Shown here: piece by piece, positions 1-64,000 of the stretch | How positions within the stretch are numbered: position 1 is the stretch's first letter | Layout of the letters: each line of letters starts with the position of its first letter | Assembly (NCBI GenBank): GCA_018063165.1 | Contig: JAGOQU010000001.1 | Span: 35,809 to 99,808, forward strand | Source of the DNA: Minisyncoccota bacterium | GTDB taxonomy: Bacteria; Patescibacteriota; Minisyncoccia; Phycocordibacterales; UBA5272 | Direction of reading: 5' to 3' | Length of the DNA stretch: 64,000 nt | Made by a program: the position numbers and the translations under genes | Notes under the pieces: model-generated | Seen by the model: the letters and a program-made list of their open reading frames with translations, nothing else | What the model was told of the DNA's origin: nothing | The model's database searches: none

Positions 1-184
1 TTTGAATCCTGTGGCAACTAGTAGTATTCTTATTGCTCGTGGATGGGAAGATGTATATTTCAAAAAATCATCAGAACTAGTATCTCTGATGATATCTGAC
101 GTTATTAGTAACCGTCAAGATGTTACCAGCGCTGCAAGTATTTTTGTGTCAAGAATGCAAGATATCTACACACCAATAAAATAA
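1..184 (+). CDS. hypothetical protein, C-terminal fragment running in from upstream of the window
   Basis: Open frame from the window edge to a stop at 184; no recognisable motifs. Confidence 0.3.
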   Translation, partial: LNPVATSSILIARGWEDVYFKKSSELVSLMISDVISNRQDVTSAASIFVSRMQDIYTPIK

Positions 185-185
185 T

Positions 186-1334
186 ATGAAAAAAAACATT
201 TTTAGATCTCATTATTTTTTTTCAGCAGTGCTTGCTCTCTTCTTTATTGTTTTTTCTTTCAGTGGTAATGATGCACATGCCCAGATTTCTGGAGATGCTG
301 TTTGTGGAGGTGAAAAAGTTGTTTGGGATGCTAGTCACACAAAAATAATTAGTGGTGCTTGTACTTTACAAGACCTGGTAAAAATTAATAAAGGTATTTT
401 TACTCTTATTATTTCTATAGGTCTTCCTCTTCTTATTGTGTTTATTATTTATAGATTTGTTGTTGCGTGGTATTCTCTTGCTAATGGAAATGCTAACGCA
501 TATAGGGAGGCTCTCAAAAAAGTAACGCAAGCCATTCTTGGTTTTGTTATTATTGTTGCATTAGCTGGTGGTATATTTTTGGCGATGCTCAAATATCTAG
601 GGGTAAAAGATGGATCAGGTGACGGTTTTAATCCTCTTAAATTATTACAACAAATTTCTCTTGTTCCTATAGAACGTGCATATGCTGCGCCGTATCCAAA
701 GGATGCTTGTCCTAATGGCACAGAAGGACATAGATGTCTTCGTGCAGATAGTAGTATTGGTTTTTGTGTTGGTCCAGCTTCTTGTCAACCAATTAGCACA
801 AGTGCAATAGTTACTACTATTTGTGGGGGAAATTTTGGTACAGGTTCTAAATGTAAATCTTCAAGTGACAGTAGTGAAGCTGATGGATATTGTTATACGA
901 GTCGTTGTATAAAAAGCAAACCTGATCCGGTAAGTAACGATGTGATATTAGGTGATGAAGATGCAGGAGGATCAGGTACCCAGCTTGGTGACTCAGAAAC
1001 ACCTACACAAACAGGGGATACGCAATTACCTAACCCTCTTTTTGCAGATAATTTATATGAATTTATTATAGACATTCTTAATACTGTTATGATGTTTTTC
1101 TTGTATCCAGCTCTTATTGGGGTATGGGTGTATGCTGGCCTTTTGTATGTTACAGCACAAGGTGCTCCAGAAAAGTTAAGCAAAGCTCATAAACTACTTT
1201 TCTGGGCTTTTGTTTCTACTCTTATTGTATTTATGACACAGGCTTTTCTGTCAGCGGTTAAAGGAAGTGTAGAAAAAATATTACCAGGTACTGTATCTAT
1301 TCAGTATAAAGATGATAATGAAAAAAGAGCGTAA
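186..1334 (+). CDS. TrbC/VirB2-like pilin-family membrane protein with an internal duplication of the two-helix unit and a Cys-rich linker
   Basis: N-terminal signal peptide (MKKNIFRSHYFFSAVLALFFIVFSFSGNDAHAQ). A hydrophobic-helix/short-loop/hydrophobic-helix unit typical of TrbC/VirB2 pilins follows. After a Cys- and Gly-rich middle region, a second such unit sits near the C-terminus (LYPALIGVWVYAGLLYV...LLFWAFVSTLIVFM). Confidence 0.5.
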   Translation: MKKNIFRSHYFFSAVLALFFIVFSFSGNDAHAQISGDAVCGGEKVVWDASHTKIISGACTLQDLVKINKGIFTLIISIGLPLLIVFIIYRFVVAWYSLANGNANAYREALKKVTQAILGFVIIVALAGGIFLAMLKYLGVKDGSGDGFNPLKLLQQISLVPIERAYAAPYPKDACPNGTEGHRCLRADSSIGFCVGPASCQPISTSAIVTTICGGNFGTGSKCKSSSDSSEADGYCYTSRCIKSKPDPVSNDVILGDEDAGGSGTQLGDSETPTQTGDTQLPNPLFADNLYEFIIDILNTVMMFFLYPALIGVWVYAGLLYVTAQGAPEKLSKAHKLLFWAFVSTLIVFMTQAFLSAVKGSVEKILPGTVSIQYKDDNEKRA

Positions 1335-1408
1335 GTTTTTTATACACAAACTTTTTTGGTATTTATTCTCCTTATAGTGTACACTTTAAAATATAGTAAC
1401 AACACCTT

Positions 1409-2020
1409 ATGAAAAAAATATTCTCATTGTGCTCAGTTCTCGTAGTAAGTTTTTTATTAATACCTACCACACTTTTAGCGCAAGATTCTAGTACTGTTAC
1501 TTCTGGTTTTAATAGTTTAAAGACTATGGTTGAAAGTATTACAACAGGTCTTATCACAGCTCTTGCAACTCTCTTCATGTCGCTAGCAATGCTTGCGTTC
1601 TTTTATGGTATTGTAGAGTTTATTTGGGCACAACGTTCAGGTGTAGAAAAAGATGTAACAAAGGGAAAAGAATTTATGAAGTGGAGTGTGGTAGCACTTT
1701 TTGTAATGTTTTCTATATACGGAATCATAAAGCTAGGACAAAGTGTTATTTGTGGTAGTGGTGGCTGTTCTTCTACAATTGATATACCTAGCATCAAGTT
1801 CAAAACTGGGTCTACCACAGGTGGTGGAGGCAACAATAATTCTTCACCTACACCCGCACCTGTATATACAGGTGGTGGAGGTAATAATGTTACACCAAAC
1901 TCTAGTGTAGTTAATGATTGTATGGAAGTTAGTAATTCTGTTCAATGTAATGCATCTAAGAATATATCTGGCCTTACCTGTGTTTGGCATAATAATGAAT
2001 CTTATTGTGCTGATGAGTAG
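1409..2020 (+). CDS. TrbC/VirB2-like pilin-family secreted membrane protein with a Cys-rich C-terminal tail
   Basis: Signal peptide ending LLAQ. Two TM helices separated by a charged loop (GIVEFIWAQRSGVEKDVTKGKEFMKWSVVALFVMF). Gly-rich and Cys-rich C-terminus. Paralogous in architecture to the 186-1334 protein. Confidence 0.5.
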   Translation: MKKIFSLCSVLVVSFLLIPTTLLAQDSSTVTSGFNSLKTMVESITTGLITALATLFMSLAMLAFFYGIVEFIWAQRSGVEKDVTKGKEFMKWSVVALFVMFSIYGIIKLGQSVICGSGGCSSTIDIPSIKFKTGSTTGGGGNNNSSPTPAPVYTGGGGNNVTPNSSVVNDCMEVSNSVQCNASKNISGLTCVWHNNESYCADE

Positions 2021-2116
2021 AATTATTTATGTTTGTATAATTTCGTAATATTTTTTATTGTAGAATATATTTAGAAATTTTGTATAATAGTCTAAATTTA
2101 CTATACGTAAAATAGC

Positions 2117-2144
2117 TTGACAAAAGTTATAAATAGTGTATACT
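2117..2144 (+). promoter_or_regulatory. sigma70-like promoter (TTGACA, 16-nt spacer, TATACT) upstream of the 2223 ORF
   Basis: TTGACA at 2117-2122 and TATACT at 2139-2144 in an AT-rich intergenic region about 80 nt upstream of the ATG, which has an AAGGAG RBS. Confidence 0.35.
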
Positions 2145-2222
2145 GTATACAGGTTCAGATAGTATAGAAATTTTTCTGTATTGTTTGAAATAAGTACATT
2201 CACAATTTTTAAGGAGTCAGAA

Positions 2223-3071
2223 ATGACTAATTCAGCTGATATCAAAGAGACAATTGCTGCTCGTGAAGCTATTGCGAAAGCAAAAGCTTCTGCTTCATCT
2301 GCTGCAAGTATGCCAGGTTCTATGCCTAACAAAGGCACAGTTCATCCCCAACAACCCATTGTAACCCACGTTACAACAGGAAATGGTGGTAATAAACCCC
2401 CGCATTCACCCAACAAAGGTGGAGGTGGCGGATCATCTGGAAATGGTGGTTTTGGATCTTGGTGGCAAAAACAACCTCCTTTAATTAAAGGAGTTGGTAT
2501 TGTCGTTCTGTATGGAGTTTTATCCTTTAGCCTTAATATGTTCACTATTAGCAATGGTGAACGTTCGAATAATGCTGAAATTGGTATGGCTCTTAAAGCA
2601 GCTAAAGCAGAAGCAGAAATTGCTTCTTTGAAAGAGAGTGCTGCTGTTTCAAAAGCGAGAGCTGCTGAGTTGTTAAAAAATATAGAAAAAAAAGTTGTCA
2701 CTGATACACCGGTAGGTTTACCTACAGACACAATGCCAACTTTTGATTGTCTCACCATTGAGAAAATGGAAAACAACTTTAAAACCACTAACAGTATTTC
2801 ATTGCCTTCTGGCAAACAATATTTGTTTATCAATGGGTGTGCAAAAGTTACTTTTGAGGGGGTTGTGACGAGTCTTAAAGGGAATGGTTATTGGATCTCT
2901 TTTGATTCAATAGATGACCCTAGTGCAGAATATTGCGCTTACGGTGCAAGAGGAAGAAATGACTCTCCAGATGTTTGTTTGGGTTATATAAAAAAACATC
3001 AGTACCTTGGTAAGCCTATGAACATTATTGTTCAAGGTGGAAAAGATAATTTTTTAAAAATAGGAGTTTAA
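2223..3071 (+). CDS. hypothetical single-pass membrane protein with a Gly/Pro-rich N-terminal region
   Basis: AAGGAG RBS 6 nt upstream of ATG 2223 (the track's TTG at 2181 is less likely). One central TM segment (GVGIVVLYGVLSFSLNMF). Gly-run low-complexity region. No family recognised. Confidence 0.5.
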   Translation: MTNSADIKETIAAREAIAKAKASASSAASMPGSMPNKGTVHPQQPIVTHVTTGNGGNKPPHSPNKGGGGGSSGNGGFGSWWQKQPPLIKGVGIVVLYGVLSFSLNMFTISNGERSNNAEIGMALKAAKAEAEIASLKESAAVSKARAAELLKNIEKKVVTDTPVGLPTDTMPTFDCLTIEKMENNFKTTNSISLPSGKQYLFINGCAKVTFEGVVTSLKGNGYWISFDSIDDPSAEYCAYGARGRNDSPDVCLGYIKKHQYLGKPMNIIVQGGKDNFLKIGV

Positions 3072-3072
3072 C

Positions 3073-3474
3073 ATGTCAGAAGAAGTAAAAAAATCATCAG
3101 AGAATCATGGTAATGATCATAAAACAACAGATCATGGAAAGACAGCAATTTCTCAGAAGATCTGGAAAGGTGTTACTATCATGATAAGTATCATGATAGC
3201 TGGGATTGTGGCAGTTGTTGTTGGCGGAGAACTTTTTGCCGAAATAGTTAATTCTTTTGGTCGTTCAACTGAAAGGATTTCATCAGAATTGACTGTGGCT
3301 GGAAATGTGTTCGGTAATTTTGCTGGAAGTATCAGGTCTTGGACTATGTCGATAGCAAAAATAATGAACGCTATCTTGCCAGCAATTTTAGCTGCTCTTG
3401 TTATTATACTTCTTGGGAAGTATGCTTTTGACGAGTATAAAAAGGACAAAGATGGTGGTGGTGGGCACCATTAA
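3073..3474 (+). CDS. small hypothetical membrane protein
   Basis: Starts 1 nt after the upstream stop. Two hydrophobic segments. GGGGHH C-terminus. Confidence 0.45.
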   Translation: MSEEVKKSSENHGNDHKTTDHGKTAISQKIWKGVTIMISIMIAGIVAVVVGGELFAEIVNSFGRSTERISSELTVAGNVFGNFAGSIRSWTMSIAKIMNAILPAILAALVIILLGKYAFDEYKKDKDGGGGHH

Positions 3475-3516
3475 ACGGAGAAAACCGTCAAAATCACACA
3501 GTTCTACTGAACTGTA

Positions 3517-3595
3517 AAGAGAGGTCTTCCTCTCGCACATGCTTTTATCGCATGTTGCGATGAAGTCCTCTCTTTTTATTTTGTATAAAAAAAGA
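3517..3595 (+). terminator. long imperfect hairpin plus T-tract; candidate intrinsic terminator ending the 186-3474 gene cluster
   Basis: AGAGAGG...ACATGC / GCATGT...CCTCTCT inverted repeat followed by CTCTCTTTTTATTTT. Confidence 0.4.
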
Positions 3596-3817
3596 AAGAT
3601 TCACAAAGTGTTAAATATGTGCTACTATATGTATATTCATCCAATCGGGCACATCAGGATTTGGACACCTGAGCACATCATTCACGTATTATTGACGCTT
3701 GCAAAACTTGCATTTTGGAGAATAGATGTTGTGGCACGAGGCAAATGTATTATTAAACACGAAAATATTCATATACTATTTTAGTATAGTTGTTATATTT
3801 TTATAATCATATTTTAT

Positions 3818-4486
3818 ATGTCAATTACAATAGAAGCTCTTAAAAAAGCAGGTTTACAGTACGGATATTCTCGTACACGTCGTCACCCATCAGTAAAACC
3901 TTTTATCGAAGGTAATTATAATGGTGTTGATTTTATTAATCTTGCAACAACTAAGACACAATTAGAAGAAGCTGTTACTTTCCTAACAAGTATGCGTTCA
4001 GCAGGAAAGACAATACTTTTTGTTGGTGTAAAGCCAGAAATTCGCCAAATAGTAAAAGAAGTAGCTCTTTCTCTTAATGCTCCGTATATCGCTGAGCGTT
4101 TTATTGGTGGCACTCTTACCAATTTCCCACAAATCAAGAAACGTATAGAAAAGCTTCATGATCTTTTAAAGAAAAAAGAAACAGGCGAACTAGCTGTATA
4201 TACAAAAAAAGAACAACTTCTCATACAGCGCGATATAGATAGATTAGATAGAGATTTTGGTGGTGTATCATCACTTACCAACACTCCTTCTGCGATAGTT
4301 ATGATTGATTCACGTCATGAAGATATGTGTGTTAAAGAAGCTAAGCGTCTCCACATACCTGTAGTTGCACTTTGTAATACTGACTGTACACTAGAAGGTA
4401 TCGAGTACCCAATTGTTGGTAATGATGGTTCTGTTACCTCAGTACGTTTTGTGCTCGAAGCTATAAAAGCTGCTCTTCACGAGTAA
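3818..4486 (+). CDS. rpsB: 30S ribosomal protein S2
   Basis: Full-length similarity to bacterial S2 (GVDFINLATTK, ILFVGVKPE, NAPYIAERFIGGTLTNF, IPVVALCNTDC). Confidence 0.9.
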   Translation: MSITIEALKKAGLQYGYSRTRRHPSVKPFIEGNYNGVDFINLATTKTQLEEAVTFLTSMRSAGKTILFVGVKPEIRQIVKEVALSLNAPYIAERFIGGTLTNFPQIKKRIEKLHDLLKKKETGELAVYTKKEQLLIQRDIDRLDRDFGGVSSLTNTPSAIVMIDSRHEDMCVKEAKRLHIPVVALCNTDCTLEGIEYPIVGNDGSVTSVRFVLEAIKAALHE

Positions 4487-4576
4487 TTGCTTTTAATAAA
4501 ACGTATTTTGTTTTTGATGTATTCTTTTTGAATTTGTATTTTTTAATAACGTTTGTAACTAATAAATAACTATTTT

Positions 4577-5050
4577 ATGGACACAATAAAAGAACTTCGT
4601 GAGGAAACTGGATTATCACTTTCTCAAATTAAAAAAGCATTAGATGAAGTAGGGGGAGATAAAGAGAAAGCAAGAGCTCTTCTTGCAGAATATTCTGCTA
4701 CTCAAGCAGAAAAGAAATCAGACCGAGAATTGGCAGCGGGTGTTATCTCTGCATACGTTCACTCAACTGGAACTATAGGTGTACTTCTAGAGCTTGGATG
4801 TGAGACAGACTTTGTTGCAAAGAATGAAGAGTTCGTTGCGTTGGCTCATGATATAGCTATGCATGTGTGTGCTATGGCACCAACATCAATTAATAATGAA
4901 GATGGTCTCGGTGAAGAAACAGCACTTATGAAGCAGTCGTTTATCAAAAATCCAGAACTTACTATTGAGCAAAAGATTCAGTCTGCTGTACAGAAGTTCG
5001 GTGAAAATACAAAAGTAATTCGTTTTTCTCGTTATAGTATTTCAGAATAA
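4577..5050 (+). CDS. tsf: elongation factor Ts, short 157-aa form
   Basis: N-terminal UBA-like EF-Ts motif (IKELREETGLSLSQIKKAL) and the core GVLLELGCETDFVAKNEEF. Conserved rpsB-tsf order. Confidence 0.85.
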   Translation: MDTIKELREETGLSLSQIKKALDEVGGDKEKARALLAEYSATQAEKKSDRELAAGVISAYVHSTGTIGVLLELGCETDFVAKNEEFVALAHDIAMHVCAMAPTSINNEDGLGEETALMKQSFIKNPELTIEQKIQSAVQKFGENTKVIRFSRYSISE

Positions 5051-5055
5051 ATCTC

Positions 5056-5457
5056 ATGATGATACTTCTATTAGTTGTTGGAGGAATAAGCACAAGCTTG
5101 TTAGCTTTTTCTATTCTTCTTTTACAAAAATATAGAATACAAAAAGGTGTTGTTGTTATAGATGAGGAGTATGATGGGCCTGCGCAAGTTTCTACTACTC
5201 TTCGTGTTGTTATTAGATATTTACTTAAAAGAAGTGTCTATTTTAGAAAGTTGTTTACTCAGCACATGCTTCATGCTATGGTGAGGATTATGCATTATAT
5301 TGATGTATTCTCTTCGTATTTATACGCTAAATCAAGAAATTGGTTTGTAGAAAATGCTGTTCATAACAGAGGTACAGTACCTCATTTTTGGCATCATTTA
5401 AAAGTGTATAAAAAAGAAATGGATCAAGAGAAAAAAACAGAAGAAGAATTGAAATAA
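5056..5457 (+). CDS. hypothetical membrane protein
   Basis: N-terminal TM helix; no family recognised. Confidence 0.35.
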   Translation: MMILLLVVGGISTSLLAFSILLLQKYRIQKGVVVIDEEYDGPAQVSTTLRVVIRYLLKRSVYFRKLFTQHMLHAMVRIMHYIDVFSSYLYAKSRNWFVENAVHNRGTVPHFWHHLKVYKKEMDQEKKTEEELK

Positions 5458-5532
5458 AAGTGCGTATACATGTTCTGTGGAAGAAACATAATAATGTCTA
5501 ATGAAAAATGATATACTTTATTTGTATATATA

Positions 5533-6504
5533 ATGATTTTTTATCACTTTCTTTCAAAAAAATATAGTAGTATTTTTTATAGTGCTTGCGCGAGTCTTTT
5601 TTTGAGCTTCTCTATAGTATCAGCCGAAACAGTGTCTGGTAATGGATATACTGTAGATCAAACTATAAGTCCTATATCAGGAATCGTATCTGGTAACGGG
5701 TATACTGTTCAGACTTCTGGTCAAATTGTAGGTGGTATAGCATCTGGTAATGGATATACTTTACAAAGCGTGTTTGGTACGTCAACTGAACCAACAGTAT
5801 TACCTCCTATTGTTCCATCTGGTGGAACCACAAGTAGTGGATCTGGATATTATGTATTACCAGTTACGAGCACTTCTAGTGTTGCAACAACAAGTCCTAT
5901 TGTAGGCAAAGATACTGTTCTTACTACAAATGGTAGTACGTGTGCAACAAGAATAGCTCTTTCTTCTCCTATTGATATTGGTTTAAAGAATAATCCAGAA
6001 GATGTAAAAAAACTTGAAACCTTTTTGAATACATATGAAAAAGAAAAACTTGTCGTAGATGGTATATATGGAAAAGATGATTATCTGGCTGTAAAAAGAT
6101 GGCAGGCAAAATACAAGAATACTATTCTTGTTCCAATGAAATTAAAAAAACCAACAGGTACGATATATACATCTAGTATGCGCCAAATAGAAAGACAAAC
6201 TACAGCATCTTGTGGTCAACAAATTATTGTACACGCTTGTCCATTTTTCAAAAAAACTCTTTCATACGGAGATACTGGAGAAGAAGTTAAAAAAATACAA
6301 CAGTTTTTGAATATTGTACGAGGTGAAAAATTGCCTACAAATGGTAAATATGGCCCAGCGACACTTGCTGCCGTAAAAAGATTCCAGCGTATGTATAGAA
6401 AAGATATTGTAAGCATCGTAAAACTTTCTTTTATTTCTGGAAACTGGAACACACAAACACGTATGAAGGCTAATGCTGTTATTGGTTGTGATGTTATTAA
6501 GTAA
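5533..6504 (+). CDS. secreted repeat protein with two C-terminal peptidoglycan-binding (PG_binding_1-like) domains
   Basis: Signal-like N-terminus. Three SGNGYT(V/L) repeats. Ser/Thr-rich linker. Two copies of the PG-binding helical motif (DVKKLETFLN...DGIYGKDDYLAVKRWQ and GEEVKKIQQFLN...NGKYGPATLAAVKRFQ). Confidence 0.6.
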   Translation: MIFYHFLSKKYSSIFYSACASLFLSFSIVSAETVSGNGYTVDQTISPISGIVSGNGYTVQTSGQIVGGIASGNGYTLQSVFGTSTEPTVLPPIVPSGGTTSSGSGYYVLPVTSTSSVATTSPIVGKDTVLTTNGSTCATRIALSSPIDIGLKNNPEDVKKLETFLNTYEKEKLVVDGIYGKDDYLAVKRWQAKYKNTILVPMKLKKPTGTIYTSSMRQIERQTTASCGQQIIVHACPFFKKTLSYGDTGEEVKKIQQFLNIVRGEKLPTNGKYGPATLAAVKRFQRMYRKDIVSIVKLSFISGNWNTQTRMKANAVIGCDVIK

Positions 6505-6541
6505 AATAATACACCGTTTATAAAAGTGATATACTATTTAT

Positions 6542-6985
6542 ATGGAACAAAAACAAATAGAACATAATTCAATCTCTCAAGAAGAAAAAAATATTCTTTC
6601 AAGAAAATTAAAACAAAAAAGACTTGTAAGAATTATTATGTCTCTTTTTTCTGTTTCCATTTTTTTCTTTTTAACTACGGTATATTCTCAATATCAGGTA
6701 TATAGATTAACTAGATTAGAAGAAGTAAAAGAATCTTCTTTAACACAAGTACCTTCTACACCAAATGAGATTATTAAAGCAGTTTCAAAACTTATTATAT
6801 TACCAGATACAGTTCCACAAATAACATCTATAAAAGATATTGATTCACTGCGTGAAAAAGAAGTTTTTTTTAGAAATGCATTAAATGGGGATGCTGTAAT
6901 TATCTATGAAACAATGATTATTATATATAGACCTACAACTAATATGATTATTGCCGTGGGTGACATTGGAACTGTTTCGGAATAA
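6542..6985 (+). CDS. hypothetical membrane-anchored protein
   Basis: Single TM helix after a charged N-terminus; no family recognised. Confidence 0.4.
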   Translation: MEQKQIEHNSISQEEKNILSRKLKQKRLVRIIMSLFSVSIFFFLTTVYSQYQVYRLTRLEEVKESSLTQVPSTPNEIIKAVSKLIILPDTVPQITSIKDIDSLREKEVFFRNALNGDAVIIYETMIIIYRPTTNMIIAVGDIGTVSE

Positions 6986-7096
6986 GTCCTTTTTATATAA
7001 GAAAGGTGTTGTACACACGTGTTTATACATGACAAAATATTCACTTTATGATAGTATATAGTACAGTCTTTTAATAAAAAGATTTGTTCTAAAAGT

Positions 7097-7172
7097 GCCG
7101 CTTTAGCTCAGTTGGTAGAGCAACGGTTTTGTAAACCGTAGGTCCACAGTTCGAATCTGTGAAGCGGCTCCA
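7097..7172 (+). tRNA. tRNA-Thr (anticodon TGT), CCA encoded
   Basis: Hand-folded cloverleaf. Acceptor GCCGCTT/AAGCGGC, D-arm GCTC/GAGC, anticodon stem ACGGT/ACCGT with loop TTTGTAA, T-arm CACAG-TTCGAAT-CTGTG, 3' TCCA. Confidence 0.85.
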
Positions 7173-7215
7173 TAAATAATGGCGAGACCCTTATTTACAT
7201 CTTCTTCGTTCTTAT

Positions 7216-7908
7216 ATGATTGATACAAAAAAATATATATTAACTTTTTTAATCACATTTTCAATTTTTGTGACAGCTTTTTTTGCGTCAACTTTTTTTT
7301 CTGATAAGAGGGTTGAGAATGTTAAATCAATACAAGATACTATTGCTATTGATATTTTGTCGAGCGAAACACAGTTCGATCTTTTAAAAGAAGTTCCATG
7401 TTCAAATGTTAATGACAGCAGTCTTTCTTCAGAACTTTCGACGCTTGGAGATAAACTTTCTCATACAGAAAATGAAAGAGGGAAAGATGATGATGATGTG
7501 ATCTATCTTAAAAAATATTATTCACTTCTTCAAATTAAAGATTACATACTTTCAAAAAAACTTGTAGAAAAATGTGGAGCAGGGAAGAAGCCTGTTTTTA
7601 TCATTTATTTTTATTCAAATCAAGGAGATTGCTCTGAGTGTACACGAGAAGGGTATGTGCTTACACGCTTAAGAGAGATATACCCCGATCTTCGTATTTA
7701 TTCTTTTGATTATAATTTACCACTTTCAGCAATAGATTCTATGAAGAAGATTTATCGTATTAAAGAAAATCTTCCTGCTCTTGTTATAGAAGATGAAACA
7801 TATACAGGGTTTAAAACTCTTGAAGAATTAAGTTCTCTTTTACCTGCTACACTTAAAATGTCGACAAGTACTATTACAACCTCGACAACTACTAAGACTA
7901 AGAAATAA
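7216..7908 (+). CDS. membrane-anchored protein with a thioredoxin-like CxxC motif (CSEC)
   Basis: N-terminal TM helix. Segment KPVFIIYFYSNQGDCSECTREGY resembles a thioredoxin-fold active site. Family assignment uncertain. Confidence 0.4.
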   Translation: MIDTKKYILTFLITFSIFVTAFFASTFFSDKRVENVKSIQDTIAIDILSSETQFDLLKEVPCSNVNDSSLSSELSTLGDKLSHTENERGKDDDDVIYLKKYYSLLQIKDYILSKKLVEKCGAGKKPVFIIYFYSNQGDCSECTREGYVLTRLREIYPDLRIYSFDYNLPLSAIDSMKKIYRIKENLPALVIEDETYTGFKTLEELSSLLPATLKMSTSTITTSTTTKTKK

Positions 7909-7914
7909 TTTTTT

Positions 7915-9177
7915 ATGATTGACCAAATATTGCAAGGTCTCATGTATCCTTTTCTCTTCTTGTCGATGTATTTTCAGGTACTTCTTTTAATATCTTTTTT
8001 TGAGAATGCAAAAAAAATAGAAGAGGAAGAAGACTTTGAAGTAGAAACATATCCTTCCGTTACAATCGCTGTTCCGTGTTGGAATGAAGAAAAAACATTA
8101 GAGGGAACCCTTTTGTCACTTCTTGATCTTGAATATCCAAAAGATAAGCTGTCTATAGTTGTTGTTGATGATGGTAGTAAAGATAAAACACTTCAAATAG
8201 GTCAAGAATATGCAAGATTGTATCCAAAACAAATACATATAATTTCAAAACAAAATGGAGGTAAGCACACAGCAGTTAATGTAGCTTTGGAATATTCGAA
8301 GTCAGATTTTTTTGGATGTCTTGATGCTGATTCTTTTGTTCATAAAAATGCTTTAAAAACTATTATTGCTTATTTTATTCATCATAAAAATGCTATGGCT
8401 GTCACACCTTGTATTCATATTATGTCGCCAAAGACTATTATTCAACGTGTGCAAGCAGTTGAATATTTGATGGGTGTATTTTTACGTAAAGCATTTGGTC
8501 AGCTTGATGCAATACAAGTAACACCAGGTCCTTTTTCTATTTTTAGAAAAGAGGTTTTTGATATTATTGGTAATTACAAAAAAGCTCATAATACTGAAGA
8601 TTATGAAATTACGCTTCGTATGCATAAACATCATCTCAAGATTATGAATTCTCATAAGGCGCTTGTGTATACAGTAGGTCCTTCTACCTTTAAAGGTTAT
8701 TTCTTTCAAAGATTACGTTGGTCTAGAGGATTTCTTGAAAACTCTCTTGATTATAAGGAACTCTTTTTTAAGAAAAAATATGGAAATTTTGGAATGTTTA
8801 CATTACCAATGGCATTTCTTTTTGTGTTTTATGGAATATACGTAGCATTTTTTGTTACGTATACATTTATTAAGCATTACACACAAGTAATAAGTCAGTG
8901 GATGCTTGTAGGTATACATCCTGGTTTACCCACTTTTGATATTTTTTATTTTAATACCACAATTGTTTCTTTTGTTGGAATGGTAATGTTCACTATGTTC
9001 TTGTTTACTATTTATATTGGTAAAACACTTTCTGATGATAAACAAGAACTATATCGTAATTTCCCATTTTTCTTTTTTATTTATCCGCTTTTTGGGCTTA
9101 TACTTTTTCCAAAGGCTGTTTTTGATACTTTTACTCATAGAAAAAATGAGTGGGTTCTTCAAGATACAAAAAAATAA
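7915..9177 (+). CDS. family 2 glycosyltransferase, membrane-embedded processive type (QxxRW motif)
   Basis: GT2 motifs VTIAVPCWNEE and VVVDDGSKDKT. QRLRWSRG motif. Multiple C-terminal TM helices. Confidence 0.75.
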   Translation: MIDQILQGLMYPFLFLSMYFQVLLLISFFENAKKIEEEEDFEVETYPSVTIAVPCWNEEKTLEGTLLSLLDLEYPKDKLSIVVVDDGSKDKTLQIGQEYARLYPKQIHIISKQNGGKHTAVNVALEYSKSDFFGCLDADSFVHKNALKTIIAYFIHHKNAMAVTPCIHIMSPKTIIQRVQAVEYLMGVFLRKAFGQLDAIQVTPGPFSIFRKEVFDIIGNYKKAHNTEDYEITLRMHKHHLKIMNSHKALVYTVGPSTFKGYFFQRLRWSRGFLENSLDYKELFFKKKYGNFGMFTLPMAFLFVFYGIYVAFFVTYTFIKHYTQVISQWMLVGIHPGLPTFDIFYFNTTIVSFVGMVMFTMFLFTIYIGKTLSDDKQELYRNFPFFFFIYPLFGLILFPKAVFDTFTHRKNEWVLQDTKK

Positions 9178-9217
9178 GTTGATAGGTTTATTATTTTAGG
9201 GTATAGTTAATTTTATT

Positions 9218-9979
9218 ATGCAAGGACACATACACCCAATTAATTTAGCAATTTTACAAATTACAGATATTTTTTCAAAGATGGGTTTTAATACAGTGGA
9301 TGGTCCAGAACTTGAAAATGAGTGGTATAATTTTGACGCACTGAATGTTCCTAAAGATCATCCTTCGCGTGATATGCAAGATACATTTTGGATTAAAGAT
9401 AAGAAAGGTGTTGATAAATTTGGTGAGTCTATGGGGTATGTGCTTCGTACACAAACGAGTAATATGCAAATTCGTACAATGGAAAAACATGTTGCAGAAA
9501 ATTTACCTTATCCTATTGCTATATGCTGTCCTGGAAAAGTATTTCGTAATGAAGCAACAGACGCAACACATGAAGCTCAATTTTTTCAAGTAGAGATGCT
9601 GTATGTTGCTAAGGATGCATCACTTGCTATGATGATTGGTGTTATTGAAAAGTTTTGTTCTGATTTTTTTGGTGGCGAGCTTGTTGTTCGTCTTCGTTCA
9701 AGTTATTTTCCTTTTGTGGAACCAGGTAATGAGATAGATATGCAATGTTTTAAATGTAAAGGAAATGGTTGTAATATTTGTAAACAAACAGGATGGATAG
9801 AACTTGGTGGTGCGGGTATGGTTCATCCAAAAGTTCTTGAAGCTGGAGGTATTAATCCTCGAGAATATAAAGGCTTTGCATTTGGTTGGGGAATAGACAG
9901 GATGGTGATGCTTAAATATAGTGTTGATGATGTCAGACTTCTTTATAACGGTGACCTACGTGTAGTAAATCAATTTTAA
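9218..9979 (+). CDS. pheS: phenylalanine--tRNA ligase alpha subunit (core only, with a CxxC-x4-CxxC insert)
   Basis: Class II aaRS motifs: [49 protein letters not shown]. Confidence 0.85.
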
Positions 9980-10013
9980 GGAGAAAGTAGAATAACGAAT
10001 AAAGAAATAAGTT

Positions 10014-10370
10014 ATGGCAGAAAGTTATAAACATTTAGAAGTTTGGAAGGATGCAGTTATATTGGCGGAGAGTATTTATTTGATTACTAAAAAGTATCCA
10101 AAAGAGGAAACTTTTAACTGTGTTACTCAGTTACGTAGAGCTGTAGTTTCGGTCTCGTCAAATATTGCTGAAGGATCAAGTAGAAAATCAAAAAAAGATT
10201 TTTCTCGTTTTATAGAAATAGCAAGAGGCTCGTTATATGAAATAGAAAGTCTTATTGAAATTAGTTTAAAATTAGAATATATTACTGTAGAGACATATAC
10301 TCATTTAACAGAAGATATAAACAAATTAGGTGGCAAATTAGGAGCGTTTTATAATTATCTACAAAAATAA
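10014..10370 (+). CDS. four-helix-bundle protein (23S rRNA intervening-sequence protein / Avd-like family)
   Basis: Characteristic sequence KHLEVWKDAVILAESIYLITKKYPKEE...QLRRAVVSVSSNIAEGSSRKSKKDFSRFIEIARGSLYEIESLIEIS. Lies between pheS and pheT. Confidence 0.8.
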   Translation: MAESYKHLEVWKDAVILAESIYLITKKYPKEETFNCVTQLRRAVVSVSSNIAEGSSRKSKKDFSRFIEIARGSLYEIESLIEISLKLEYITVETYTHLTEDINKLGGKLGAFYNYLQK

Positions 10371-10404
10371 CTTTATTCATTACTCTACTTACTACATACA
10401 CTTT

Positions 10405-12786
10405 ATGAAATTTTCAAAAAATTGGTTACAAGATTATATAGATGAGACACTTCCTTCTAATGAAGTAATTGCAGATACACTTAACAAAAAAGCGTTTGAA
10501 GTTGAAGAAGTTATTACCCTTGATGACGATACTGTTTTTGATATTAAAATACTTCCTAACCGTGCACATGACGCTCTTGGTCATCATGGTATGGCGTATG
10601 AACTTTGTTCATGTTTTGGTTTTACATTTAAGCCTGATATTCGTGATAAAGAAAATGATACTTTTTTAAATAAACATATCCCTACTGTTGTTATTAATAT
10701 TGAAAATGAAAAAGCGTGTACGAGATTTATGTCTGTGCAGATAGATGGAGTAACCGTTGGCGAAAGTCCTGTGTGGTTACGAAAAAGACTAGAAGCAATA
10801 GGTCAGCGTAGTATTAATAATATTGTTGATATTACTAACTATGTACAGTTTGCACTTAATAAGCCGATGCACGCATATGATGCAAGACGTATACAAGGTG
10901 GTTTAATTGCGCGCTTCGCGCGTGCTTCCGAGTCTCTTATGACACTAGACGATAAGTCGATCGTGCTCGATGAACAAACTCTTGTAATAGCAGATGATGA
11001 AAAGGTGCTTGGTCTTGCAGGAATAAAAGGGGGGAAGTTTAGTGGAATACAAGCAGATACTACGAGTGTTATACTTGAGAGTGCTAATTTTGATCCAGTA
11101 CTTATACGAAAGACTGCACAAAAATATAATCTTAAAACAGATGCATCGAAGCGTTTTGAAAATGGTATAGCTAATAATCTTATTGTTGAAGGTCTTCATA
11201 TGACTGCCAATCTTATACAAGAAGTTTGTAAAGAGGCAAAAAGAGGTCTTGTTACGGATGTATATCCAAAAAAAGACACCCCATACTTTGTTGGTATTTC
11301 TAAGAATGAATTAAATGCAATTCTTGGAACATCATACACAGATGAGGATATACAAAAAACACTTGTGCAACTTTCACTGCCATTTGAAATTATTATTCCA
11401 GAAACATACATTAAGGAAACGTATCCAACACTTGTAGGAGCTGGCTATAAAAACCCATCATCAATGCGAGAAGATGCGCCTAGGGTGTTTAGCTGTTCTT
11501 CGTTAATAAGTTATCTATATAAAGGTATCTGGATGCCAAGTGTCTCTATTGATAAATATGTTTTTTCAAAAAAAATCTCAAAAGAAGAATTACAATTTGG
11601 TGATCTTGTTTTTGCTAATTCAGGTGAAGGAAAAATACGTTATGAATCAGTAGAATTTTTGAGAGGTACAAAAGTGCCAGAAGGTGTTGATCATGTGGCT
11701 ATGTATATAGGTGACAATACAATATTGCACGCAACTAAAATAAAAGAAATGACACTGGTGGAGTCGTTTGAAGAGTTTGCGGCAGGTCGTACTATTGTTG
11801 GATATGGAAGGATAGTAGAAGATTTAAAAGAAGAGAGATATGTTGTTCGTGTACCGTCGGTACGTCTTGATATTCGTATAAAAGAAGATGTAGCAGAAGA
11901 GATAGGTAGAATACTTGGATATGAAAAATTAGTTCCTGTGTTACCACGTCTTAATCATGTAGGTCTTCTTCATAAGAGAATGTATTATGAAAATAAGATA
12001 CGGGAGATATTAGTTGAAAATGAGTTTTCAGAAGTTATTACGTACACATTTGGCAATGAAGGTGATGTTGCAATTGTGAAAGGGTTAGCTGATGATAAAG
12101 AAAAATTACGTAATTCACTTAGTAAAGGATTGCTTTCGTCACTGGCACTTAATCTCTATAATGCACCTCTTTTAGGACAAAAGACTATACAGCTTTTTGA
12201 GTTTGGTAATGTATTTACTATTGATCAGTATTCAGGAGATAAACGTACCAGTGTAGAAAAAAGATATTTTGGTCTTGCTATAGACGATGGAGCAAAGAAA
12301 AGTAGTTTTACAGAAAATGTTGAAATGATGCTTTCTGCAGTTAAGCGAGCTCTTGGTGTAAAAGAAATAGAGTACACTACTATTTCAGCTAAGCCGTATG
12401 TTATTGAACTTGATTTTGATACACTGATAGCACAATTACCTGAACCATCTGTATATGAAAAAGCTTCTTTCGTGTCTCTATCTCCTGTTAGTTACAAATC
12501 AGTATCGTCTTATCCGTTTATTACCCGTGATATTGCTGTGTGGGTACCTGATACTGTCACATGGGAAAGTATCTATACTATTTGCAATAAAGTGGGTAAT
12601 CCTCTTGCTCGTCGTATCGATCTTTTTGATACGTTTTCTAAGGAGATAGAAGGAGTAAAGAAAACTTCGTACGCGTTTCGTTTGGTATTCCAAAGTTATG
12701 AAAAGACACTTACTGATGAAGAAGTAAATGAGTATATGGAACCATATTATACATCTCTTAAAAAAGAAGGCTACGAAATACGATAA
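10405..12786 (+). CDS. pheT: phenylalanine--tRNA ligase beta subunit with an NlpC/P60-like insert in the B5 domain
   Basis: B3/B4 domain (HAYDARRIQGGLIARFA, GLAGIKGG). B5 domain (FVGISKNELNAILG...VRVPSVRLDI). Core (EEIGRILGYEKL). C-terminal FDX-ACB (FITRDIAVWVP...AFRLVFQS). Confidence 0.85.
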   Translation: MKFSKNWLQDYIDETLPSNEVIADTLNKKAFEVEEVITLDDDTVFDIKILPNRAHDALGHHGMAYELCSCFGFTFKPDIRDKENDTFLNKHIPTVVINIENEKACTRFMSVQIDGVTVGESPVWLRKRLEAIGQRSINNIVDITNYVQFALNKPMHAYDARRIQGGLIARFARASESLMTLDDKSIVLDEQTLVIADDEKVLGLAGIKGGKFSGIQADTTSVILESANFDPVLIRKTAQKYNLKTDASKRFENGIANNLIVEGLHMTANLIQEVCKEAKRGLVTDVYPKKDTPYFVGISKNELNAILGTSYTDEDIQKTLVQLSLPFEIIIPETYIKETYPTLVGAGYKNPSSMREDAPRVFSCSSLISYLYKGIWMPSVSIDKYVFSKKISKEELQFGDLVFANSGEGKIRYESVEFLRGTKVPEGVDHVAMYIGDNTILHATKIKEMTLVESFEEFAAGRTIVGYGRIVEDLKEERYVVRVPSVRLDIRIKEDVAEEIGRILGYEKLVPVLPRLNHVGLLHKRMYYENKIREILVENEFSEVITYTFGNEGDVAIVKGLADDKEKLRNSLSKGLLSSLALNLYNAPLLGQKTIQLFEFGNVFTIDQYSGDKRTSVEKRYFGLAIDDGAKKSSFTENVEMMLSAVKRALGVKEIEYTTISAKPYVIELDFDTLIAQLPEPSVYEKASFVSLSPVSYKSVSSYPFITRDIAVWVPDTVTWESIYTICNKVGNPLARRIDLFDTFSKEIEGVKKTSYAFRLVFQSYEKTLTDEEVNEYMEPYYTSLKKEGYEIR

Positions 12787-12826
12787 AACAAAATGCAAAC
12801 TGTAAACAGTTTGCATTTTGTTTTAT
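12785..12826 (+). terminator. perfect palindromic hairpin plus T-tract after pheT
   Basis: CAAAATGCAAACTG-TAAA-CAGTTTGCATTTTG followed by TTTTAT. Confidence 0.5.
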
Positions 12827-12850
12827 CTAGTTATGTACTACACTATATAT

Positions 12851-13390
12851 ATGAAATTATCCGTACCGTATTATTCTCAATTTCTAGACGCACCTGATAC
12901 ATTTTGGATGATACGTGCTTGTGGAGCTACTGCACTTAAGATGGTTGCAGAGTTTCATGGTAAAGAGCTTCCTTCTATTGTAGAACTATGTAATGAAGCA
13001 AAAGAAAAAGGTGGTTATGATATGCAAAACGGCTGGATACATGATTATATTGTTGCTAAGGCAAAATCACTTGATTTGTCAGCTCACAGAACAGAAAGAG
13101 ATGTTCCTATACTGGACGAAATTATATCATCGCTTGATGCTGGTAACCCTGTTATTGTTTCTGTTGAAAAGAGAGTTCTTGAACAAAAACGTTTTCATAT
13201 TATTGTAATTGTAGGATATGAAAAAGATGAGGAATTTGAATCTTCAGACCCTTATCACTTAACTCCGTCAAATTGTTTTTACTATCATGAACCAGAATCT
13301 ACAGATAGATATCGTGGAGCGTATAAAGTGTGTGATATGGAGACGTTTAAGGAATACTGGAGAGGAAAAGCGATATTTATCACAAAGTAA
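12851..13390 (+). CDS. peptidase C39-like (C39_2/BtrH-like papain-fold cysteine peptidase) domain protein
   Basis: VPYYSQ...WMIRACGATAL (Gln plus Cys motif) and later HIIVIVGYE (His motif). Start placed at the Met after the pheT terminator; the track start at 12818 overlaps the hairpin. Confidence 0.55.
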   Translation: MKLSVPYYSQFLDAPDTFWMIRACGATALKMVAEFHGKELPSIVELCNEAKEKGGYDMQNGWIHDYIVAKAKSLDLSAHRTERDVPILDEIISSLDAGNPVIVSVEKRVLEQKRFHIIVIVGYEKDEEFESSDPYHLTPSNCFYYHEPESTDRYRGAYKVCDMETFKEYWRGKAIFITK

Positions 13391-13411
13391 CTCGTGTGTT
13401 AGAATGTGTAG

Positions 13412-14686
13412 ATGAAACTGTCTGAATACACACATGTGCATTGTATTGGTATTGGGGGTATTGGTATTTCTGCCATAGCAAGGTACTGTAAAAGTAAGGG
13501 TGCTGTTGTTACTGGTTCAGATGGAGGCACTTCTCGCATTACAGATGATTTACAAAAAGAGGGGATGACAGTGTATAAGGGGCATGATGTGAATAATCTT
13601 TCAGAAACTATTGATCTTGTTATCTATACTATTGCAGTTACAGATACTAATGTAGAATTAAAAAATGCTCGAGCAAAAGGTATTACATGTATGACATATC
13701 CAGAGGCGCTTGGTATGCTCACGAAAGAATACACAACAATAGCAGTGTGTGGTACTCATGGTAAGACGACAACAACAGCAATGGTTGCGAGTATGCTAAC
13801 ATCTGCAGGAAAAAAGCCAACAGTGATAGTTGGTAGCCTTCTTGCTGGAAACGGAACAAATTTTGTAGAAGGTGATAGTGATTATTTAGTGGTAGAAGCG
13901 TGTGAATATAAACGTTCATTTCTTAACCTTCATCCAATACATATACTTGTAACCAATATTGATGAAGACCATCTTGATTATTATAAAGATATATATGATA
14001 TTGAAAGTGCGTTTCAAGAATTTACAGATAAGCTTCCTAAAGAAGGAACTCTTATTACTCACAGTGATGTAAATCTGTCTACGTTGGCAAGGAAAATAAA
14101 TGCAGATACGTTTGATAAAGAAACAATAGAATTATCTGTTCTTGGTGATCATAACAAACAAAATGCACAGCTCGCGCTCGCGCTCGCTGACGCTTTAGGG
14201 TTAGACCATACCAAGGCGAGGGAAGGACTCCGCGCATTCACTGGTACATGGCGTAGACTTGAATATAAAGGAACTCAAAAAGGGGCTATTGTATATGATG
14301 ACTATGGACACCATCCAACAGAGATACAAGCGACTCTACAAGCACTTCGTGAAAAATATATTTCTGGAAAGTTTAAATTAATTGTTGTGTTTCAACCGCA
14401 TCTTTTTTCTCGTACTAAGCTATTACTCAAAGAATTTTCGGAAGCTTTTTCTCTAGCTGATACAATTTGTATTCTTCCAATTTATAAAGCGCGTGAGGTT
14501 GATGATGGTACTATATCATCGCATGACTTGGTGGAGATAACCGACAATGCTATATATATGGAGACCTTTGAAGAGGTGAAGAAGTATCTTGATAAGAATG
14601 CTCACAGTGGCTCAGTAGTTCTTACTATCGGCGCAGGGGATGTATATCTTCTGTCGGATATATTTATAACTGAGGAACAGAAATAA
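13412..14686 (+). CDS. murC: UDP-N-acetylmuramate--L-alanine ligase
   Basis: HCIGIGGIGISAIA, GSDGG, AVCGTHGKTTTTAMVA. Mur ligase middle and C-terminal domains. Confidence 0.85.
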   Translation: MKLSEYTHVHCIGIGGIGISAIARYCKSKGAVVTGSDGGTSRITDDLQKEGMTVYKGHDVNNLSETIDLVIYTIAVTDTNVELKNARAKGITCMTYPEALGMLTKEYTTIAVCGTHGKTTTTAMVASMLTSAGKKPTVIVGSLLAGNGTNFVEGDSDYLVVEACEYKRSFLNLHPIHILVTNIDEDHLDYYKDIYDIESAFQEFTDKLPKEGTLITHSDVNLSTLARKINADTFDKETIELSVLGDHNKQNAQLALALADALGLDHTKAREGLRAFTGTWRRLEYKGTQKGAIVYDDYGHHPTEIQATLQALREKYISGKFKLIVVFQPHLFSRTKLLLKEFSEAFSLADTICILPIYKAREVDDGTISSHDLVEITDNAIYMETFEEVKKYLDKNAHSGSVVLTIGAGDVYLLSDIFITEEQK

Positions 14687-14702
14687 TTATTATACTTAAA
14701 CT

Positions 14703-15167
14703 ATGCAAAACTTTCGAGAAAAATACGCGTATAAAGTGAGTCTATATTTATTACTAATTACAATAGCTGTCCCCGTTCTGAACGCGATTCCATATTTTAT
14801 TTCAGGTGTAGATATTTTTGTATTTCCTGTAAATATTATTTATTTTATTTGTGCACTTATTTTTTCTAGTTCAGTTCTTTTACGTATTTACTCAAAAGAG
14901 GTTTCGAAACGTTGGGTGGACGTATACATGTTTCTCGCTGGAGCAATTACTTTTTTACTAAGTAAATATCCTGCGGCGTTATTTATTTTTTGCGGATCTT
15001 CATTTCAAGATTGGGGTTTATATAGTTATGATTGTCCAGGGCCAGATATATTTTATCTACTTTTGATACACAAAAAATCACCTTTCTTATTTTTTATACT
15101 GACCAGTATGGCAAGTATTGTAATTTTAATTAAATTAAGAAAAAGAGAAAATATAATTACTCAATAA
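14703..15167 (+). CDS. hypothetical polytopic membrane protein
   Basis: Four hydrophobic helices; lies between murC and murD. Confidence 0.4.
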   Translation: MQNFREKYAYKVSLYLLLITIAVPVLNAIPYFISGVDIFVFPVNIIYFICALIFSSSVLLRIYSKEVSKRWVDVYMFLAGAITFLLSKYPAALFIFCGSSFQDWGLYSYDCPGPDIFYLLLIHKKSPFLFFILTSMASIVILIKLRKRENIITQ

Positions 15168-15169
15168 TC

Positions 15170-16501
15170 ATGATCAAAGAAATTTATTTACCATATTTTG
15201 AAAATAAGAAAGTTACTGTTATGGGGCTTGGGCTTCTTGGTCGTGGCATAGGAGATACTGCGTTCTTGGCACAGAATGCAAGTGAGGTCACAGTGACGGA
15301 TAAGAAGACAAGCGAGCAACTCGTTTCTTCTCTCGATCTTCTTAAAGAATATACAAACATTACGTATGTATTAGGTGAACATAAATTTGAAGACTTCGAG
15401 AGTAAAGACTTCGTCCTTAAGGCAGCAGGGGTACCAATGGAGAGTGAGTATATAAAGCATGCGGAGACTTCAAAAGTTCCTGTATATATGTCAGCAGCAC
15501 TTGTATGTGACATTGTCATGAAGGAATTACCTAATACGGTAATTATCGGTGTTACAGGGACGAGAGGAAAAAGTACAACAACAGAAATGATTGCTCACAT
15601 TCTAAGAGAGAATGGTTCACATGTGCATCTTGGGGGGAATATTCGTGGTGTAGCGAATCTACCACTCTTGGATGTGATAGAGGACGGAGACTTCCTTGTG
15701 CTTGAGCTCGACTCATGGCAACTTCAAGGGTTCGGTGACATGAAGATAAGTCCGCACATCGCTGTATTCACAAGTTTCATGGATGATCATATGAATTATT
15801 ATAAAAATGATAAAGAACTTTATTTTAATGATAAGGCGAAGATATATCGTAATCAACATGATGGCGATATATTAATCGCGAGTGCTCAGGCAAGCAGTGA
15901 AATTATTATGCGAGGGGAGAGGGTCGCACTTTCTGTGCCGGAACAGCAACATTTCGACATGAAGTTAATCGGTGAGCATAATCAAGTATCTGCTGGTCTT
16001 GCATACGATGCATGCATTCAGTGTGGACTAGATGACGAGAGTATTAGGGCGTCCATCGCAAGCTTCAGTGCGGCACATGGTCGTCTCGAGGATATGGGGT
16101 TATTTAAAAACAATGTAAGAGTTTTTAATGATAACAATGGCACAACAGAAGACGCTACAGTAACTGCTCTTAATGCTATCGTAGAGACATATAAGAAAAA
16201 GCCGATTTTGATTGTTGGTGGCGCTGATAAATTTTTACCGATAGATACACTTGAAAAAACAATTGAAGAAAAGACAAAAGCAGTTGTCTACCTTTCAGGA
16301 ACAGGTACAGACAGAATAACTCTTCCAAAAGAAAATGAATTCGAGAAGTTAGAAGACTGTATAGAAAAAGCTTTTGAGCTAGCAGAAGAAGGAGATATAA
16401 TTCTCTTTTCCCCAGCATTCGCATCATTTTCAAAGTATTTTAATAATGAATACGAGAGGAATGATTTATTTGTGAAAGAGGTTGTGAAATATTCTTTTTA
16501 A
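15170..16501 (+). CDS. murD: UDP-N-acetylmuramoylalanine--D-glutamate ligase
   Basis: VTVMGLGLLGRGIG, IGVTGTRGKSTTTEMIAHIL, LELDSWQLQG. Mur ligase architecture. Confidence 0.8.
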   Translation: MIKEIYLPYFENKKVTVMGLGLLGRGIGDTAFLAQNASEVTVTDKKTSEQLVSSLDLLKEYTNITYVLGEHKFEDFESKDFVLKAAGVPMESEYIKHAETSKVPVYMSAALVCDIVMKELPNTVIIGVTGTRGKSTTTEMIAHILRENGSHVHLGGNIRGVANLPLLDVIEDGDFLVLELDSWQLQGFGDMKISPHIAVFTSFMDDHMNYYKNDKELYFNDKAKIYRNQHDGDILIASAQASSEIIMRGERVALSVPEQQHFDMKLIGEHNQVSAGLAYDACIQCGLDDESIRASIASFSAAHGRLEDMGLFKNNVRVFNDNNGTTEDATVTALNAIVETYKKKPILIVGGADKFLPIDTLEKTIEEKTKAVVYLSGTGTDRITLPKENEFEKLEDCIEKAFELAEEGDIILFSPAFASFSKYFNNEYERNDLFVKEVVKYSF

Positions 16502-16516
16502 TATATACTTAGAGTT

Positions 16517-16891
16517 ATGGAGAATAATAAACAAAATAAAATAGAAAGCATTAGTCAAGGTGAATTAGCAGATTTTATCGTTGTTTACGATAAGTGGAAA
16601 AATTATTCAAATGTTCTTAATGAAGCTGACCATGATCTTCCACCAGATATCCGTTTAGTTCGTGGTTCAAGTGACCCTCAGTATGTAGATGCAAATCGTC
16701 AGATTCTTCCTGCTGCTGCTGAGATTAATAAATTTATTTCCGAATTGGGTAAAGAAAGGCTCGTTGCCGCATTAAAAGGTGCTGGGCGTATGGATGCAGT
16801 AGATACAATTAATTTGTTTACTCAAACATTTGATGTCCAACCTAAAAAAGTAACAAGCAGATTTGAAAAGTTTAAAAAGCTTTTTGATTAA
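16517..16891 (+). CDS. hypothetical protein
   Basis: ORF with no recognised motifs. Confidence 0.35.
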   Translation: MENNKQNKIESISQGELADFIVVYDKWKNYSNVLNEADHDLPPDIRLVRGSSDPQYVDANRQILPAAAEINKFISELGKERLVAALKGAGRMDAVDTINLFTQTFDVQPKKVTSRFEKFKKLFD

Positions 16892-16983
16892 TTAAATTAA
16901 CTTATTTATAAAATATAGCCAAAAATCTCTTTTAAAATAAGGCTAAAAATGCCACTTTTCCACTTTCTTTTGCAACCTAAAAA

Positions 16984-16992
16984 TGCTATAAT
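16984..16992 (+). promoter_or_regulatory. extended -10 element (TGcTATAAT) upstream of gyrB
   Basis: TGCTATAAT about 35 nt upstream of the gyrB ATG in AT-rich intergenic DNA. Confidence 0.3.
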
Positions 16993-16996
16993 TTAG

Positions 16997-19129
<2,133 letters not shown>

Positions 19130-19189
19130 TCTGTTTTGTGATATAATAAAGTATAGATAACAGTAATTATTTTTTGTTAAAAGGAGTTA

Positions 19190-19471
19190 GTGATGGATGA
19201 TTCTTTACCTGTTTCTTCTAATAAAAGAGTTTTAATTTCTATTTCTGGAGATTTTGACGGAAGTGTTATAAGAGAGATCAAGGTTTTACGAAATGTTGGT
19301 TTATTAACAGGAAATATTTCTATTGTAAGTGTTGACAGTGTCATTCATTCACCGGAACAGACACAGAAATATTTTGATGGTTCTGATAAAGGTTATATTT
19401 CACCTGGAGAAAAAGTATTCATCGTTGATGATTTTCATGTTGTTACTTGTCCAGATCTTTCTTCTTATTAA
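19190..19471 (+). CDS. hypothetical small protein
   Basis: AAGGAG RBS upstream; no family recognised. Confidence 0.35.
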   Translation: MMDDSLPVSSNKRVLISISGDFDGSVIREIKVLRNVGLLTGNISIVSVDSVIHSPEQTQKYFDGSDKGYISPGEKVFIVDDFHVVTCPDLSSY

Positions 19472-19554
19472 ATAAAAATTATTATTTGTTTTTGATAATA
19501 CTACATCGTATCATTGTATGTAATACGATGTATATATTTATATAAGGAGTTTCT

Positions 19555-20064
19555 ATGGATTCTATTCTTGTTCCTTATGCATTTGTTTCAGGGGTTTATG
19601 AAGTTGACCGTCTCATGAAAATGTATATTAAGTATCTTTTTTCTACAAAAACAGAAAAAAATATTTTAATACAACAATATGATTCACATATTGTTGCTAG
19701 AGCGTTTGAAACTTTATTTAACGAAACTTTTTATTGTGTTTCTGGATACTATGTTTCTGCTAAAATGGAAGAAATAAGTTTTAACGATCTACATGAAAAA
19801 GATTTTTCACATAGATCTCAGGTACATTCATGGTTAGTGTTTAAAGGGAATCCACACTTTGTTGTAGATGTTATTCCTGTAGATGGTGTTTTTGGTTTAA
19901 CTCCAGTTATACCTTTTTTTCTGAATAATAATTCCTACGGATATATTTCTTCTGAAAGTAAAGATTTACCGCATTGGGATACACATCAAAAACAAAAAAT
20001 GGAAAAAGATGTAAAAGACTTTGTTAATATACTTAACAATCTAAGAACAGAAGCACTCTTTTAG
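19555..20064 (+). CDS. hypothetical protein, tandem paralog A
   Basis: AAGGAG RBS. Shares HxWL...VVDVIPVDGVFG block with the next gene. Confidence 0.45.
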   Translation: MDSILVPYAFVSGVYEVDRLMKMYIKYLFSTKTEKNILIQQYDSHIVARAFETLFNETFYCVSGYYVSAKMEEISFNDLHEKDFSHRSQVHSWLVFKGNPHFVVDVIPVDGVFGLTPVIPFFLNNNSYGYISSESKDLPHWDTHQKQKMEKDVKDFVNILNNLRTEALF

Positions 20065-20076
20065 GGTGCTTTTTTC
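20051..20076 (+). terminator. candidate hairpin plus T-tract overlapping the stop of paralog A
   Basis: AAGCACTC-TTTTA-GGGTGCTT followed by TTTTC. Confidence 0.3.
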
Positions 20077-20144
20077 ATGTCTTTTTATTTTGGTAAAAAA
20101 AGAGTAGTATAGAGTGAGTTCTTTCTGTTATTAAGGAGAATATA

Positions 20145-20639
20145 TTGGAAACAAATACACCTCTTAGGTTACTTGTTTTTTCTCAGAAAAGACTTGAAGT
20201 TTCTATGTTGTATGATTTATATTGCCAGTATATACGTTATAAAATAGCAATAGAAGAGACCTACGCTATTCCTGACAGCTTTTTACTTACAACAGCATTT
20301 TCTCTTGTTTTTCCAGAGTTAAAACTTAGTTCTGGATATGTATCATTTATTGTTGATATTAATTTTGAGAATAAGATAATTGCCTTAAAAAGATTGCCGC
20401 ATCATTGGTTAACATGGGAAGATGAAAATCATATTATTGATGTATTACCTGTTGATGGAATGTTTGGTGTAAGTGTACCTCAGGCTGTATTGCAAAATTA
20501 CGGTAATAAAAGATTTTTTCTTACAAAAAATTTATTTCCAAAAGAGTGGAGCGCTAAACAAAAAGTTGATTTTGAAAATAAAGCAGAAGAACTTTCTGTG
20601 ATTTTGCAAGATATTATGTCAAAATCTATGCAATACTAA
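20145..20639 (+). CDS. hypothetical protein, tandem paralog B (TTG start per ORF track)
   Basis: AAGGAGA RBS 6 nt upstream of TTG. Shares HHWL...IIDVLPVDGMFG block with paralog A. Confidence 0.45.
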   Translation: METNTPLRLLVFSQKRLEVSMLYDLYCQYIRYKIAIEETYAIPDSFLLTTAFSLVFPELKLSSGYVSFIVDINFENKIIALKRLPHHWLTWEDENHIIDVLPVDGMFGVSVPQAVLQNYGNKRFFLTKNLFPKEWSAKQKVDFENKAEELSVILQDIMSKSMQY

Positions 20640-20668
20640 AAAGCGCCTCGTTAGAGGCGCTTTTTTCT
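20639..20668. terminator. bidirectional intrinsic terminator between convergent genes
   Basis: A-run, GCGCCTC-GTTA-GAGGCGC, T-run. Flanked by convergent stop codons (20639 and 20671). Confidence 0.55.
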
Positions 20669-20670
20669 TT

Positions 20671-22434
20671 TTATTGTTTCTTTTTAATTTCAGAAGAAAG
20701 TTTTTCTGTAAGTTCATCTACAGACATCTCACCAATTTTACCAAGTGTTATGTGTTCTAGTGTTACAGTATTGTTTGTAACTTCAGCATCGCCAATAACT
20801 GCCCAATAGGGTGTTTTCATGTCTTTAGTATTACGAACTTTTTTGCCAAGTCCATCTTTACTATCATCCAGCTCACTTCGTACATTTAGAGATGTAAGTT
20901 TTTCGTGTACTATTTTTGCGTAATCGTTGTGGGATTCTCTGATAGGTATAACAGAAATTTGTACTGGCGAAAGCCAGAGAGGGAAGTTGCCAGCAACATG
21001 CTCTATAAGTGTAGACATAAAACGTTCAATTGAACCCATAATTGCACAATGTATCATAACGGGTTGTTCACGTTTACCTTCTTCATTTACAAATTCAAGT
21101 CCAAAATTTGTTGGTTGAACAAAATCTAATTGAACGGTTGCCACTTGCCATGTTCTTCCTATAGAATCTTTTGCCATAAAATCTACTTTTGGTCCATAAA
21201 AAGCAGCTTCACCAACACCATCTATCCAAGTGTCAGCACTCTTTTTTTCTAGAAGTGATTTGATTGCATTTTCTGCTTTATTCCAACCTTCTTCACTACC
21301 CATGTATTTTTCAGGGTTTTCTGGGTCACGTCTTGAAAATCGTGGTACGAGAGTAAAACCAAATGTACTATAGAAGTCCTCGATAATTTTCCAGACACTG
21401 GTAATTTCTTCTTCTAATTGTGATTCACGGCAAAATACATGAGCATCATCTTGTGTAATAGAAAGTACACGAGCAAGACCAGAAAGTTCACCTGATTGTT
21501 CATCTCTATACACCATAGTTGTCTCACAAAAACGAAGAGGTAATTCTCTATATGAACGAAGCTCACTCGCATAAATCTGAGCATGATGAGGACAGTTCAT
21601 AGGTTTCATACAAAATGTATGACCATCACGTGTATTGATTTTGAAAAGATCTTCAGCGTATTTTGCCCAATGCCCACTTTTTATATAGAGGTCATTTTTT
21701 GTTATATGTGGAATTGTTACTTTTTGATAACCTTGTTTTTTACGAAGTGACCACACAAAGTCATTCAATTCTTCTCTAATTATAGTACCTCTTGGTGTCC
21801 AAAGAGGAAGACCGGAACCAACAAGATCTGAAAAGGTGAATAGCTTTAGTTGTTTACCTAAAAGACGATGATCACGTTTTTTAGCTTCTTCTTGTTGCAG
21901 TATATAAGCGTCAAGTTCTTCTTTTGTGTTAAAAGCTAAACCATAAATACGTGTAAGCATAGGTTTTGTTTCGTCTCCTCTCCAGTATGCTCCTGCTAGG
22001 TGTGACAACATAAAAGAGTCAGTTGCTATATTGTTAGTATTATCAACATGAGGGCCTTCACATAGATCAAAAAAATCTTCACCTGTGTAATAGAGTGTAA
22101 CGTCTTCTCCTTTTTCTTTAATGCCAGATATTAGTTCGAGTTTGAAGGGGTTAACAGAAAAAAGTCCTTCAGCGATATCTGCTGTAATTGTTTCTTTTTT
22201 AAAAGCGAGATTACGTTTAAGTATCTCAACCATAGTTTTCTGTAGTTTTGGAAGATCTTCTGATGTTAGTTTAGTTCCGTCGACAAAATCTATATCATAA
22301 TAAAAACCTGTTTCTGTAACTGGGCCTATAGTAGGAAGTGCGTGAGGAAAATCATGTTTAATAGCCATTAATAAAATATGTGCCAAAGAATGTCTTTTAT
22401 TAAAAATAGGTGTTTGTGTACTGGTGTGTGACAT
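20671..22434 (-). CDS. thrS: threonine--tRNA ligase (lacks N-terminal TGS domain)
   Basis: tRNA_SAD (HSLAHIL) and class II core (HRLLGKQLKLFTF, LPLWTPRG, RDEQSGELSGLARV). Anticodon-binding domain present. Confidence 0.9.
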   Translation of the reverse strand: MSHTSTQTPIFNKRHSLAHILLMAIKHDFPHALPTIGPVTETGFYYDIDFVDGTKLTSEDLPKLQKTMVEILKRNLAFKKETITADIAEGLFSVNPFKLELISGIKEKGEDVTLYYTGEDFFDLCEGPHVDNTNNIATDSFMLSHLAGAYWRGDETKPMLTRIYGLAFNTKEELDAYILQQEEAKKRDHRLLGKQLKLFTFSDLVGSGLPLWTPRGTIIREELNDFVWSLRKKQGYQKVTIPHITKNDLYIKSGHWAKYAEDLFKINTRDGHTFCMKPMNCPHHAQIYASELRSYRELPLRFCETTMVYRDEQSGELSGLARVLSITQDDAHVFCRESQLEEEITSVWKIIEDFYSTFGFTLVPRFSRRDPENPEKYMGSEEGWNKAENAIKSLLEKKSADTWIDGVGEAAFYGPKVDFMAKDSIGRTWQVATVQLDFVQPTNFGLEFVNEEGKREQPVMIHCAIMGSIERFMSTLIEHVAGNFPLWLSPVQISVIPIRESHNDYAKIVHEKLTSLNVRSELDDSKDGLGKKVRNTKDMKTPYWAVIGDAEVTNNTVTLEHITLGKIGEMSVDELTEKLSSEIKKKQ

Positions 22435-22510
22435 ATATAAATATAGTATCAGAAAATACTCTTTTTGTGGAGTAATATAAAATTGTTATATTTTGGTGTT
22501 TGTTATTTGC

Positions 22511-22538
22511 TTGACATGTGCTACAGATTTTGTACTAT
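22511..22538 (+). promoter_or_regulatory. candidate sigma70 promoter for the LemA gene, in the divergent thrS/lemA intergenic region
   Basis: TTGACA, 16 nt, TACTAT (preceded by TG). Confidence 0.3.
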
Positions 22539-22614
22539 GGAATAACTGGCTAGATATTCCCGTATATACCATGAAATAAAAATCTAGCAAGTAATTTACT
22601 TTAACTTTTATCTT

Positions 22615-23172
22615 ATGATACCACTTTATATTTTTATTGGAATTATCGTTCTCGGTGTGATTCTTGTTGTTGGAATGTACAATGGACTTGTTACAGCTCG
22701 TATGCAAGTAAAAGAAGCATGGGCAGATATTGATGTGCAACTCAAACGTCGCTTTGATCTTATCCCTAATCTGATTAACACTATCAAAGGTGCAACTAAT
22801 TTTGAAAGTTCTACTCTTGAAAAAGTTATTGAAGCTCGTGCTAAAGCTATGCAAGCAGGTACTCCAAAAGAGCACGGTGAGGCAGAAAACGCCCTTTCAG
22901 GAACTCTTAAAAGTATTTTTGCACTTAGTGAGAGTTACCCAGATCTTAAATCAAATCAGAACTTTCTATCTCTTCAAAGTGAGCTTGCAGATACAGAAAA
23001 TAAAATACAAGCTTCTAGACGTTTCTACAATAGTAATGTTATGAACTACAATACAAAAATTCAGACAGTTCCTACAAATATTATTGCTAACATGTTTTCT
23101 TTTACTGAATCAGAATTTTTTGAACTCGCAGAAGGCGACTCTGCTAAGGAAGTTGTAGAAGTAAAATTCTAG
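22615..23172 (+). CDS. LemA family membrane protein
   Basis: N-terminal TM helix plus LemA core (LVTARMQVKEAWADIDVQLKRRFDLIPNLINTIKG). Confidence 0.8.
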   Translation: MIPLYIFIGIIVLGVILVVGMYNGLVTARMQVKEAWADIDVQLKRRFDLIPNLINTIKGATNFESSTLEKVIEARAKAMQAGTPKEHGEAENALSGTLKSIFALSESYPDLKSNQNFLSLQSELADTENKIQASRRFYNSNVMNYNTKIQTVPTNIIANMFSFTESEFFELAEGDSAKEVVEVKF

Positions 23173-23229
23173 TTTATTCTATTCTGAAGTAGAAATAAGT
23201 ATTTCTACTAGTATAGTATCTATTAAAAT

Positions 23230-24135
23230 ATGACAACTCTTTATACAAATCAGTCAACCAATGTAAAAAAAACATGGTTTCTTATGACTAGTTTTCTTGT
23301 TCTTATTATAGCAATCGGTTTCGGTCTTTCTTTTACGTATGGTAATCCATATTTTTTGTATATAGCTATTGGTATTAGTTTGATTACCAATATAGGTGCT
23401 TATTGGTTTTCTGATAAGCTTGTACTTCAAATGGCTGGTGCAAAAAAAATAGAATCAAAAGACGACTATCCTGAACTTTGGAATACCATGGAAAATCTTT
23501 GTATAACTGCAGGGCTTCCAATGCCAAAGTTGTATGTAATTGATGATCCTGCTCCAAACGCTTTTGCGACAGGTAGAGATAAAAATCATTCTGTGGTCGC
23601 TGTAACATCAGGTCTTTTACCTTTATTAACAAAATCAGAATTAGAAGGTGTGCTTGCACATGAGCTTTCTCATATTGGTAATAAAGACATGCTTATACAA
23701 ACGGTTGTTGTTGTGTTCGCAGGAATGATTTCTATTATTGCAAATATTGCACTACATATTTCTTCTGTGGGTGGTAATGAAAAAAAGAATCCTTTTCTTG
23801 TTATCCTTGGTTTTGTAGGAATCTTACTTGCTCCTATTGTTGCAACAATTATTAAACTTGCCATTTCGCGTGAGCGTGAATTTTTGGCTGACGCTACAGG
23901 CGCTCTTATTACTAGATATCCAGAAGGTCTTGCTTCAGCTCTTGAAAAGATTAGTAATTTTCATCAGCCTATGCGTATACAAAATAACACTATTGCGCAT
24001 TTGTTTATTTCTGATCCTACTGGAATTAATGATGAGACAGAAGTTAGAGAGCATGAAAAAGTTTCTTTTGTTCAAAAGTTATTCATGACACATCCTCCTG
24101 TAAAAGAGAGAGTTGCGCGATTACTGGTAAAATAG
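23230..24135 (+). CDS. htpX: zinc metalloprotease HtpX homolog (M48 family)
   Basis: Four TM segments. HELSH zinc-binding motif (LAHELSHIGNKD). C-terminal FMTHPPVKERV. Confidence 0.85.
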   Translation: MTTLYTNQSTNVKKTWFLMTSFLVLIIAIGFGLSFTYGNPYFLYIAIGISLITNIGAYWFSDKLVLQMAGAKKIESKDDYPELWNTMENLCITAGLPMPKLYVIDDPAPNAFATGRDKNHSVVAVTSGLLPLLTKSELEGVLAHELSHIGNKDMLIQTVVVVFAGMISIIANIALHISSVGGNEKKNPFLVILGFVGILLAPIVATIIKLAISREREFLADATGALITRYPEGLASALEKISNFHQPMRIQNNTIAHLFISDPTGINDETEVREHEKVSFVQKLFMTHPPVKERVARLLVK

Positions 24136-24184
24136 TTTTCTGTTTTGTAGAAGTAATACTATTTATTTGATATACTTTTTGTAT

Positions 24185-24748
24185 ATGAAAAAAATAATTA
24201 TCGGAGGAGTTATTGGTTTTGTTCTTATTATTGGTATGTGGCTCACTTCATCATATAACACCATGGTGAAGGCAAATCTCGCAGTTGATACACAGTGGGC
24301 TCAGGTAGAGACACAGTATCAGAGACGTTTTGACCTCATTCCTTCACTTGTTGGTGCGGTTAAAGGTATTATGAAGCAAGAGACAACTGTGTTTACGGCA
24401 ATTGCAGAAGCAAGACAGGGGTACGCTGGTGCAAGAACTGTTAATGAGAAAGCTGTTGCAGCAGGGCAGATGGAAAGTGCTCTTGCTAGACTTCTTGTGA
24501 TTACAGAAAATTACCCACAACTTAGATCTATAGAAGCAGTAACTAATCTACAGACGCAACTTGAAGGCACAGAGAATCGTGTTTCAGTGGAAAGAACTCG
24601 CTTTAATGATATTGTTGGTAGTTTTAATGTACAGGTAAGTACTTTTCCAGGTAATCTAATGGCAAAGATTTTTGGTTTTGAAAAACGACCTTTCTTTAAA
24701 TCTGCAGAATCTGCAGAAAAAGCTCCAGTAGTTGATTTAATTCAATAA
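24185..24748 (+). CDS. LemA family membrane protein, second copy
   Basis: Same architecture (QWAQVETQYQRRFDLIPSLVGAVKG). Start placed at MKKIIIGG. Confidence 0.8.
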   Translation: MKKIIIGGVIGFVLIIGMWLTSSYNTMVKANLAVDTQWAQVETQYQRRFDLIPSLVGAVKGIMKQETTVFTAIAEARQGYAGARTVNEKAVAAGQMESALARLLVITENYPQLRSIEAVTNLQTQLEGTENRVSVERTRFNDIVGSFNVQVSTFPGNLMAKIFGFEKRPFFKSAESAEKAPVVDLIQ

Positions 24749-24754
24749 TTATTT

Positions 24755-25645
24755 ATGAAAAAAAGAGCATTAATCAGTGCTCTCTTTTTTGTTATTCCTT
24801 TTCTTGTATATGCTTTTGATATACCTACTAGTCCAGTGGGGTATGTGAATGATTATGCACATGTTTTACAAGAAGATGTTAAACAAAAATTAGAACAAGA
24901 TTTAAGTAATTTTACCGCAAGTACAAGTAATGAAATAGCTGTAGTTATTATTCCTGAGCTTGGTTCAGATACAATAGAACATTATGCTAATACATTATTT
25001 AGCACTTGGAAAATTGGAAATGAAAAAAACGATAATGGTGTTCTTCTCCTTATTTCTATTAATGATAGAAAAGTAAGAATAGAAGTTGGTTATGGGTTAG
25101 AGGGTGCTATACCAGATATTCTTGCGAAGAATATTATAACTACAAAAATAACACCATCGTTTAAACAGGGGGATTATGCTACTGGTGTAACTCTTGCTGT
25201 TGAGGCAATAAAAGAAGCAAGTAGAGGTGAGTATACTCACATAGAAAAAAAGCCAAACTTCTTTTCTTCTGTATCTGGAAATACCATTGAAATACTTTTA
25301 GTTTTTTTATTTTTTGCTCTTCAATATTTATCATCTATTTTAGCAAGAAGTAAATCTTGGTGGGCTGGTGGTATAGTAGGGGGTGTGTTAGGCGGTGTTA
25401 TTACGTTTTTTAATATTTTTGGCACGACTTTAGCGATCAGTGGTGTTATTACAGGAATTCTTGTTATTCTCGGTCTTCTTTTTGATTATGTTGTTTCAAA
25501 CACGTATCAAAATAGAATACAAAGTGGAGGAAGTAGTTTGCCGTGGTGGATAGGTGGAGGAAATGGTTCGTCAGGTGGCAGTGATTCATTTGGAGGTTTT
25601 GGTGGAGGTGATTCAGGTGGTGGTGGTGCGAGTGGTGATTGGTAA
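24755..25645 (+). CDS. TPM domain (YgcG/MOLO-1-like) membrane protein with a Gly-rich C-terminus
   Basis: Signal peptide. TPM core (YVNDYAHVLQ...EIAVVIIPELGSDTIEHYANTLFSTWKIGNEKNDNGVLLLISINDRKVRIEVGYGLEG). TM helices, then GGG repeats. Confidence 0.75.
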   Translation: MKKRALISALFFVIPFLVYAFDIPTSPVGYVNDYAHVLQEDVKQKLEQDLSNFTASTSNEIAVVIIPELGSDTIEHYANTLFSTWKIGNEKNDNGVLLLISINDRKVRIEVGYGLEGAIPDILAKNIITTKITPSFKQGDYATGVTLAVEAIKEASRGEYTHIEKKPNFFSSVSGNTIEILLVFLFFALQYLSSILARSKSWWAGGIVGGVLGGVITFFNIFGTTLAISGVITGILVILGLLFDYVVSNTYQNRIQSGGSSLPWWIGGGNGSSGGSDSFGGFGGGDSGGGGASGDW

Positions 25646-25686
25646 TCAACATACAAAATATAGATAGTCGTTGTATACTTAATTAT

Positions 25687-26043
25687 ATGATAGTATTTGA
25701 TATTATTCTTAGTGCTTTTATTATGTGTGTTGTTGTTTTTTGTTATATAGTTACTATTTCTTTTGTGGTATGGATGATAGTAGATTCTGCAAAACAAGAT
25801 AGATTTTGGTGGCTTGTTGGTATTATAGGTGTACCAATAATAGGTGCCACAATATATTATCTTACAGAAAAGAAACATCAATATAGACAGATTGAGCCAC
25901 ATCATATTCACGAAAGTGAAACTGAACAACAGCATGAAAACGCTCCGAAGAAAAAGAGAGCAAAGAAGGTAAAAGAAAATGTAACTGTTCCAAGTGTTAC
26001 AAGTATTGAAAGTCTTGAAGTGATAAAAGAAGAAGTTAAATAA
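25687..26043 (+). CDS. PLDc_N (phospholipase-D-like N-terminal) domain small membrane protein
   Basis: WMIVDSAKQDRFWWLVGIIGVPIIGATIYYL, typical of the PLD nuclease N-terminal domain family. Start chosen downstream of the TPM stop. Confidence 0.5.
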   Translation: MIVFDIILSAFIMCVVVFCYIVTISFVVWMIVDSAKQDRFWWLVGIIGVPIIGATIYYLTEKKHQYRQIEPHHIHESETEQQHENAPKKKRAKKVKENVTVPSVTSIESLEVIKEEVK

Positions 26044-26049
26044 AATATA

Positions 26050-26077
26050 AAAATCACCCGATGTGGGTGATTTTTAT
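26050..26077. terminator. bidirectional intrinsic terminator
   Basis: ATCACCC-GATGT-GGGTGAT followed by TTTTT. Lies between convergent genes. Confidence 0.5.
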
Positions 26078-26079
26078 TT

Positions 26080-26388
26080 CTAATGTAATACTCTTTCAGT
26101 TTCTTCTATTTTTTCTTTTATTGCGTGTAATATTTCTAATTTATGTTCTTTTGTTGTGCTTTTTGCATATTTTTCAATGAATTCAGAATCTGCAATTATT
26201 TCTCTGAATGTTTTTGAGTGATTGCTTGTAGCATAAAGATACATGGCTTCTTCTCTGGCTTCATCTGTATCTTCAGGTTGGTAAAAAATCTTGGAAAGTT
26301 CAATTTGCATTTCTGTTTCAGTATCCATTTTTTCTTGATTAGACATTGCCTTTTCATTTGACGGTTGCACCATTTCTAAATTTGACAT
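26080..26388 (-). CDS. hypothetical small acidic protein
   Basis: ORF only. Confidence 0.35.
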   Translation of the reverse strand: MSNLEMVQPSNEKAMSNQEKMDTETEMQIELSKIFYQPEDTDEAREEAMYLYATSNHSKTFREIIADSEFIEKYAKSTTKEHKLEILHAIKEKIEETERVLH

Positions 26389-26478
26389 ATATATTTAATT
26401 TATATATAAAAGTATCTCACATTTAAGATTTCCTGTCATGTGTTATAATTGTATTTGTTTTATAAAAGTATATTTATT

Positions 26479-26565
26479 GGAGGCGTCGCATAGCGGTCTA
26501 GTGCACTACCTTGGAAAGGTAGCGACGGGGTAACTTGTCCGAGAGTTCGAATCTCTCCGCCTCCG
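26479..26565 (+). tRNA. tRNA-Ser (anticodon GGA) with long variable arm
   Basis: Acceptor GGAGGCG/CGCCTCC. Anticodon stem CTACC/GGTAG with loop TTGGAAA. Long extra arm. T-arm GAGAG-TTCGAAT-CTCTC. Discriminator G. Confidence 0.85.
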
Positions 26566-26572
26566 CTAGACA

Positions 26573-26665
26573 ATGAAATCGATGGGGAATAAAAATCCGA
26601 CACTGAAAACCTTGAAAAAAGTAGTAAAAGTTCTTGGTGTTAGCATTGATACTTTAATAACTTGA
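26573..26665 (+). pseudogene. 5'-truncated remnant of an XRE-family helix-turn-helix regulator gene (C-terminal 30 codons only)
   Basis: Translation MKSMGNKNPTLKTLKKVVKVLGVSIDTLIT matches the conserved C-terminal half of Cro/C1-type HTH domains (G.RNPSLETLLKIAKALGVSLDEL). It begins 8 nt after the tRNA-Ser 3' end. Confidence 0.5.
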
Positions 26666-26734
26666 ATGTTGTTAAAAGTGTCGATGGTAAAATAATAAGT
26701 AAGGTTATAAATAATAATTAACTAATTAAAAAAT

Positions 26735-27517
26735 ATGAATCAAGAAAATGTTAACAAATTAGTGGATTGGATAAAAGTTAACCAAAATTATTCTACGGAA
26801 CAAGTAAAGCAGTTAGCTTTACAAGGTGGATCAAGTGAAGAAGATTTTAATTCCGCTATGAGTATTGTATCGGCAAATACTATGTCTATCAATAGCCAAC
26901 CTCAAAGAAATTTATTTAGCGACCCATCATTATGGTTATTGCTGTTTTCTAACCTTGTAACTATTTTTTTTGCGACGAAAGAAGGTTGGAATTTATCAAC
27001 AATAATGTGGATTTATTGGTTTCAAAGTATCATAATTGGACTTTTTAATTTTATTAGAATACTTCAGTTAAGAGAGTTTTCTACCGAAGGACTTAAGATA
27101 AATGATCAACCTGCACAACCAACACAAAGCACAAAAAAGTACATTGCTTTTTTCTTCTTATTTCACTACAGTTTTTTTCACTTTGGTTATTCTATATTTC
27201 TTTTAATTGGTTTTTTTAACAAATCTCATGGACAAAGTTTAAGTTCCATAGATTTTAAATTCATCTTTATAGCTACTTTAATCTTTTTTATCAACCATCT
27301 TTTTTCTTATTTTTATAATAGACCGAGAGATACCAAAAAACAGAATATTGGATCATTAATGTTTTATCCTTACGCAAGAATAATTCCAATGCACCTCACT
27401 ATAATTTTTGGTTCATATTTCGTTAGTGCCTTGCCATTTTTTCTTGTACTTAAAACTTTTTCAGATGCTGTGATGCATATTGTTGTGCACAAAGTTTTAA
27501 GAAAAGGTGAGGAGTAA
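26735..27517 (+). CDS. hypothetical polytopic membrane protein
   Basis: Multiple TM helices; no family recognised. Confidence 0.45.
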   Translation: MNQENVNKLVDWIKVNQNYSTEQVKQLALQGGSSEEDFNSAMSIVSANTMSINSQPQRNLFSDPSLWLLLFSNLVTIFFATKEGWNLSTIMWIYWFQSIIIGLFNFIRILQLREFSTEGLKINDQPAQPTQSTKKYIAFFFLFHYSFFHFGYSIFLLIGFFNKSHGQSLSSIDFKFIFIATLIFFINHLFSYFYNRPRDTKKQNIGSLMFYPYARIIPMHLTIIFGSYFVSALPFFLVLKTFSDAVMHIVVHKVLRKGEE

Positions 27518-27557
27518 AGAGGAAGGCGGCAAATTTTCCGAAAAAGCGAATTCAGAA

Positions 27558-27598
27558 TCCCGCCCGCATTCCTCCCCAGACCCCTCCTGCGGGCGGGA
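27558..27598. repeat. GC-rich perfect 11-bp-stem hairpin inside a locally GC-rich, apparently non-coding segment (27520-27650)
   Basis: TCCCGCCCGCA-19 nt loop-TGCGGGCGGGA. No T-tract. Composition contrasts sharply with the AT-rich surroundings. Confidence 0.4.
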
Positions 27599-27777
27599 AA
27601 TCAGCCGAGTCCGTTTTAATCATTTGGATTTTGCTTGAAATAGTTTCGAACTTTGTCCAACAAACACCGCTATAGAAAAAGTAACATGTAGATATATTAT
27701 GATGTGAAAATATCTAAAATAAGAACAGGTATTTGTGGTGGTATTAAAAGTATGTATACGTTATACTAGTAATTAAA

Positions 27778-28410
27778 ATGATTACACTATTTCCTTTTGG
27801 AGAAAAACATAAAGATTATTCAGTTCGTGTTTTGAATGAAAGAGAGGTAAGGTCTTCGGCTGGGGTTTTGTTTGTTCTTGCTTTTATCAGTTTCATGTAC
27901 GCTTTTCTTATTGGAGATTTCTTTCTTACTAAGATTTTTGTTACTTTTTTCTTATTAGATTTTACAATTCGTCTCTTTATTAATTATAGATTTTCTCCTT
28001 CTATAGTAATAGGTAGATTTATTGTACAAAATCAAACTCCAGAATATGTTGGTGCACCACAAAAAAGATTTGCTTGGTTAATTGGATTTTTTTTGAGTTT
28101 CATTATGTTTTTTTTGCTAGTTGTTTTAAATATTATCGGTCCAATTAATGCTTTAATTTGTTTTATTTGTTTACCTTTTTTGTTATTTGAATCAGCTTTT
28201 GGTATATGTATAGGTTGTGTCGTATACAAAAAAATATATAAAAACAATACAATAGAATTATGTGCTGGTAACGTATGTGTTACAAAAGAAAAAGAAGATA
28301 TACAAAAAATAAATAGACTTCAGATTATCCCGGTAATACTAATTCCTTTAAGTATTTTTATACTTATGCATTTTAATATAATAAAAAAAAGAAATAGTTA
28401 CGAGTCATAG
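27778..28410 (+). CDS. hypothetical polytopic membrane protein
   Basis: Four or five hydrophobic helices; no family recognised. Confidence 0.45.
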   Translation: MITLFPFGEKHKDYSVRVLNEREVRSSAGVLFVLAFISFMYAFLIGDFFLTKIFVTFFLLDFTIRLFINYRFSPSIVIGRFIVQNQTPEYVGAPQKRFAWLIGFFLSFIMFFLLVVLNIIGPINALICFICLPFLLFESAFGICIGCVVYKKIYKNNTIELCAGNVCVTKEKEDIQKINRLQIIPVILIPLSIFILMHFNIIKKRNSYES

Positions 28411-28533
28411 TAAAGAAGGGTGTATGGTTCCGTCTTGGGTAGAAACTTCTTGGCATATTGAAATGTGGAAAAAACACCATTGTAAGTAGGTGTTTTGTTT
28501 GTTTTAGTATTCTGCTGGTTATAAATAGGTGTA

Positions 28534-28983
28534 TTACTTTTCTTTGTAATATTCTAGAGATTTTGTTATTTGTAATTTTAGTTGATCATCTCCCAATTCG
28601 TCAGCAAAACCCATAGCTTTTGCGAAAGCTTTTTCCATGGTTTCTATTTCTTTAAGAGATCCTAAAATATTTGCATAAGAAAAATAATAATCATATAAAT
28701 CTTTTGGTTCAAATTGAGAAAGAAAAGCATCCATTCGCTCATCTTCTAACACTTCTTTTGCTTCAGTGTATTTCTCTAAGTCCATTAGTGCCCAGGATTT
28801 TCTTAAATTGACAATTCCAGCAAATCTTCCGCTTATGATATAAGGTTTTCCGTCAGGTTGTTGTGTTTTTAAAATAGCGTCAAATGCTTCTACTGCTTCA
28901 GTGTATTTAGCATTTCTTGATAATTCAGCTGCATTATTAAAAAGTTCGATTAATTCTGGACTTACAAAAGAATCTGGGTTCAT
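28534..28983 (-). CDS. hypothetical protein, TPR-like helical repeats
   Basis: Alpha-helical repeat-like sequence (KYTEAVEAFDAIL, KYTEAKEVLED). Confidence 0.35.
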   Translation of the reverse strand: MNPDSFVSPELIELFNNAAELSRNAKYTEAVEAFDAILKTQQPDGKPYIISGRFAGIVNLRKSWALMDLEKYTEAKEVLEDERMDAFLSQFEPKDLYDYYFSYANILGSLKEIETMEKAFAKAMGFADELGDDQLKLQITKSLEYYKEK

Positions 28984-29145
28984 GTGTATAATTATGTTTA
29001 TTTTTTAAGGGAAACTATGTTTAGTGTATCATTGATCGTTTTAAAAAATGAAATAGATTGTCACAATTATTCTTCTGTTTTGTTATAGTAAGTAAGAGAG
29101 AAAATCTCTAGAAATAGATTAATTAATATAATAATTTAAAATTTT

Positions 29146-30003
29146 ATGAAAAAAGTAACATTATCAACAATCGCACTAAGTATTTTGATATCGTCAGGAT
29201 GTGTTTTTGCAGAAGAGGTGACAATACAACCCGTTTCGTTAGCTGTTCCTTTAACAGCTTCTGTGGTTCCTTCAAATATGAATGGGGATGTGGTGGTGCC
29301 TGTAGTACCTGAGATAAGTTCTGTGTATTCTGTTACAGAAAAAGCAGAAGTGATCAAAGTAACAAGTTTAGAAAAAATGAAGGCAAGAGGTTCACAACTT
29401 ATAAAAGAAAGAGTGAGTGCTCTTAATGGAAACGCTGTACAAATAGCAAAGAGTAAAGGTCTTACACCAGAGCAAAAGACAATGTTTGCCACAAAAATAA
29501 ATACTAAAGTTTCAGAATTAAATGCATTAGGTGTAAAAATTTCTACATCACCTGACGCATCTAGTACAAAAGTTCTTGTAGGTTCTATTTTTAGTGATTT
29601 TAGAATTTACGCTATTGTCATACCACAGATTCGTCTAGAGAAACGTATATATGAGTTACAGAATCATTCCACAAAATTAAATGAAACTTTTGTAAAAGTA
29701 CAAACAAATATTGATACATATAAAGCTAAAGGAAAGGACGTAACTGTATGGCAAAAAGGTTTAGATGATGCTAAAGTACTAGTAGCATCTGAAACACAAA
29801 AGTTACCTCTACTTTTAGCTCAAATAACTGCACTTAAGCCTTCTGATTACGGAACAACTAGTAAAGCAACTATTGAATCAGTTAATAAAAGTGTGAAAGC
29901 TGTTGCTGTTGATTTTCAATCAATACATAAGAAAGTTAAAAGACCAGAATTTATGCGTGCTCTTAAAAAGAGTATGACAAGTACAACAACAGTGATTAAT
30001 TAA
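29146..30003 (+). CDS. hypothetical secreted lipoprotein
   Basis: Signal peptide with lipobox-like ISSGC. No family recognised. Confidence 0.45.
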   Translation: MKKVTLSTIALSILISSGCVFAEEVTIQPVSLAVPLTASVVPSNMNGDVVVPVVPEISSVYSVTEKAEVIKVTSLEKMKARGSQLIKERVSALNGNAVQIAKSKGLTPEQKTMFATKINTKVSELNALGVKISTSPDASSTKVLVGSIFSDFRIYAIVIPQIRLEKRIYELQNHSTKLNETFVKVQTNIDTYKAKGKDVTVWQKGLDDAKVLVASETQKLPLLLAQITALKPSDYGTTSKATIESVNKSVKAVAVDFQSIHKKVKRPEFMRALKKSMTSTTTVIN

Positions 30004-30039
30004 TCTATAGTGTATATATAAAATAATTAACCAATTAAA

Positions 30040-30066
30040 AAAACGTCGAATGACGTTTTTTTTATT
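30040..30066 (+). terminator. intrinsic terminator
   Basis: AACGTC-GAAT-GACGTT followed by TTTTTTTTAT. Confidence 0.5.
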
Positions 30067-30104
30067 TTGTGTATTTAGATGTTGTAGTATGATAGTATGT
30101 ACGT

Positions 30105-30575
30105 ATGAAAATTGTAGTTTTGGATAATTTACGGTCTGTGTATAATGTTGGATCTATTTTTCGTACTGCTAATGCCGCAGGTATAGAGAAGATATATCTT
30201 TGTGGTACCACACCAACTCCGCTTGATAAAAAAGGTCTACGCAGGAAAGATTTTGCAAAGGTTGCACTCGGTGCAGAAGATACTGTCGTTTGGGAGTATA
30301 TAGAAAATACCTGTGAATGTGTGCAAAAATTAAAAAATAAAAATACAGTAATCATTGCCTTTGAACAAAATAAAGAATCTGTTGATTATAAAAAAGTAAT
30401 AATTGAAAAAGATAATGATAGTGTTTTTGTTATAGGTAATGAAGTCGAGGGGGTCACAGAAGATGTTCTTAATGTATGTGATGTTATAGCAGAAATTCCT
30501 ATGCTTGGTACAAAAGAATCACTTAATGTAACAATAGCATTTGGTATCGGTGTGTATAGAATATTAGGTATTTAA
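30105..30575 (+). CDS. SpoU/TrmH-family RNA 2'-O-methyltransferase
   Basis: LDNLRSVYNVGSIFRTANAAG, VIGNEVEGV, SLNVTIAFGIGVY (SPOUT knot motifs). Confidence 0.75.
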   Translation: MKIVVLDNLRSVYNVGSIFRTANAAGIEKIYLCGTTPTPLDKKGLRRKDFAKVALGAEDTVVWEYIENTCECVQKLKNKNTVIIAFEQNKESVDYKKVIIEKDNDSVFVIGNEVEGVTEDVLNVCDVIAEIPMLGTKESLNVTIAFGIGVYRILGI

Positions 30576-30583
30576 TTCACAAC

Positions 30584-31306
30584 ATGATCACATTAGAAAA
30601 ATGTAAAAAGGAATTAAGAAAGTATTCATCAAAAGAACGTGCAAAAACTAATGCTTGGTTTTTTAAAACAGGTAAAGGTGAATATGGAGAAGGTGATTTG
30701 TTTTTAGGAATTACTGTACCTAATGTAAGACGTGTTGTGAATATGTTTTTAAAAGAAATAACAATAGAAGAAGTTATAGAATTGTTACATTCTCCTTACC
30801 ATGAGGAACGCTTATCTGCATGTATATTTTTTACAGAACTATCTAAACAAGCAAGAAAAAATAATGATGTAAAAGTAGAAAAAAATATATACACATTGTA
30901 TATAGATAATGCTAAGAAAATAAATAACTGGGATCTTGTTGATGTTTCTGCTCCGTCTGTTGTTGGTGAATATCTTTTTAATAAAGAAAGAAAAATACTT
31001 TATACGTTAGCGTCTTCAAAAAATATATGGGAAAGAAGAATAGCTATTGTTTCAACATTTGCTTGTATTAAAAAAGGTGATTATAAAGACACTATAGTAA
31101 TTGCAGAAATGTTACTTACTAGTAAAGAAGACTTGTTACATAAAGCTACAGGATGGATGCTTCGTGAAGTTGGGAAAAGAGGGGGAATGAATGTACTTAA
31201 TGTTTTTTTAGATATATATGCTTCTACAATGCCTCGTACGATGTTACGGTATTCTCTTGAGCATCATGATGAAATAAGTAGAAAAAAGTATATGAATATG
31301 AAATAG
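30584..31306 (+). CDS. DNA alkylation repair protein (AlkD/AlkC-like HEAT-repeat glycosylase family)
   Basis: ERAKTNAWFFKTGKGEYGEGDLFLGITVPNVRRV, NNWDLVDVSAPSVVGEY, ATGWMLREVGKR. Confidence 0.65.
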   Translation: MITLEKCKKELRKYSSKERAKTNAWFFKTGKGEYGEGDLFLGITVPNVRRVVNMFLKEITIEEVIELLHSPYHEERLSACIFFTELSKQARKNNDVKVEKNIYTLYIDNAKKINNWDLVDVSAPSVVGEYLFNKERKILYTLASSKNIWERRIAIVSTFACIKKGDYKDTIVIAEMLLTSKEDLLHKATGWMLREVGKRGGMNVLNVFLDIYASTMPRTMLRYSLEHHDEISRKKYMNMK

Positions 31307-31332
31307 TGTAGATATGTTAAAATAGAATAATT

Positions 31333-33336
31333 ATGATTACAAAAACATTACCACTTACAGAAAAAGATTTTAATTGGGTTAGAATGACACCTGCTCTCAT
31401 GAAGAAACAAGCAGATGCATATATTGTTAATAAGAAAAAAGTCTACGGAGATATTAAAAAAATTCTTCCAGAACATAGAACATTTTTAAATACACTATAT
31501 GCACTTGAAAGATGCGATGATTCTTTTGAAAGCTTCTTTAGTAAAATGGGATTACTTTCTGAAGTATCTCCAAAAAAAGAAGTGCGTGAAGCTGCACATG
31601 CTATAGCTACCGACATGTCACAAAAGCTGGTAGATATTGAATATGATAGAGATCTTTTTATTTCACTTGTTGAGTATTATGAAGGAAATTTTCCTGATGA
31701 AAAAAAGACATTACGGAAAGAAGATGTTAAATTACTAGAAGAAACTATTCGTGAGTATCGTCGTATGGGTTTTGATTTACCTTCTGAAAAACAAAAACAA
31801 CTTAAACTTCTTATGAAGAAAGTTGGTAAGTTATCTATCTCTTTTAGGCAGAATATTAATGATTATCAAGATTATATTCTTTGTACAGAAGAAGAGCTCT
31901 CTGGTTTATCATCGCGTTTTATTTCTACACTACCAAAGCATACCGACGGTAGATATATAGTATCACTTCAGTATCCACATATTTTTCCATTTATGGCAGA
32001 AGCAGAAAATAGAAAAAAACGTGAAGAACTTGCTCTTAAAAATTTAAAAAAAGGTGGTATAAAGAATTTGAAAATTATAGAAGAAATAGTAAAGCTTCGT
32101 CATGAAATTGCAAAGATACTTGGATATAAACATCATGCTGATTTTAGAGTAGAAACTCGCATGGTAAAAACAGCGGAGATTGCAGAAGATTTTCAAAATT
32201 CACTTCTTACAACACTCGCACCACTAGCAAAAAAAGATAGCGATGCAATTCGTGCACATGCGAAAACATTAGGTATTAAAAAACTTGAACATTATGACGT
32301 TGGGTATGTGTCTACTCATTTAAAAAAGAAATTATATGATCTTGATCCAGAAACTGTGAGAGCATTTTTCCCTCTAGAACATGTAAAACGTGAGCTCTTT
32401 AATCTTTGTGAAAATCTTTTTGGTATTGTGATAGCAGAATATCCTATGAAACTATGGTACAAAGATGTAAAAATGTATCAGATTAATGATCAAGATGGAT
32501 CTCTTATAGGATATTTCTCTATGGATTTATTTCCACGAGAAGGTAAGTTTGGTCATGCTGCGATGTTTGATGTGGTGGTGTCACATGAAGAGGGGTATAA
32601 AACAGAAGAATATATTGCTCCGTATTCATCCATGGTGTGCAATTTCCCAACACCTACAAAGAAAATTCCATCATTACTTTCACTTGGTGAAGTTGAAACA
32701 CTCTTCCACGAATTCGGTCATCTTCTTCATATGACACTTACTCGTGCACGTCTTGAATCGCAAGCGGGTGCTAATGTAGCGTGGGATTTTGTAGAAACAC
32801 CTTCTCAAATTATGGAAAATTGGGTGTGGAATAAAGAAGTGATGAGTAATCTTTCAAAGCATTATGAAACTGGTAAACAAATGGATGAAGCAATGATAGA
32901 TAGAATCATACAAGGTAAAACATTTCAGAATGCATATTTTTACACTCGTCAATTAATACAAGGAAAACTCGATCTTGATCTTCATACGGGTAAAGTAAAA
33001 GATGCTCGCGAAGCATATAGAAAGATGAATAAAAAATATTTTAATCTTGATCTTCCAGAGAAGGAAACTCTTTTCCCTGCAGGGTTTGGACATCTTGTTG
33101 GATATGATGCTGGATATTATTCATATCTTTGGGCACTCGTGTATGCGTGTGATGCTTTTGAATCATTCAAGACAAAGGGTAATAAAAATGTTATGACAAA
33201 TACTGAGGTTGGAATGAAGTGGCGTCATGAGATTCTTGAAAAAGGATCATCAGAAGATGAAATGAAATTAGTTAAAAATTTCTTAGGACGAGCACCGAAT
33301 CAGAAAGCATTCTTGAAAGAGGTAATCGGTAAATAA
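31333..33336 (+). CDS. M3-family zinc oligoendopeptidase
   Basis: HEFGHLLH zinc motif with downstream E, plus M3-typical regions (LPLAKKD, GFGHLVGYDAGYYSYLWA). Confidence 0.8.
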   Translation: MITKTLPLTEKDFNWVRMTPALMKKQADAYIVNKKKVYGDIKKILPEHRTFLNTLYALERCDDSFESFFSKMGLLSEVSPKKEVREAAHAIATDMSQKLVDIEYDRDLFISLVEYYEGNFPDEKKTLRKEDVKLLEETIREYRRMGFDLPSEKQKQLKLLMKKVGKLSISFRQNINDYQDYILCTEEELSGLSSRFISTLPKHTDGRYIVSLQYPHIFPFMAEAENRKKREELALKNLKKGGIKNLKIIEEIVKLRHEIAKILGYKHHADFRVETRMVKTAEIAEDFQNSLLTTLAPLAKKDSDAIRAHAKTLGIKKLEHYDVGYVSTHLKKKLYDLDPETVRAFFPLEHVKRELFNLCENLFGIVIAEYPMKLWYKDVKMYQINDQDGSLIGYFSMDLFPREGKFGHAAMFDVVVSHEEGYKTEEYIAPYSSMVCNFPTPTKKIPSLLSLGEVETLFHEFGHLLHMTLTRARLESQAGANVAWDFVETPSQIMENWVWNKEVMSNLSKHYETGKQMDEAMIDRIIQGKTFQNAYFYTRQLIQGKLDLDLHTGKVKDAREAYRKMNKKYFNLDLPEKETLFPAGFGHLVGYDAGYYSYLWALVYACDAFESFKTKGNKNVMTNTEVGMKWRHEILEKGSSEDEMKLVKNFLGRAPNQKAFLKEVIGK

Positions 33337-33380
33337 GTAATCATTTCTCGTTTATTCATAGAAAAGCATATAATCATTTT

Positions 33381-33938
33381 GTGATTATATGCTTTTCTTA
33401 TATACTTATCATTATCATGGAGCCAGAAAAAATAAGCACGTCAACAAGTGAAATAAATAAGCCTATTCAAGAAACCGAACCTGTATATCACACAATTTCT
33501 GGCGGAACAGAAACGTTAGCAGAAAAACAGCGCAGCAAGAGTATTGTTACCAGTGAACAGTTACATGTTCCTGTTGCAGTTACTGATACTGTTTTAGATA
33601 AGGAGGTTGTTACTGTAAATACTAACTTGAGATCGGAAAATATAATTATCAGATACGTATATGCAATTTTTGTTTCTTTTATTTTATTTTTTATTTTGTT
33701 AAGTTTTTTAAAAAATAATACTTATTTAAATCAAAATTTTTTTACATATATTCTCTGGTTATACTACTCACTTGCGTTTTTTCTGTTTGTTTTTTCTGTA
33801 AAATCTATTTTACAGAAAAAAAGTTATTACATGCTCGGTCAGTTTTTTTTATTTCTTATTTCACCAGTTCTTATTGGTTTTGGTTTGTGTATGACTTTTA
33901 TGTATGGAATTTCAATTTTTTCTGCATTTAAGAATTAA
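33381..33938 (+). CDS. hypothetical membrane protein
   Basis: C-terminal half contains three TM helices. Confidence 0.4.
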   Translation: MIICFSYILIIIMEPEKISTSTSEINKPIQETEPVYHTISGGTETLAEKQRSKSIVTSEQLHVPVAVTDTVLDKEVVTVNTNLRSENIIIRYVYAIFVSFILFFILLSFLKNNTYLNQNFFTYILWLYYSLAFFLFVFSVKSILQKKSYYMLGQFFLFLISPVLIGFGLCMTFMYGISIFSAFKN

Positions 33939-33946
33939 GTTATCGT

Positions 33947-34654
33947 ATGTATATTCATCTAGTAACTGATTATCTGTCCATTTTTATCGGGATGCAGTTT
34001 TATTTTTTATTGAATAAAAAATCAGGCATTAATCCTGAAAAAAAGATTTGGTATATAGTAGGTGCATTACTTGGAGCACTTATTGGTTCGAGATTGCTTG
34101 CTGCACTTGAAGATCCATATATGTTTTTGCATGCAGATACCTGGCTTTATTATTATGTTAATAAAACAATTATAGGTGGCATAGCTGGTGGTATTCTTGG
34201 TATAGAAATTGCAAAGAAGTTTCTTGGAATAAAAAGTAATACAGGAGATCAGGTAGTTATACCTCTTATGGTTGCAATTATTATTGGTCGTATCGGATGT
34301 CAGCTTACAGGAGTGTCAGATGGTACTATAGGTGTTGTTTGTGATTATCTATGGTGTTTTAAGCAAGGTGACGAATTTAATAGGCATCCAATACCATTAT
34401 ATGAAATAATTGAAATTTTGATACTTTTACCTATATTTTATAGATGGATACAGCAAAAGAAATTTCAAGAAGGTTTTGTTTTTAGACTTTTTATTATTAT
34501 ATATTTTGGTATGCGTTTTTTGTTTGAATATATAAAAGATACGAATTCAATTTTTGTATCATTTTCTGCAATTCAAATAGTTTGTCTTTTATTTGTGTTT
34601 TATTATATCTTTGATAGTATTAAACACGGATTGTACAAAACGAATATATCTTGA
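33947..34654 (+). CDS. lgt: prolipoprotein diacylglyceryl transferase
   Basis: Block-wise match to Lgt: GALLGALIGSRL; GGIAGGILG; DQVVIPLMVAIIIGRIGCQLTG (Lgt signature region G-R-x-G-x-F-x-N-G); HPIPLYEIIE (HP..LYE); FRLFIIIYFGMRFLFEYIKD. Confidence 0.7.
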   Translation: MYIHLVTDYLSIFIGMQFYFLLNKKSGINPEKKIWYIVGALLGALIGSRLLAALEDPYMFLHADTWLYYYVNKTIIGGIAGGILGIEIAKKFLGIKSNTGDQVVIPLMVAIIIGRIGCQLTGVSDGTIGVVCDYLWCFKQGDEFNRHPIPLYEIIEILILLPIFYRWIQQKKFQEGFVFRLFIIIYFGMRFLFEYIKDTNSIFVSFSAIQIVCLLFVFYYIFDSIKHGLYKTNIS

Positions 34655-34665
34655 AAGGGTATACT

Positions 34666-36042
34666 ATGAAATCAAATTATGAAAAAGAAGTTGTTATAAG
34701 CACAGATTCTTGTTGTGATAATTCGTATACACTTGATCATTTTTGCGGTAACGGAAAAAGGTTGAGCGATACAAAATCTCGTTGTAATGTGTGTGGTGTT
34801 GAATGTCGTGCTGAAATATTTCGTTCTAACGATACTCCTCCACGTATATATATGGTAAAACATTGCGCGGAGCATGGTAGAACTAGTTCTCGTATATCAA
34901 GTGATGCACAGTTTTATTATTCAATGAAAGATGGAGAGGTGTGTGCTTGTGGTACTCAAGGGTGCTCTCCTGTCTTGCTTGGTGATAATGCAAAAACTGC
35001 TTCACAATTGCATACATGTACTCTTGTTGTGGAAATTGTATATGATTGTAATCTTTCATGTCCAACATGTTATGCTAATAGTCCAAAAATGTATAATGCA
35101 AAATCATTATCTTTTTTAAGTTTTGAAGATTTTAAAAAATCAATTCTTGATTTGTATGCAAAACAGGGACGCTTAGATATTATCCAGCTTTCAGGTGGAG
35201 AGCCGACACTTCACCCTCAATTATTTGAAATGATAGAATGGTTATCTAAACAGGAATGGATTGCAGATATATTACTTAATACTAATGGTATCAAGCTTGC
35301 TGATCAACTGTTTATGCATAAAATATTAGAAGTTGTACCTCTTGGTCGTTTCGGAGTATATTTACAATTCGATGGTAATACTCCTTTTGGTCAGGTTACA
35401 CTTCGTGGCAATGATATGAGGTCAGTGCGTGAACGTGCAATAAAAAATTGTTCATCATACAATATTCCTGTATCACTTGTGATGACTGTAACGCATGATA
35501 ATAAATTTGATTGTAGTACTGCTATTACAAAAGCACTTTCTGATGATTATATACGTTGGATAGTTTTTCAACCAGAATTTATTTCTGGCAGGAATGGTAA
35601 AGATAAAATTTTTGAAACACCCATAAATGTTGCAGACGTTATTCATAGTGTTGCCACTGGTAGTATTATGGATATTCATTCTTGGATGCCATTACCTTGT
35701 AGTGATCCTAATTGTGGTACCGTAGGTTTTCTTGTAAGGAAAGATGGTGTATGGATACCAGTTTCAAAATTTGTAGATATGAATCAATTTTCTCCATTTA
35801 TTTTAAATAGAATGAATTTTGATATTGATGATTCTCTTGCGTCATGTGGTTGTGATAATGTAAGTCTTGAAGAAGAACTTGCAAGATATAACATTGAAAA
35901 AAAAGATATAAAAATGGTTTTCATTAAACCTTTTATGGATATAAGGACATGGGACACAAAACGTATCGAGTCGTGCTGTACGCATGTACTGACACCAGAA
36001 GGTAAACTTGATAGTTTTTGTAGGTATTATGGAACAAGGTAA
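34666..36042 (+). CDS. radical SAM enzyme with a Cys-rich N-terminal zinc-ribbon-like region and a C-terminal Cys cluster
   Basis: CNLSCPTCY (CxxxCxxC), IIQLSGGEPTLHP, LLNTNG. N-terminus CCDNS...CGNG...CNVCGVEC...C..HG. C-terminus CSDPNC...SCGC...SCCTH...SFC. Start at ATG 34666; the track start is a TTG overlapping the lgt stop. Confidence 0.75.
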   Translation: MKSNYEKEVVISTDSCCDNSYTLDHFCGNGKRLSDTKSRCNVCGVECRAEIFRSNDTPPRIYMVKHCAEHGRTSSRISSDAQFYYSMKDGEVCACGTQGCSPVLLGDNAKTASQLHTCTLVVEIVYDCNLSCPTCYANSPKMYNAKSLSFLSFEDFKKSILDLYAKQGRLDIIQLSGGEPTLHPQLFEMIEWLSKQEWIADILLNTNGIKLADQLFMHKILEVVPLGRFGVYLQFDGNTPFGQVTLRGNDMRSVRERAIKNCSSYNIPVSLVMTVTHDNKFDCSTAITKALSDDYIRWIVFQPEFISGRNGKDKIFETPINVADVIHSVATGSIMDIHSWMPLPCSDPNCGTVGFLVRKDGVWIPVSKFVDMNQFSPFILNRMNFDIDDSLASCGCDNVSLEEELARYNIEKKDIKMVFIKPFMDIRTWDTKRIESCCTHVLTPEGKLDSFCRYYGTR

Positions 36043-36059
36043 TCTTTTTTTAATTACTA

Positions 36060-36088
36060 AAAACCCGCGACTATGTCGCGGGTTTTAT
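36060..36088. terminator. bidirectional intrinsic terminator
   Basis: ACCCGCGAC-TAT-GTCGCGGGT flanked by A/T runs. Lies between convergent genes. Confidence 0.5.
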
Positions 36089-36101
36089 AAATATATTAAA
36101 A

Positions 36102-36410
36102 TTAATTTATTATAAATAAGGTTAATAATAGTCCTGTTAAGAAAATAGATAGTATTAACAAAAAAAATCCAATGATAACGGTAAAAATTTTTACACGTAA
36201 AGGGTAAAAATCTTCTAATTCTGGTTTTTTTCTGAATACTGCAATCATACTGCTTAAGGAATATAAAGCAGACACTAAAAATGTTGCTATCGGTATAATC
36301 ATTAATGGTTTTGCTAATCCCATAAACATACAACTTCCAAAACCAACAAGTTGTAATATGATAGCGCGGATAATGTGTTCTTGTTTCATTTTAGTAAAAA
36401 TATTTTGCAT
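36102..36410 (-). CDS. hypothetical small membrane protein (three TM helices)
   Basis: Hydrophobicity pattern only. Confidence 0.4.
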   Translation of the reverse strand: MQNIFTKMKQEHIIRAIILQLVGFGSCMFMGLAKPLMIIPIATFLVSALYSLSSMIAVFRKKPELEDFYPLRVKIFTVIIGFFLLILSIFLTGLLLTLFIIN

Positions 36411-36550
36411 ATAGTAAAGTATATCAAAAATATATTTTTTGTGTTTATGATAACGACATAAAATAAATAGTTTGTAATTTTATTTTTTTTAATAACGCTT
36501 TCTTATTGATTAAAATTTTTTTCTGTGATAGTTTTATACATGGACTCTAG

Positions 36551-36736
36551 ATGAAAGGGGAAATCATGGAAATGATTATGAATCTTTTAATACTTTCATC
36601 TGTTATAAATATTTTTTTATTTATTTCAGTATTTGTATCTTCAGGTGAAACTAGAAAAACTGTCTTAAAATATTTTAGTATAAATTTTTTATTTGGAGTT
36701 TTTCTGGTCTACCTTGTTGTAAAAAATAATCATTAA
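36551..36736 (+). CDS. possible small hydrophobic peptide (61 aa)
   Basis: ORF with two hydrophobic segments; weak support. Confidence 0.2.
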   Translation: MKGEIMEMIMNLLILSSVINIFLFISVFVSSGETRKTVLKYFSINFLFGVFLVYLVVKNNH

Positions 36737-36768
36737 TAGTTTGCGTTCTTTGTATAGTAAAAGGAAAA

Positions 36769-37266
36769 ATGATGTTTTTTAAACCTAAAATAGTAATACA
36801 TAAAAAAAGGCAAAAATCGATAACACTTACACCTATTCTTTGTGAACCTGGTACGATATTTGATATTTTGAAACAAAAAGATATTGAAATAGATTTTTCT
36901 GCCAGAAGTGCGCTTGACTCTATAAGTTGCAATCAAATACCTTGTGAGAAGAATGTTTCTGTTTCTTTTATTTCTCCGTTAGGTCTTGGTTTTGAAGATG
37001 GTGCTATTCTGAGCGATATATATAGACATGGTAAAAAAAATGGTCTACAAATAATTAACCACCAATTTTTTCTTAGTTTATGTCTGTGCCATACTATGTG
37101 GCACGAAAAAGAACAAGTAACATTTGCTATGATGCCTATCTTCGGAAAAGATGGAACACCTTTAGTTTTTAGTATGAAAACATTTAGCCAGAAGAAAATA
37201 ATTATAGGAGAAATGGGGTATAATTATATTTTATGGAAAAAAGATATTCTTTTTGTTTTTCTTTAA
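36769..37266 (+). CDS. hypothetical protein
   Basis: ORF preceded by GGAAAAATG; no family recognised. Confidence 0.4.
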   Translation: MMFFKPKIVIHKKRQKSITLTPILCEPGTIFDILKQKDIEIDFSARSALDSISCNQIPCEKNVSVSFISPLGLGFEDGAILSDIYRHGKKNGLQIINHQFFLSLCLCHTMWHEKEQVTFAMMPIFGKDGTPLVFSMKTFSQKKIIIGEMGYNYILWKKDILFVFL

Positions 37267-37278
37267 TTTTTAAAAGAT

Positions 37279-37310
37279 AAAACCACACAAATGTCGTGTG
37301 GTTTTTTTGT
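37279..37310. terminator. bidirectional intrinsic terminator
   Basis: AACCACAC-AAATGTC-GTGTGGTT followed by TTTTT. Lies between convergent genes. Confidence 0.45.
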
Positions 37311-37319
37311 GTGGTATTT

Positions 37320-38090
37320 TTAGATCAATATTAGTATAAGAATAATTCCTACTATAATTCTATACCAGCCAAAAACAGCAAAAGAGTTTGATCGTATATA
37401 TTTTAGAAAATACGTGATAACAAGAAGTGCAACCATAAAAGAAACAACTGTTCCAAAAAGGATTGGAGTTATATCATTTACTACAAGCTCTGAATGTTTT
37501 TTATAGATAGTGTATAGAGTCGCTATTACCATTGTAGGGACAGCAAGAAGAAATGTAAATTCAGTAAGTAATTTTCTTTCTAATTTCATGGTAAGTCCTC
37601 CTATGATCATAGCGCCTGAACGCGACACTCCAGGTATAATAGCAATAGCCTGATATATACCAAGAAGAAAAGCTTCTTTGTAACTTATTTTTTTTTCTTT
37701 TTTAATGTCATCTGATACTATTTTTTGTGTATACCATTTTTCTACAACAAGAATACATACACCCCCTAATGTCATAGTTAATGCGACTAAAAGAGGACTT
37801 GTAAGAAATAGTTTTATATAAGGAAAAATAAAAAGACCAAGTACACCTGTTGGTATAAAAGCAATAATAAGTTTTTGTATCATTGCAGTTTCAAATAGTT
37901 TTTTGGCATATAGTACAACTACTGCAGAAATAGCTCCAACTTGAGAAACAACTTCAAATGTTTCTAGGGTTACACCTTCTTTTATATGTAAAAAGTGAGA
38001 CACTACTATCATATGTCCAGTAGACGATATTGGTAAAAATTCTGTAAAACCTTCTACAATAGCTAGTATAAATGAGTGTAATATAGTCAT
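37320..38090 (-). CDS. uppP: undecaprenyl-diphosphatase
   Basis: ILAIVEGFTEFLPISSTGHMIV plus the second conserved region (PGVSRSGAMIIGG). Start set at MTILHSF; the track ORF extends further 5'. Confidence 0.8.
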   Translation of the reverse strand: MTILHSFILAIVEGFTEFLPISSTGHMIVVSHFLHIKEGVTLETFEVVSQVGAISAVVVLYAKKLFETAMIQKLIIAFIPTGVLGLFIFPYIKLFLTSPLLVALTMTLGGVCILVVEKWYTQKIVSDDIKKEKKISYKEAFLLGIYQAIAIIPGVSRSGAMIIGGLTMKLERKLLTEFTFLLAVPTMVIATLYTIYKKHSELVVNDITPILFGTVVSFMVALLVITYFLKYIRSNSFAVFGWYRIIVGIILILILI

Positions 38091-38185
38091 ACATATGAGT
38101 GTATCACGACATAGTAAAGTGTATATACATATATAAAAAAGTAGTCCCTTTGTTTTAGATAAAAAGTATTCTACACTAGAGATAT

Positions 38186-39097
38186 ATGTCACGAGTACTT
38201 AGACCTATAAAAGTTTTTCAAGATTCTCCTAAAGAAGAATTAATTTCTACTGATATTATAGAAAACATATCTACTTTTAATACTGTTGATGAAGTAAACA
38301 GTGAAAAAAGTTTTATCCAAGAAGTTTCTACTGTTGTTCCTTCTGAAAAGGATACACCTACTATAGAAAATAGCACACTTTCTCAAGAAGAAGTTGTTTC
38401 AGATAAGAGTGGATCAAACGATGTGATAGGTATCTGCACGCTCTCTGAGGAAGTAAGTTTATTAGAAGAACAAAAAAATGCAGAAATTAAAGATGGAGTT
38501 ATATCAGATGCACTGCAAAAACTTTTAGATAGAAAAATAGAAAAAGCAGAAGCTGAAGCGAAAGCGTCTTTAGAAGAGGTTGATGTACTTGATAATACAA
38601 ACATGGCACAAAATGGCATAGCTCAACAAACTGTTGTAACTAGTAGTAATGAAAGTGCTTCCATCTCTTTAGAAGATTTACCTAAACAAGACAGTGTTCA
38701 GCCAGTAAAAATACCGATTATTTCTTCAGTTGCACCAGGACAAGAAATACATGTCCCAGCTCAACCATTAACACAAGTTATTTCTGAAGTTGAACCTGTT
38801 TCAGTTCAAAAAGAAGATAGTAATACTTCTTTAGATGTACCTGTAGATTTTTATCCTGCTGTTTCCGATGAGTTAAAAAGTGCGCCAGTGATTGCTTTAA
38901 ATCATCAAGCGGAAGTTGTTCCTACAGAAGTCTTGTCACAAGTGGTTCCTGTGGTAACAGAGTCTACACAGATGACCCCAGCAGAACCACTCACTTCTAA
39001 TGTTCCTCAAACTCAGGTTGCTGAAGGTATAAAAGAAGTTCATTGGTTTGATAAACTTTTTGGAAATCCACCAATAAGTCCTCCAAAAGGTATGTAG
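38186..39097 (+). CDS. hypothetical acidic low-complexity protein (Ser/Glu/Val/Pro-rich)
   Basis: ORF only; compositionally biased. Confidence 0.35.
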   Translation: MSRVLRPIKVFQDSPKEELISTDIIENISTFNTVDEVNSEKSFIQEVSTVVPSEKDTPTIENSTLSQEEVVSDKSGSNDVIGICTLSEEVSLLEEQKNAEIKDGVISDALQKLLDRKIEKAEAEAKASLEEVDVLDNTNMAQNGIAQQTVVTSSNESASISLEDLPKQDSVQPVKIPIISSVAPGQEIHVPAQPLTQVISEVEPVSVQKEDSNTSLDVPVDFYPAVSDELKSAPVIALNHQAEVVPTEVLSQVVPVVTESTQMTPAEPLTSNVPQTQVAEGIKEVHWFDKLFGNPPISPPKGM

Positions 39098-39123
39098 TTT
39101 TTTGAGATGCTTACAATCAATTT

Positions 39124-41364
39124 ATGCGATTATCTTATATCATAATTCAAGGCTTTAAGTCTTTTGCAAAAAAAACAACAATTGATGTAACACATCAAGT
39201 AACTGGTGTTGTTGGTCCAAATGGAAGCGGTAAATCAAATATAGCTGAAGCTATACGTTTTGTTCTTGGTGAGCAATCAATGAAAACTATGCGTGGAAAG
39301 TCTGGTTCTGATGTTATCTTTAAAGGTTCAGAACAGCTTGGTGCAATGTCTCGTGCATCTGTTACGATGGTAATTGATAATAAAAATAAAGAGGAACACA
39401 GTAGTGCTGTTTCTGAAGTGAGCCAAGATCTTGCTCCATATCTTGTGTATGATGAATTAACGTTATCGCGTGTAATATTTGCAGATGGTACAAGTGATTA
39501 TCTTCTTAATGATGCTAAGATACGTCTTAAAGATGTGCAAGAACTGCTTTCTTTTGCGGGTATTGGTAGTAGTGCTCATACTATTATTAATCAAGGTGAA
39601 GCTGATCGTATATTGCTCGCTTCTCCAAAAGATAGAAAAGAATCTCTTGAAGATGCACTAGGGCTTCGTGTGTATCATATGCGTCTTAATGAAAGTAAAC
39701 GTAAACTTGAGCGTGTAAAAAATCATGTACGAGAAGTAGAGCTTCTTCGTACTGAAATAAAGCCACACCTTTCTCATCTTGAGAGACAAGTCAAAAAAAT
39801 AGAGTCACAAGAGGAAGAGAGAAAAAATTTAGAGAGACTTCTTATTGTCTATCTTACTCGAGAAGAATATGAATTACATCTTTTAGATGAACGTATACAA
39901 GAACAGGGAACTTCTTCTGCACTTATTTTAATTACTGATTCTATTAGAAAAGAACTTGAAGTATTAAAACAAAAAAAACACACAACAGAATCTCCTTCTT
40001 CCTTAGAAAAACATACATTTCAAGCAGAAATGCATTCTTTGTCGTTACGAAAAGATCAGTTAACAAAAACATTAGGAAGACTAGAAGCAGAAAAAGCGTA
40101 TTTAGAAAAAGAATTAGGAAGAGAAGATGAAAAGAAATCAGTGACGATATCGTACGATGATTTTAATAATGCACATAGTACGATATCTTCTAGTTTTAAA
40201 GAGGTGTCACATGCTATTTCTGTAGATGATTTGTTACAAACAAAAATAGAGGTAGATACACTTTCAAAAAATGTAGAAACTTTTTTTACTACACATAGTA
40301 CAAAAAAAATTTCTGATAAAGATCGTATCAAAAATGATATTTCTACAGTATCTACATCTATACAAGAGCACGAAGAAAAAGAAAAAATACTTGCAAATGA
40401 GATGGTGTTTTTACAAGGTAAAATAAATCAAATCGATACCACTACCCAAGCACGTATAACGTCTCGTCATGAAGAAGAGAAAAAGAGAATGCTTCTTGAA
40501 AGTAAGTTAAGAGAGTTAGATAGTACAATAGCCCTTCGTAGACAAGAAGAAGGTGAATTAGCACTTAGAAAACAACATTTTGATGCTCTTGTTCAAGAAG
40601 GAGTTATGATTGTTGGAAAAGTTATTTTAGAATATAAAAGTTATGTTCCTGAAGAAAGATATAAAGATACTCCAAAACATGATTTAATGCGAGCCATTGA
40701 ACGTTCAAAGCTTCGCATAGAAGAAGCAAGTGTTCCGAATAGGCATGATATTATAGCTGAATATAAAACAACAAAAGAGCGTGATGAGTATCTTATGAAA
40801 GAGCTTTCTGATATACGTGAAAGTGAAAGTAAATTACTTACTCTTATTAAAGAATTAGAAGTTTCTCTTAAAGATAGATTTTCTTCTGGTGTTGAGCAAG
40901 TGTCAAAAATATTTAGTGAATTTTTTGGTGAGGTGTTTATTGGTGGCAAAGGAAAACTTACTCTTATTCATAATACAAAAATTGATGAAGAGGGGAATCA
41001 GGTAATAGAACAAGGTATTGATATTGATGTATCGTTACCAAATAAAAAAGTGAAAGAAATAAGTATGTTTTCTGGAGGAGAAAGAACACTTGTATCTATT
41101 GCTCTTCTTTTTGCTATGTCTGCTATTACACCGCCTCCATTTATGGTTCTTGATGAAACAGATGCACCACTAGATGAGTCAAATGCTCGTAAATATGGTG
41201 AGATGTTAAAGCGTCTTTCAGAAAAAAGTAAACTTCTCGTAATTACGCATAATAGAGAAACGATGAATCATTGCGACATGCTATATGGTGTAACTCTTGG
41301 TGTAGATGGTGGTAGTAAACTTCTTTCAATTAATTTTAAACAGGCGGAAGGGTTGGTTGCATAA
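39124..41364 (+). CDS. smc: SMC-family ATPase, unusually short, with no recognisable hinge domain
   Basis: SMC N-terminus (IIQGFKSFAKKTTIDVTHQVTGVVGPNGSGKSNIAEAIRFVLGEQS). Coiled-coil middle. C-terminal signature and Walker B (FSGGERTLVSIALLFAM...PFMVLDETDAPLD). Confidence 0.7.
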   Translation: MRLSYIIIQGFKSFAKKTTIDVTHQVTGVVGPNGSGKSNIAEAIRFVLGEQSMKTMRGKSGSDVIFKGSEQLGAMSRASVTMVIDNKNKEEHSSAVSEVSQDLAPYLVYDELTLSRVIFADGTSDYLLNDAKIRLKDVQELLSFAGIGSSAHTIINQGEADRILLASPKDRKESLEDALGLRVYHMRLNESKRKLERVKNHVREVELLRTEIKPHLSHLERQVKKIESQEEERKNLERLLIVYLTREEYELHLLDERIQEQGTSSALILITDSIRKELEVLKQKKHTTESPSSLEKHTFQAEMHSLSLRKDQLTKTLGRLEAEKAYLEKELGREDEKKSVTISYDDFNNAHSTISSSFKEVSHAISVDDLLQTKIEVDTLSKNVETFFTTHSTKKISDKDRIKNDISTVSTSIQEHEEKEKILANEMVFLQGKINQIDTTTQARITSRHEEEKKRMLLESKLRELDSTIALRRQEEGELALRKQHFDALVQEGVMIVGKVILEYKSYVPEERYKDTPKHDLMRAIERSKLRIEEASVPNRHDIIAEYKTTKERDEYLMKELSDIRESESKLLTLIKELEVSLKDRFSSGVEQVSKIFSEFFGEVFIGGKGKLTLIHNTKIDEEGNQVIEQGIDIDVSLPNKKVKEISMFSGGERTLVSIALLFAMSAITPPPFMVLDETDAPLDESNARKYGEMLKRLSEKSKLLVITHNRETMNHCDMLYGVTLGVDGGSKLLSINFKQAEGLVA

Positions 41365-41408
41365 AAAGAAAACTGGCTAACAAGATTTTTGTTAGCCAGT
41401 TGAGTCGT

Positions 41409-41840
41409 TCACTGTGGGGTTTCTACTTCTTCAAGACATTGTTGGACATCTCTTAGATTTGCCTTTATTTGATTAATAAGAATATGTGCAATTTTTTTAA
41501 AAGCATCATCAGTTGTCTTCTCTATATGTGGAACAAGACATGGAATTTTAAAAAGGTAACCAAGTTCTTTGAACTTTGTAGTTGTATATTTTGTTTCGAA
41601 TGTTTGTGCTATACGAATATCAATAACAACTTGGTCATGTTCCTCTTCTTGCAGGTTTAGTTTTATTTTTGCAAATTTAAATAAAACTTGTAAATGAGGT
41701 GGAAGTGATGACCAGCTTTTAATGAGTCCATTTTGAATCTCAAGTATTACCTCGACTAGTTTCTTTGAAGCTTCTTCTGTTATAGCTATTTCTTTTGGTA
41801 TAGAAAAATCCGTTGCTAAAATCATATAAAACTCCTTCAT
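41409..41840 (-). CDS. hypothetical protein
   Basis: ORF only. Confidence 0.35.
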   Translation of the reverse strand: MKEFYMILATDFSIPKEIAITEEASKKLVEVILEIQNGLIKSWSSLPPHLQVLFKFAKIKLNLQEEEHDQVVIDIRIAQTFETKYTTTKFKELGYLFKIPCLVPHIEKTTDDAFKKIAHILINQIKANLRDVQQCLEEVETPQ

Positions 41841-41968
41841 GGTTATGTTTTAAACAATTACAGTAACTTTATATAGTATATAAAGTGTATCTTTTCGTAT
41901 ACTACCACATAATAATAAAAAGTCATCTTTTTTATTGATGGTATCTTTTGTGCTATAGTAAAGAGTAT

Positions 41969-43912
41969 ATGCAAAAACTTTTTATTGGTTCTATTAGTCT
42001 TACATCTAAAAAAGATGGATATGTTCGTGTTAGTGAGTTAGAAAATGAAGGCGCTATTTTTGTTGATCATTCGCATCTCCATACAGCTCTTTCAGGAGAT
42101 ACGGTGGAAGTTGAACTTCTTGGAAAAAAGAAAAATATAAAAGGAGAAGATGAGCTTTATGGAAGTGTTTCTAAAGTAATAGAACGTGGAAGAAAAGGGT
42201 ATGCAGGTATTCTTGAAGAAGAAAATGGTATGGTATTTCTTGTTCCTGATGACAAACGTATGTATACCGATGTTATTATTCCAAATAATGCACGTTTAGA
42301 TTCTGAAATAGGACAAAAGGTTATTGTTACTATAACAAATTGGACTGATGCACAAAAGTCACCAATAGGTGCTGTAACTGCTATTTTGGGTAAACCTGGA
42401 GATAATAATGCAGAAATGCTTGCATATGCACTTGAACGTGGATTTAGTGATGTGCATACAAAAGAAGTAAATGAAGAAGCGGATGCTATTAAGATAAGGG
42501 GTATTTTAGATGAGGATAAACAGGGGCGTAGAGATTTTAGGAATGTTCCTACTTTTACTATTGATCCAATTGATGCAAAAGATTTTGATGATGCTATTTC
42601 ATTTAAAAAATTAGACAATGGTCATTATGAAGTCGGTGTTCATATCGCTGATGTGTCATATTATGTGCGTCCTGGTATGGCTCTTGATGAAGAGGCTATT
42701 GCAAGAGAAACATCTGTATATCTTGTGGATCGCTGTATTCCAATGCTTCCAGAGGTGCTTTCTAATGATCTCTGTTCTCTTGTACAAGGAGAAGATAGAT
42801 TGGTTATGTCGTGTGTTCTTGAGCTTGACGATGATGGTGTTGTGTACAACGAGTGGTACGGTAGATCGCTAATTAACTCCCATAGACGATATAGCTATGA
42901 AGATGCTCAAAGTACTCTCGATACCAAGCAGGGTGATTTTTATGAAGAACTTTCAATACTTAATACTATTGCTAAGAAGCTTTTAAAAGCAAGATTTGAT
43001 AATGGTGCACTTTCACTTGAAACCGAAGAAGTTAAATTTAAGTTAGATGAAAAAGGTGTACCTATAGATGTATATATTAAATCTCGTGGTGATACTCATA
43101 AGATGATAGAAGAGTATATGCTTTTAGCTAATAAATATGTAAGTAAATTTATTACAAAGAAGCAAGAAGAAAAGAATGGTGAAGGTAAAGGAATATGTGT
43201 ATACCGTATTCATGATAAACCAGATCCAGATAGAATGCATGATCTTGATTTGTACATAAAAGGTCTTGGATACACTGTTCGTTTCATGGATGGACTTATT
43301 CCTTCAAAAGATTTGAACGACCTACTTATTAAAATGGGAGACAGGCCAGAAAAAGCTTTGCTTCAAGTGCATATTACTCGAGCAATGGCAAAAGCTATAT
43401 ATAGTACAAAAAATGTTGGACATTATGGACTGGCTTTTGATTATTATTCTCATTTTACCTCACCGATTCGTCGTTATCCTGACGTACTTACTCATCGTCT
43501 TTTGATGCGTGTTATTGAAGGAGATTATCCACTTGAATCAGAGCGTGGTCTATATGAAAAGTTGTGTATGCAGGCATCTCGACGTGAAAAAGAAGCAAGC
43601 GATGCAGAAAGAGGAAGTATAAAATATAAACAAGTTGAGTATATGTCCTATCGTATTGGTCAAGAGTTTGATGGTATGGTAAGTGGTGTTTCTGAATGGG
43701 GTATTTTTGTTGAAGAAAAGAAAAGTAAATGTGAAGGTATGATACGACTTCGTGATCTTGGTGGTGATGATTTTTATAATTATGATCAAAAAGGGGGAAG
43801 GGTGTTTGGAGAAAAAACAGGTGTTGAATATAAAATAGGAACACCTGTTAAGATAAAAGTTAAAAATGCAAACCTTGAACTTAGAATGATTGATTATATT
43901 CTTGTTTTTTAA
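41969..43912 (+). CDS. rnr: ribonuclease R / RNase II-family 3'-5' exoribonuclease
   Basis: RNB domain (FTIDPIDAKDFDDAISF, HIADVSYYV, TSPIRRYPD) and C-terminal S1 domain. Start at internal MQKLF. Confidence 0.8.
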   Translation: MQKLFIGSISLTSKKDGYVRVSELENEGAIFVDHSHLHTALSGDTVEVELLGKKKNIKGEDELYGSVSKVIERGRKGYAGILEEENGMVFLVPDDKRMYTDVIIPNNARLDSEIGQKVIVTITNWTDAQKSPIGAVTAILGKPGDNNAEMLAYALERGFSDVHTKEVNEEADAIKIRGILDEDKQGRRDFRNVPTFTIDPIDAKDFDDAISFKKLDNGHYEVGVHIADVSYYVRPGMALDEEAIARETSVYLVDRCIPMLPEVLSNDLCSLVQGEDRLVMSCVLELDDDGVVYNEWYGRSLINSHRRYSYEDAQSTLDTKQGDFYEELSILNTIAKKLLKARFDNGALSLETEEVKFKLDEKGVPIDVYIKSRGDTHKMIEEYMLLANKYVSKFITKKQEEKNGEGKGICVYRIHDKPDPDRMHDLDLYIKGLGYTVRFMDGLIPSKDLNDLLIKMGDRPEKALLQVHITRAMAKAIYSTKNVGHYGLAFDYYSHFTSPIRRYPDVLTHRLLMRVIEGDYPLESERGLYEKLCMQASRREKEASDAERGSIKYKQVEYMSYRIGQEFDGMVSGVSEWGIFVEEKKSKCEGMIRLRDLGGDDFYNYDQKGGRVFGEKTGVEYKIGTPVKIKVKNANLELRMIDYILVF

Positions 43913-43970
43913 AAAGATAGCAAGAGTCATTTATATTGCTAACTTAGATCTAACACAGTATTATATAGAT

Positions 43971-44345
43971 ATGAAAAAGATAATGATTATTGAAGATGAT
44001 AAAGAGCTCCAGGAGATGTACAAGATTAATTTTGAATTAGCTGGATATAAAGTATTTCAAGAGATGGATGGTCTTGAAGGAATATCTACAATAGTAGACA
44101 AAAAACCAGATGTTATTCTTCTTGATATTAACATGCCAAATATGGATGGATTTGAATTTTTAAAAGTAATGAAAAATAATACAAGTATTAATATACCTGT
44201 TATTGTTTGTTCAGATATGTCTGATAAAAAAACATATGATAAATCAATAGAAGCAGGAGCTATTAGTTTTTTGTTGAAAGTAGATTATTCTGGTAAAGAA
44301 CTTGTTGAAAAAGTAGACCGTATTATTAAAGGTATCGATTTATAA
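43971..44345 (+). CDS. single-domain (receiver-only) response regulator, copy 1
   Basis: CheY-like REC (MKKIMIIEDDKELQ, phospho-acceptor D in ILLDINMPNMDG). No output domain. Start at the internal ATG of the track ORF. Confidence 0.8.
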   Translation: MKKIMIIEDDKELQEMYKINFELAGYKVFQEMDGLEGISTIVDKKPDVILLDINMPNMDGFEFLKVMKNNTSINIPVIVCSDMSDKKTYDKSIEAGAISFLLKVDYSGKELVEKVDRIIKGIDL

Positions 44346-44365
44346 AAAAGTTTATCTTTATTGAT

Positions 44366-44740
44366 ATGAAAAAAATAATGATTATCGAAGACGATAAAGA
44401 TCTTCAAGAAATATATAAAATTAATTTTGAGATGGTTGGGTATGAAGTAATGCAAGAATTTGATGGTTTAGATGGTATAGCAAGTGTAGTAGACAAAAAA
44501 CCAGATGCAATTCTGCTTGATATTAACATGCCAAATATGGATGGTTTTGCTTTCTTAAATGCTATAAATGATAATACAAGTATTAATATTCCAGTAATTG
44601 TATGTTCTAATCTCTCTGACCAAGAAACACAAAATAAAGCATTATCCTCAGGTGCTGCAGGTGTTTTGGTTAAAGTTGATTATTCCGGCAAGCAATTAGT
44701 TGAGAAAGTTGGTCATATTTTAAATGGTATTGCTGTATAA
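44366..44740 (+). CDS. single-domain (receiver-only) response regulator, copy 2
   Basis: About two-thirds identical to copy 1 over 124 aa. Confidence 0.8.
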   Translation: MKKIMIIEDDKDLQEIYKINFEMVGYEVMQEFDGLDGIASVVDKKPDAILLDINMPNMDGFAFLNAINDNTSINIPVIVCSNLSDQETQNKALSSGAAGVLVKVDYSGKQLVEKVGHILNGIAV

Positions 44741-44850
44741 TTTTTTGTTACTCACAGATATTTTTTGATATATAGAGGTATACTATACGTATCTGCATGA
44801 TACTTTGTACTATTATGTATTTTTAGAAAAGCTACTTATTATTTATTACT

Positions 44851-46419
44851 ATGGATATACTTGATTTTTTTTCTGGAATGCAATTTGATTTAATAGGTGT
44901 TTTGGTTGCTGTGACAGGTATTGGTGTTTTGGCAGGAATAGTTTTTTTTAGAAGTAAAAGTAGTATAACAAGTAGGTCTTTCTTTTTTTTCTCCTTTATT
45001 ACTATATTTTGGGGTCTTTCTAATTATTTTTTATATAAGTTTACAGATCAGAACTTAATTGTTCTTGCACTTCGTATTCATATATTTTTAACTATATGGC
45101 ATTCATATTCTTTCTTTCAGCTTGCTTATGTATTTCCTGATGAAAAAAAGGATTTACCTATTTGGCATAGATATGTTTTGTTGCCTGTTGCATTTTTTAC
45201 ATCAGCTCTTCTACTTATTCCTTTTGTTTTTACAAAAGTTAGTCACCTTGTTTCACTGTCAGAAATTACAGATCCAACCAAAAGTGATGGGATTATTTTA
45301 GGAGGAATACTCACATTCAGTTTCCTTATTTCTGGTCTCGATGTACTGTATCGCAAAATTGACCTTTCAAAAGGTGATCAAAGAAGACAGCTTATACTTA
45401 TGTTCACCGGAATGTCTCTTACTGCCGGATTGTTACTTTTGTTTAGTTTTGTACTTCCTATTGGTTTTCATAATTATGATTTCGTACCATTTGGAGCACT
45501 TTTTATTTTTCCTGTTATCGTGTTTACGGCATATGCAATTTATATTGTAGAATTGTTCCATGTAAAAAATATTTTTGCTGGAATTTTTACATTTTTTCTC
45601 TGTGTTTTTTCTTTAGTAGAATTGATTATTTCAGATAACATTGAACAACTTCTTCTTAGGATATTAGTGTTTATACTTACTCTTGTGCTTAGTATACAGC
45701 TAGTAAGAAATACTTTTGAAATAGAATTGGCTAATGAACAGAAGTCAGAACTTATGACATTTGCTACGCATGAGATAAGAACACCAATTACTGTCATGCG
45801 TGGGTACGCATCTATATTACTTGATGGTGATAAAGGGCCAATTACTCCACCTGTTGTTGACTTACTTCAGAAGATTATGATTTCAGGAAATGAAGTGATT
45901 TCTCTTCTTTCTCAATATTTAAATAAATCAAAAATTGAATTGGGTCAACTCCAATATGTTTTTTTGAAAGTTGATGTTGTTCAACTTGTGAATGAAGTTC
46001 TTGGTACATTTCAGGTTAACGCTCAGCAGAAAAATCTATATTTAACAGAAGTTCTTCCTACACGAGAAAAGATTTTTATTAATGCTGATCAGGGTAAATT
46101 AAAAGAAGTTATTATTAATTTGATTGATAATTCTATAAAATACACACAAAAAGGTTCTGTTAGTGTCTCAGTAGAAAAACATAATACAAAAGTTATTATA
46201 AAAGTATCAGATACTGGTGTTGGTATAGAAGAAGATACAATGAAAATTCTTTTTAGAGAATTTTCTCGAGCAGATATACAAAAAGTTAATATTTTGGGAA
46301 CAGGGCTTGGACTTTATTTAGCTAAAATATTTGTCACAGCTCATTCGGGTAGAATATGGGCTGAGTCAGAAGGAAAAGGTAATGGAGCTCAATTTTATAT
46401 TGAATTACCTGAAGCATAA
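44851..46419 (+). CDS. sensor histidine kinase with an N-terminal polytopic (about 7 TM) membrane sensor region
   Basis: HisKA (FATHEIRTPITVMRGYASIL) and HATPase_c (LIDNSIKYT, SDTGVGI, GTGLGLYLAKIF). Confidence 0.8.
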   Translation: MDILDFFSGMQFDLIGVLVAVTGIGVLAGIVFFRSKSSITSRSFFFFSFITIFWGLSNYFLYKFTDQNLIVLALRIHIFLTIWHSYSFFQLAYVFPDEKKDLPIWHRYVLLPVAFFTSALLLIPFVFTKVSHLVSLSEITDPTKSDGIILGGILTFSFLISGLDVLYRKIDLSKGDQRRQLILMFTGMSLTAGLLLLFSFVLPIGFHNYDFVPFGALFIFPVIVFTAYAIYIVELFHVKNIFAGIFTFFLCVFSLVELIISDNIEQLLLRILVFILTLVLSIQLVRNTFEIELANEQKSELMTFATHEIRTPITVMRGYASILLDGDKGPITPPVVDLLQKIMISGNEVISLLSQYLNKSKIELGQLQYVFLKVDVVQLVNEVLGTFQVNAQQKNLYLTEVLPTREKIFINADQGKLKEVIINLIDNSIKYTQKGSVSVSVEKHNTKVIIKVSDTGVGIEEDTMKILFREFSRADIQKVNILGTGLGLYLAKIFVTAHSGRIWAESEGKGNGAQFYIELPEA

Positions 46420-46437
46420 TTATTTTTATTTGTCTGT

Positions 46438-46815
46438 ATGAAAAAAATAATGATTATAGAAGATAATAAAGATATACAAAATATATATAAACATAGTTTT
46501 GAAAAAGCTGGGTATGAAGTTATTATTGAAGATAATGGATTAGAAGGGATCAATAATGTTGTTCAAAAAATGCCAGATGTTATTTTGCTTGACCTTATGA
46601 TGCCTAAAATGGATGGATTTGAATTTTTAAAATTAATGAAGCAAAATTCTACACTGAATATTCCTGTTATCGTGTGTTCAAACATATCTGATAACGAAAT
46701 ATATGCAAAAGTTATGGATTTTGGCGCTGCTGCTATAATTTTAAAAGTAGACTATTCTGGAAAACAACTTGTTGAAAAGGTTGAATATATTATGAAAGAT
46801 TTACATAAAATCTAG
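46438..46815 (+). CDS. single-domain (receiver-only) response regulator, copy 3
   Basis: Paralog of copies 1 and 2 (MKKIMIIEDNKDIQ, LLDLMMPKMDG). Confidence 0.8.
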   Translation: MKKIMIIEDNKDIQNIYKHSFEKAGYEVIIEDNGLEGINNVVQKMPDVILLDLMMPKMDGFEFLKLMKQNSTLNIPVIVCSNISDNEIYAKVMDFGAAAIILKVDYSGKQLVEKVEYIMKDLHKI

Positions 46816-46887
46816 TATTTTTTCTTTAGATATTCTAAAAGTGGGTAGTATTTTACTTTTTTATATGAATATGGTAGAATACGTAAC

Positions 46888-47184
46888 ATGTTAAAAATCA
46901 GATTACAGCGTACAGGACGCAAAAACGACCCACATTTCCGTCTTATTGTTACAGAAAGTACCCTTAAGCCAAAAACGTCACAGTTTACTGAAATTGTTGG
47001 AACCTATAATGTTAAAGCAGGAATTTTTGAAGCTAAAGCTGATCGTGTTAAACACTGGGTTTCTATGGGTGCACAAATTACACCAACAGTTAACAATCTT
47101 CTTATTTCAAAAGGTGTTATAGAGGGAAAGAAAATAAATGTTCTCCCGAAAAAAACTCCTCAAAAAAAGGAAGTAAAAAAATAA
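46888..47184 (+). CDS. rpsP: 30S ribosomal protein S16
   Basis: MLKIRLQRTGRKNDPHFRLIV...ADRVKHWVSMGAQ. Confidence 0.9.
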   Translation: MLKIRLQRTGRKNDPHFRLIVTESTLKPKTSQFTEIVGTYNVKAGIFEAKADRVKHWVSMGAQITPTVNNLLISKGVIEGKKINVLPKKTPQKKEVKK

Positions 47185-47195
47185 ACTAAATAAAA

Positions 47196-47226
47196 AATCG
47201 TATGCAGTGCATGCGGTTTTTTTATT
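47196..47226 (+). terminator. candidate hairpin plus T-tract after rpsP (possible attenuator)
   Basis: CGTATGCAGTGCATGCGG followed by TTTTTTT. Confidence 0.3.
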
Positions 47227-47280
47227 ACATAACTCTGTGAATAACTACTATGTATATTTCAATATACTTGTTACACTAGT

Positions 47281-47649
47281 ATGATAAAACAAAATAATAT
47301 GAAAGATCAAGAATTTGTTGAGTACGTTGTGAAAGCTTTAGTAGATAATCCAGAAAAAGTAAAAGTTGATAGAAGGGTAGATGAGATGGGAGTGCTAATT
47401 ACTCTAGATGTTGCTGGTGAGGATATGGGGAAAATTATTGGTCGTGATGGGGCTACAGCAAAAGCGCTTAGAACACTCCTTCGTGTTGTTGGAATGAAAA
47501 ATAATGCACGTGTTAATTTAAAAATTAATGAACCAGAAGGTAGAGTCTCTCGTGTGACTCAAGAAGAAGAGATAGGAGGTCAGTCATATGCACCACGGTA
47601 TGACACATCAGATGTAGATGCTGTAATGAATGATTTAAAAAGTCTTTAA
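47281..47649 (+). CDS. KH-domain RNA-binding protein (YlqC/UPF0109 family) with a C-terminal extension
   Basis: VKALVDNPEKVKV...GVLITLDVAGEDMGKIIGRDGATAKALRTLL. Conserved rpsP-KH-trmD order. Confidence 0.75.
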   Translation: MIKQNNMKDQEFVEYVVKALVDNPEKVKVDRRVDEMGVLITLDVAGEDMGKIIGRDGATAKALRTLLRVVGMKNNARVNLKINEPEGRVSRVTQEEEIGGQSYAPRYDTSDVDAVMNDLKSL

Positions 47650-47723
47650 ATTATTTTAAAAAAAGAACTTCATAAATGGAGTTCTTTTTGCTATATGGCT
47701 ATATTATTGTTATAATGTCAAGT

Positions 47724-48419
47724 ATGAAAAAAAATACTATTCGATTTCATATTGTAACTATCTTTCCTGACATGTTTCAGAGTTATTTTGCTGAATCTAT
47801 TATTTCTCGCGCTATAGAAAATACTATAATAGAAATTAATACGTATGCACTTCGTGAATATACCGAAGATAAACATAGACGTGTTGATGGAAAGCCGTAT
47901 GGAGGTGGACCTGGTATGGTTATGTGGGTTGATCCACTTATACGATGTGTTTCTGCAATACATAAAAAAATATCTAAAAGAAAAGAAGTTAAAAAACTTG
48001 TTGTTATGTTTAGTCCAGGAGGTGAGATGTTTACTAATGGTATAGCAAAAAAAGTAGTTACAGGACGTACCGCATATACTGATATTATTTTGATATGTGG
48101 TAGATATGAGGGAATTGATGCGCGTGTAAAGAAGATTTTGAAGGCACGAGAATGGAGTATTGGTCCATATGTCCTAACAGGGGGAGAATTGCCTGCTATG
48201 GTCTGTATAGACGCCATAACAAGACAAATCAAAGGTGTTCTTCATGATGAAAATTCATTGGAAGAAACACGTGTGGCTAGTCATGAAATGTATGCAAGAC
48301 CAGAAGTGTATGAATATGCAGGTAAAAAATACAGAGTACCAAAAGTTCTTCTTTCTGGAAATCATAAATTAATAGAAGAATATAGAACAAAAAAAGAAAA
48401 TAATATAGGAAAAAAATAG
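47724..48419 (+). CDS. trmD: tRNA (guanine37-N1)-methyltransferase
   Basis: MKKNTIRFHIVTIFPDMF, YGGGPGMVM, TGGELPAMV (SPOUT). Start at the internal ATG of the track ORF. Confidence 0.85.
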   Translation: MKKNTIRFHIVTIFPDMFQSYFAESIISRAIENTIIEINTYALREYTEDKHRRVDGKPYGGGPGMVMWVDPLIRCVSAIHKKISKRKEVKKLVVMFSPGGEMFTNGIAKKVVTGRTAYTDIILICGRYEGIDARVKKILKAREWSIGPYVLTGGELPAMVCIDAITRQIKGVLHDENSLEETRVASHEMYARPEVYEYAGKKYRVPKVLLSGNHKLIEEYRTKKENNIGKK

Positions 48420-48428
48420 ATATTTTTT

Positions 48429-48641
48429 ATGTATATAAAAATAAAAGTTGTGACAGATGCTAAACAAGAAAAAATAGAAAAAATTGAAGAAGATTCTTGG
48501 CGTATTTGGGTTACGTTTCCTGCAGAAAATAATGCAGCTAATAGAAGAATTTTGGAAATACTTCATAATTCTTTTGAAGATAAAGCTATTAGAATAGTCA
48601 GTGGACATCATTCACCTTCAAAGATTGTGAGTATCGTCTAA
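48429..48641 (+). CDS. DUF167 (YggU-like) family small protein
   Basis: IKIKVVTDAKQEKIEK...ANRRILEILHNSF...IRIVSGHHSPSKIV matches the DUF167 pattern (..GkAN..l...L......i..GhtS..K). Confidence 0.55.
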   Translation: MYIKIKVVTDAKQEKIEKIEEDSWRIWVTFPAENNAANRRILEILHNSFEDKAIRIVSGHHSPSKIVSIV

Positions 48642-48675
48642 TTTTGATAGAATGATCTGTATTGTTTTAACAAAA

Positions 48676-48751
48676 GCCGTTGTAGCTCAGTTGGTAGAGC
48701 ACGTCATTGGTAATGACGAGGTCAGCAGTTCAATCCTGCTCAACGGCTCCA
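48676..48751 (+). tRNA. tRNA-Thr (anticodon GGT), CCA encoded
   Basis: Acceptor GCCGTTG/CAACGGC. Anticodon stem CGTCA/TGACG with loop TTGGTAA. T-arm CAGCA-GTTCAAT-CCTGCTC. 3' TCCA. Confidence 0.85.
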
Positions 48752-48902
48752 AAAAAGTTGAGCTCAAAAATTACGAAGTGATTTTTGAGTAGACATGAAC
48801 TGCTTCATGTCTAACAGGATTGAATATGAGGTCACGAAACTAATTCTGACAAACGAAGTGAGGAAGTAGTTTCGTGACCAATCCTGCTCAACGGCTCCAA
48901 AA
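48731..48902 (+). repeat. 24-nt direct repeat of the tRNA-Thr(GGT) 3' end (48731-48754 and 48879-48902) bracketing a 124-bp insert with two hairpins
   Basis: CAATCCTGCTCAACGGCTCCAAAA occurs twice. The insert contains TAGACATGAA-CTGC-TTCATGTCTA, GGTCACGAAACTA...TAGTTTCGTGACC, CAGGATTGAA (inverse of the tRNA T-arm) and two AACGAAGTG motifs. Confidence 0.7.
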
Positions 48903-49014
48903 GTTTTTAAAAGAATATAATAGTGTTATCTTTTGTGCGTGGTTATCTAAGATTACTATTGGTATACTTCTTTGTATAAGGAAAAAATAATAAATTAGTT
49001 ACATACTTATATAT

Positions 49015-49281
49015 ATGATTACTACAATAAAATTGATTCAAGTATTTGTGCTATTTTTTGTTTCTTCTGTTTTTATTTTTTATGGTATCATCTGGCTTAG
49101 AAATAGTATTAGATCTAATAAAGACTATGATTTCAAAAACGATGTAAAGCGCACTTTCTTGAAACCTCACTGGAAATATTCTTCTTTTTTAAATGATAAC
49201 AATACAGGAAGAATTGCTCCTATTGTGATTATTATTGGAGGTTTTAGTATACTTATTATTGGATTAATGAAAAGTTTTTAA
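49015..49281 (+). CDS. hypothetical small membrane protein
   Basis: Two TM helices. Confidence 0.35.
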   Translation: MITTIKLIQVFVLFFVSSVFIFYGIIWLRNSIRSNKDYDFKNDVKRTFLKPHWKYSSFLNDNNTGRIAPIVIIIGGFSILIIGLMKSF

Positions 49282-49369
49282 AACATTACATAACAAAAAG
49301 ATAAGTTGCTTCCGTCTACATTTTGATGTATTCTACTCTGTGGAATGTTATTTACTTTAGGAGTATATC

Positions 49370-49990
49370 GTGGGTGTTTTTCTTTCAACATTATTTGATA
49401 AAAGATCAGAGTCTTTGAAATCTTTTGATGTTCTTCCAAAATTTCCAGAAGGGTGTAATTCTTTTGAAGAATTTCTTGATGTTTGTAAAAAACATGAGGG
49501 GAAACCTTTTGTTATGGTGGTTGATAAATCAAGTAAAGAAGGATTTGCTTCAGTCGAAAGATTTTATTTTTTTGGAACAGTCGCTGTTAAAGATGATGGC
49601 TATTTTGGTTTAAAATGTTTTACACCAAGAATGATTAGTACATATATACCTTTTTTCTTTCATGAAATACATGCTATAGATATAGGTATTGACGACTCTC
49701 TCCCATATGAGTGTAAGATCGCCTCTATGTCGTTTGATATAGAGTTTTTTGAAACAATGCTTGTCGAACATTTTTGTCCTTATTATCCAATTGTTCTAAA
49801 AAATCGTGAACATGATTTATACATGATGACACTTCTTGGATATGTACATGTGCTTACTGAGTCAATGAAGCATCATCCTTTTTTATTACTTAATAAAGAA
49901 ATGAATGCTATTGTATCTTTTTTAGAAAGAAAAGATAAAGAAAGCAAAGACAAAGACAAGGAAAAAAAAGATAAAAAAGTACCTGTGTGA
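49370..49990 (+). CDS. hypothetical protein (GTG start per track) with a Lys/Asp-rich tail
   Basis: ORF only. Confidence 0.4.
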   Translation: MGVFLSTLFDKRSESLKSFDVLPKFPEGCNSFEEFLDVCKKHEGKPFVMVVDKSSKEGFASVERFYFFGTVAVKDDGYFGLKCFTPRMISTYIPFFFHEIHAIDIGIDDSLPYECKIASMSFDIEFFETMLVEHFCPYYPIVLKNREHDLYMMTLLGYVHVLTESMKHHPFLLLNKEMNAIVSFLERKDKESKDKDKEKKDKKVPV

Positions 49991-50069
49991 TTTTAAAATC
50001 CAAGCTATACATGCTTGGATTTTTATATAACAGTATCGAATTGTTTATGATAGAATGGTTTAATACTTA

Positions 50070-50142
50070 GCCAGAGTAGCTCAGTTGGTAGAGCATCTCA
50101 CTCGTAACGAGAAGGTCGTGAGTTCGATCCTCGCCTCTGGCT
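50070..50142 (+). tRNA. tRNA-Thr (anticodon CGT)
   Basis: Acceptor GCCAGAG/CTCTGGC. D-arm GCTC/GAGC. Anticodon loop CTCGTAA. T-arm GTGAG-TTCGATC-CTCGC. Discriminator T. Confidence 0.8.
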
Positions 50143-50318
50143 CAGAATAAACGAAGTGTTTTTGAGACAGAGGAGAAATCAAACTGCCGATTAGCAAATC
50201 GCGTCGAGAGACGTAACTTTTTCGTCGAGGATCGAATACGGGTCGGAAAAGCTTCTCGAGCAGAGCGAGAGCTTTTGTGACAGATCCTCGCCTCTGGCTC
50301 AGAATAAACGAAGTGTTT
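50126..50318 (+). repeat. 36-nt direct repeat (tRNA-Thr(CGT) last 17 nt plus 19 nt downstream; 50126-50161 and 50283-50318) bracketing a 121-bp GC-richer insert
   Basis: GATCCTCGCCTCTGGCTCAGAATAAACGAAGTGTTT occurs twice. The insert begins with a degenerate inverted copy of the tRNA 3' half (TGAGACAGAGGAGAAATCAAACT against revcomp TGAGCCAGAGGCGAGGATCGAACT) and contains hairpins around palindromic AAGCTT and CTCGAG. Confidence 0.7.
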
Positions 50319-50467
50319 GATAGATACGAAAAAATAATTAGCTTTTCAGTAAAATACATTAGGAGATGTAGTTTTTTTAAGACCCAAATAAAAAGGGGTG
50401 GTAATATTTTATTGATTACTGAATACAAACAAAAACGTCACTCATTTTGAGTGACGTTAGTTGATGT

Positions 50468-50938
50468 TTATAAGAAAATTTTTTTTAAAGTGTAATCAAG
50501 TACTTTTGCGTGCGGTAGTAATATTGGGAATCTGCTACAAGGAACACCTTTCCATAAATAATCTTGTAAATCTTGTAGACTAAAAAGTTTATTTATTAGT
50601 GTTTCTTTACCATCACATATTCTTTCATACATCTGTTCGAAAGATTCTACCTCACAAACAAAAACATGCTGATGGTGTGTGTAGTTATGGTTATCACGTG
50701 AAGGTTTGTCTACTACAAGTACAGGGTGCATTTCTTTAGCTTTGATATTTGTCTCTTCTAACAGCTCTCTATGTGCTGCTTGTTCAGGTATTTCATTGCG
50801 TTCAACACCACCACCAGGTATTCTCCATTGTATATTTCTCCATCTGTCTGAGTGTGTGAGAGGTATAAAAATAGTACCGTCTTTTGCTACGCACAAAGCT
50901 ACTATAAGTACAGCTTTTTCTGTGGAATGATCATTCAT
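50468..50938 (-). CDS. NUDIX hydrolase
   Basis: Nudix box GGGVERNEIPEQAAHRELLEETNI. Confidence 0.75.
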   Translation of the reverse strand: MNDHSTEKAVLIVALCVAKDGTIFIPLTHSDRWRNIQWRIPGGGVERNEIPEQAAHRELLEETNIKAKEMHPVLVVDKPSRDNHNYTHHQHVFVCEVESFEQMYERICDGKETLINKLFSLQDLQDYLWKGVPCSRFPILLPHAKVLDYTLKKIFL

Positions 50939-51071
50939 ATAAGGAACTCCTGTAAAGGTATACTATATATAATTATATAGTATAATTTACTATTGTCAAT
51001 ATGTACACAGTGTAAATATGTTGTATTTATGTTAAGTATATATATCTGTCCTGGTCTGCTATACTTTTTAC

Positions 51072-52214
51072 ATGGAACCACTCGCTTCAACACTTAGACC
51101 TAAGATGTTACATGAATTTATTGGTCAAGAACATCTAACAGGAAAAGGAAAACCTTTATCTATGGCAATAGAAAAGAAACATTTATTTTCTTTTATTTTG
51201 TGGGGTCCTCCTGGAGTTGGTAAGACAACACTTGCACGTATATATGCAAAAGCTATGAATGCAGAATATCATGAATTATCAGCTGTTTCTGCTGGTAAAG
51301 ATGATATACGAAAAATAGTTGAAGATAAACATGGTTTTACTTCGACACTCTTTGGGCCTAAAATTTTATTTTTAGATGAGATACATCGTTTTAATAAAGC
51401 GCAACAAGATTTTTTATTACCATATGTAGAAAAAGGTGTTATCACATTAATTGGTGCAACTACAGAAAATCCAAGTTTTGAAGTTAATTCAGCGTTGTTA
51501 TCGAGAGCTAGAGTTTTTGTTCTTAATGAGCTATCTCATCAATCTATGAGAATGATCCTTGATCGTACTGGATATACAATAGAAGAGAATGCAATAGAGT
51601 GGTTACTTGAAATGGCTTCTGGTGATGCAAGGCAGATGCTTACCATGATTGAAAATACCAGACATCTTTATGGTGATATAACAGTAGATACACTAGTAAA
51701 TACACTTCAATCAAAAACATTACGTTATGATAAAAAAGGAGAAGATCATTACAATACAATAAGTGCATTTATTAAAAGTATGAGAGCTTCTAAGGAAAGT
51801 GCTGCAATGTATTATCTTTCACGTATGATAGAAGCTGGAGAAGATCCAAAATTTATTGCACGTAGGATGATTATTTTTGCCTCAGAAGATATTGGTATGC
51901 AAGACTCTTACGCTATTATTATTGCAAATGAAGTATTTAAAGCTGTTGACGTTATTGGGTTGCCAGAATGTGTTGCTCCACTTTCTCATGGTGTGGCATA
52001 TCTTTCAAGAGCAAAAAAAGATAGAAGTTCCTATGATGCTTATTATAAAGCTAAAGAAGATGTGATTAGATATGGCGCTATTCCTATACCTCTTATGCTT
52101 CGTAACGCAGAATCAAAATTAATGAAAGAAAATGGATATGGTGACGGATATGAATTATACGGTGAAAGTAGTTATATGCCTAAAGAACTTGATAAAAGAA
52201 ATTATTTCATATAA
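51072..52214 (+). CDS. rarA: replication-associated recombination protein A (MgsA/RarA AAA+ ATPase)
   Basis: LRPKMLHEFIGQEHL, ILWGPPGVGKTTLA, LFLDEIHRFNKAQQD, and the C-terminal MgsA helical domain. Confidence 0.85.
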   Translation: MEPLASTLRPKMLHEFIGQEHLTGKGKPLSMAIEKKHLFSFILWGPPGVGKTTLARIYAKAMNAEYHELSAVSAGKDDIRKIVEDKHGFTSTLFGPKILFLDEIHRFNKAQQDFLLPYVEKGVITLIGATTENPSFEVNSALLSRARVFVLNELSHQSMRMILDRTGYTIEENAIEWLLEMASGDARQMLTMIENTRHLYGDITVDTLVNTLQSKTLRYDKKGEDHYNTISAFIKSMRASKESAAMYYLSRMIEAGEDPKFIARRMIIFASEDIGMQDSYAIIIANEVFKAVDVIGLPECVAPLSHGVAYLSRAKKDRSSYDAYYKAKEDVIRYGAIPIPLMLRNAESKLMKENGYGDGYELYGESSYMPKELDKRNYFI

Positions 52215-52292
52215 TCACATAACTCTCGACAAAAAAGCTTATTTTGTGTAGTCTGTACAAAGATGGTATTCAAAGAATAAAGGAGGAGTGGT

Positions 52293-52595
52293 ATGCAAAA
52301 AAAAGAAGTGTTAGAGGTTGTGTATAGAAAGGTTTTATTTTGTGTTAAAGAACAGAAACGTACAGCAGAAGAAATTCAAAATGAATATATACGATGTTAT
52401 CCTCAAGGATTGTTGGCGAAAGTGTTATCTCCTCCTCCTGGAGTAGAGGAGATTAGATTAAAACTCATGTATCTTGTAAAAGAAGGTTTTGTTTTAAAAG
52501 AATTAACAAATTACATTAGAGAAGCATTAGATAAAGAAGTAGAAATTTTTTGGATTAGTGATAAAGGTAGATCATATCTTCTTTCAAAAAAATAA
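52293..52595 (+). CDS. hypothetical protein
   Basis: AAGGAGG RBS; no family recognised. Confidence 0.4.
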   Translation: MQKKEVLEVVYRKVLFCVKEQKRTAEEIQNEYIRCYPQGLLAKVLSPPPGVEEIRLKLMYLVKEGFVLKELTNYIREALDKEVEIFWISDKGRSYLLSKK

Positions 52596-52620
52596 AACAC
52601 CAGTTACATCTGGTGTTTTT
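52595..52620. terminator. bidirectional intrinsic terminator
   Basis: ACACCAG-TTACAT-CTGGTGT flanked by A-run and T-run. Lies between convergent genes. Confidence 0.5.
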
Positions 52621-52621
52621 T

Positions 52622-53038
52622 TTATTTGTGTTCTTTTTCAGCTTCTACAACACGTCTTCTTAAATTAGATGAAGAGTAGGGGTGAGACCGTGAATTAAAC
52701 AGTACAGTAAGTGGTAGATCATGTCCAGTATATAATTTTCCTTTCCAGTCAGAACCAATAATTCTCATATCTATATTATGTGGGTTTTCTGACAGTAGTG
52801 CATAGAGTTCTTTTTCTGTGGTATAGGTAATAATCTTATCGATGTATTTTATAGCTTCTAGTTGTATCATTCTTTCCTCAACAGATTGTACTGGTTTATT
52901 TTTTTCTGGTCTATCTATAGAAGGGTCTGTATGAAGGCCGACGATCAAAAAGTCACAATATTCTTTACATTCTTTAAACATAAGCATATGCCCAGCATGA
53001 CATAAATCAAAAGCGCCACAAGTAAAGCCAATTTTCAT
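52622..53038 (-). CDS. cytidylyltransferase-like nucleotidyltransferase (TagD / RfaE domain II family)
   Basis: GAFDLCHAGHMLMF (HxGH motif) and RIIGSDW in a 138-aa single-domain protein. Confidence 0.6.
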   Translation of the reverse strand: MKIGFTCGAFDLCHAGHMLMFKECKEYCDFLIVGLHTDPSIDRPEKNKPVQSVEERMIQLEAIKYIDKIITYTTEKELYALLSENPHNIDMRIIGSDWKGKLYTGHDLPLTVLFNSRSHPYSSSNLRRRVVEAEKEHK

Positions 53039-53090
53039 ATGTCTATCATAACATATAATATAAAAAATAATATTTGCTATACTGTGTCTT

Positions 53091-53966
53091 ATGAATGAAG
53101 ATATCGATAAGGAAATAGAAACGCTTGAAAGGGAGATGTACAGTTCTACTTTTTGGGATAATAAAGAAAAAGCTCAAGACATAATCAAGAAAATTAAAGA
53201 GTTAAAAGATAAAAAAGAAGGGGTGGGAGCATTAGATAAAGGACCGGCAATTATTACTATATTTGCCGGTGCTGGAGGTGACGATAGTGAAGATTTTGTA
53301 AGAATGCTTTTTGAAATGTATGAAGCTTTTTTTATACGAGTAGGATTTACGTTTTCTTTTTTACAAGATACAAAAAATGATCACGGCGGTTACCGTAATC
53401 TCACCATTGAAGTTTCTGGTAAGAATGTATATGGAACATTAAAAAATGAATCAGGTGTTCATAGACTTGTGCGCATTTCTCCATTTAATGCTCAATCAAA
53501 AAGACAAACATCATTTGCTATGGTTGAAGTGCTTCCGATAATCCCTTTACCTGAAAGACAAAATCTTTTACCTGAAGATATTAGAATAGAAACATCAAAA
53601 TCAAGTGGTCCTGGTGGACAGAATGTTAATAAGAGGGAGACTGCTGTGCGTATTATTCATATTCCGACAAATATAGCAGTATCTGTTTCAACAGAAAGAC
53701 AGCAAGAACAAAATAAACAAAAAGCTCTTGAAATTTTACAAGCAAAACTTTTTAGATTAGAAGAAGAAAAAAGAAAAGCTGATATAGAAGGAAGACAAAT
53801 AAGTAAAACCGTGGAAATAGAATGGGGGAATCAAATTAGGTCATATGTACTTCACCCGTATAAAATGGTTAAAGATCATAGGACGGAATATGAAACAAGT
53901 GATGTTGTGTCTGTACTTGAAAAAGGTGAATTAGAAGGTTTTATAGAAGCAGAAAAAAATATATAA
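53091..53966 (+). CDS. prfB: peptide chain release factor 2, N-terminally short, no programmed frameshift
   Basis: GGQ (SGPGGQNVNK) and SPF (RISPFNAQSKRQTS) motifs. Leader region FWDNKEKAQ aligns to the post-frameshift part of E. coli RF2. Confidence 0.8.
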   Translation: MNEDIDKEIETLEREMYSSTFWDNKEKAQDIIKKIKELKDKKEGVGALDKGPAIITIFAGAGGDDSEDFVRMLFEMYEAFFIRVGFTFSFLQDTKNDHGGYRNLTIEVSGKNVYGTLKNESGVHRLVRISPFNAQSKRQTSFAMVEVLPIIPLPERQNLLPEDIRIETSKSSGPGGQNVNKRETAVRIIHIPTNIAVSVSTERQQEQNKQKALEILQAKLFRLEEEKRKADIEGRQISKTVEIEWGNQIRSYVLHPYKMVKDHRTEYETSDVVSVLEKGELEGFIEAEKNI

Positions 53967-54050
53967 TCTACTTTTTTGAATTACATCCTTATTACTAAAG
54001 ACATTTTTAATTCACATTTGCATACTTTCTAGTCATGCTATACTAAACAC

Positions 54051-54731
54051 ATGCTTTACTTTGACCGAGTTTCAAAAGAATATCAAAATGGTAACAAAGT
54101 GCTTGATTCTATATCACTTACAATTAACAAGGGTGAGCTTGTTTCTATTGTTGGTCATTCTGGTGCAGGAAAAACAACATTAGTTAAATTACTCTTAGCT
54201 GAAGAACAGCCCTCAGAAGGTTCTGTTTCTTTTAATTCTGACGATATTAGTAATTTATCAGGAAGAGATATGACTAATTACCGAAGAAAAATCGGAGTTG
54301 TTTTTCAGGATTTTCGTCTTATTCCTAACAAAACAGCATATGAAAATGTTGCGTTTGCTATGGAGGCAGCTGGAAAACATGATGATGATATAAAAGAAGA
54401 TGTACCACACGTGCTCGATCTTGTTGATCTTAAAAACAAAATGCATCAATTCCCTCATCAACTCTCTGGTGGTGAACAACAACGTGTTGCTATAGCAAGA
54501 GCAATTATTAATCGTCCAGAAATTATTATTGCAGATGAACCAACAGGGAATCTTGATCCACTTAATACGTATGATATAGTACAGATTTTGAAAAAAATTA
54601 ATGATCTTGGTACAACCGTTATTCTTACTACACATAATAAAGGAATAGTTGATAATCTCGGTAGACGTGTTATCACCATGGAAGATGGTCGTATAACTCG
54701 TGATCAGAAATCTGGTAAGTTCACTTTATAA
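54051..54731 (+). CDS. ftsE: cell-division ABC transporter ATP-binding protein FtsE
   Basis: Walker A (GHSGAGKTT), ABC signature (LSGGEQQRV), Walker B ([11 protein letters not shown]). Confidence 0.85.
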
Positions 54732-54746
54732 ACATAGTATTAACGT

Positions 54747-55673
54747 ATGAGAAAAACACTTTGGAGAAGAATTATCATGGCAGGATTTAGAGGTTTTTAT
54801 CGTAACCGTACTGTATCTCTTTCTTCTATTTTTATTTTAACAATTACGTTATCAATTGTTGCTTCTTTTTATCTTTCTCGAGCTGTTTTTGATTATACAC
54901 TTACCCAAATACGAGAAAAGGTAGACGTGCGTGTATATTTTACTGTAGACGCAACTGACGATCAGATAACTACGATACAGGCAAAATTACGCGGTCTTAC
55001 TCAGGTGAAATCAGTCACATACACATCAAAAGAAGTTGCTCTTGAAGAATTTAAAAAGAAACATGAAGGAGATCAGCTTACTCTTCAGGCACTTGATGAA
55101 CTCGGTGCTAATCCTTTTGGTGCTTCTCTTGCTATTGTTGCAAAAGATACATCTCAATATGACGCGATAGCTAAACAGCTTTCTTCTGGTTCTGGTCTTT
55201 TGGGAGATTCTGTGGGGGCAGTTGATAAAATTAATTATTATCAATTGAAAGATAGTATAGATAAATTAAATAATATTATTGGCTGGACAAATACAGTTGG
55301 ATTTTGGATTTCAATATTATTTATACTCATGAGTTGTATGATTGTGTATAACACAATTAGACTTGCAATTTTTGTGTACCGTGATGAAATTGCTGTTATG
55401 AAACTAGTAGGTGCTTCAAATATGTTTATTCGTGGCCCATTTATTGTTGAAGCCGTTCTTTATTCTCTTGTTGCCACTTCTATAACACTTGCTTTATTTT
55501 TTCCAGCTACGATGTGGTTTACAAAAAAGACAGTATTCTTTTTTGAAGGCATGAATTTACATACCTATTACACTACTCATTTCTTCGAACTAACAGGATT
55601 ATTATTACTCTCTGCTGTAACTCTTGCTGTAGTATCTTCTCTTCTTGCTGTAAGAAAATATTTAAAGGTATAA
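54747..55673 (+). CDS. ftsX: cell-division permease FtsX
   Basis: FtsX architecture: TM1, periplasmic domain, three C-terminal TM helices. Immediately downstream of ftsE. Confidence 0.8.
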   Translation: MRKTLWRRIIMAGFRGFYRNRTVSLSSIFILTITLSIVASFYLSRAVFDYTLTQIREKVDVRVYFTVDATDDQITTIQAKLRGLTQVKSVTYTSKEVALEEFKKKHEGDQLTLQALDELGANPFGASLAIVAKDTSQYDAIAKQLSSGSGLLGDSVGAVDKINYYQLKDSIDKLNNIIGWTNTVGFWISILFILMSCMIVYNTIRLAIFVYRDEIAVMKLVGASNMFIRGPFIVEAVLYSLVATSITLALFFPATMWFTKKTVFFFEGMNLHTYYTTHFFELTGLLLLSAVTLAVVSSLLAVRKYLKV

Positions 55674-55682
55674 TATACAATA

Positions 55683-55705
55683 AAACCCACCGAAGTGGGT
55701 TTGTT
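55683..55705. terminator. hairpin terminator (weak T-tract)
   Basis: AAACCCAC-CGAA-GTGGGTTT followed by GTTTG. Confidence 0.4.
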
Positions 55706-55728
55706 TGAAAGGTGATGATGCTTGGATC

Positions 55729-56007
55729 TTAATCAATAATTTGGTAGACGCCTGTTCGTCTATTCGTTCTGTAATATGCCTTAAATCTCTTATTATTTCC
55801 TGTATAACCAGAGATATTCCAGCTTTCACCTGAACCATCTTCCATTTCCATGGACATAACTAGTCCATGGACTTCTATAGAGTGATTTCCATTTTTTGGT
55901 ACTACATGAAATATCAACCTTTTTTTACGGTTAACTGGTAAAGGAAACTCAGTGAACAGGTCGCTTTTTGATGGTCCGTTGATGATTGTATCTTCTGACA
56001 TTTTCAA
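55729..56007 (-). CDS. hypothetical small protein
   Basis: ORF only. Confidence 0.35.
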   Translation of the reverse strand: MKMSEDTIINGPSKSDLFTEFPLPVNRKKRLIFHVVPKNGNHSIEVHGLVMSMEMEDGSGESWNISGYTGNNKRFKAYYRTNRRTGVYQIID

Positions 56008-56204
56008 CTTTCAAGAATACTATTGGAAGAGGAATAGCATAACCTCCTTATTTCATTTCTGAAACGTCTAGACCATACAGACTAGATATTTATTATAACA
56101 TATATTTATATTTTTGTAAAGTCTTCTTTATTTTATCTTTTACTATTACACTAGAGTAATATTTACATGTTTGTAACTCGATCTCTATAATTTATAACAT
56201 AATT

Positions 56205-57863
56205 GTGACTCAAAAAACTGCACTTCAAATTTTAAAACTAGGGCATACTACATTTCTTACTGGTGCAGCAGGTGCAGGGAAAAGTTATGTACTTCGTGAA
56301 TATATCAAGTATCTTAAAAAACATGGTATTAATTATGCCGTTACAGCTTCTACAGGAATAGCTTCTACTCATATAAGTGGTACGACTATTCATGCGTGGA
56401 GTGGTATCGGTATTAAACATAAACTAGCAACGTACGAATTAGACGCTCTTGAAGAAAAACAAAATCTATATAAAAGATGGAATGATACATCTGTTCTTAT
56501 TATTGATGAAGTGTCTATGCTTCATGCATCTTTTGTTGATATGTTAGATAAGGTTGCAAAACATATGAGGCGAAATGATAAACCTTTTGGTGGAGTACAA
56601 GTTGTTTTTACAGGTGATTTTTTTCAACTTCCTCCTGTTACTAGGCCAACAGATGAGTACGAAACAAGTGAAGTATTTGCTTTTGCATCAGATGCTTGGA
56701 AAAAAGCAAAGCCAGTTGTATGTTATCTTACAGAACAATTTAGACAAGATGACAATAAATTAACTTCAATTTTGCAAGCTATACGAGACGGAGAGGTAGA
56801 AGAAGAACATTATGAAATGTTAAAGGAAGCAAGTGAAAATAAACATACAGGAGATCATATTAAATTATATACACATAATACAAATGTAGATGATATTAAT
56901 ATGGAAGAGTTTGGAAAAATAGATGGCAATGTGCGTACGTATCATATGATAACTAAAGGAAAAGCACAGATTGTATCTTCTTTAAAAAATAATTGTCTAG
57001 CTGATGAAATTCTTCAACTTAAAATAGGGGCAAAAGTTATTTGTATTAAAAATAGTCAAGACAGAAGTTATGTGAATGGTTCAATGGGGAAAGTGATTAA
57101 TTTTGATCATGAGGGTATGCCTGTTGTTGAGCTCATGCAAGGTAAAAAAATTACAGTTAAAGCTGATTCTTGGAAAATAGAAGAAGATGGAAAAGTTCGT
57201 GCAGAGTTACAACAGCTTCCTATTAAGCTTGCATGGGCTATTACGGTACACAAATCTCAAGGAATGACGCTTGATAAGGCTGAAGTAGATCTTTCTCGTT
57301 CTTTTGCATCAGGACAAGGATACGTCGCTCTTTCTCGTCTTAAGTCACTCGAAGGATTATATTTAAAAGGTTTTAATGCTCAAGCTCTTCAAATAGCAGA
57401 ACAGGTCCATGAAATGGATAGTGTTTTTCGTTCAAAAAGTGTTCAAGCAGAAGATGCTATTTTGAAATATGCAGAAAAGCAATTAGAAGATCTTGCTCAT
57501 GCTTTTATACGAGAACATGGTGGATCAGTTGTTGAACTTCCTGATGAAGAATTAAAAGAAGTTGAAGAGAAAGTTGCATCACATACAAAGACACAAGAAA
57601 TGCTTCTAGAAAAAATTACCATAGAAGAAATCGCAGAAAGAAGAAATTTATCAGTTGATACTATTATAGGTCATATAGAAAAATTACTTGAATTAAAAGA
57701 AAAGGTAGAGTTAGCTCACACATTGCCTCCAAAAAAAGATGTAACCGTTATAAAAAAAGCATTTAAAGAATTAAAGACTCAAAAATTAACACCAGTATTT
57801 GAACAACTTAAAGGAAAGTATACATATCCTCAAATACGAATTGTTCGAGCATCGTTACAATAA
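56205..57863 (+). CDS. Pif1/RecD-family 5'-3' DNA helicase with a C-terminal helix-turn-helix domain
   Basis: Walker A (LTGAAGAGKSYVL), Walker B (VLIIDEVSM), motifs TGDFFQLPPV and HKSQGMT. C-terminal ITIEEIAERRNLSVDTIIGHIEKLL. Confidence 0.75.
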   Translation: MTQKTALQILKLGHTTFLTGAAGAGKSYVLREYIKYLKKHGINYAVTASTGIASTHISGTTIHAWSGIGIKHKLATYELDALEEKQNLYKRWNDTSVLIIDEVSMLHASFVDMLDKVAKHMRRNDKPFGGVQVVFTGDFFQLPPVTRPTDEYETSEVFAFASDAWKKAKPVVCYLTEQFRQDDNKLTSILQAIRDGEVEEEHYEMLKEASENKHTGDHIKLYTHNTNVDDINMEEFGKIDGNVRTYHMITKGKAQIVSSLKNNCLADEILQLKIGAKVICIKNSQDRSYVNGSMGKVINFDHEGMPVVELMQGKKITVKADSWKIEEDGKVRAELQQLPIKLAWAITVHKSQGMTLDKAEVDLSRSFASGQGYVALSRLKSLEGLYLKGFNAQALQIAEQVHEMDSVFRSKSVQAEDAILKYAEKQLEDLAHAFIREHGGSVVELPDEELKEVEEKVASHTKTQEMLLEKITIEEIAERRNLSVDTIIGHIEKLLELKEKVELAHTLPPKKDVTVIKKAFKELKTQKLTPVFEQLKGKYTYPQIRIVRASLQ

Positions 57864-57871
57864 AAGTATTT

Positions 57872-58132
57872 TTATGTTTCTTTTTGTAGAGTATTCTTAA
57901 TAAGTGTTTCTTTTTCTTGTCTTGTAAGTCTTTTTATTTCTGCTTCACGACTACGTGCTTCTTTATATGTGTTATGTATTTCGTGATAAGTAAGAGACAC
58001 AGGTCTTCTTATTTTAGTGTAATGAGCACCACTTTTTAAAGTATTGTGTTCGTGTATTCTTTTTATTAGATTTGAAGTTGATCCTGTATAAAAAGTTCCA
58101 TCATTGCACGTTAGTATATAAACATAGTACAT
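57872..58132 (-). CDS. GIY-YIG nuclease-superfamily small protein (UPF0213-like)
   Basis: YYVYILTCNDGTFYTGSTSNLIKRIHEHN (GIY...YIG plus conserved R/E). Confidence 0.75.
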   Translation of the reverse strand: MYYVYILTCNDGTFYTGSTSNLIKRIHEHNTLKSGAHYTKIRRPVSLTYHEIHNTYKEARSREAEIKRLTRQEKETLIKNTLQKET

Positions 58133-58167
58133 ATTATTTTGATATATTCATATGATACACTAAAACA

Positions 58168-58773
58168 ATGGAAAATATTATAGTCGCATGTGTTTTTTTG
58201 GTTGTAGCCACATTCGTGGTTATATTTTTTAAACCATCAAAAATAACTAATTATCCTTCACTTGGAAAAACTATAGTAATGTTTGGAGATAGTCTCACTG
58301 TAGGTGTTGGTGCGTCAGAAGGTCATTCTATACGAGAGTTAATTAGTAAGAAAATAAAAGAAGAAATACTTGGTATGGGTGTGAGTGGACAGACTAGTGG
58401 TCAAGGCCTACAAAGAATAGATGCAGTTATTGCTCTTAAACCAAAAGTTACTTTAGTTCTTTTTGGTGGAAATGATTATTTAAAGAAAGTGGAAAAAGAA
58501 ATAACATTTAAAAATATAGATACAATAGTTCAAAAATTACAAAGAGCTGGTTCTGTTGTTATTTTAATAGGTATTCAAGGAGGTATACTTTCTGATCCTT
58601 TTCATGACGAATTTAAAAGAATAGCTAAAAAACGTGGTGCTGTGTATGTAACAAATGTTCTTGAGAATATTATTGGAAAAGAAGATCTTATGAGTGATCA
58701 GGTTCATCCTAATGATAAGGGGTGTGAAATTATAGCAAGTAGGATAGCTCCAATTCTAAAAAAAGTACTATAA
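58168..58773 (+). CDS. SGNH/GDSL-family hydrolase (TesA-like)
   Basis: Blocks GDSLTVG, LFGGNDY, DQVHPN. Confidence 0.7.
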   Translation: MENIIVACVFLVVATFVVIFFKPSKITNYPSLGKTIVMFGDSLTVGVGASEGHSIRELISKKIKEEILGMGVSGQTSGQGLQRIDAVIALKPKVTLVLFGGNDYLKKVEKEITFKNIDTIVQKLQRAGSVVILIGIQGGILSDPFHDEFKRIAKKRGAVYVTNVLENIIGKEDLMSDQVHPNDKGCEIIASRIAPILKKVL

Positions 58774-59136
58774 TTTTTTTGTTGAGATTTTATTTTCTTT
58801 AACTCTAAATTTTATAATTTTTGTTATAAGTGTATACGGTAAAGGGGCGTCTATTTTAAATTGAACGGATCCTTTTGCGAGTTTGTATGGAGACAGTTCT
58901 TTTTTGAATGCTTCTATAGCAGATGGGGTAGGGTAGAAACCTATATGTTTTTTGTACCCACCAAAATGAACTAGGTTGCCATGTAATACAAATGTTGGTA
59001 TGCCGTATTTTATTGTTTCTTGTGCGCCAGGTGCAGATTCCTGTACTGTCTTTCTGAGTTGTTGTAAGATATTTTGAACATCAATTGGGAATGTTGCTAT
59101 ATAGGAATCAATAGAAAGTGATGTATTTTGTTTCAT
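58768..59136 (-). CDS. DUF1801 (YdhG-like) domain protein
   Basis: VQNILQQLRKTVQESAPGAQETIKYGIPTF...KKHIGFY pattern. Confidence 0.5.
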   Translation of the reverse strand: MKQNTSLSIDSYIATFPIDVQNILQQLRKTVQESAPGAQETIKYGIPTFVLHGNLVHFGGYKKHIGFYPTPSAIEAFKKELSPYKLAKGSVQFKIDAPLPYTLITKIIKFRVKENKISTKKL

Positions 59137-59166
59137 ATTTAAAGTTTTGTTATCTGTGTGCTATTT

Positions 59167-60093
59167 TTAAACAATAAATCCTTTAAGTGTTTGAAGTGAT
59201 ATTTCAAATTCTTTTAATTTTTCTTGCATGACTGGGGGAAGTGTTAGTGATTCTAACATCTTCTTTTGTTCACTGATTGAATGTACTAGGTGTGCAAAAA
59301 GTCTTTTTTCTATAGATGTGATTTCTTGATTGTTGTAATAGAGGTCATTTGTGAGTTCTGCTAAATCTTTACTTTCTATATTTAAATAAAATACTGGTAT
59401 GTTTCGTGCGGGTGATCTGACAACCTTTTTTTCTTTTAAAGAAACACCGTATTTTGCGCGCGTGCCACCTAGTACTGCACTTTTTTTAATTTTCTCAATT
59501 TTTTTTGACGCACCTCTGTTCCTGTCTCCTTCATTCTCAAGAACTTCATCAAAAGCACATATGATAGCACCTGTTTCTTTGTCGAGAATGAGATTATCTA
59601 TTCCATTTTTATAGTCATCAAATATAGATGTTCTCACAACAAGAAAACGTTCTTTAAGAATTTTGTGCAATAGTCCTGTTATCGCCATTTCAGCTTGGTT
59701 ACTTTTACTAACTTCTTTATTTTCGCGATGTTTTGCTACTATTCCTTCTACGGTGTCTATTCCATGAGTGTTTTTATAGAATATTTGAGTGTTAGGAACA
59801 TCAGCTGCAGAGTTGAGTCTGTCTAGTGCATATACGGTTTCTTCGTCATTATGTATATCCTCTTTTTCATATATACCACCTAGCTCACGATCAAATGGTG
59901 TTGTGTTTATGTGTAATGAAGAGTCTATAAGATTTTGTATTCCATATTTTTTTTCTAGATCTTTATTTATATCTTCTGCATTACGAGACATAACACGTAA
60001 CAATTTTCCAAAAGGGGTCATTTGTTTTTCGTTTGTTGAACGAAATGTTTCTTTAGAAGATAAAGAAGATGATGCATGTTCTTGATTTTTCAT
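59167..60093 (-). CDS. hypothetical protein (308 aa)
   Basis: ORF only. Confidence 0.4.
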   Translation of the reverse strand: MKNQEHASSSLSSKETFRSTNEKQMTPFGKLLRVMSRNAEDINKDLEKKYGIQNLIDSSLHINTTPFDRELGGIYEKEDIHNDEETVYALDRLNSAADVPNTQIFYKNTHGIDTVEGIVAKHRENKEVSKSNQAEMAITGLLHKILKERFLVVRTSIFDDYKNGIDNLILDKETGAIICAFDEVLENEGDRNRGASKKIEKIKKSAVLGGTRAKYGVSLKEKKVVRSPARNIPVFYLNIESKDLAELTNDLYYNNQEITSIEKRLFAHLVHSISEQKKMLESLTLPPVMQEKLKEFEISLQTLKGFIV

Positions 60094-60142
60094 AATACTA
60101 ATAAGTATACATGAAAATGCACTCTATTTCTTTATTGTGTTG

Positions 60143-60213
60143 CTGGGGTACAAGGGCTCGAACCTCGATTAACAGTTCCAGAAACTGCTGTCCTACCATT
60201 AGACGATACCCCA
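60143..60213 (-). tRNA. tRNA-Gln (anticodon CTG)
   Basis: Reverse complement TGGGGTATCGTCTAATGGTAGGACAGCAGTTTCTGGAACTGTTAATCGAGGTTCGAGCCCTTGTACCCCAG. U1-A72 as in bacterial tRNA-Gln. Anticodon loop TTCTGGA. Confidence 0.8.
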
Positions 60214-60514
60214 ATATTTTATAAATTCTCTCTGTATTTATTGTCCTGAGTAAAGACATTGTCCTACCCCTCAAGAATGCACCAAGTATGAATCTGTTGA
60301 TTCAACTGCGATTTCAAAAGATTGATTACAATCTAAGAAATCGGGAGCATTAGACGATACCCCAATATTTTATAAATTCTCTTTGTATTTATTGTCCTGA
60401 GTAAAGACACTGTCCTACCCCTCAAGAATGCACAAAGTATGAATCTGTTGATTCAACTGCATTTTCTATAAATTAAGTACAATTTAAGAAACGGGAGCAT
60501 TAAGACAGTATCAC
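60197..60514. repeat. tandem direct repeat, about 151-bp unit in 2 copies plus a diverged partial third; each unit is the tRNA-Gln 5' 17 nt plus its upstream promoter-like region
   Basis: Copy 1 at 60197-60347 and copy 2 at 60348-60497 are near-identical, with a few substitutions and a more diverged tail. A partial third copy begins CATTAAGACAGTATCAC at 60498. Confidence 0.7.
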
Positions 60515-60710
60515 TAGTAATATGTATATTTTACTTTTTATAAAGTATCAGGAGATGATACCATAATTTTGTATTTTTTTCCAGAGTGTTTTTACTTAAT
60601 GTGATTGATAAAAAAGACAAAAGATATATAGTTGCAATGCTTTTAATGGAGTGTATATGTGGATTGCTTACGTATATTTAGACGTATCGTTGCTATACTA
60701 AAAGTATATT

Positions 60711-63227
60711 ATGGGCAAAATTCTACCTAAAAGAAAATACTTCAAATCAACCATATATCGCCCCAACTTTGATGTCGGTTCCCATATCGATAATGTTAAA
60801 TATTCTTTGGAGCATTTAATTTTTTCTAATGCAAAAGAAACAGAAAGTAATCTTCTTAAAAAAAGAATAAAAATAGTTGCTAGTATTACTGTGCTTCTTA
60901 TGGTGGTTAGTTCTTTCTTTTCTCCAAAAGGTAAAGCTGAAATAGCAACATTTTACCCGACAGCATGTCTAGGTGGATGGAATAATCCTCATCATGCAGA
61001 AGGTGAACCACAAGTTATTTCTAATAGTAATGAAAGTGATTTTGATGGTACAAATTCTGCATTATTACATGCAAGCACAAGTGCTGATATATATTGTGGT
61101 AATTTTGTTGGGTCTATAGAAAAAAATACAAAGCCAGTTAAGATGCTAGTTTCTTTTTCTTGGAGTAAAAATAGTGATACAGCATTAGTGAAAAATATTT
61201 CAGAAGAAGTTTCTTCTTCTACGGATATGGGGAACGTAGCCTCGACAACTGATATTTCACTTGAACTTTCTACAACCACACAAGAAATTAGCACTAGTAC
61301 AGATGCGATACTCACTGGTAGTAGTACAGCTTCAACTACACAAGAGATAGATATAGCAACAACTACAGATATAGAAAAAAAGATTGATGGTGTTTCTTTG
61401 GTTAATAAAGTAATAGACGCTGTTTCGGATGCTTTTAGTTCTTTATTTAGTAACAATAATGATTCAAAAGTTAATACTAGTACAACGACAGAAGTAGGCT
61501 CTAGCACAGATCAAGTAATTAGTAATACAGATAACATTGCTACTACTACAATTCAAATTGAAGATGTAAAAGCGTCTACAACAGAAATAAATATACAAAA
61601 TGAATCTTCTGTAGAAACAAACTCACAAAAAACAGATACTGTAGAAGAGCAGACAGTTTCTCAGGATACCGTACCTGTTCAAGAAATAACACCAACACCT
61701 ACTCCTGTAATACAAGAGGCTAGTGTAGAACCTTCACAAGAACAAGCTCCTGAACCAGCTCCTGTCTCTCTCTTTAATTCTTTAATAGAAAAAATTAGTA
61801 CAGCTTTTGTTAAAAAAGTGTTTGCTGAAGAAATAATTGATGTAGCAGAAAAGAATACACCGAAAGACCTTTCTTCTATAGAAACTATAAACACAAATGA
61901 AGCAAGTTCAACCAGTGAAGAAATGAAAGACATATCTCTTTTAATTCCAGAGATAGATAATAGTTCTTCTACGATACAAGAAAGTACTTCTACTGATGAT
62001 TCTGCATTCTCTACATCTACTGAAGAGATTGCTGAGTTATTTCAGAATGATTTTCTTGAAGTTTTGTATACGTTTGATGGTATTACTTGGTTTAGTCTAG
62101 GAAAAGTTAGTGAACAATCCATGAAATATAGAACATTTGAAATCCCCGTAACAGCTTCTACCTCATGGGAAGATATGAGTAAGTTACAATTAAAAGTTGC
62201 ATCTATTGAAAGAAAGGTTGCTAACCCAGCTGTGTATTTGGATGGTATAAAAGTAGAAGTATTATACGAGTCTACTGTGACACATGAGCATCCTGATTTT
62301 GTGCGTGACACCATTCTTCAAGATGAAGTTGTGGGGAATATACGTATTATTCGTATTATTAATAACGATACAAATTTAGAAGAAATATGGTATTTACATC
62401 AAGAAAGTGTAAGTACAACCACTGTAGAAACAGTAGCGACTTCTACAGATAGTAACGCAACAACAGATAACGCAACTTCTACAGAAGTTATACCAGAAAC
62501 CTCACAAATAATGGATAATGCTTCTTCTACAAATACACAAAATACAAACATAGATGGTATAGCAACAACGTCCGATAGAGTTATCAGGCCTAATAGTTTA
62601 AAAAACACTTGGGTAAAACTCGATGTTGAAGATGTTTCCTCAAAAGATATTACCGAAATTGTTAAAGATATAGAAATAGAAGAAGAAAAACAAGAATTTA
62701 TTATTCCTGATTTTACAAAAGATTTTATTAAAAAAATACAAGGAAGCTTTTTACATGCTGTTGTGGTTCAAATAGAGCAAGAGGGTAAAGATAGTTTATG
62801 GCTTTTTGATATAGAAAAAAATACGGAAGAGAAAATAGATAGTTCAGGTAAGGCAACATTTTCAAAAACATATCCGTTTGGTATGAAAGATGAAACCGTT
62901 TTCTGGTTATCAGAAGATAAAACTATTGTTTTTAGTTATAATGTGATAACAAAAGTAATTGATCAAAAAGAGATACCACCATATGATATTTCTTTGGGTG
63001 AAAGAGGTGTTGTGTTCTTCGATACTATTCCTTGGAAAGTTATCGTAGGATCTGATCAGTTTTCTTTCTTTTCAGAAGAAACAGGAGAAGTATTTTCTGA
63101 TGATAATTTAAATGTTGGGGAGGCTTTTCGTATTAAAGAAAAATTAGATACCATTTTAAAAAAGGAAGATTTAGAGAATCTTAATTTTGTAACAGATACA
63201 ATAACTGACACAGTAACAGAAGAATAA
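60711..63227 (+). CDS. large membrane-anchored Ser/Thr-rich surface protein (838 aa), hypothetical
   Basis: N-terminal TM helix (IVASITVLLMVVSSFF). About 350 aa of S/T/E-rich low complexity (SSTD, ATTT repeats). More ordered C-terminal region. Confidence 0.5.
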   Translation: MGKILPKRKYFKSTIYRPNFDVGSHIDNVKYSLEHLIFSNAKETESNLLKKRIKIVASITVLLMVVSSFFSPKGKAEIATFYPTACLGGWNNPHHAEGEPQVISNSNESDFDGTNSALLHASTSADIYCGNFVGSIEKNTKPVKMLVSFSWSKNSDTALVKNISEEVSSSTDMGNVASTTDISLELSTTTQEISTSTDAILTGSSTASTTQEIDIATTTDIEKKIDGVSLVNKVIDAVSDAFSSLFSNNNDSKVNTSTTTEVGSSTDQVISNTDNIATTTIQIEDVKASTTEINIQNESSVETNSQKTDTVEEQTVSQDTVPVQEITPTPTPVIQEASVEPSQEQAPEPAPVSLFNSLIEKISTAFVKKVFAEEIIDVAEKNTPKDLSSIETINTNEASSTSEEMKDISLLIPEIDNSSSTIQESTSTDDSAFSTSTEEIAELFQNDFLEVLYTFDGITWFSLGKVSEQSMKYRTFEIPVTASTSWEDMSKLQLKVASIERKVANPAVYLDGIKVEVLYESTVTHEHPDFVRDTILQDEVVGNIRIIRIINNDTNLEEIWYLHQESVSTTTVETVATSTDSNATTDNATSTEVIPETSQIMDNASSTNTQNTNIDGIATTSDRVIRPNSLKNTWVKLDVEDVSSKDITEIVKDIEIEEEKQEFIIPDFTKDFIKKIQGSFLHAVVVQIEQEGKDSLWLFDIEKNTEEKIDSSGKATFSKTYPFGMKDETVFWLSEDKTIVFSYNVITKVIDQKEIPPYDISLGERGVVFFDTIPWKVIVGSDQFSFFSEETGEVFSDDNLNVGEAFRIKEKLDTILKKEDLENLNFVTDTITDTVTEE

Positions 63228-63228
63228 T

Positions 63229-64000
63229 ATGAAACAAAACATTTCTTTTTTTAAAAAATACATAGAAAGAAAATATATGTTTTCTGCGGTTGTTGTTATT
63301 GCAGGAATTTTCTTATCTTTACTTGTATGGACTTATTTTTTTTATATACCAAAAATTGTAGTGCATACAAATAACAGTAATACATTACTTAATCCTGCAC
63401 TTTCTGTGTTAGATAAAAAAGATCTTATTGTTAATTTTCAAGAGCTTCGTGAATATCTTACAAATACATATGAAAAAAGAGATGATTATCTTGTTTCTAT
63501 TTATTTTGAGTATCTTCCAACTGGGGCAAATATATCAATTAATAAAGATGAAAAGATTTGGCCGGCGAGTCTTATTAAAATACCAGTTGCCATGTCTGCT
63601 ATGAAAAAAGTAGAAAATAAGATATGGAAAATCGACAATGAACTTGTTATTTTAGACGATGATAAAGATAGTGAGTATGGAGATATGTATAAAGAACATA
63701 CAGGAAGCACCCATACAATACAAAAATTTCTAGAAAAAACGCTTATTGATTCTGATAATACTGCACACTTTGTTTTATTACGTAACTTAGATGGATCAGA
63801 ACTTGAAGATGTATATACACATTTGGGTCTAGATGATGTTATTGACTCACTTAAAAAGTCTCCAAAAAAGGAAAATGAAATTGATAATCGTATAACAGCA
63901 AAAAAATATTCTATTTTTTTTAGGTCACTTTACAATGCAACATATTTAGATCAAGCTTATTCACAAATGTTTTTAGATATTCTTGAAAAAGCCCCAAGGG
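63229..64000 (+). CDS. class A beta-lactamase-like / penicillin-binding serine hydrolase, 3'-partial at the window edge
   Basis: N-terminal TM anchor, then the S-x-x-K motif (ASLIKIP) and the SDN motif (IDSDNTAHFVLL). No stop before the window end. Confidence 0.55.
   Translation, partial: MKQNISFFKKYIERKYMFSAVVVIAGIFLSLLVWTYFFYIPKIVVHTNNSNTLLNPALSVLDKKDLIVNFQELREYLTNTYEKRDDYLVSIYFEYLPTGANISINKDEKIWPASLIKIPVAMSAMKKVENKIWKIDNELVILDDDKDSEYGDMYKEHTGSTHTIQKFLEKTLIDSDNTAHFVLLRNLDGSELEDVYTHLGLDDVIDSLKKSPKKENEIDNRITAKKYSIFFRSLYNATYLDQAYSQMFLDILEKAPR

Follow-up and report, generated by a model that had tools for sequence, protein, structure and literature searches.

A divergent VirB2-like pilin array with a two-hairpin member and a conserved 3′ RNA among housekeeping genes of a Candidatus Pacebacteria genome

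INTRODUCTION

What purpose is served by membrane proteins, divergent but 'type IV secretion pilin-like', that are encoded on the chromosome of an ultrasmall CPR bacterium, amid housekeeping genes? The question is raised by a cluster in a Candidatus Pacebacteria (Patescibacteria) MAG, of which a stretch of 64,000 nt (hereafter the window) was analysed together with related loci. A first-pass annotation had described two consecutive secreted proteins of TrbC/VirB2 type followed by two small membrane proteins, and had proposed pilus or cell-surface filament subunits of an episymbiont-type organism rather than a conjugation apparatus; the observation was partly confirmed and the interpretation partly supported by the data below.

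Patescibacteria are known from work of 2023 and 2025 to have arrays of VirB2-like pilins (PMC10633639, PMC12102498), and the pilin array of Southlakia is essential (PMC10633639). In a survey, 441 VirB2 arrays of 2–11 genes each were counted in 383 Patescibacteria assemblies, most commonly in Microgenomatia and Saccharimonadia; VirB4 was present in 2,417 of 3,035 assemblies, and a pilin gene lay near virB4 in only 1,135 of the 1,948 assemblies having both (PMC12102498). The T4SS of Patescibacteria is of the monoderm MPF-FATA type, normally without pili (PMC12102498). The wording of a 2025 review goes only as far as a 'potential to elaborate conjugative pili' (PMC12857230), and no Patescibacterium is known to have a pilus built from PF18895 proteins.

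RESULTS

Gene order and genomic setting

The four-gene cluster is present as annotated, in the form of four consecutive ORFs on the + strand, here called w1 to w4 (Table 1). The lineage-wide gene order is gyrA, methyltransferase, solute-binding protein (SBP), w1, w2, w3, w4 and further pilins; this order is identical at >10 loci, with 2–3 extra small pilins after w3–w4 in relatives, and in more distant genomes gyrA is directly followed by four small pilins. The canonical neighbour pilins in related loci have 83–146 aa. The region is best read as the first part of a VirB2-like array of the PF18895 'T4SS_pilin' superfamily. Its site, with gyrA on one side and glyS or rpsB on the other, is kept among species with only 40–50% protein identity, and its GC content (0.35) is the same as that of the remaining window.

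Table 1. Positions of the features in and around the cluster (nucleotides counted in the window, residues in the respective protein)
Feature	Position	Strand	Description
SBP gene, 3′ end (last 60 codons)	2..184	+	orphan membrane-anchored MalE/TMBP-like solute-binding protein gene
w1	186..1334	+	382 aa, tandem two-unit VirB2-like/PF18895 pilin
w1 signal peptide	aa 1–32	+	hydropathy, A-x-A-type site; end AHA/Q
w1 disulfide loop (predicted)	C40–C59	+	
w1 hairpin unit 1	aa 63–140 (nt 372–605)	+	
w1 invariant AYA	aa 165–167	+	
w1 8-Cys beta-rich insert	aa 171–245 (nt 696–920)	+	
w1 low-complexity spacer	aa 246–279	+	
w1 LPNPL motif and hairpin unit 2	aa 280–366 (nt 1023–1283)	+	
w2 promoter-like site	1356..1385	+	TTGGTA-N18-TACACT, TG ahead; 8/12 consensus match
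w2	1409..2020	+	203 aa, single-unit PF18895-like pilin
w2 signal peptide	aa 1–24	+	hydropathy, A-x-A-type site; end LLA/Q
w2 hairpin	about aa 43–115	+	
w2 part after hairpin		+	conserved TI.IP.I.F motif, Gly/Asn/Ser-rich spacer, 4-Cys C-terminal module, plus C115/C120 pair
Promoter of w3–w4 unit	2117..2144	+	sigma-70-type, TTGACA-16-TATACT; 11/12 match, best site of the region
w3 RBS	2211–2216	+	AAGGAG
w3	2223..3071	+	282 aa, bitopic envelope protein
w3 layout	TM about aa 86–110; ectodomain aa 166–282	+	cytoplasmic Gly-rich N-terminus, TM, long helix, ectodomain
w4	3073..3474	+	133 aa, two-helix membrane protein (hydropathy); charged termini, C-terminal GGGGHH
Structured RNA	3475..3582	+	~105 nt, 3′ end of w3–w4 transcript
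P1	3475–3488	+	ACGG-AGAAAA-CCGT; A-rich linker next
P2	3498–3515	+	
P3, long hairpin	3518–3572	+	invariant GAGAGG, CCUCUCGCACA and GCGA blocks
U-run	3573–3582	+	predicted to act as intrinsic terminator

w1 and w2 as divergent members of the PF18895 superfamily

PF18895 was the best Pfam match of w1 (28.2 bits, E 2e-6, in two stretches; gathering threshold 26.6), and this pass rests on the sum of two units, because unit 1 alone scored 26.3 bits (E 7.9e-6, model positions 7–63 of 71) and unit 2 alone 15.4 bits. Full-length w2 scored 21.5 bits and its core alone 23.9 (E 4.5e-5, model positions 11–69 of 71), both below 26.6, yet PF18895 was its best Pfam match. With the TrbC/VirB2 model itself (PF04956), which the first-pass annotation had implied, w2 reached 13.9 bits (E 0.067) against a threshold of 27.9 and w1 gave no match. 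The family assignment was thus upheld at the level of the PF18895 superfamily, where w1 and w2 are, as judged from profile and motif matches, divergent members, and was lost at the level of PF04956.

Both proteins lie within the inclusion rule of the published survey (i-E <0.001, >50% model coverage; PMC12102498), and they count as an array under its second rule (≥2 pilin genes, in tandem or with one non-pilin gene between), since w1 and w2 adjoin and hold three hairpin units. PF18895 was the best match for all three independent hairpins and for many homologues, and the secondary weak matches all fell in T4SS small-membrane/pilin families (TrbC, DUF4134, TcpE, Mbov_0395). Canonical small (~105 aa) CPR pilins could be aligned to both units of w1. 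For w2, matches to the small pilins of loci L003, L005 and L007 were obtained by phmmer at E 1e-9 to 1e-12, and two of the three small pilins of L003 (14956–15207 and 16779–17159) score above the PF18895 threshold. Two motifs of the hairpins agree with the family, NPL ahead of helix 1 and A-x-G-x-P-E-K...K in the loop.

The PF18895 layout, consisting of a predicted cleavable signal peptide, a hydrophobic helix pair and a short basic, K/R-rich loop between the helices, was found in w1 and w2 (secondary structure from AF2). An earlier description had given each protein one signal peptide, two helices and a charged loop, which holds for w2; w1 has four long helices in two hairpins, predicted at residues 61–99/105–137 and 290–324/329–365 with strands at 183–243, and its core helices are 33–39 residues long. 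Homologues of w1 numbered 58. On alignment the hairpins are 65–68% identical and of fixed length, the insert is 26% identical, and the spacer is 13% identical and 17–97 aa long. In direct comparison by hhalign, the similarity of unit 1 to unit 2 was insignificant (E 0.07). We conclude that w1 consists of two pilin hairpins fused via a variable disulfide-rich insert, and that w2 consists of a single hairpin followed by a tail that is variable and disulfide-rich; a 19-sequence alignment of w2 shows a conserved core and a hypervariable tail, with 0–20 or more Cys. The small single-hairpin size of the array members here (about 80–130 aa) is exceeded by w1, with 382 aa and two hairpins, and by w2, with 203 aa including the tail.

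Cys-rich tails had been assigned to both proteins; that of w2 was found, and the Cys-rich part of w1 is the internal insert between the hairpins. The Cys counts of the mature proteins are even (10, 6 and 4 for w1, w2 and w3), and all these residues are in predicted extracytoplasmic segments. Cys spacings in w1 and w2 range from x4 to x19, so that the many CxxC motifs reported earlier do not exist in either protein.

In a PDB profile search none of the solved pilins (TraA, VirB2, TraM and others) was matched. With the w1 model, which is of low confidence (mean pLDDT 57.7), Foldseek retrieved only generic helical hairpins and nothing at E <1. A type IV pilus origin was also considered: the N-methylation motif PF07963 is absent from w1–w4, the predicted signal peptides end in A-x-A/Q, and a genuine N_methyl gene occurs near the cluster only in locus L011.

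Neighbouring envelope proteins

The third ORF (2181/2223–3071) has its true start at the ATG at 2223, with AAGGAG ahead of it. Its product is Gly-rich and single-pass, as first described, and is a lineage-specific protein, the C-terminal ectodomain of which has 4 Cys and is beta-sandwich-like. VirB8, PrgL and TcpC were tried as identities of w3 and rejected, as an NTF2-like ectodomain was not found. The small membrane protein of the earlier description is w4, with two hydrophobic helices; it is poorly conserved, with positional homologues being 17–30% identical. An identity as VirB3 or PrgI was rejected, since no such Pfam or NCBIfam family appeared at E up to 1, and the best conjugation-related match of w4 was 16.8 bits versus a cut-off of 40.

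The SBP gene enters the window with its 3′ end only. The whole gene (430 aa) lies at 3664–4956 of L001, which covers about 5 kb upstream of the window; its product matches Pfam SBP_bac_1 with 66.5 bits and has trehalose/maltose-binding proteins as distant PDB matches, and the fragment in the window gave E-values of 1e-18 to 1e-33 against SBPs encoded at related loci. The SBP stop lies 1 nt ahead of the w1 ATG (junction ...AAATAAT/ATG), the gene is translationally coupled to w1, and it is syntenic with w1 in every locus. No permease or ATPase gene of an ABC importer adjoins it, its neighbours being the methyltransferase gene and w1; ftsE/ftsX, at 54–55.7 kb, are the sole ABC genes of the window. 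SBP, w3 and w4 are probably lineage-specific envelope partners of the pilin-like proteins.

Promoters and transcription units

The cluster is divided into at least two transcription units, SBP-w1(-w2), which starts upstream of the window, and w3–w4 with a conserved promoter of its own. The good sigma70 promoter annotated at 2117 was confirmed, and in the equivalent place a perfect TTGACA with a T-A-n-n-n-T −10 element occurs in 8 of the 8 loci examined. It does not bound the cluster, as had been assumed: the site is internal, between w2 and w3, and the cluster begins upstream of the window, with the SBP gene running into w1. The site ahead of w2 is a weak promoter candidate on its sequence. 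In the same w1–w2 spacer a TGTACACTTTA block is common to the window, L003 and L009; L010 has ATACACTTTG, and L005 is without the block.

A conserved RNA structure after w4

At its 3′ end the w3–w4 unit carries a conserved RNA structure that includes a terminator. The hairpin terminator placed earlier at about 3517–3595 was recovered as hairpin and U-run at about 3518–3582 (dG −33.4 kcal/mol, z −5.9, with UUUUUAUUUU next), and turned out to be the 3′ part of this larger RNA. Distinct copies of the RNA (n = 10) each directly follow a w4-like gene, and in 10/10 copies the hairpin is followed directly by a U-run, as in an intrinsic terminator. Nucleotide conservation of the RNA is far above that of w4 (7 loci). 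Covariation in P1 is strong (85% paired versus 55% in shuffled alignments, 0/500), complementarity of the middle stem is kept (permutation p about 0.001), and the P3 arms are invariant; L015 and L018 have diverged copies in which the hairpin is kept.

The structure was previously undescribed. With Rfam covariance models only tRNAs scored above threshold in the window and none matched the 3′ RNA, for which the best sub-threshold matches were chance miRNA hairpins of about 20 bits; a promoter of its own was sought and not found. Like intrinsic terminators and 3′UTR-derived small RNAs, it has a GC-containing hairpin and then a U-run that close a transcription unit. Unlike these, it has two extra upstream hairpins, one of them the strongly covarying P1, and its blocks are invariant across genomes in which the adjoining proteins are only 17–50% identical.

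Search for secretion machinery

Neither the 64-kb window nor the 10 kb around the cluster in any of the related loci (8 or more) yielded a VirB4, VirB6, VirB3/PrgI or T4CP gene. The ORFs of ≥500 aa in the window encode PheT, GyrB, ThrRS, an M3 peptidase, an SMC-like protein, RNase R, a histidine kinase, a Pif1 helicase and one further, Ser/Thr-rich protein; these are housekeeping, or without Pfam match and without ATPase motif. The absence of VirB4 and VirD4 from the window, as first annotated, was thereby confirmed, and a VirB4- or coupling-protein-sized ATPase gene was not found in the window or in about 5 kb upstream. An episymbiont-type system rather than a conjugation apparatus fits the Pacebacteria MAG, the conserved housekeeping synteny and the known Patescibacteria arrays (PMC10633639, PMC12102498).

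DISCUSSION

We favour, with moderate confidence, the reading that the locus is a housekeeping-embedded VirB2-like pilin array, either extruded by a T4SS or kept as a membrane platform, with Cys-rich modules exposed. According to this reading, w1 and w2 would be exported by Sec, with signal peptides cut after AHA and LLA, and each hairpin would be membrane-embedded, the basic loop facing the cytoplasm; the Cys-rich parts would be outside and oxidised to disulfides. The hairpin cores could then be pulled from the membrane and polymerised by an MPF-FATA-like T4SS, which is found in about 80% of Patescibacteria and would be encoded elsewhere; alternatively, the cores may stay in place as a membrane platform. 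Pilus formation is inferred. Counted against the reading as a whole are PF18895 scores at or below threshold, the insignificant likeness of the two units, the failure to find T4SS genes nearby, and the searches with sequence and with the low-confidence w1 model, in which no solved pilin was matched. Moreover, no tandem-fused VirB2-like pilin, nor one with a 75–140 residue appendage, is known to polymerise.

A static surface or nutrient-capture module independent of any T4SS is the strongest competitor, though we consider it unlikely. The hairpins would then be membrane anchors or an oligomeric platform in a cell that scavenges from its host or surroundings, holding at the surface the disulfide-rich binding modules, the beta-sandwich domain of w3 and the MalE-like SBP with its anchor. 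Such a module would agree with the translational coupling of SBP to w1 and their synteny everywhere examined, with the lack of nearby T4SS genes in all loci, and with large appendages and a tandem fusion, which are atypical of polymerising VirB2 pilins. However, a simple anchor would require neither the length of the core helices nor so high a degree of conservation, the SBP has no permease or ATPase partner, and the cores share their superfamily with the small pilins whose genes, in many Patescibacteria, are grouped with virB4 (PMC12102498).

That w1 and w2 are TcpE/PrgF-like integral-membrane accessory subunits of a monoderm-type T4SS channel, and not extruded pilins, seems improbable. The normally pilus-free MPF-FATA type of the Patescibacteria T4SS (PMC12102498) and a weak TcpE match of w1 unit 2 (E 0.074) point in this direction, but that match is far under threshold, PF18895 always scores higher, and predicted cleavable signal peptides with hypervariable exposed modules are more easily reconciled with a surface location than with a channel subunit. 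Even less probable are ordinary, unrelated small polytopic membrane proteins that match the short hydrophobic PF18895 model by composition. Scores near or under threshold, units that are insignificantly alike and the missing structural match (from a low-confidence model) could be read in this way; PF18895 nevertheless comes first for three independent hairpins and many homologues, the motifs before helix 1 and in the loop agree, bona fide family members are matched down to 1e-12, and the proteins are arrayed beside further PF18895 genes. A remnant of an integrated conjugative element, suggested by protein names that derive from conjugation systems, is hardly credible given the failure to find a VirB4- or coupling-protein-sized ATPase gene in the window, the GC content and the conserved gyrA to glyS/rpsB position.

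As a pilin array, the cluster is closest to those of Southlakia epibionticum (T4SS cluster SEML1_0006–0019) and Nanosynbacter lyticus TM7x ('Sec-secreted array'), with which it shares the phylum, detection by PF18895, and chromosomal, tandem, sequence-divergent paralogues with signal peptides; the failure to find a VirB4- or coupling-protein-sized ATPase gene is a further likeness. Unlike those arrays, it follows gyrA, methyltransferase and SBP genes instead of lying beside virB4/T4SS genes, contains a two-hairpin fusion and disulfide-rich inserts or tails, is interleaved with w3, w4 and the 3′ RNA, and belongs to a Pacebacteria-type host rather than to the Microgenomatia and Saccharimonadia in which the surveyed arrays are commonest. 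With VirB2, TrbC and TraA it has in common the signal peptide, two long hydrophobic helices, a short basic loop and termini both predicted to be outside, where appendages could be displayed; it differs in the far larger proteins, the lack of adjoining virB3/virB4, the monoderm host, the low PF04956 score and the absence of matches to solved pilins (w1 model of low confidence). The two-helix hairpin is also the layout of Mbov_0395/MMCAP2_0565 (Mycoplasma ICE), TcpE (pCW3) and Bacteroides DUF4134, to which w1, w4 and related small pilins gave weak HMM matches well under curated cut-offs; those proteins, however, are encoded within mobile elements beside VirB4.

Whether the cores are extruded or remain as a platform, fast-evolving Cys-rich modules would be exposed to contact the host cell or a substrate. 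Arrays of this kind are already known in Patescibacteria, and what distinguishes the present one is an unusual pilin with two units in one chain, the co-transcription of a protein of sugar-binding type, and a conserved, previously undescribed RNA structure.

RESULTS

Pilin hairpin units in w1 and w2

The four consecutive cluster genes w1-w4 and the other mapped features are collected in the table. Against Pfam, w1 scored 28.2 bits with PF18895 (T4SS_pilin; threshold 26.6 bits) with two stretches matched, and when segments were scored separately the same family was the top match of the first w1 hairpin (26.3 bits), the second (15.4 bits) and the w2 core (23.9 bits), the lesser matches all being small conjugation-related hairpin families (TrbC, DUF4134, TcpE, Mbov_0395), none near threshold. 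A relation at the level of the pilin superfamily is thus established through PF18895, and to this extent the first-pass assignment to a TrbC/VirB2-type family stands, although the TrbC match itself is far from threshold.

Moreover, canonical small pilins (~105 aa) of more distant genomes align to w1 70-137 and 279-366 (phmmer), and phmmer pairs w2 with small pilins from related loci at E-values of 1e-9 to 1e-12; among those matched in the related locus L003, two of three are above the PF18895 threshold. Because small pilins align to both segments of w1 and w2 matches accepted pilins, w1 is best read as a fusion of two array members. Direct similarity between its two units was not significant (hhalign, E 0.07), so the case for duplication is drawn entirely from these third-party small pilins. 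The first unit is best read as having the layout of w2, a hairpin with a Cys-rich extension, and the second as a canonical small pilin which has kept the N-terminal 'LPNPL' motif and lost its signal peptide. This domain architecture, which we regard as established, corrects the earlier description of two helices plus a Cys-rich tail, since in w1 the Cys part lies between two hairpin units; likewise the CxxC motifs claimed for the Cys-rich parts are absent from w1 and w2.

Searches for more remote relatives were negative: the w1 family profile retrieved only chance haemoglobin matches from PDB sequences, Foldseek with the low-confidence w1 model gave nothing in the PDB with E < 1, and tblastn with w2 gave zero matches in 72,556 plasmids. 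One w2 homologue (P0063) is publicly named 'succinate dehydrogenase/fumarate reductase cytochrome b subunit', very likely a mis-annotation caused by the hydrophobic hairpin.

Coordinates of cluster genes, conserved RNA copies and distant pilin arrays
Feature	Location	Strand	Remarks
w1	window 186-1334	+	382 aa ORF
w2	window 1409-2020	+	203 aa ORF
w3	window 2223 (ATG; ORF listed from TTG 2181) to 3071	+	282 aa from ATG
w4	window 3073-3474	+	133 aa ORF
Three-hairpin RNA, ~105 nt, conserved	window 3475-3582	+	directly 3' of w4
RNA copy	L003 13669-13784		
RNA copy	L005 13060-13176		
RNA copy	L007 13612-13728		
RNA copy	L009 13651-13766		
RNA copy	L010 12921-13039		
RNA copy	L017 13276-13390		
RNA copy	L029 609-721	-	
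RNA copy	L030 1471-1585	-	
RNA copy	L114 39-155	-	
Four-pilin array	L021 1604-3013		after gyrA
Four-pilin array	L022 3565-5099		after gyrA

A conserved core with variable, predicted exposed parts

Both w1 and w2 begin with a basic, hydrophobic predicted signal peptide of the A-x-A type, and their inter-helix loops are K/R-rich. All mature Cys residues fall in predicted outside segments and their counts are even (10 in w1, 6 in w2, 4 in w3); the Cys count is also even in 12 of 15 w1 homologues. For w1, AlphaFold gave a model of moderate confidence (pLDDT 57.7), in which two helix-loop-helix hairpins, their helices 33-39 residues long, are predicted together with a beta-rich Cys insert. Among 15 full-length homologues hairpin length is fixed and hairpin identity is 65-68%, compared with 26% for the Cys insert and 13% for the spacer preceding unit 2, which ranges from 17 to 97 residues; members of the w2 family likewise keep the core, and their tail ranges from near nothing to several Cys-rich modules. 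In Pfam, the Cys-rich tails of homologues gave only sub-threshold matches to eukaryotic Cys repeats. The conservation pattern, which we count as shown, is that of a conserved membrane or assembly core that bears fast-evolving exposed parts. An invariant AYA (A165-Y166-A167) is found ~28 residues past the second helix of w1 and, speculatively, could be a processing site that splits the two units.

Genomic context across relatives

In every related locus the gene order is gyrA, small genes, methyltransferase, an orphan MalE-like solute-binding protein (SBP), w1, in some cases an extra small pilin, w2, w3, w4, two to three small pilins and glyS, and it holds even for homologues alike over just a quarter of the w1 length. 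The window differs in having rpsB-tsf in place of the distal pilins and glyS. In two more distant genomes gyrA is followed at once by four small pilin genes (~95-113 aa, PF18895-like) and then by a PrsW protease and leuS, from which we infer that the gyrA-linked pilin array predates the additions of SBP, w1, w3 and w4. One of these contigs, L022, is labelled Aenigmatarchaeota and its genes resemble those of the CPR contig L021; it is probably mis-binned. Of about 186,000 species representatives, only 11 carry the w1 family. Genomes with the cluster include GCA_017992935.1, GCA_021734745.1, GCA_964637335.1, GCA_013565695.1 and GCA_039805745.1.

Neither a T4SS ATPase nor a VirB6-like gene was found within 10 kb in any locus or in the 64-kb window, and the earlier remark that the window has no VirB4/VirD4 ATPases is borne out among its ORFs of 500 aa or more. 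In one relative only, a gene for a true type IV pilus pilin (L011 7502-8050; N_methyl motif, FTLIELLVV) separates gyrA from the methyltransferase, a short way upstream of the SBP-pilin cluster.

The cluster proteins are identical to hypothetical proteins from Candidatus Pacebacteria MAGs (candidate-phyla-radiation, Patescibacteria), and the cluster GC of 0.35 equals that of its surroundings. The remaining window genes are housekeeping genes: rpsB, a short tsf, pheS/pheT, mur ligases, gyrB, thrS, an SMC-like gene, RNase R, ftsE/ftsX and others. Several observations were made in passing: the EF-Ts gene (4577-5050) encodes a short protein of 157 aa; shortly downstream of rpsB-tsf, the product of 5533-6504 is secreted and combines SGNGYT-type repeats with a PG_binding_1 peptidoglycan-binding domain; PheT (10405-12786) has an NlpC/P60 peptidase-domain match at residues 359-451 (E 4e-10) between B3/4 and B5, an unusual insertion for PheT; and 60711-63227 encodes an 838-aa protein with a single N-terminal hydrophobic helix, long Ser/Thr-rich stretches and no Pfam match, probably a large surface protein.

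SBP, w3, w4 and the two transcription units

Window 2-184 is the 3' end of the SBP gene (SBP_bac_1; 430 aa, N-terminally anchored), whose product is distantly related to maltose/trehalose-binding proteins. Since the SBP stop codon lies 1 nt from the w1 ATG and w1 is without a Shine-Dalgarno sequence, the first operon begins outside the window. Seven loci have a conserved TATACT 12-17 nt ahead of the SBP start (3640-3663 in L001, which covers about 5 kb upstream of the window, with equivalents in L003, L005, L007, L009, L010 and L011), and this spacing suggests that the SBP transcript would have a very short leader or be leaderless. Ahead of both the SBP promoter and the distal-pilin promoter there is a recurring T(T/A)TCC(C)CA(C/A) motif.

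The promoter-like site at 2117-2144, with its TATACT at 2139-2144, matches at 11 of 12 positions. Over the whole region such sites are no commoner than in shuffled sequence (18 versus 15.2). A perfect TTGACA with a matching -10 is kept at the equivalent place in all eight loci compared, and because of this conservation we accept the site as the w3-w4 promoter. The sigma70 promoter-like site proposed at 2117 thus exists and is conserved, but it is internal to the cluster and does not mark its boundary; we count the operon structure as shown.

The w3 start, ATG 2223, lies 6 nt 3' of AAGGAG and is also used in public gene calls. Profile searches gave no family match for w3, and its relatives number only 23 among 1.84 billion representative proteins. 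Its C-terminal 115 residues, with four conserved Cys, were modelled from a 3-sequence alignment as a small beta-sandwich (pLDDT 80-89). w4 is a two-helix membrane protein without a match to VirB3 and PrgI models; its homologues by position can hardly be aligned (17-30% identity), and the C-terminus of most is a Gly-rich stretch and then His (GGGGHH, GGDHH, NDHH, AEHH).

A conserved three-hairpin RNA follows w4

Between loci, the w4 protein is much less conserved than the ~105 nt past the w4 stop codon. Ten distinct copies of this stretch were collected: related loci supplied seven, and a metagenome scan with the RNA core pattern supplied three, these being the only real copies in 120 returned stretches, of which the 117 that lacked the 3' half were chance matches; every copy directly follows the w4-like gene of its own cluster. 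The hairpin terminator noted earlier after w4 does have a stable stem and a U-run, but it is part of this larger conserved RNA.

The first hairpin (P1), of 4 bp with an AGnnAA loop, shows strong covariation: 85% of cells are paired versus 55% in shuffled alignments, with 13 double changes versus 4.8, values reached by 0 of 500 shuffles, and all slid registers give far lower pairing. P2 forms a variable hairpin, and P3 a long one with a U-run behind it (dG -33.4, z -5.9). No variation occurs in the outer and inner arms of P3 (AGAGAGG/CCUCUCU, UCGC/GCGA) or in the block CCUCUCGCACA, which shows constraint at the sequence level and is uninformative on pairing; the alignment used for P3 pair counts carried an artificial 3' anchor, GCGTACGATCGGCTAACGTC, added solely to anchor MAFFT. 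The middle stem varies by locus with complementarity kept (own versus permuted partners, p about 0.001), and two diverged copies retain the hairpin by compensatory changes. These observations establish the RNA structure. A local GAGAGG/CCUCUC hairpin proposed by RNAalifold was rejected, as the plain MAFFT alignment had misaligned 3' ends. No Rfam family matches the RNA, and no conserved promoter for it was found within the 3' end of w4. We read it as a putative structured 3'UTR with an intrinsic terminator, and possibly as a source of small RNA.

DISCUSSION

In our preferred reading, which we consider somewhat probable with the family assignment included, w1 and w2 are pilins polymerised by a T4SS. 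The pilin-like proteins would be exported by Sec and their signal peptides cleaved; the hairpins would be inserted in the membrane, the loop facing inwards and the Cys modules lying outside in oxidised form, after which a T4SS encoded elsewhere would pull them out and polymerise them. Alternatively, the hairpins may stay in the membrane as a platform together with SBP and w3, which we judge rather unlikely. Unlikely, in our estimate, is that a Pacebacteria-type lineage made a T4SS-unlinked surface organelle from gyrA-adjacent VirB2-like pilins, with a tandem pilin bearing the fast-evolving disulfide-rich insert, a co-translated orphan sugar-type SBP and the w3-w4 unit, the new invariant structured RNA serving as a 3'UTR-derived regulatory RNA or a protein-binding element that coordinates array expression. 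The first-pass observation was confirmed in part, and its interpretation as pilus or surface filament subunits is supported in part.

Arrays of this kind are already known. In Southlakia epibionticum a series of predicted pilin genes lies within an essential T4SS cluster (Wang et al. 2023, PMC10633639). Quinonero-Coronel et al. 2025 (PMC12102498) surveyed 3,035 Patescibacteria genomes with profiles including PF18895 and found VirB4 in 2,417 assemblies, VirB2-like pilins in 1,948 VirB4-positive assemblies (near virB4 in 1,135 of the 1,948) and 441 arrays of 2-11 pilin genes, with an identity of 25% on average; pilus formation by these systems was called a 'potential' in a 2025 review (PMC12857230). 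w1 and w2 qualify under the inclusion rule of the survey, and its supplementary tables contain neither this assembly nor its relatives. The present cluster shares VirB2-like pilin arrays with those reported, but differs in its tandem pilin fusion, its disulfide-rich inserts and tails, its constant orphan SBP, its interleaved w3-w4 unit with the conserved RNA, and its occurrence in a Pacebacteria-type lineage at a site remote from T4SS genes.

The oddest feature of the T4SS of Patescibacteria is its VirB2-like pilins; the system is otherwise of the monoderm type that lacks pili and, in the sole organism tested, is essential to epibiotic growth. Our results leave this overall picture unchanged and extend it within one narrow lineage: the pilin superfamily also forms conserved arrays at a distance from all T4SS genes, members of an array can be fused to give a protein with two hairpins, and the hairpin core carries disulfide-rich modules that diverge rapidly, as would be expected if they recognise a host or substrate. 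The constant orphan SBP and the strongly conserved 3' RNA offer testable handles on the expression of the array and on its binding targets.

Follow-up and report, generated by a model that had tools for sequence, protein, structure and literature searches.

What does a cell-wall-type cysteine peptidase do inside a subunit of an aminoacyl-tRNA synthetase? Few proteins are as conserved as the aminoacyl-tRNA synthetases, and known examples of domains appended to or inserted in them are the editing domains of class I and II enzymes and the AlaX/YbaK-type modules. The question is raised by pheT in a 64-kb window (the whole stretch of DNA that was analysed) from a metagenome-assembled genome, where the PheRS beta subunit is the host of a complete and apparently active NlpC/P60 domain within B5. 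The features concerned are these:

9218..9979, + strand: pheS, in one gene string with pheT, encoding a short (253-aa) PheRS alpha subunit
10405..12786, + strand: pheT, encoding the PheRS beta subunit (793 aa), a single continuous ORF; domain order B1, B3/4 (without an intervening B2), B5 with nested NlpC/P60, B6/7 (CLM), B8 (FDX-ACB)
11281..11400, + strand: N-terminal half of B5, residues ~293-332, ending with the strand LSLPFEII (from alignments)
11401..11838, + strand: nested NlpC/P60 (MEROPS C40) papain-fold domain in the B5 beta-hairpin, residues ~333-478, ~146 aa
11494..11496, + strand: codon of Cys364, putatively catalytic, motif FSCSSL
11692..11694, + strand: codon of His430, putatively catalytic, motif VDHVAMY
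11728..11730, + strand: codon of His442, putative third triad residue, motif ILHATK
11839..11934, + strand: C-terminal half of B5, YVVRVPSVRLDIRIKEDVAEEIGRILGY, residues ~479-510
12851..13390, + strand: Peptidase_C39_2-like cysteine peptidase gene (Pfam PF13529), directly 3' of pheT

The host protein was identified as PheT by its score of 451.5 bits against TIGR00472 (pheT_bact; equivalog cut-off 402.65), and the window PheS scored 278.9 bits against TIGR00468 (cut-off 237.45). Pfam matched B3_4, NLPC_P60, tRNA_synthFbeta (CLM) and FDX-ACB, as well as B5, whose match was broken into two stretches flanking the insert. B1 was recognised via alignment to E. coli PheT and B2 is absent, a loss already known for CPR PheRS beta (PMC5370408). 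B1, B3/4, B5, B6/7 and B8 are held in common with canonical PheT (T. thermophilus 1b70_B, S. haemolyticus 2rhs_B and E. coli b1713), as are the conserved editing-site residues and the operon with pheS. Unlike canonical PheT, the window protein bears a 146-aa enzyme domain in its B5 hairpin, and unlike canonical PheRS, the 253-aa PheS is without an N-terminal coiled coil. The gene order pheS-pheT was kept at all loci where a PheS gene adjoins a PheT-embedded module. No second pheT was found within the 64-kb window, and Rfam reported tRNAs and no other RNA element there. Mur ligase genes lie on the same strand, 3' of pheT and the C39_2 gene, in the window and in many relatives. The NCBI pipeline labels this PheT 'C40 family peptidase' or 'beta subunit-related protein'.

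The limits of the insert were set by alignment against an insert-less orthologue, and those of the N-terminal half of B5 from alignments to E. coli PheT and to an insert-less orthologue. The first-pass annotation had described pheT as one continuous 793-aa reading frame, which the ORF at 10405..12786 (+) bears out, and the motifs it quoted are all present: LSLPFEII, FSCSSLISYLY (Cys364), DHVAMYIGDNTILHA (His430, His442) and VRVPSVRLDI. Its placement of the insert at 11393-11840 was right as to location but one base out of frame, the in-frame interval being 11392-11841. The insert was also said to be NlpC/P60-like; searched alone, it matched Pfam NLPC_P60 (PF00877) with 46 bits (E 5.6e-12), well over the curated gathering score of 23, and the full-length protein matched with 39.9 bits. 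A profile built from the module alignment matched 37 distinct NlpC/P60 sequences in the PDB, with a best E of 4e-18.

In the AlphaFold model, the N-terminal half of B5 forms a strand, two helices and a strand, and the insert has the papain-like alpha+beta arrangement, with the Cys on an N-terminal helix and the His on an antiparallel sheet. The model shows the insert as a separately folded papain-like domain, with the flanking B5 halves predicted to rebuild an intact B5. C364, H430 and H442 align, in non-permuted order, with the catalytic residues of 7cfl. Conservation of these residues had been proposed as a check, and essentially all insert-bearing orthologues retain them: among close orthologues, Cys364 is present in 117/117, His430 in 116/117 and His442 in 117/117, and among wider-family modules the counts are 209/211, 209/211 and 196/211. 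Wider-family modules without His at 442 mostly carry N, Q or D, and a few carry Y, G or A. Identity of the insert among close orthologues is 0.70, which is inside the range of the remaining PheT domains. As read from these alignments, the Cys-His-His triad and the insert sequence show purifying selection throughout a large Paceibacteria clade.

Comparison with P60-type C40 enzymes, namely Acd24020 of C. difficile (7cfl), MepS/Spr of E. coli, CwlO/LytE of B. subtilis and the YkfC-type enzymes (3h41/2evr), gives the same non-permuted Cys...His...His order and the common motifs xFxCSxL, GDLVF and HVxxYxGxxxxxHA, at 19-27% identity to solved NlpC/P60 structures. Unlike these enzymes, the window domain is nested in another domain of a cytoplasmic synthetase subunit, and the protein is without a signal peptide, lipobox, SH3b or LysM targeting domain. 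The substrate-binding arginine of the P60 'PR' motif and the GG loop are also replaced (by PS and YKNPSSMR, respectively), so the specificity of the insert may differ from that of known D,L-endopeptidases.

The architecture is common among related genomes. The window PheT was aligned with its 120 best full-length matches, one of which is the window's identical database copy, and 117 of these 121 sequences, drawn from NCBI, JGI, ENA and Logan assemblies, have the identical architecture. An exhaustive HMMER search matched 156 clusters (50% identity) at E<=1e-10; among the best 150 of the 156, most are full-length PheT, 770-840 aa long and carrying the insert at about residues 340-490. PheT-embedded modules occur in at least 48 GTDB species, and stand-alone or fused modules in 14 further species. 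These matches show the nested domain to be shared by many of the related ultra-small bacteria and to occur widely across Paceibacteria. A word-indexed search with the insert only had returned proteins of 186-241 aa and no PheT, as if the window fusion were unique; since full-length and exhaustive HMMER searches did find PheT, that absence reflects a limit of the word index.

Not every relative keeps the two together. An insert-less PheT lineage of 639 aa lies deep within the insert-bearing clade, and for that reason its state is best read as a secondary, precise loss. At the sole insert-less locus fetched (L009), the C39_2 gene is absent, as is an intervening-sequence-protein gene between pheS and pheT. 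In other relatives a B5::NlpC gene of ~200-240 aa stands alone at the same locus, accompanied by a mitochondrial-type single-chain PheRS. In neighbour-joining trees the insert-less lineage and the stand-alone modules both branch within the PheT-embedded diversity; as distance trees drawn without support values or an outgroup, they are given no weight on whether the stand-alone form had one origin or two. The PheS neighbour of the stand-alone module was the single-chain enzyme at 10/10 GTDB loci and at L001 and L004-L008 (L003 shares a contig with one of the ten and was not counted separately), and the remaining PheT parts were not found within ~6 kb on either side. At L006-L008 the module lies 3' of the PheRS gene on the same strand, its start overlapping the PheRS stop; L070/L071 have this same gene order. 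At L011, L065, L066 and L069 the module is distant from any PheRS gene.

The single-chain enzyme is a 380-aa protein with a Pfam architecture of PheS-core plus FDX-ACB, and it is without a B3/4 editing domain. In the PDB it is matched best by human mitochondrial PheRS (E 1e-56, 195 bits), compared with ~125 bits for bacterial alpha chains. Scores against TIGR00469 (pheS_mito) were 240.9 and 220.2 bits, just below the cut-off of 258.35, and scores just below the SrmL cut-off were also obtained. It resembles human mitochondrial FARS2 (3cmq, 8p8x) in its PheS-core and FDX-ACB; unlike FARS2 it is bacterial, and a remnant of the beta subunit is encoded alongside it. Its PheS part shares just 26-28% identity with the window PheS, and its FDX part 32-36%. 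A simple deletion inside the local pheS-pheT operon was therefore rejected as its source, and displacement by a divergent PheRS is likelier than deletion in place.

The gene directly 3' of pheT encodes a second putative cysteine peptidase. The protein scored 54 bits against Pfam PF13529 (threshold 24), and its AlphaFold model (pLDDT 90) was matched by Foldseek to the peptidase domains of ComA and PCAT1 and to staphopain. All 40 sequences compared share Q10, C24, H116 and H146, and the ATG at 12851 agrees with the N-termini of homologues. In 37/73 loci the module is immediately followed by a C39_2 gene, and module-C39_2 fusions are also found (L011/P0187, L065 and P0186, in separate 50%-identity clusters). 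From these arrangements the C39_2 peptidase is probably a partner in function to the nested domain, but not an obligatory one, because the C39_2 gene is missing within 6 kb at about half of the 73 loci, including the main stand-alone clade; strict co-inheritance was rejected, as the gene is near the module in only 37 of the 73. D-Ala-D-Ala carboxypeptidase and MraY-like genes were seen close to one of the module-C39_2 fusions. A defence system was also considered and set aside, PADLOC giving no match to the module, the C39_2 protein, the IVP protein or the fusion.

Clean loss of the insert, a surviving B5::NlpC gene, and a C39_2 neighbour or fusion are three variants which together show that peptidase and synthetase are separable, and this pattern points to a job for the nested domain that is separable from the synthetase. 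The reading we prefer, with a probability of about one half, is that the insert is a catalytically competent C40 hydrolase in the B5 hairpin that is cytoplasmic, independent of aminoacylation, and acts with the C39_2 peptidase. The nested domain would be a peptidase or amidase of the cytoplasm, with PheT serving as carrier and scaffold and providing constitutive expression, and its task, unconnected with aminoacylation, would be performed in cooperation with the adjacently encoded C39_2-like enzyme. The most speculative step concerns the substrate. By analogy with gamma-D-Glu-diamino-acid endopeptidases and LD-carboxypeptidases (Acd24020, MepS, CwlO, YkfC-type), the likeliest substrates may be small peptides with gamma-glutamyl or D-amino-acid links, for example cell-wall stem peptides imported or recycled by an organism unable to make amino acids.

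A role on tRNA is the alternative that survives best, and we consider it unlikely. The aminoacyl ester on Phe-tRNA(Phe), or on a mischarged or N-blocked species, would be attacked by Cys364 of the nested domain and hydrolysed or transferred, and the outcome would be extra or trans proofreading, or delivery of the acyl group to, for example, a cell-wall precursor. The domain is built into PheRS, and its stand-alone form beside the PheRS gene (L006-L008, L070/L071) would also fit a function still linked to PheRS or tRNA. The single-chain PheRS, being without B3/4, is one that a trans-acting hydrolase could help. The NlpC/P60 superfamily includes acyltransferases, weak LRAT matches were seen here, and Mur ligase genes follow pheT and the C39_2 gene on the same strand. 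However, clean loss of the insert leaves PheT otherwise unchanged, some modules are far from PheRS genes (L011, L065, L066, L069), the nearest structures are all peptidoglycan peptidases with none acting on tRNA, and no nucleic-acid-binding feature was identified. The canonical editing residues are also kept beside the insert. For E. coli PheT we take the editing-site positions, from published mutagenesis work, to be H265, E334, T354 and A356. In the alignment of the window PheT with 13 relatives, the positions matching H265, T354 and A356 are identical and that matching E334 is identical or Ser. Because this canonical B3/4 site is intact, the insert is not a substitute for it.

Less probable again is that the module is a new synthetase-associated enzyme whose papain-type Cys takes a phenylalanyl or mischarged group off tRNA(Phe) as a thioester, for hydrolysis or transfer. 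This would be proofreading by a fold not known in such a role, or transfer to a peptide or cell-wall precursor, and it would explain why the module stays in or beside PheRS even after single-chain replacement. Known hydrolases inserted in synthetases are editing-domain folds acting on aminoacyl-tRNA. The window insert resembles them as an additional, separately folded hydrolytic domain with free-standing paralogues, and differs in being a papain-fold peptidase, from a family associated with peptides of the cell wall.

The chances are poorer still that the nested domain is non-catalytic, either a binding or scaffolding module like RipD, a non-catalytic NlpC/P60 protein, or a tolerated passenger insertion without a function of its own. 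The weak NCBIfam match to the inactive RipD family is consistent with such a role, insertions in surface hairpins of large proteins may persist neutrally, and one lineage dropped the insert without evident harm. On the other hand, the Cys and first His are retained so widely (209 of 211 modules each), the third residue is nearly always polar, and the conservation of the insert falls within the range of the other PheT domains. The module also appears to outlive the remaining PheT as its own gene, which is not expected of a functionless passenger.

No better placed is the idea of an exported or surface wall hydrolase, with PheRS or the module moonlighting on the cell's own wall or that of a host. 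A moonlighting activity in cell-wall or lipid remodelling had been floated in the first-pass annotation. The solved structures closest to the domain belong to secreted autolysins, the lifestyle of Patescibacteria is one of attachment to a host cell, and one module-C39_2 fusion gene has the carboxypeptidase and MraY-like genes nearby. Yet PheRS is a cytoplasmic enzyme, PheT and 58 stand-alone modules showed no N-terminal hydrophobic segment or signal peptide, and such a segment occurs in only 2/120 C39_2 partners; this lack of an export signal argues against action from outside on the cell's own wall. That the insertion is merely apparent, produced by an assembly chimera or by a frameshift fusing two genes, is hinted at solely by the metagenomic origin of the window and can be dismissed, given the continuous ORF, clean insert edges free of any frameshift, uniform GC of 0.33-0.37 across insert and flanks, B5 halves that fit together in the model, and an architecture shared by 117/121 aligned sequences, which come from four sources of data, and present in at least 48 GTDB species.

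The nested domain had been thought undescribed, and full-text literature searching, including a 2023 survey of papain-like peptidases, found no description of a PheT-nested NlpC/P60 domain, although the combination is already visible in automatic annotation as 'C40 family peptidase' (NCBI). We know of no bacterial synthetase with an inserted catalytic domain that is not for editing, and a cell-wall-type cysteine peptidase nested in a synthetase is a kind of insertion for which no report was found. One practical consequence is that the NCBI naming can hide an essential pheT, so that the gene may seem to be missing when Patescibacteria are surveyed for metabolism or completeness. That bacteria have a mitochondrial-type single-chain PheRS bears on the possible origin of the mitochondrial enzyme. 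Finally, the three natural forms, PheT with the domain, PheT without it, and the domain alone beside a single-chain PheRS, offer direct handles on the function of the domain in organisms that are unculturable.

The insert in the PheT of the window comprises about 146 residues (residues 333-478, nt 11401-11838), as delimited by alignment with an insert-less orthologue and with E. coli PheT. The 639-aa insert-less orthologue reads '...LLF KYVTENDI YTVEIPDERLDIRIKED...' at this site, where the window protein has about 146 residues more. Aligned with E. coli PheT, the insert falls in the B5 hairpin, between 'GCEVTEG' and 'KDEWQAVAPSWRFD'. The first-pass annotation had proposed an NlpC/P60-like domain at 11393-11840; every motif it quoted is found in window PheT, but those coordinates are shifted by one base from the reading frame (in-frame range, 11392-11841). 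The ORF is continuous, base composition stays even through the insert, and the same architecture is common to 117 of 121 aligned sequences, drawn from four independent data sources; the 121 are window PheT and its 120 best matches of full length, one of which is an identical database copy. An assembly or frameshift artefact, which the first-pass annotation had named as a way for its proposal to fail, is thereby excluded with near certainty.

The host gene lies in a string of genes on one strand with small gaps between them.

Genes from the glycosyltransferase to murC in the window
7915-9177, same strand as pheS and pheT: family-2 glycosyltransferase gene
9218-9979, + strand: pheS, 253 aa (278.9 bits against an NCBI equivalog cut-off of 237.45)
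10014-10370, + strand: 23S-rRNA-intervening-sequence-protein-like gene (23S_rRNA_IVP / bAvd-like four-helix-bundle), 118 aa (Pfam 121.6 bits)
10405-12786: pheT, 793 aa (451.5 bits against an NCBI equivalog cut-off of 402.65)
12818 (listed ORF) or 12851 (likely start) to 13390: Peptidase_C39_2-like gene (C39_2)
13412-14686, same strand as pheT: murC

Window PheT contains B3_4, B5 in two stretches flanking NLPC_P60, the catalytic-like module and FDX-ACB by Pfam. The B2 domain is absent, as noted earlier for CPR bacteria (PMC5370408), and alignment shows that the canonical editing residues are kept alongside the insert. The window PheS is short, lacks the N-terminal coiled-coil arm and has a CxxC...CxxC knuckle that is absent from the single-chain phenylalanyl-tRNA synthetases (PheRS) of relatives. 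The intervening-sequence-protein-like gene between pheS and pheT also occurs at three related loci (L010, L019, L027), while most relatives, the insert-less lineage included, are without it; a PADLOC search with its product gave no match. At 12782-12827, overlapping the stop codon of pheT, lies a perfect 21-bp hairpin with an RNA fold of -30.3 kcal/mol (z -8.9; none of 200 shuffles equally stable) and no T-run 3' of it on the + strand; it may serve in processing, stability or termination. Because the hairpin covers TTG 12818, the listed start of the C39_2 gene, ATG 12851 is the likelier start; it yields the N-terminus MKLSVPYYSQ, in agreement with C39_2 homologues.

The insert alone scored 46 bits on the NlpC/P60 profile PF00877 (cut-off 23), and a profile of the module, that is, the B5 N-half, NlpC/P60 and the B5 C-half, matched C. 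difficile Acd24020 (7cfl; E 4e-18). In the latter alignment Cys364, His430 and His442 correspond to the FDCS and HVGIY...IHA motifs bearing the NlpC/P60 triad. These residues, which the first-pass annotation had taken as catalytic, are conserved in 117, 116 and 117 of the 117 insert-bearing orthologues, respectively. Across these orthologues, mean identity to the window was 0.70 for the insert and 0.59-0.82 for the other PheT domains. In the wider family of 211 modules, 209 retain the Cys and 209 the first His; the third position holds His in 196 and in the remainder is usually N, Q or D, occasionally Y, G or A. By every testable membership criterion the insert is an NlpC/P60 domain and its host a bacterial PheT, and the domain looks active. 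A conserved C40 domain with an intact triad, predicted to fold separately, occupies the B5 hairpin. The module departs from the usual GG loop and PR motif, so its specificity may be new.

Searching 1.84 billion representatives exhaustively with HMMER gave 156 clusters (50% identity) at E<=1e-10; among the best 150 of these, most are 770-840 aa long with the domain near residues 340-490. Three proteins with weaker insert matches (P0207, 1183 aa; P0296, 666 aa; P0325, 537 aa) carry 4-9 tandem NlpC/P60 domains, with Pfam totals of 284-708 bits, and are unrelated to PheT. When one genome per GTDB species was scanned for peptide patterns, at least 62 loci with the module emerged, a lower bound because the scan demands exact patterns. 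All 62 come from Patescibacteria-type MAGs (labelled Paceibacterota, Parcubacteria, Zambryskibacteria, Nomurabacteria and others, some labels clearly loose).

Forms of the module at the 62 GTDB loci, from ORF-by-ORF analysis
48 loci: embedded in PheT
13 loci: stand-alone
1 locus: fused to the C39_2 peptidase

At L045 the PheT frame is split into a 630-aa ORF (B1-B3/4-module-CLM) and a separate 177-aa ORF with FDX-ACB; a frameshift, a sequencing error and a true split are all possible causes. The insert is precisely missing from four clusters of nearly identical 639-aa PheT, and in a neighbour-joining tree built without the insert columns and without support values they nest deep in the insert-bearing clade; the absence is a clean, secondary excision. 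The single locus fetched for this lineage (L009) reads pheS-pheT-murC, so the C39_2 and intervening-sequence-protein genes are also absent there.

The stand-alone proteins (~200-240 aa) consist of the module and no other part. Where a PheS gene neighbours them, it always encodes a single-chain PheS-core + FDX-ACB protein of 375-400 aa (10 of 10 GTDB loci, and also L001 and L004-L008; L003 shares its contig with one of the ten), and in most such loci the same glycosyltransferase lies alongside. Any PheS gene beside a PheT-embedded module is of the short form.

Single-chain PheRS genes in relatives
L001, 6818-7960, - strand
L003, 6792-7961, - strand
L006, 4862-6001, + strand
L008, 108-1256, + strand
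Ten GTDB loci: L057-L059, L061-L064, L067, L070, L071

The best PDB match of the single-chain enzyme is human mitochondrial PheRS (E 1e-56, 195 bits; bacterial alpha chains, ~125 bits), and it scores slightly under the NCBI pheS_mito and SrmL cut-offs. Its identity to window PheS is only 26-28%, which looks like displacement by a divergent enzyme and disfavours origin through local deletion. Within +/-6 kb, the module is the sole PheT part found at the locus after displacement. This bacterial, mitochondrial-type monomeric PheRS seems to merit separate study.

In 37 of 73 loci (scope +/-6 kb) the gene directly 3' of the module is C39_2-like, in the embedded configuration and one stand-alone configuration, and the two are fused in P0186, P0187/L011 and L065; the link is frequent, not obligatory. 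The fusions (L011 5001-6194; L065 about 5959-7167; P0186, P0187) are single ORFs of ~392-403 aa, distant from any PheRS gene, and that of L011 lies near ScpA/B, a D-Ala-D-Ala carboxypeptidase (Peptidase_S11) and an MraY-like glycosyltransferase. The predicted model of the partner (pLDDT 90) resembles the double-glycine peptidase domains of ComA and PCAT1, staphopains and the pseudomurein endoisopeptidase PeiR, and its Gln, Cys and His residues are invariant.

We favour, at a probability of about one half, the reading that the domain is a cysteine peptidase or amidase acting in the cytoplasm, able to do its job without the heterotetrameric synthetase. B5 would have been kept as the scaffold that the nested domain requires, and the C39_2 peptidase would often act in the same process. 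The closest solved relatives, and the Mur ligase genes that lie 3' in the same orientation both in the window and in many relatives, point speculatively to peptides that contain gamma-glutamyl or D-amino-acid units, for example cell-wall stem peptides, as possible substrates. Action of the module on aminoacyl-tRNA is the main rival, if an unlikely one; in its favour, the module remains adjacent to the PheRS gene and in one clade its start overlaps the PheRS stop codon. A non-catalytic role is more doubtful still, and an exported wall hydrolase equally so; PheT and the stand-alone modules lack an N-terminal hydrophobic segment, as do nearly all C39_2 partners.

The novelty lies in how known parts are combined: a papain-fold enzyme of cell-wall type sits nested within a synthetase domain and also occurs in free-standing and fused forms. 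The suggestion that such an insert was undescribed held in the full-text literature searched, and neither a large CPR protein-family study nor the 2023 papain-like peptidase classification describes a nested PheT domain. Window PheT is identical to P0059, an NCBI entry named 'MAG: C40 family peptidase [Candidatus Pacebacteria bacterium]', and other orthologues bear the name 'phenylalanine--tRNA ligase beta subunit-related protein'. Automatic annotation sees the NlpC/P60 domain and so mis-names an essential pheT, which could make the gene seem missing in surveys of these genomes.

Follow-up and report, generated by a model that had tools for sequence, protein, structure and literature searches.

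The 30-codon open reading frame (ORF) directly behind tRNA-Ser(GGA) in the 64,000-nucleotide stretch of DNA analyzed here (hereafter the window) is probably, at roughly 80%, the non-functional 3′ remnant (residues 36–65) of a gene for a 65-amino-acid stand-alone XRE repressor, left by deletion decay of a cassette bounded by inverted repeats that stood behind the tRNA gene. The case is built on directly observed features: the remnant is homologous to intact XRE genes, both deletion junctions were located, relatives carry the intact cassette, and neither an integrase nor att repeats were found. All positions are those of the window, and the features of the locus are listed below.

26479–26566, + strand: tRNA-Ser(GGA), assigned by ARAGORN; acceptor stem intact, encoded CCA and the AGTTTTA trailer of relatives absent
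26567–26572, + strand: deletion junction TAGACA; homology to intact XRE genes from 26572
26573–26665, + strand: XRE remnant, codons 36–65 and stop of a 65-aa Cro/C1 HTH gene, assigned by HTH_3 and homology; without a Shine-Dalgarno sequence
26666–26734, + strand: conserved XRE-RDD intergenic region, alignable to L014, L017 and L009
26735–26865, + strand: RDD-family gene, first ~44 codons; 83% amino acid identity to residues 1–47 of the L014 RDD protein
26866–26872, + strand: junction of an internal deletion of ~1.3 kb, located by DNA alignment; microhomology GCAA(A/G)T
26873–27517, + strand: DUF6498 membrane-protein gene with its own ATG at 26882, in frame with the RDD start; 151 bits
27520–27609, + strand: right-hand GC-rich inverted-repeat unit, including the hairpin at 27558–27598; 91–93% identical to the left (inverted) and right copies of L100
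27610–27668, + strand: conserved 3′ flank of the cassette (..GTCCAACAAACACCGC), common to L013 and L104

Identity of the 30-codon ORF

The product of the ORF at 26573–26665 is MKSMGNKNPTLKTLKKVVKVLGVSIDTLIT. Residues 5–28 of this peptide were aligned by Pfam HTH_3 to profile positions 32–55 of 55 (E=2e-4, 21.8 bits), a score that lies just under the curated cut-off of 23 bits and is borderline taken alone. Full-length relatives match the whole domain, from position 1 to 55, at 66 bits. The profile search proposed in the initial annotation therefore gave a match to the expected family, although at a score below the cut-off. Using tblastn, 26573–26656 was aligned to residues 36–63 of the cassette XRE protein at 68% amino acid identity. 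At the DNA level, blastn aligned window positions 26572–26865 to the intact locus L100 with 77.6% identity over 295 nt (E=1e-60), and this homology extends from the stub across the intergenic region into the first part of the gene that follows. On homology, descent of the stub from a bona fide XRE (Cro/C1) family member can be considered settled, and the initial assignment of the ORF to the C-terminal half of a Cro/C1-type HTH domain is borne out. A chance ORF is ruled out by DNA homology reaching beyond the ORF. No further XRE-family copy was found in the 64-kb window by tblastn with the cassette XRE protein.

Helix 2-turn-helix 3 is absent from the stub: the region corresponding to residues 1–35 is gone, and the tRNA gene is in its place. 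Because helices 1–3 are missing, the stub is predicted to be unable to bind DNA as an XRE protein, and it would also go untranslated. No Shine-Dalgarno sequence precedes its ATG, the 12 nt upstream consisting of tRNA acceptor sequence and TAGACA, and an in-frame TAG (26567–26569) is located upstream of the ORF. Identity to 20 full-length family members is 47–63%, while those members are mostly 80–94% identical to their consensus, and near-invariant family positions are replaced in the stub (E to K, G to M, D to K). The stub is almost certainly a non-functional pseudogene remnant, probably transcribed solely as a trailer of the tRNA, and should be flagged as a pseudogene in annotation pipelines. 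Like the ordinary remnants produced by deletion bias in small genomes, it is 5′-truncated, under relaxed constraint and joined through microhomology; the neighbouring in-frame fusion from a second deletion (see below) also fits. We found no material difference from such remnants, and the stub belongs to this category.

It is highly improbable that the ORF encodes a functional micro-protein, for example a dimerization-helix peptide that titrates full-length XRE paralogues. The frame is open from an ATG with no internal stop and is kept in sister strains at 99% DNA identity, but this strain-level conservation is not above that of the flanking DNA. The lack of a Shine-Dalgarno sequence, the substituted near-invariant residues, and the occurrence of remnants of arbitrary length and of frameshifted copies in other genomes all count against such a function.

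Junction with the tRNA gene

The Rfam tRNA model matches 26479–26565 with 54 bits, and the end of the tRNA gene and the junction read ..CCGC|TAGACA. The tRNA-Ser(GGA) genes of the relatives L011, L022 and L034 all end in ..CCGCCAAGTTTTA, whereas the corresponding window sequence is ..CCGCTAGACA / ..CCGCTAGACAATG; the breakpoint therefore lies inside the last bases of the tRNA gene. Lost at the junction were the encoded CCA, the trailer and everything up to XRE codon ~36. Since homology to intact XRE genes begins at 26572, the earlier observation that helices 1–3 are missing and that the truncation is flush against the tRNA 3′ end holds, with the spacer between tRNA and ORF corrected from 8 nt to an actual gap of 6–7 nt.

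An identical tRNA/stub junction is found in three independent assemblies (L001, L003, L005) and therefore is not an assembly chimera. Both this junction and the RDD′-DUF6498 fusion described below recur in independent assemblies. Where a full-length XRE gene follows a tRNA gene (L094, L104, L115), the spacer is 225–350 nt, so that a deletion of about 330–460 nt suffices to produce the junction. When JGI metagenomes were scanned for exact matches to a 42-nt tRNA-Ser pattern, in order to find closer relatives of the junction, there were 0 hits. None of the relatives recovered has a fully intact cassette behind tRNA-Ser(GGA), and L011, L022 and L034 show other decay states; the ancestral arrangement given below is therefore reconstructed rather than observed.

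The intact cassette and its remains in the window

In intact relatives, the genes are ordered XRE, RDD-family membrane protein, a 218-aa protein with a PLDc_N tail, and DUF6498, giving a cassette of 2.3 kb that consists of the XRE gene and three membrane-protein genes. All four genes are intact in L014, L017, L100–L102, L109, L112 and L113. In L014 and L017 the XRE protein is 65 aa long (MSNITKNLRKLREAKGLSQEKLARLAD..NQNPTLDTLKKIAKVLEVSIDELTK) and the RDD-family membrane protein is 208 aa long, starting MNQENVNKLVDWIKANRNY...SSEEDFNAAMSI. The tail of the 218-aa protein is a C-terminal membrane segment of the PLDc_N type (Pfam). An XRE-like ORF upstream of a DUF6498 homologue was first seen in L009. 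Relatives with an intact version of the locus, to which the initial annotation had looked for an intact element, thus do exist (L014, L017, L100 and others), but what is intact in them is the 2.3-kb cassette and not a prophage. Synteny around DUF6498 is mostly not conserved, and neither an empty site nor a target duplication was found for the whole cassette.

A literature search on DUF6498 and the cassette returned nothing relevant and, as far as the literature searched shows, there is no earlier description of the cassette, of its association with tRNA genes or of its GC-rich palindromes. The comparison defines it as a conserved membrane cassette of four genes, the first of which encodes a 65-aa XRE regulator that is extremely uniform and very common in Patescibacteria. 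A reading of the cassette as a defence system was rejected: PADLOC gave only generic HTH matches, and none to the membrane proteins.

Downstream of the stub, the intergenic region of the window retains a promoter-like sequence, TTGTTA-16-AATAAT (26669–26696). The ORF that follows (26735–27517) encodes 260 aa. Residues 1–47 of the RDD protein were matched by tblastn at 26735–26875 (83%) and residues 5–210 of DUF6498 at 26897–27514 (86%). Given these matches and the microhomology at the junction, the 260-aa protein is therefore an in-frame fusion created by a deletion of ~1.3 kb, which took the rest of the RDD gene and the entire gene for the 218-aa protein. Homology between window and L100 by blastn falls into two blocks, 26572–26865 and 26880–27609. 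DUF6498 homologues are ~213 aa long, and a 49-residue N-terminal extension is unique to the window protein. The fused protein is encoded by six contigs from different samples. The fusion gene is probably still expressed from the retained internal promoter-like sequence, now without a repressor encoded in cis, and annotation of the 260-aa “DUF6498” protein should recognize that it was generated by deletion.

We propose the following course of events. The ancestor would have had tRNA-Ser(GGA), a short trailer and then the complete cassette: GC-rich inverted repeat, promoter, XRE, promoter, RDD, the 218-aa PLDc_N-tail gene, DUF6498 and a second GC-rich inverted repeat. The cassette may originally have reached the tRNA flank by horizontal transfer. 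One microhomology-type deletion of ~330–460 nt would have begun in the last bases of the tRNA gene and ended at XRE codon ~36, so that XRE lost its promoter, its start codon and helices 1–3, including the recognition helix, along with the left repeat of the cassette. Another deletion of this type, of ~1.3 kb, would have fused the first ~44 RDD codons in frame to DUF6498. The former presumably stops exactly at the tRNA because a longer deletion would destroy an essential gene. Note that a site-specific event acting at the tRNA, instead of a random deletion bounded by selection, could equally have left a flush junction.

GC-rich inverted repeats

The hairpin at 27558–27598 has an 11-bp G+C stem and a 19-nt loop. 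The unit that contains it directly follows the DUF6498 stop codon in L013, L014 and L100 (91–96% identity). L100 has two copies of it that are inverted relative to each other, one ~120 nt before the XRE start and the other just after DUF6498, and window positions 27525–27596 match both copies. The long inverted repeats of L100 have arms at 1200–1483 and 3837–4109 that are 88–92% complementary. Cassettes are flanked by further inverted repeats in L017 (30 nt at 97%), L009 (53 nt) and L102 (94 nt); repeats that are 100% identical at contig ends are possibly inflated by assembly collapse. Passenger genes are bracketed by terminal inverted repeats in L100, L017, L009 and L102, and the window keeps the right one only. 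By this comparison the hairpin is the surviving right-hand repeat, the left one having been lost with the 5′ half of XRE. The suggestion that the hairpin is part of the same decayed unit as the stub thus stands, given its 91–93% identity to the L100 copies.

Smaller palindromic units vary in their presence. A 57-nt sub-unit, flanked by CCGAG, is present in L100 (3923–3979), L013 and L014 and is missing at position 27609/27610 of the window. A 68-nt unit flanked by GGAA direct repeats is present in L105 (3062–3130) and not in the near-identical L104. This pattern suggests that the 68-nt and 57-nt units are MITE-like mobile palindromes in A+T-rich genomes. No Rfam family was found for the GC-rich hairpin and elements, sub-threshold chance matches being all that was returned. 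Two other interpretations were tried and rejected. A structured RNA is argued against by a fold z-score of only −1.3 for the whole hairpin region and by the absence, by eye, of compensatory changes among four homologues of the window-type hairpin. For the palindromes as integron attC sites, the R″/R′ core motifs are absent, again by eye.

Association with tRNA genes and repeated loss of the regulator

In related loci the cassette or DUF6498 lies 3′ of same-strand genes for Ser-GGA, Ser-TGA, Arg-TCT, Ala-GGC, Ala-CGC, Val-CAC, Pro-GGG, Leu-TAA, Leu-TAG, Gly-CCC and Tyr-GTA. A same-strand tRNA gene was present within 600 nt at 9 of 15 informative cassette loci, compared with 2–3% expected from tRNA density (P about 1e-10 to 1e-11). 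The conserved leader begins 55–120 nt after the different tRNAs, with no fixed junction. Cassette proteins are 80–95% identical behind at least 8 tRNA species. The Ser-TGA, Ser-GGA and Leu-TAG contexts are common to diverged genomes, so that part of the pattern reflects vertical inheritance with differential decay. For loci L007–L120, class II tRNAs (Ser, Leu, Tyr) are over-represented just upstream of the cassette or of DUF6498, making up 7 of 13 identities.

The XRE gene has decayed independently in other genomes and is found in several states. It is intact in L017, L100–L102, L109, L112, L113 and L115–L117, frameshifted in L104/L105, degenerate in L106, L114 and L118, and absent from L103, L110, L111 and L120. 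Truncations at the 5′ end leave the gene from codon ~7 in L009, from codon 36 in the window and from codon ~41 in L108, where ~25 codons are joined to an arm of the GC-rich repeat through AAAAA microhomology; L107 keeps the last ~13 codons. The window stub is one instance of this repeated loss of the regulator.

Rearrangements next to tRNA-Arg(TCT) were observed in L009 at 4410–4472, 4615–4687 and 4707–4740. The 5′ half of the tRNA gene is duplicated together with upstream DNA (89% identity), and a separate tRNA 3′ fragment, with CCA at its end, would form a better pairing with the 5′ acceptor strand than the 3′ end now in place. Both features are signs of repeated rearrangement at tRNA-Arg(TCT).

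Prophage, integrative element or mobile cassette

The initial annotation took the stub for a relic of a prophage or integrative element that had been inserted by an integrase into the tRNA-Ser 3′ end, with XRE as its repressor and the rest deleted. Several observations are in keeping with this: the stub is flush with the tRNA 3′ end, which has lost its encoded CCA; the same cassette stands behind many different tRNAs, at the significance given above; tRNA fragments are duplicated at L009; a fragmented serine recombinase lies upstream of a family XRE gene in L093; and a variable gene slot is located just downstream in sister strains. However, no integrase or recombinase was found within ~10 kb of the stub (Pfam, genes from 16.7 to 38 kb and extra ORFs). 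A second copy of the 22-nt tRNA-Ser 3′ end, allowing up to 3 mismatches, is absent from the 64 kb, as is any att-like tRNA 3′ repeat downstream of the tRNAs at 20 related loci, so that the displaced tRNA-Ser 3′ fragment (attR) expected from the initial annotation was not found in either place. A DUF6498 profile search of IMG/VR viral contigs gave no confirmed relative. In addition, intact versions are a 2.3-kb membrane-protein operon without phage or ICE genes, headed by the XRE gene, which speaks against XRE as the repressor of an element at an att site, and the leader starts at varying distances from different tRNAs rather than at a fixed junction.

For recombinases at related loci, Pfam was run on 132 neighbouring ORFs. 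Phage_integrase is not among the 25 of 152 families listed, although a single match could be hidden among the others, and this absence also weighs against integrase-mediated insertion; Resolvase appears twice among the same 25. The recombinases seen at these loci were limited to fragmentary ones of the serine type, in L093 and L013. The L013 ORF at 790–1269 (− strand) is a C-terminal fragment resembling a large serine recombinase, its translation being judged by eye. It lies upstream of a region of ~4 kb, DUF6498 included, that is bracketed by a repeated G+C-rich segment of ~90 nt (~884–1000 and ~4895–4990), which was noticed from duplicated ORF translations.

On balance, a prophage or ICE origin of the stub is unlikely. 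The weaker form of the earlier claim, that foreign DNA settled beside a tRNA gene and subsequently decayed, is supported by the occurrence of the cassette behind many tRNAs, and a small cassette lodged at tRNA flanks is possible. The locus resembles tRNA-associated islands and prophage remnants in its position immediately 3′ of a tRNA gene, its patchy distribution, its placement at different tRNAs in different genomes and the strain-variable slot adjoining it. It differs from them in lacking an integrase, a direct repeat of the tRNA end, a compositional shift (no anomaly was detected at the locus in a window of ~32% G+C) and phage or conjugation genes, and in that its junction is a deletion scar.

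An alternative that we regard as possible, though well short of probable, is a mobile insertion cassette without its own transposase, which has long GC-rich inverted repeats at its ends and reaches tRNA 3′ flanks by mobilization in trans; the window would then hold a one-ended, immobilized copy that had lost its left end and the 5′ half of XRE. This would account for the inverted repeats around the cassette in L100, L017, L009 and L102, for the similarity of the window hairpin to both L100 copies, and for the small palindromic sub-units with GGAA or CCGAG direct repeats that come and go between near-identical sequences. The similarity of the proteins behind at least 8 different tRNA species also fits, as does the shortness of most family contigs, which is expected for shared or repeated DNA. 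On the other hand, neither a transposase partner nor a clear target-site duplication was found, the identical contig-end repeats may represent assembly collapse, the Ser-TGA, Ser-GGA and Leu-TAG contexts in diverged genomes fit vertical inheritance with decay, and the GC-rich palindromes could be mere terminators duplicated on both sides. In comparison with mobile insertion cassettes and MITE-like or REP/BIME-type elements, the cassette is alike in having inverted repeats that bracket passenger genes, and its G+C-rich sub-units are alike in their presence/absence polymorphism and direct repeats of 4–5 nt. Its repeats differ in being long (150–285 nt) and composite, with no cognate IS, transposase or clear target duplication found, and its mobility is deduced from comparison only.

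A broader and somewhat more doubtful proposal is that XRE/RDD/PLDc_N-tail/DUF6498 constitutes an undescribed, integrase-less cassette of Patescibacteria with long composite GC-rich inverted repeats, which has been delivered repeatedly to tRNA 3′ flanks in the same orientation as the tRNA and has then repeatedly lost its repressor, the window copy being immobilized and derepressed. Should a targeting mechanism underlie the tRNA association, this would point to a route of gene movement in small genomes that operates here with no integrase nearby. Deletion decay of a cassette behind tRNA-Ser, by whichever route it arrived, is our preferred reading of the stub.

The parent XRE family

A search with the 65-aa parent XRE protein (word-limited) retrieved 1953 proteins at E≤1e-5, which form a large and uniform Patescibacteria family. 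Solved stand-alone repressors were matched at E values from 1e-5 to 4e-4, namely CylR2 (PDB 1UTX), the SinR N-domain (1B0N), C.AhdI (1Y7Y) and the ICEBs1 ImmR-like Xre protein (7T8I). With stand-alone Cro/C1 repressors of ~65 aa the parent shares its size, its single domain and its place at the head of an operon, and it is presumed to be a repressor. Unlike these, the window copy consists of the last two helices (profile positions 32–55) without the recognition helix and, judged from its sequence, cannot be a working Cro/C1 member. The parent family differs from the solved repressors in being unusually uniform, most members being 80–94% identical to the consensus query across Patescibacteria.

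The operons headed by the parent XRE gene vary by genome, with RDD/DUF6498 genes here and PsbP-like, Trypsin_2-like or YdjM-like genes elsewhere, which fits a local repressor of operons for membrane or secreted proteins. Because the recognition helix is nearly invariant across the family, redundancy among paralogues is plausible, and paralogous copies elsewhere in the genome may allow the loss of one to be tolerated. In L094/L095 (4049–6198), a family XRE gene at the head of a PsbP-like operon occupies the place downstream of a 16S rRNA gene where the 23S gene would normally follow; tRNA-Ile(GAT) and then a GC-rich palindrome separate it from the 16S gene.

Variation around the locus and other repeats in the window

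A 15-kb contig of GCA_017992935.1 is 100% identical to window 16735–28024. L002 and L003 are 95–99% identical to the window on both sides of the locus and share the stub and the fusion at 99%. In both L002 (1053–2121) and L003, an A+T-rich form of the repeat and an unrelated gene encoding 222 aa take the place of window 27545–28518, which comprises the GC-rich repeat and a DUF4395 gene (27778–28410). This replacement points to the cassette flank as a site of gene turnover within the species.

Farther downstream, a 3.1-kb segment (33402–36505) is absent from the sister-strain contig L002. It contains a 185-aa ORF, an Lgt-like gene, a gene for a radical-SAM/zinc-ribbon protein and a 102-aa ORF, and no mobile-element genes were seen in it. 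A perfect 36-nt direct repeat occurs at 50126–50161 and 50283–50318, the copies being 121 nt apart with relatively G+C-rich DNA between them. The first copy includes the 3′ end of tRNA-Thr(CGT) (50070–50143), which has no encoded CCA, and the pair looks like an attL/attR-type scar of integration at this tRNA gene. A 300-nt repeat is present in three copies of 70–78% identity (43964–44263, 44359–44658 and 46431–46730). Finally, a 144-nt tandem pair at 60197–60340 and 60348–60491 (92% identity) starts inside tRNA-Gln(CTG), which is encoded on the minus strand at 60142–60213.

Follow-up and report, generated by a model that had tools for sequence, protein, structure and literature searches.

A conserved bacterial gene cassette combining an Lgt-family paralog, a Tes-like radical-SAM enzyme and small membrane proteins with a conserved Cys motif

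Introduction

The archaeal tetraether synthase (GDGT-MAS/Tes) activates the unreactive alkyl chain ends of lipids, and Lgt lipidates proteins at N-terminal lipoboxes. GDGT-MAS of M. jannaschii (MJ0619; structures 7TOL/7TOM; profile NF045702) binds lipids and couples their chain termini, and the assignment of MJ0619 as a pterin methylase was not reproduced, as the enzyme turned out to be a lipid synthase (PMC9433317). A possible functional analogue is Mss of Thermotoga, a radical-SAM enzyme that works at acyl chain ends in bacteria and belongs to another radical-SAM family that is only remotely related to Tes (PMC13159169); reports of an Lgt partner or of Cys-motif proteins for Mss were not found. 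In E. coli Lgt (PDB 5AZB) the residue H103 is essential, and the active site has been described as outward-facing (PMC4728403). For C-terminal Cys sorting signals, lipidation by a postulated “Lgt-like” enzyme has been considered (PMC11980579). Our literature searches on Lgt paralogs returned nothing relevant, and nothing was found that joins Lgt, radical SAM and tetraether synthesis.

Here we describe a locus within a stretch of 64 kb (in the following “the window”) of a Paceibacteria (CPR) genome, for which an original prediction, made from the DNA letters, had noted an lgt homolog adjacent to a 458-aa radical-SAM protein (rSAM). Both ORFs are indeed present, and the rSAM motifs CNLSCPTCY, LSGGEPTLHP and NTNG are found.

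The gene pair and its boundaries

The locus contains the following features, given as positions in the window:

33360..33398, + strand: perfect 18-bp stem-loop, terminator-like, 3' of the M3 peptidase gene, delimiting the unit on its upstream side
33417..33938, + strand: client type 1, small membrane protein of 173 aa (ORF; annotated by NCBI as well, as a hypothetical protein of 173 aa)
33870..33890, + strand: LIGFGLC, lipobox-like, outer end of the last TM helix of the 173-aa client (pattern scan)
33947..34654, + strand: Lgt-family paralog, 235 aa, 7 TM, signature GRIGC (PF01790, AF2 model, comparison with E. coli Lgt)
34653..34659, + strand: GAAAGGG, Shine-Dalgarno-like, overlaps with the stop codon of the lgt-like gene; 6 nt ahead of the rSAM ATG (read from the sequence)
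34666..36042, + strand: Tes/GDGT-MAS-like radical-SAM enzyme, 458 aa (profiles, alignment, AF2 model)
36060..36086, no strand: GC-rich hairpin flanked by an A-run and a T-run, apparent bidirectional terminator between the convergent rSAM and 102-aa genes
36102..36410, - strand: client type 2, small membrane protein of 102 aa (ORF; motif at 36330-36350; CPR homologs)

The lgt-like ORF starts with ATG at 33947 and stops with TGA at 34652-34654. It had been predicted to end inside the start region of the rSAM gene, of which the tight junction holds true: the homolog-supported rSAM start, ATG 34666, sits 11 nt past this stop codon, which itself lies within GAAAGGG, and an overlap (TTGA) requires a start at TTG 34651, which is unsupported. 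The resulting 458-aa product is 100% identical to the NCBI protein P0001. In relatives, the two genes are tightly spaced or overlapping (4-29 nt) and occur in both orders.

Two strong hairpins delimit the unit. The upstream stem-loop folds with a dG of -21.6 kcal/mol (z = -7.1; none of 200 shuffles folded equally well), the downstream hairpin with -19.4 kcal/mol (z = -6.5); both were overlooked by the terminator scan and confirmed via folding against shuffles. A scan of the window for consensus promoters was uninformative, as it gave 25 sites where 24 are expected. The window has none of the accessory genes known from related loci (FA_hydroxylase, DUF2238, ICMT-like and “YPR”), and tblastn with E. 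coli Lgt and LspA as queries found no canonical copy of either within its 64 kb.

Conservation of the cassette

Among 80 genome loci found via the rSAM protein, 71 have an Lgt-like gene adjoining the rSAM gene. Of the other nine, four are truncated by the end of a contig, and five with good flanks contain no Lgt-like gene within 6 kb. The reverse search from the Lgt-like protein gave an adjacent rSAM gene in 4/4 loci, and the triad of Lgt-like gene, rSAM gene and small membrane proteins also occurs, with more divergent rSAMs, on replicons of Bacteroidota (Chondrinema, Persicobacter) and Actinomycetota (Nonomuraea). The cassette ranges over CPR bacteria, Verrucomicrobia, Bacteroidota and Actinomycetota, with synteny in at least seven phyla, whichever of the two genes comes first; members of the rSAM family are also present in Acidobacteriota (L065/L084). 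It is compact, and the flanking genes are unrelated from locus to locus. Accessory genes inside cassettes are FA_hydroxylase in five CPR loci and ICMT/PEMT in three Verrucomicrobial loci, and in Oceaniferula a phosphatidylserine decarboxylase gene lies upstream. Neither a protease nor an exporter is conserved in the cassette. Cultured carriers are Oceaniferula spumae, Haloferula luteola, Persicobacter psychrovividus, Chondrinema litorale and Nonomuraea gerenzanensis. The neighbourhood is thus conserved in relatives, and the two outcomes that had been named as speaking against the original prediction, a housekeeping family for the rSAM protein or an adjacency unique to this genome, both do not apply.

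The Lgt-like protein is a distinct paralog

The Lgt-like protein matches the Pfam family LGT (PF01790) with 71.4 bits at a gathering cut-off of 24.9. It stays under both NCBIfam cut-offs for the lgt equivalogs (TIGR00544, 25.5 vs 118.9; NF000778, 34.6 vs 334), as do its relatives from other phyla, and its gene escapes tblastn with E. coli Lgt. The AF2 model (pLDDT 90.6) has 5AZB as its sole significant PDB match (E = 6.9e-6, TMq 0.62), and the 7-TM Lgt fold, PF01790 and the predicted topology are common to the paralog and E. coli Lgt. The catalytic/PG-binding residues R143, Y235, R239 and E243 as well as D129 and G154 (E. coli numbering) are retained in 58-60 of 60 Lgt-like sequences, and the phosphatidylglycerol-binding Arg pair is kept. 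The position of Asn146, in contrast, is occupied by Cys in 60/60 sequences and that of E151 by Cys in 45 and Val in 14, while in the HGGL motif L, I or T stands in place of H103, so the family departs from the complete Lgt signature GRLGNFINGELWG (N146, E151) as well as from H103. The alternative signature GRIGC is also present in the Lgt-like proteins of Bacteroidota and Nonomuraea. Compared to E. coli Lgt, the paralog has about 20 residues left of the periplasmic head domain, which contains extra Cys; three to four conserved Cys of the paralog face outward. As the positive-inside pattern, read from the sequence, is that of E. coli Lgt, the active site of the paralog can be assumed to face outward as well. 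Its transferase chemistry may differ from that of Lgt, given the absence of H103 and the substitutions at Asn146 and Glu151. Going by these sequence features, the protein is a distinct paralog rather than a demonstrated housekeeping lipoprotein diacylglyceryl transferase, as which it had been taken originally.

The radical-SAM enzyme resembles Tes and TrsS

The rSAM protein has 23 Cys, 11 of them ahead of the radical-SAM motif (about nine had been predicted) and seven, not eight, in the C-terminal domain, all seven being invariant across 58 homologs. The N-terminal region was correctly recognized as zinc-ribbon/rubredoxin-like, as it corresponds to Pfam PF23545 with the site C40-x2-C43...C67-x2-H70. 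C40, C43, C67, C128, C132 and C135 are invariant, and position 70 is His in 43/58 and Cys in 13/58 homologs. C93 (55/58), C95 (48/58), C100 and the invariant C118 are candidate Cys of an N-terminal cluster, which in GDGT-MAS is a [4Fe-4S] cluster with three Cys and one His, in a region that aligns poorly and over which (residues 95-120) the confidence of the model is low. The C-terminal pattern C345-x4-C350 ... C394-x-C396 ... C437-C438 ... C452 differs from that of SPASM (CX9-15GX4C ... CX2CX5CX3C ... C, with twitch as the half-motif), and SPASM-family models match only the core, residues ~120-300; the proposed twitch/SPASM class was therefore rejected. The suggested B12-binding class was likewise dropped, because Pfam and NCBIfam scans of rSAM gave no cobalamin-binding domain. 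A RiPP recognition element was not detected with the profiles of both databases either, nor was a SPASM domain.

The option of a Tes-like lipid synthase, which had also been put forward, fits best. GDGT-MAS is the top sequence match (E = 1.5e-33), and 7TOL is the top fold match of the AF2 model (pLDDT 84.9; Foldseek E = 6e-28, TM 0.72, 26% identity; next 2e-11); second among the structural relatives comes the RiPP maturase SkfB. The four-domain fold is common to rSAM and GDGT-MAS almost from end to end, and they share the N-terminal CX2C...CX2H site, putatively the N-terminal Cys cluster region, the CX3CX2C core and the C-terminal ...FMD...CCxH...FC... motif, in which C437, C438 and C452 are the CC...C ligands. 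However, rSAM is about 50 residues shorter between the core and the CC motif, where it has four extra invariant Cys (C345, C350, C394, C396), and Met439, the labile ligand that joins three Cys at the C-terminal [4Fe-4S] cluster of GDGT-MAS, aligns together with its adjacent Cys with an invariant Ile-Lys421. The exchange of Met439 for Lys421, the shorter C-terminal domain and the four extra Cys indicate that substrate or chemistry of rSAM may differ from those of Tes. The rSAM family is moreover bacterial and linked to the Lgt paralog and Cys-motif proteins. We know of no such linkage for Tes.

The best NCBIfam match is that to the TrsS radical-SAM (seleno)protein (NF045646; 169 bits, cut-off 490), which is end-to-end (profile positions 2-432 of 441), so that both have the same type of C-terminal domain. 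In contrast to TrsS, the rSAM gene of the window has no selenocysteine codon, and a TrsS-like rSAM on a Mycolicibacterium plasmid partners with a methyltransferase of the DVU_1556 family instead of an Lgt paralog. The Tes profile NF045702 is matched over positions 2-312 of 486 with 152 bits at a cut-off of 450. Across the Lgt-linked family, Tes scores range from 105 to 177 and the highest TrsS score is 341, so that membership in Tes or TrsS was rejected, every member tested scoring under the cut-off. Some homologs carry the JGI name “7,8-dihydro-6-hydroxymethylpterin dimethyltransferase”, a function that we rejected as well because the pterin assignment of MJ0619 was irreproducible (PMC9433317). 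Judged from the profiles and the model, rSAM belongs to no housekeeping family, and archaeal GDGT-MAS/Tes is its only close structural relative. The enzyme is cytoplasmic.

Small membrane proteins with a lipobox-like Cys motif

Each locus contains one to five small and fast-evolving proteins, which we call clients, with a lipobox-like VGFGxC or FAGC at the outer end of a TM helix. This conserved Cys motif of the small hydrophobic proteins is the most informative clue of the locus. The upstream gene 33417-33938 and the Cys motif had been overlooked in the original prediction. The 173-aa client encoded there has a soluble N-terminal part of ~80 aa, three TM helices, a K-rich loop, a last helix ending in ...LIGFGLC and a tail of 15 aa. 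It aligns with CPR Cys-tail proteins, belongs to no Pfam or NCBIfam family and found only itself in a homology search. The 102-aa client has a basic N-terminus, a short helix ending in LQLVGFGSC (residues 19-27) and two further TM helices; it is homologous to CPR proteins of six loci (L004, L005, L006, L009, L011 and L013), and its CPR homologs carry VGFG(S/T/V)C following the first helix. Of the two small downstream ORFs pointed out originally, this one is part of the system, whereas the 61-aa ORF 36551-36736 (+) was rejected, as it has no Cys, no homolog in any locus and a weak alignment.

The search pattern [LIVF][LIVA]G[FYWAGLV]G[TSLFAVI]C has just two matches in the six frames of the 64-kb window, both flanking the lgt-like/rSAM pair. 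Across loci, the strict Cys-tail motif is present in 85/620 cassette-adjacent ORFs compared to 3/1975 other ORFs (odds ratio 104, p = 7e-51), and after rescue at least one client is found in about 75 of the 80 loci, with tandem copies being common. These client counts come from motif- and coordinate-based analyses, since clustering the raw ORFs by single linkage fused spurious ORFs of alternative frames in loci with high GC content. The G-x-C motif usually lies 4-15 residues from the C-terminus, and clients without a C-terminal Cys have it after the first helix instead. The mean number of K/R is 2.4 in the 12 residues before the helix versus 0.4 in the tail, which predicts the Cys to lie outside, and the stretch that runs to the Cys without charges is 23 aa long (median). 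Most clients have G, A, S or T at -1. Measured against the classical lipobox rule (basic n-region, hydrophobic h-region, [LVI][ASTVI][GAS]C), FGSC of the 102-aa client (residues 24-27) conforms, whereas the 173-aa client has Leu at -1 and its signal near the C-terminal end, and many CPR clients have Thr at -1. Some clients carry further domains, such as an N-terminal cytoplasmic zinc ribbon in the 87-aa client of L084 and a conserved GW domain of ~40 aa in others.

Profile scans of 30 small proteins in Pfam and NCBIfam gave nothing over threshold, the sub-threshold matches being to “invert_tail” only (NF058595, lipo-invert putative C-terminal anchoring domain). Its name and its profile of 113 positions suggest a similar concept, namely an inverted signal of lipoprotein type within a C-terminal anchor of several TM helices; a published description of “lipo-invert” was not found. 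Three Verrucomicrobial clients reach 10.8-16 bits, under the cut-off of 37 bits, and the 173-aa protein, the window client that was scanned, gave no match. The MYXO-CTERM/myxosortase and the eukaryotic and archaeal CaaX systems likewise have an invariant Cys beside a C-terminal TM helix and a proposed lipidation. However, the MYXO-CTERM order is Cys, helix, Arg-rich tail and C-terminus inside, whereas the clients show the reverse with basic loop, helix, Cys, short tail and C-terminus outside. Furthermore, a CPBP protease is not conserved in the cassette, and these systems have no radical-SAM enzyme. The ICMT-family gene present in three cassettes recalls CaaX processing.

Possible function of the cassette

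The gene context speaks in favour of lipid or lipoprotein chemistry, as had been suspected originally. We tentatively read the gene pair and its clients as a dedicated membrane cassette for protein lipidation and lipid tailoring that is so far undescribed, an interpretation which we hold with slightly less than even confidence and in which the chemistry is inferred, whereas the architecture, the conserved residues, the linkage of the three components in several phyla and, from charge bias, the topology are shown. The outward-facing Lgt paralog, with its phosphatidylglycerol machinery kept, would move a phospholipid-derived glycerolipid onto the thiol of the client Cys, and the Tes-like enzyme would tailor the alkyl chains of that lipid via radical C-H activation, for example by end-to-end C-C coupling to a macrocyclic or membrane-spanning anchor. 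This step might precede the transfer, on the donor lipid, or follow it, on the anchor, and the outcome would be a dedicated set of membrane proteins that a special lipid “locks” at the distal end of their last helix. As rSAM is cytoplasmic and the Lgt-type site and the client Cys are predicted on the outer side, both enzymes cannot act on the same atom simultaneously, and order and site of the reactions are guesses. That Lgt paralog and Tes-type rSAM jointly install a radical-tailored lipid, e.g., a macrocyclic or membrane-spanning one or one with a new C-C or C-S linkage, on the Cys at the outer end of the last TM helix of such “inverted lipobox” proteins is possible, yet rather doubtful.

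It is unlikely that rSAM instead acts on ordinary phospholipids as a synthase of membrane-spanning lipids (brGDGT-like or diabolic-acid-like), with the Lgt paralog as a lipid-handling partner, e.g., for head-group removal or exchange, and the small proteins as scaffolds or regulators. The Tes-like fold and cluster set, the retained phosphate-binding Arg pair, the occurrence of the rSAM family in Acidobacteriota and the neighbouring FA_hydroxylase, PEMT-like and, in Oceaniferula, phosphatidylserine decarboxylase genes are in line with such a bulk-lipid pathway, and a role of bacterial Tes homologs in brGDGT synthesis has been hypothesised (PMC8941075; 10.1101/2024.06.25.600576). However, it leaves unexplained why near-universal, often tandem and fast-evolving small proteins carry a Cys at the lipobox position, and the Tes profile scores far under the cut-off argue against it. 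CPR bacteria that carry the cassette are generally considered to have no lipid synthesis of their own, which counts against a bulk-lipid pathway as well. The same applies to the finding of Sahonero-Canavesi et al. that none of the diabolic- or iso-diabolic-acid producers first screened, and only 3/14 iso-diabolic-acid-producing Acidobacteria, have Tes homologs (PMC13159169).

Arranged in tandem beside rSAM, and hypervariable except for a conserved processing motif, the small genes also recall RiPP precursor arrays. The clients might then be S-lipidated precursors, from which a cut of signal-peptidase-II type before the Cys frees a lipopeptide of 4-15 residues, and rSAM would modify the peptide or join it to the lipid. 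Although the motif is located where LspA would cut and SkfB is the second-best structural relative of rSAM, we regard this as quite improbable: the tails show little conservation and are short and hydrophobic, type 2 clients have at least two TM helices downstream of a motif that follows the first helix, unlike a C-terminal core peptide, and the cassette has no conserved protease or exporter. In addition, rSAM contains neither a RiPP recognition element nor a SPASM domain and is on the cytoplasmic side, whereas the tail is predicted outside.

There is very little likelihood that the clients are non-substrate subunits of a complex of Lgt paralog and rSAM, serving docking, electron transfer or regulation, and that G-x-C is a helix-packing or a metal/disulfide motif instead of a lipidation site. 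The zinc ribbon or the GW domain could bind the soluble rSAM, and the outward-facing Cys of the Lgt paralog could pair with the client Cys, but two to five divergent tandem copies are rare for structural subunits, and the order of basic loop, helix, small residue and Cys closely mimics a lipoprotein signal. Finally, a coincidental neighbourhood of housekeeping lgt and an unrelated cofactor- or RNA-modifying radical-SAM gene, to which database names of homologs and the PF01790 score over threshold could lead, can hardly be upheld, because it is already contradicted by the synteny in at least seven phyla and both gene orders and, furthermore, PGAP names the Chondrinema protein merely “family protein”, every Lgt-like member is under the lgt equivalog cut-offs, and MJ0619 is a lipid synthase with an irreproducible pterin assignment (PMC9433317).

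Implications

The maintenance of a membrane system of three to four genes in minimal CPR genomes implies an important envelope function, and its presence in cultured organisms makes experiments feasible. Bacterial Tes homologs widely serve as genomic markers for producers of brGDGTs, the lipids that underlie terrestrial palaeothermometers. Their function has never been demonstrated (PMC8941075; 10.1101/2024.06.25.600576). For a large multi-phylum subset of these homologs, the tie to an Lgt paralog and to Cys-motif proteins offers a testable alternative function and calls for caution in counts of brGDGT synthases; if joint installation of a tailored lipid is true, many “bacterial Tes homologs” counted as candidate brGDGT synthases would be protein-lipidation enzymes. 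Lipidation by Lgt is regarded as confined to N-terminal signal peptides. A dedicated Lgt paralog with its own clients bearing C-terminal signals would widen this N-terminal-only paradigm, and the cassette thereby bears on the “Lgt-like” enzyme that was postulated for C-terminal Cys sorting signals (PMC11980579).

Organization of the locus

Three genes on the forward strand of the window are packed closely and enclosed by two strong hairpins found by folding, and a fourth gene, on the reverse strand, converges on the second hairpin.

33360-33398: upstream hairpin (z = -7.1)
33417-33938, + strand: 173-aa membrane protein
33947-34654, + strand: Lgt-family protein, 235 aa
34666-36042, + strand: radical-SAM protein, 458 aa
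36060-36086: downstream hairpin (z = -6.5)
36102-36410, - strand: 102-aa membrane protein

The stop codon of the Lgt-like gene lies within a Shine-Dalgarno-like GAAAGGG, and the ATG of the radical-SAM gene follows 11 nt downstream of that stop. The original prediction had claimed this gene pair, which is confirmed, and every radical-SAM motif named there was found. Its Cys counts were slightly off, since there are 11 Cys ahead of the radical-SAM motif and seven, all invariant, in the C-terminal domain. An NCBI MAG protein labelled Candidatus Pacebacteria/Paceibacterota (CPR) shows 100% identity to the radical-SAM protein, which assigns the window to a genome of this group.

Apart from this cassette, the window encodes a BacA/UppP undecaprenyl-diphosphatase (PF02673, 234 bits) on the minus strand, 1.3 kb downstream of the cassette (entry 37320-39097). 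In its longest form the BacA ORF shares 7 nt with the start of a divergently encoded protein of 303 aa, which is of low complexity and rich in Ser, Glu and Val; the true BacA start is probably further inside, because the Pfam domain starts only at residue 41. Across positions 1-64000, GC skew is positive in 32 of 32 two-kb windows and the + strand holds nearly all long ORFs, which is consistent with a single leading-strand replichore arm. Five tRNA genes are present, and no other Rfam family was found across the 64 kb.

The radical-SAM enzyme belongs to the Tes/TrsS superfamily

The Pfam domains of the radical-SAM protein (hereafter rSAM) are an "HMPTM" N-terminal zinc ribbon and the radical-SAM core. 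The top two NCBIfam models are TrsS, a radical SAM (seleno)protein family that matches end-to-end with 169 bits (cut-off 490), and the archaeal tetraether lipid synthase Tes (GDGT-MAS), which matches the N-terminal two thirds only with 152 bits (cut-off 450). The SPASM, twitch and MoaA models are all confined to the core. GDGT-MAS (7TOL) is also the sole solved relative by sequence (E = 1.5e-33), and a structure search with the AlphaFold model (pLDDT 84.9, pTM 0.89) returned 7TOL/7TOM (E = 6e-28, TM 0.72) with SkfB as runner-up at 2e-11. Compared with the metal sites of GDGT-MAS as described in PMC9433317, the rSAM keeps the rubredoxin-like C40-x2-C43...C67-x2-H70 site, the CX3CX2C site and the C-terminal CC...C ligands. 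A plausible N-terminal cluster would be formed by C93, C95, C100 and C118, in a region that aligns poorly with GDGT-MAS. However, the labile Met439 of GDGT-MAS is aligned to an invariant Lys421 of the rSAM family, which furthermore has four additional invariant Cys (C345, C350, C394, C396). Due to the sub-cut-off scores and this site comparison, the rSAM is a Tes/TrsS-superfamily enzyme outside both named families, and non-membership likewise holds for all tested relatives from Verrucomicrobiota, Acidobacteriota, Oligoflexia, Bacteroidota and Actinomycetota. CPR members of the family have an N-terminal extension (residues 1-47, window 34666-34806) with three extra Cys, C16, C17 and C27, which are present in 27-30 of 58 sequences and could form one further metal site together with C47.

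The Lgt paralog

The 235-aa protein scores above the Pfam LGT threshold and far under the lgt equivalog cut-offs. For its model (pLDDT 90.6), E. coli Lgt (5AZB) is the only significant PDB match. An alignment of 60 paralogs to E. coli Lgt shows that the residues D129, R143, G154, Y235, R239 and E243, which bind and activate phosphatidylglycerol (PMC4728403), are kept. In contrast, Asn146 is replaced by Cys in all 60 paralogs, Glu151 by Cys or Val and the essential His103 by a hydrophobic residue, and the periplasmic head domain has shrunk to about 20 residues with extra Cys. Since the Lys/Arg pattern across the loops agrees with the topology of E. coli Lgt, the active site of the paralog should face outward.

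Conservation of the gene pair

A scan with one genome per species gave 518 genomes with an rSAM relative. Among the best 80 loci from these, the Lgt-like gene adjoins the rSAM gene in 71, and four of the remaining nine end at a contig edge. The reverse search, starting from the Lgt-like protein, found an rSAM gene in 4/4 loci examined. The adjacency is strongly conserved, with the Lgt-like gene directly upstream of the rSAM gene in CPR and downstream of it in Verrucomicrobiota, Acidobacteriota, Oligoflexia and Binatia. Remoter rSAMs (26-28% identity) on replicons of Chondrinema, Persicobacter (Bacteroidota) and Nonomuraea (Actinomycetota) again have a GRIGC-type Lgt paralog as partner, and the GR(I/L)GC signature extends to the Bacteroidota and Nonomuraea paralogs. 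An equally remote relative on a Mycolicibacterium vanbaalenii plasmid (L091:2353-7393, NZ_CP126902.1; 335 bits to TrsS) has a different partner, a methyltransferase of the DVU_1556 family (arsenite-methyltransferase-like), and its neighbours are CcdA, a second rSAM and a thiol-disulfide oxidoreductase. This plasmid locus lacks an Lgt-like gene and represents another use of the same enzyme superfamily.

The flanks differ from locus to locus and include chemotaxis genes, glycoside hydrolases and, on one CPR contig, ribosomal protein genes; therefore, the unit behaves as a self-contained cassette. On that 993-kb contig (JGI 3300056599, L085:6345-9177), small ORFs, Lgt-like gene and rSAM gene lie, together with the gene of a 406-aa PG_binding_1 protein, between rplB (L2) and rpsS (S19) of the ribosomal-protein operon, a placement that suggests insertion or mobility of the cassette. 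Another complete cassette, consisting of Lgt-like protein, rSAM and a 104-aa protein with the C-terminal end LLVGFGACFIGVAGFF, comes from a contig whose label is Candidatus Pacearchaeota archaeon (DPANN; GCA_016196285.1, JACPXY010000056.1); either this contig is CPR DNA that was binned wrongly, or the cassette was transferred into an archaeon.

Small membrane proteins with a conserved Cys motif

Nearly all loci encode, along with the pair, one to five same-strand small membrane proteins of 60-170 aa (some longer), here called clients, for which no Pfam or NCBIfam family was found. Their sole conserved feature is the end, which consists of a Lys/Arg-rich loop, a TM helix, the motif [F/G/A]-[G/A]-(T)-C and 4-15 tail residues, for example LLVGFGFCLLLALDH and LVGFGTCVFNLKLN in CPR and VLFAGCALLTGGFH, AFVGCSGTGRIAP and YFVIGAGVCGSFF elsewhere. 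The strict motif occurs in 85 of 620 cassette-adjacent ORFs vs 3 of 1975 other ORFs of the same loci (odds ratio 104, p = 7e-51), and after correction of over-extended ORF calls about 75 of the 80 loci have at least one client. The uncharged span ending at the Cys has a median length of 23 residues. As Lys/Arg are frequent ahead of the helix (mean 2.4 in the 12 preceding residues) and rare in the tail (0.4), the Cys should lie at the outer helix end, the same place that the lipobox Cys has relative to a signal peptide. In one CPR subgroup the C-terminal Cys is missing, and L(D/N)(L/V)VGFG(S/T/V)C follows the first helix instead. The window holds one client of each type: the 173-aa protein upstream of the pair ends …LIGFGLC + 15 aa, and the 102-aa minus-strand protein has …LQLVGFGSC at residues 19-27. 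These are the only two sites of the motif pattern in all six frames of the 64 kb. The clients evolve fast; searched against 5.8 billion sequences, the 173-aa protein matched only itself. Their N-terminal parts are diverse, with zinc ribbons, Pro-rich regions or a GW-containing domain of about 40 residues. This last module (…ELxxYIxxxLxxGxxxExIxxxLxxxGWxxxxIxxA…), for which no family assignment was found, precedes the TM helices in several CPR clients (L006:4664-5188; L011:7455-7973 and 7986-8891; L085:6345-6677; L087:1113-1592; L089:5744-6226).

Accessory genes

Further membrane proteins accompany some cassettes.

PF04116 (fatty-acid-hydroxylase superfamily) His-box membrane enzyme, among the client genes of the window's close CPR relatives (five loci): L002:5265-6017; L003:3390-4157; L004:6390-7145 (frameshifted); L008:8380-9138; L012:7493-8248
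DUF2238 protein: two CPR loci of the same set
ICMT/PEMT-family methyltransferase-DUF4395 fusion that directly follows the Lgt-like gene, three Verrucomicrobial loci: L022:10022-11167; L024:10048-11115; L070:7724-8848
...LYPR family: L084:7525-7935 and nine other non-CPR loci (e.g. L022:4559-4996, L047:496-924)

Two of these, the hydroxylase and the methyltransferase, are membrane enzymes of lipid type; no function is assigned to the DUF2238 and ...LYPR membrane proteins. The fusion has eight TM helices and a Cys-rich C-terminal tail (…GGCCALTR…). The ...LYPR protein, of about 135 aa with 3-4 TM helices and the end …AYL(A/I/V)LYPR…, has no Pfam family. The accessory genes are not universal, and none of the four is present in the window. 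At a single locus, on the chromosome of the cultured Verrucomicrobium Oceaniferula spumae NT6N (L052:4987-5946), a phosphatidylserine decarboxylase gene lies directly upstream of the rSAM gene.

Discussion

In phyla very distant from each other, three components are genetically locked together. The first has the Lgt fold with phospholipid-binding residues predicted to face outward, the second carries a lipobox-like Cys on the predicted outer face, and the third shares its fold and cluster set with an enzyme for the activation of lipid-chain ends. The most economical reading, for which we infer the whole chemistry, is a system dedicated to lipidation, in which the Lgt paralog would transfer a glycerolipid onto the client Cys. 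The Tes-like enzyme would tailor alkyl chains; these would belong to the donor lipid, on the cytoplasmic side and ahead of its use, or to the anchor once complete. The need for a separate Lgt paralog with altered cavity, Cys146 and no His103 would then be explained by an unusual donor lipid or by an acceptor position that is unusual. The main difficulty for the lipidation reading is spatial, as the rSAM is a cytoplasmic enzyme whereas both other active elements are turned outward. Lipid or lipoprotein modification by a Tes-like enzyme, as proposed in the original prediction, was the right direction, but the interpretation was incomplete and some details were wrong.

Tes homologs are known from bacteria, and an unproven proposal names them as makers of branched GDGTs (PMC8941075; PMC9433317, discussion; 10.1101/2024.06.25.600576), and Sahonero-Canavesi et al. 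described that Tes homologs are missing from most bacteria producing membrane-spanning lipids (PMC13159169). That the cassette belongs to a bulk membrane-spanning-lipid pathway is unlikely, a RiPP-like lipopeptide pathway is slightly less probable again, and that the clients are mere subunits is the most doubtful of these alternatives. Coincidental adjacency of the lgt-like and rSAM genes is the one rival that is clearly excluded.

Our literature searches found no paper tying Tes-like enzymes to Lgt paralogs or Cys-motif proteins. Among the models of NCBIfam release 20 is a "lipo-invert putative C-terminal anchoring domain" (NF058595.1, 2026), a term for which the literature search found no publication, with weak matches of 10.8-16 bits (cut-off 37) to three Verrucomicrobial clients (L022:7369-7698; L025:7348-8190; L028:7796-8215). 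Because of this name and these matches, an NCBIfam curator may already be aware of a related idea; NF058595 may or may not describe the same system. For MYXO-CTERM proteins a "Lgt-like" lipidation step has been postulated (PMC11980579). The concept of client lipidation touches this step, although the MYXO-CTERM signal is opposite to the client signal in order and topology. The finding is a single conserved cassette that, by the predicted mechanism, joins Lgt-type lipidation to Tes-type radical lipid chemistry and brings clients of its own; this mechanism is testable in cultured hosts.
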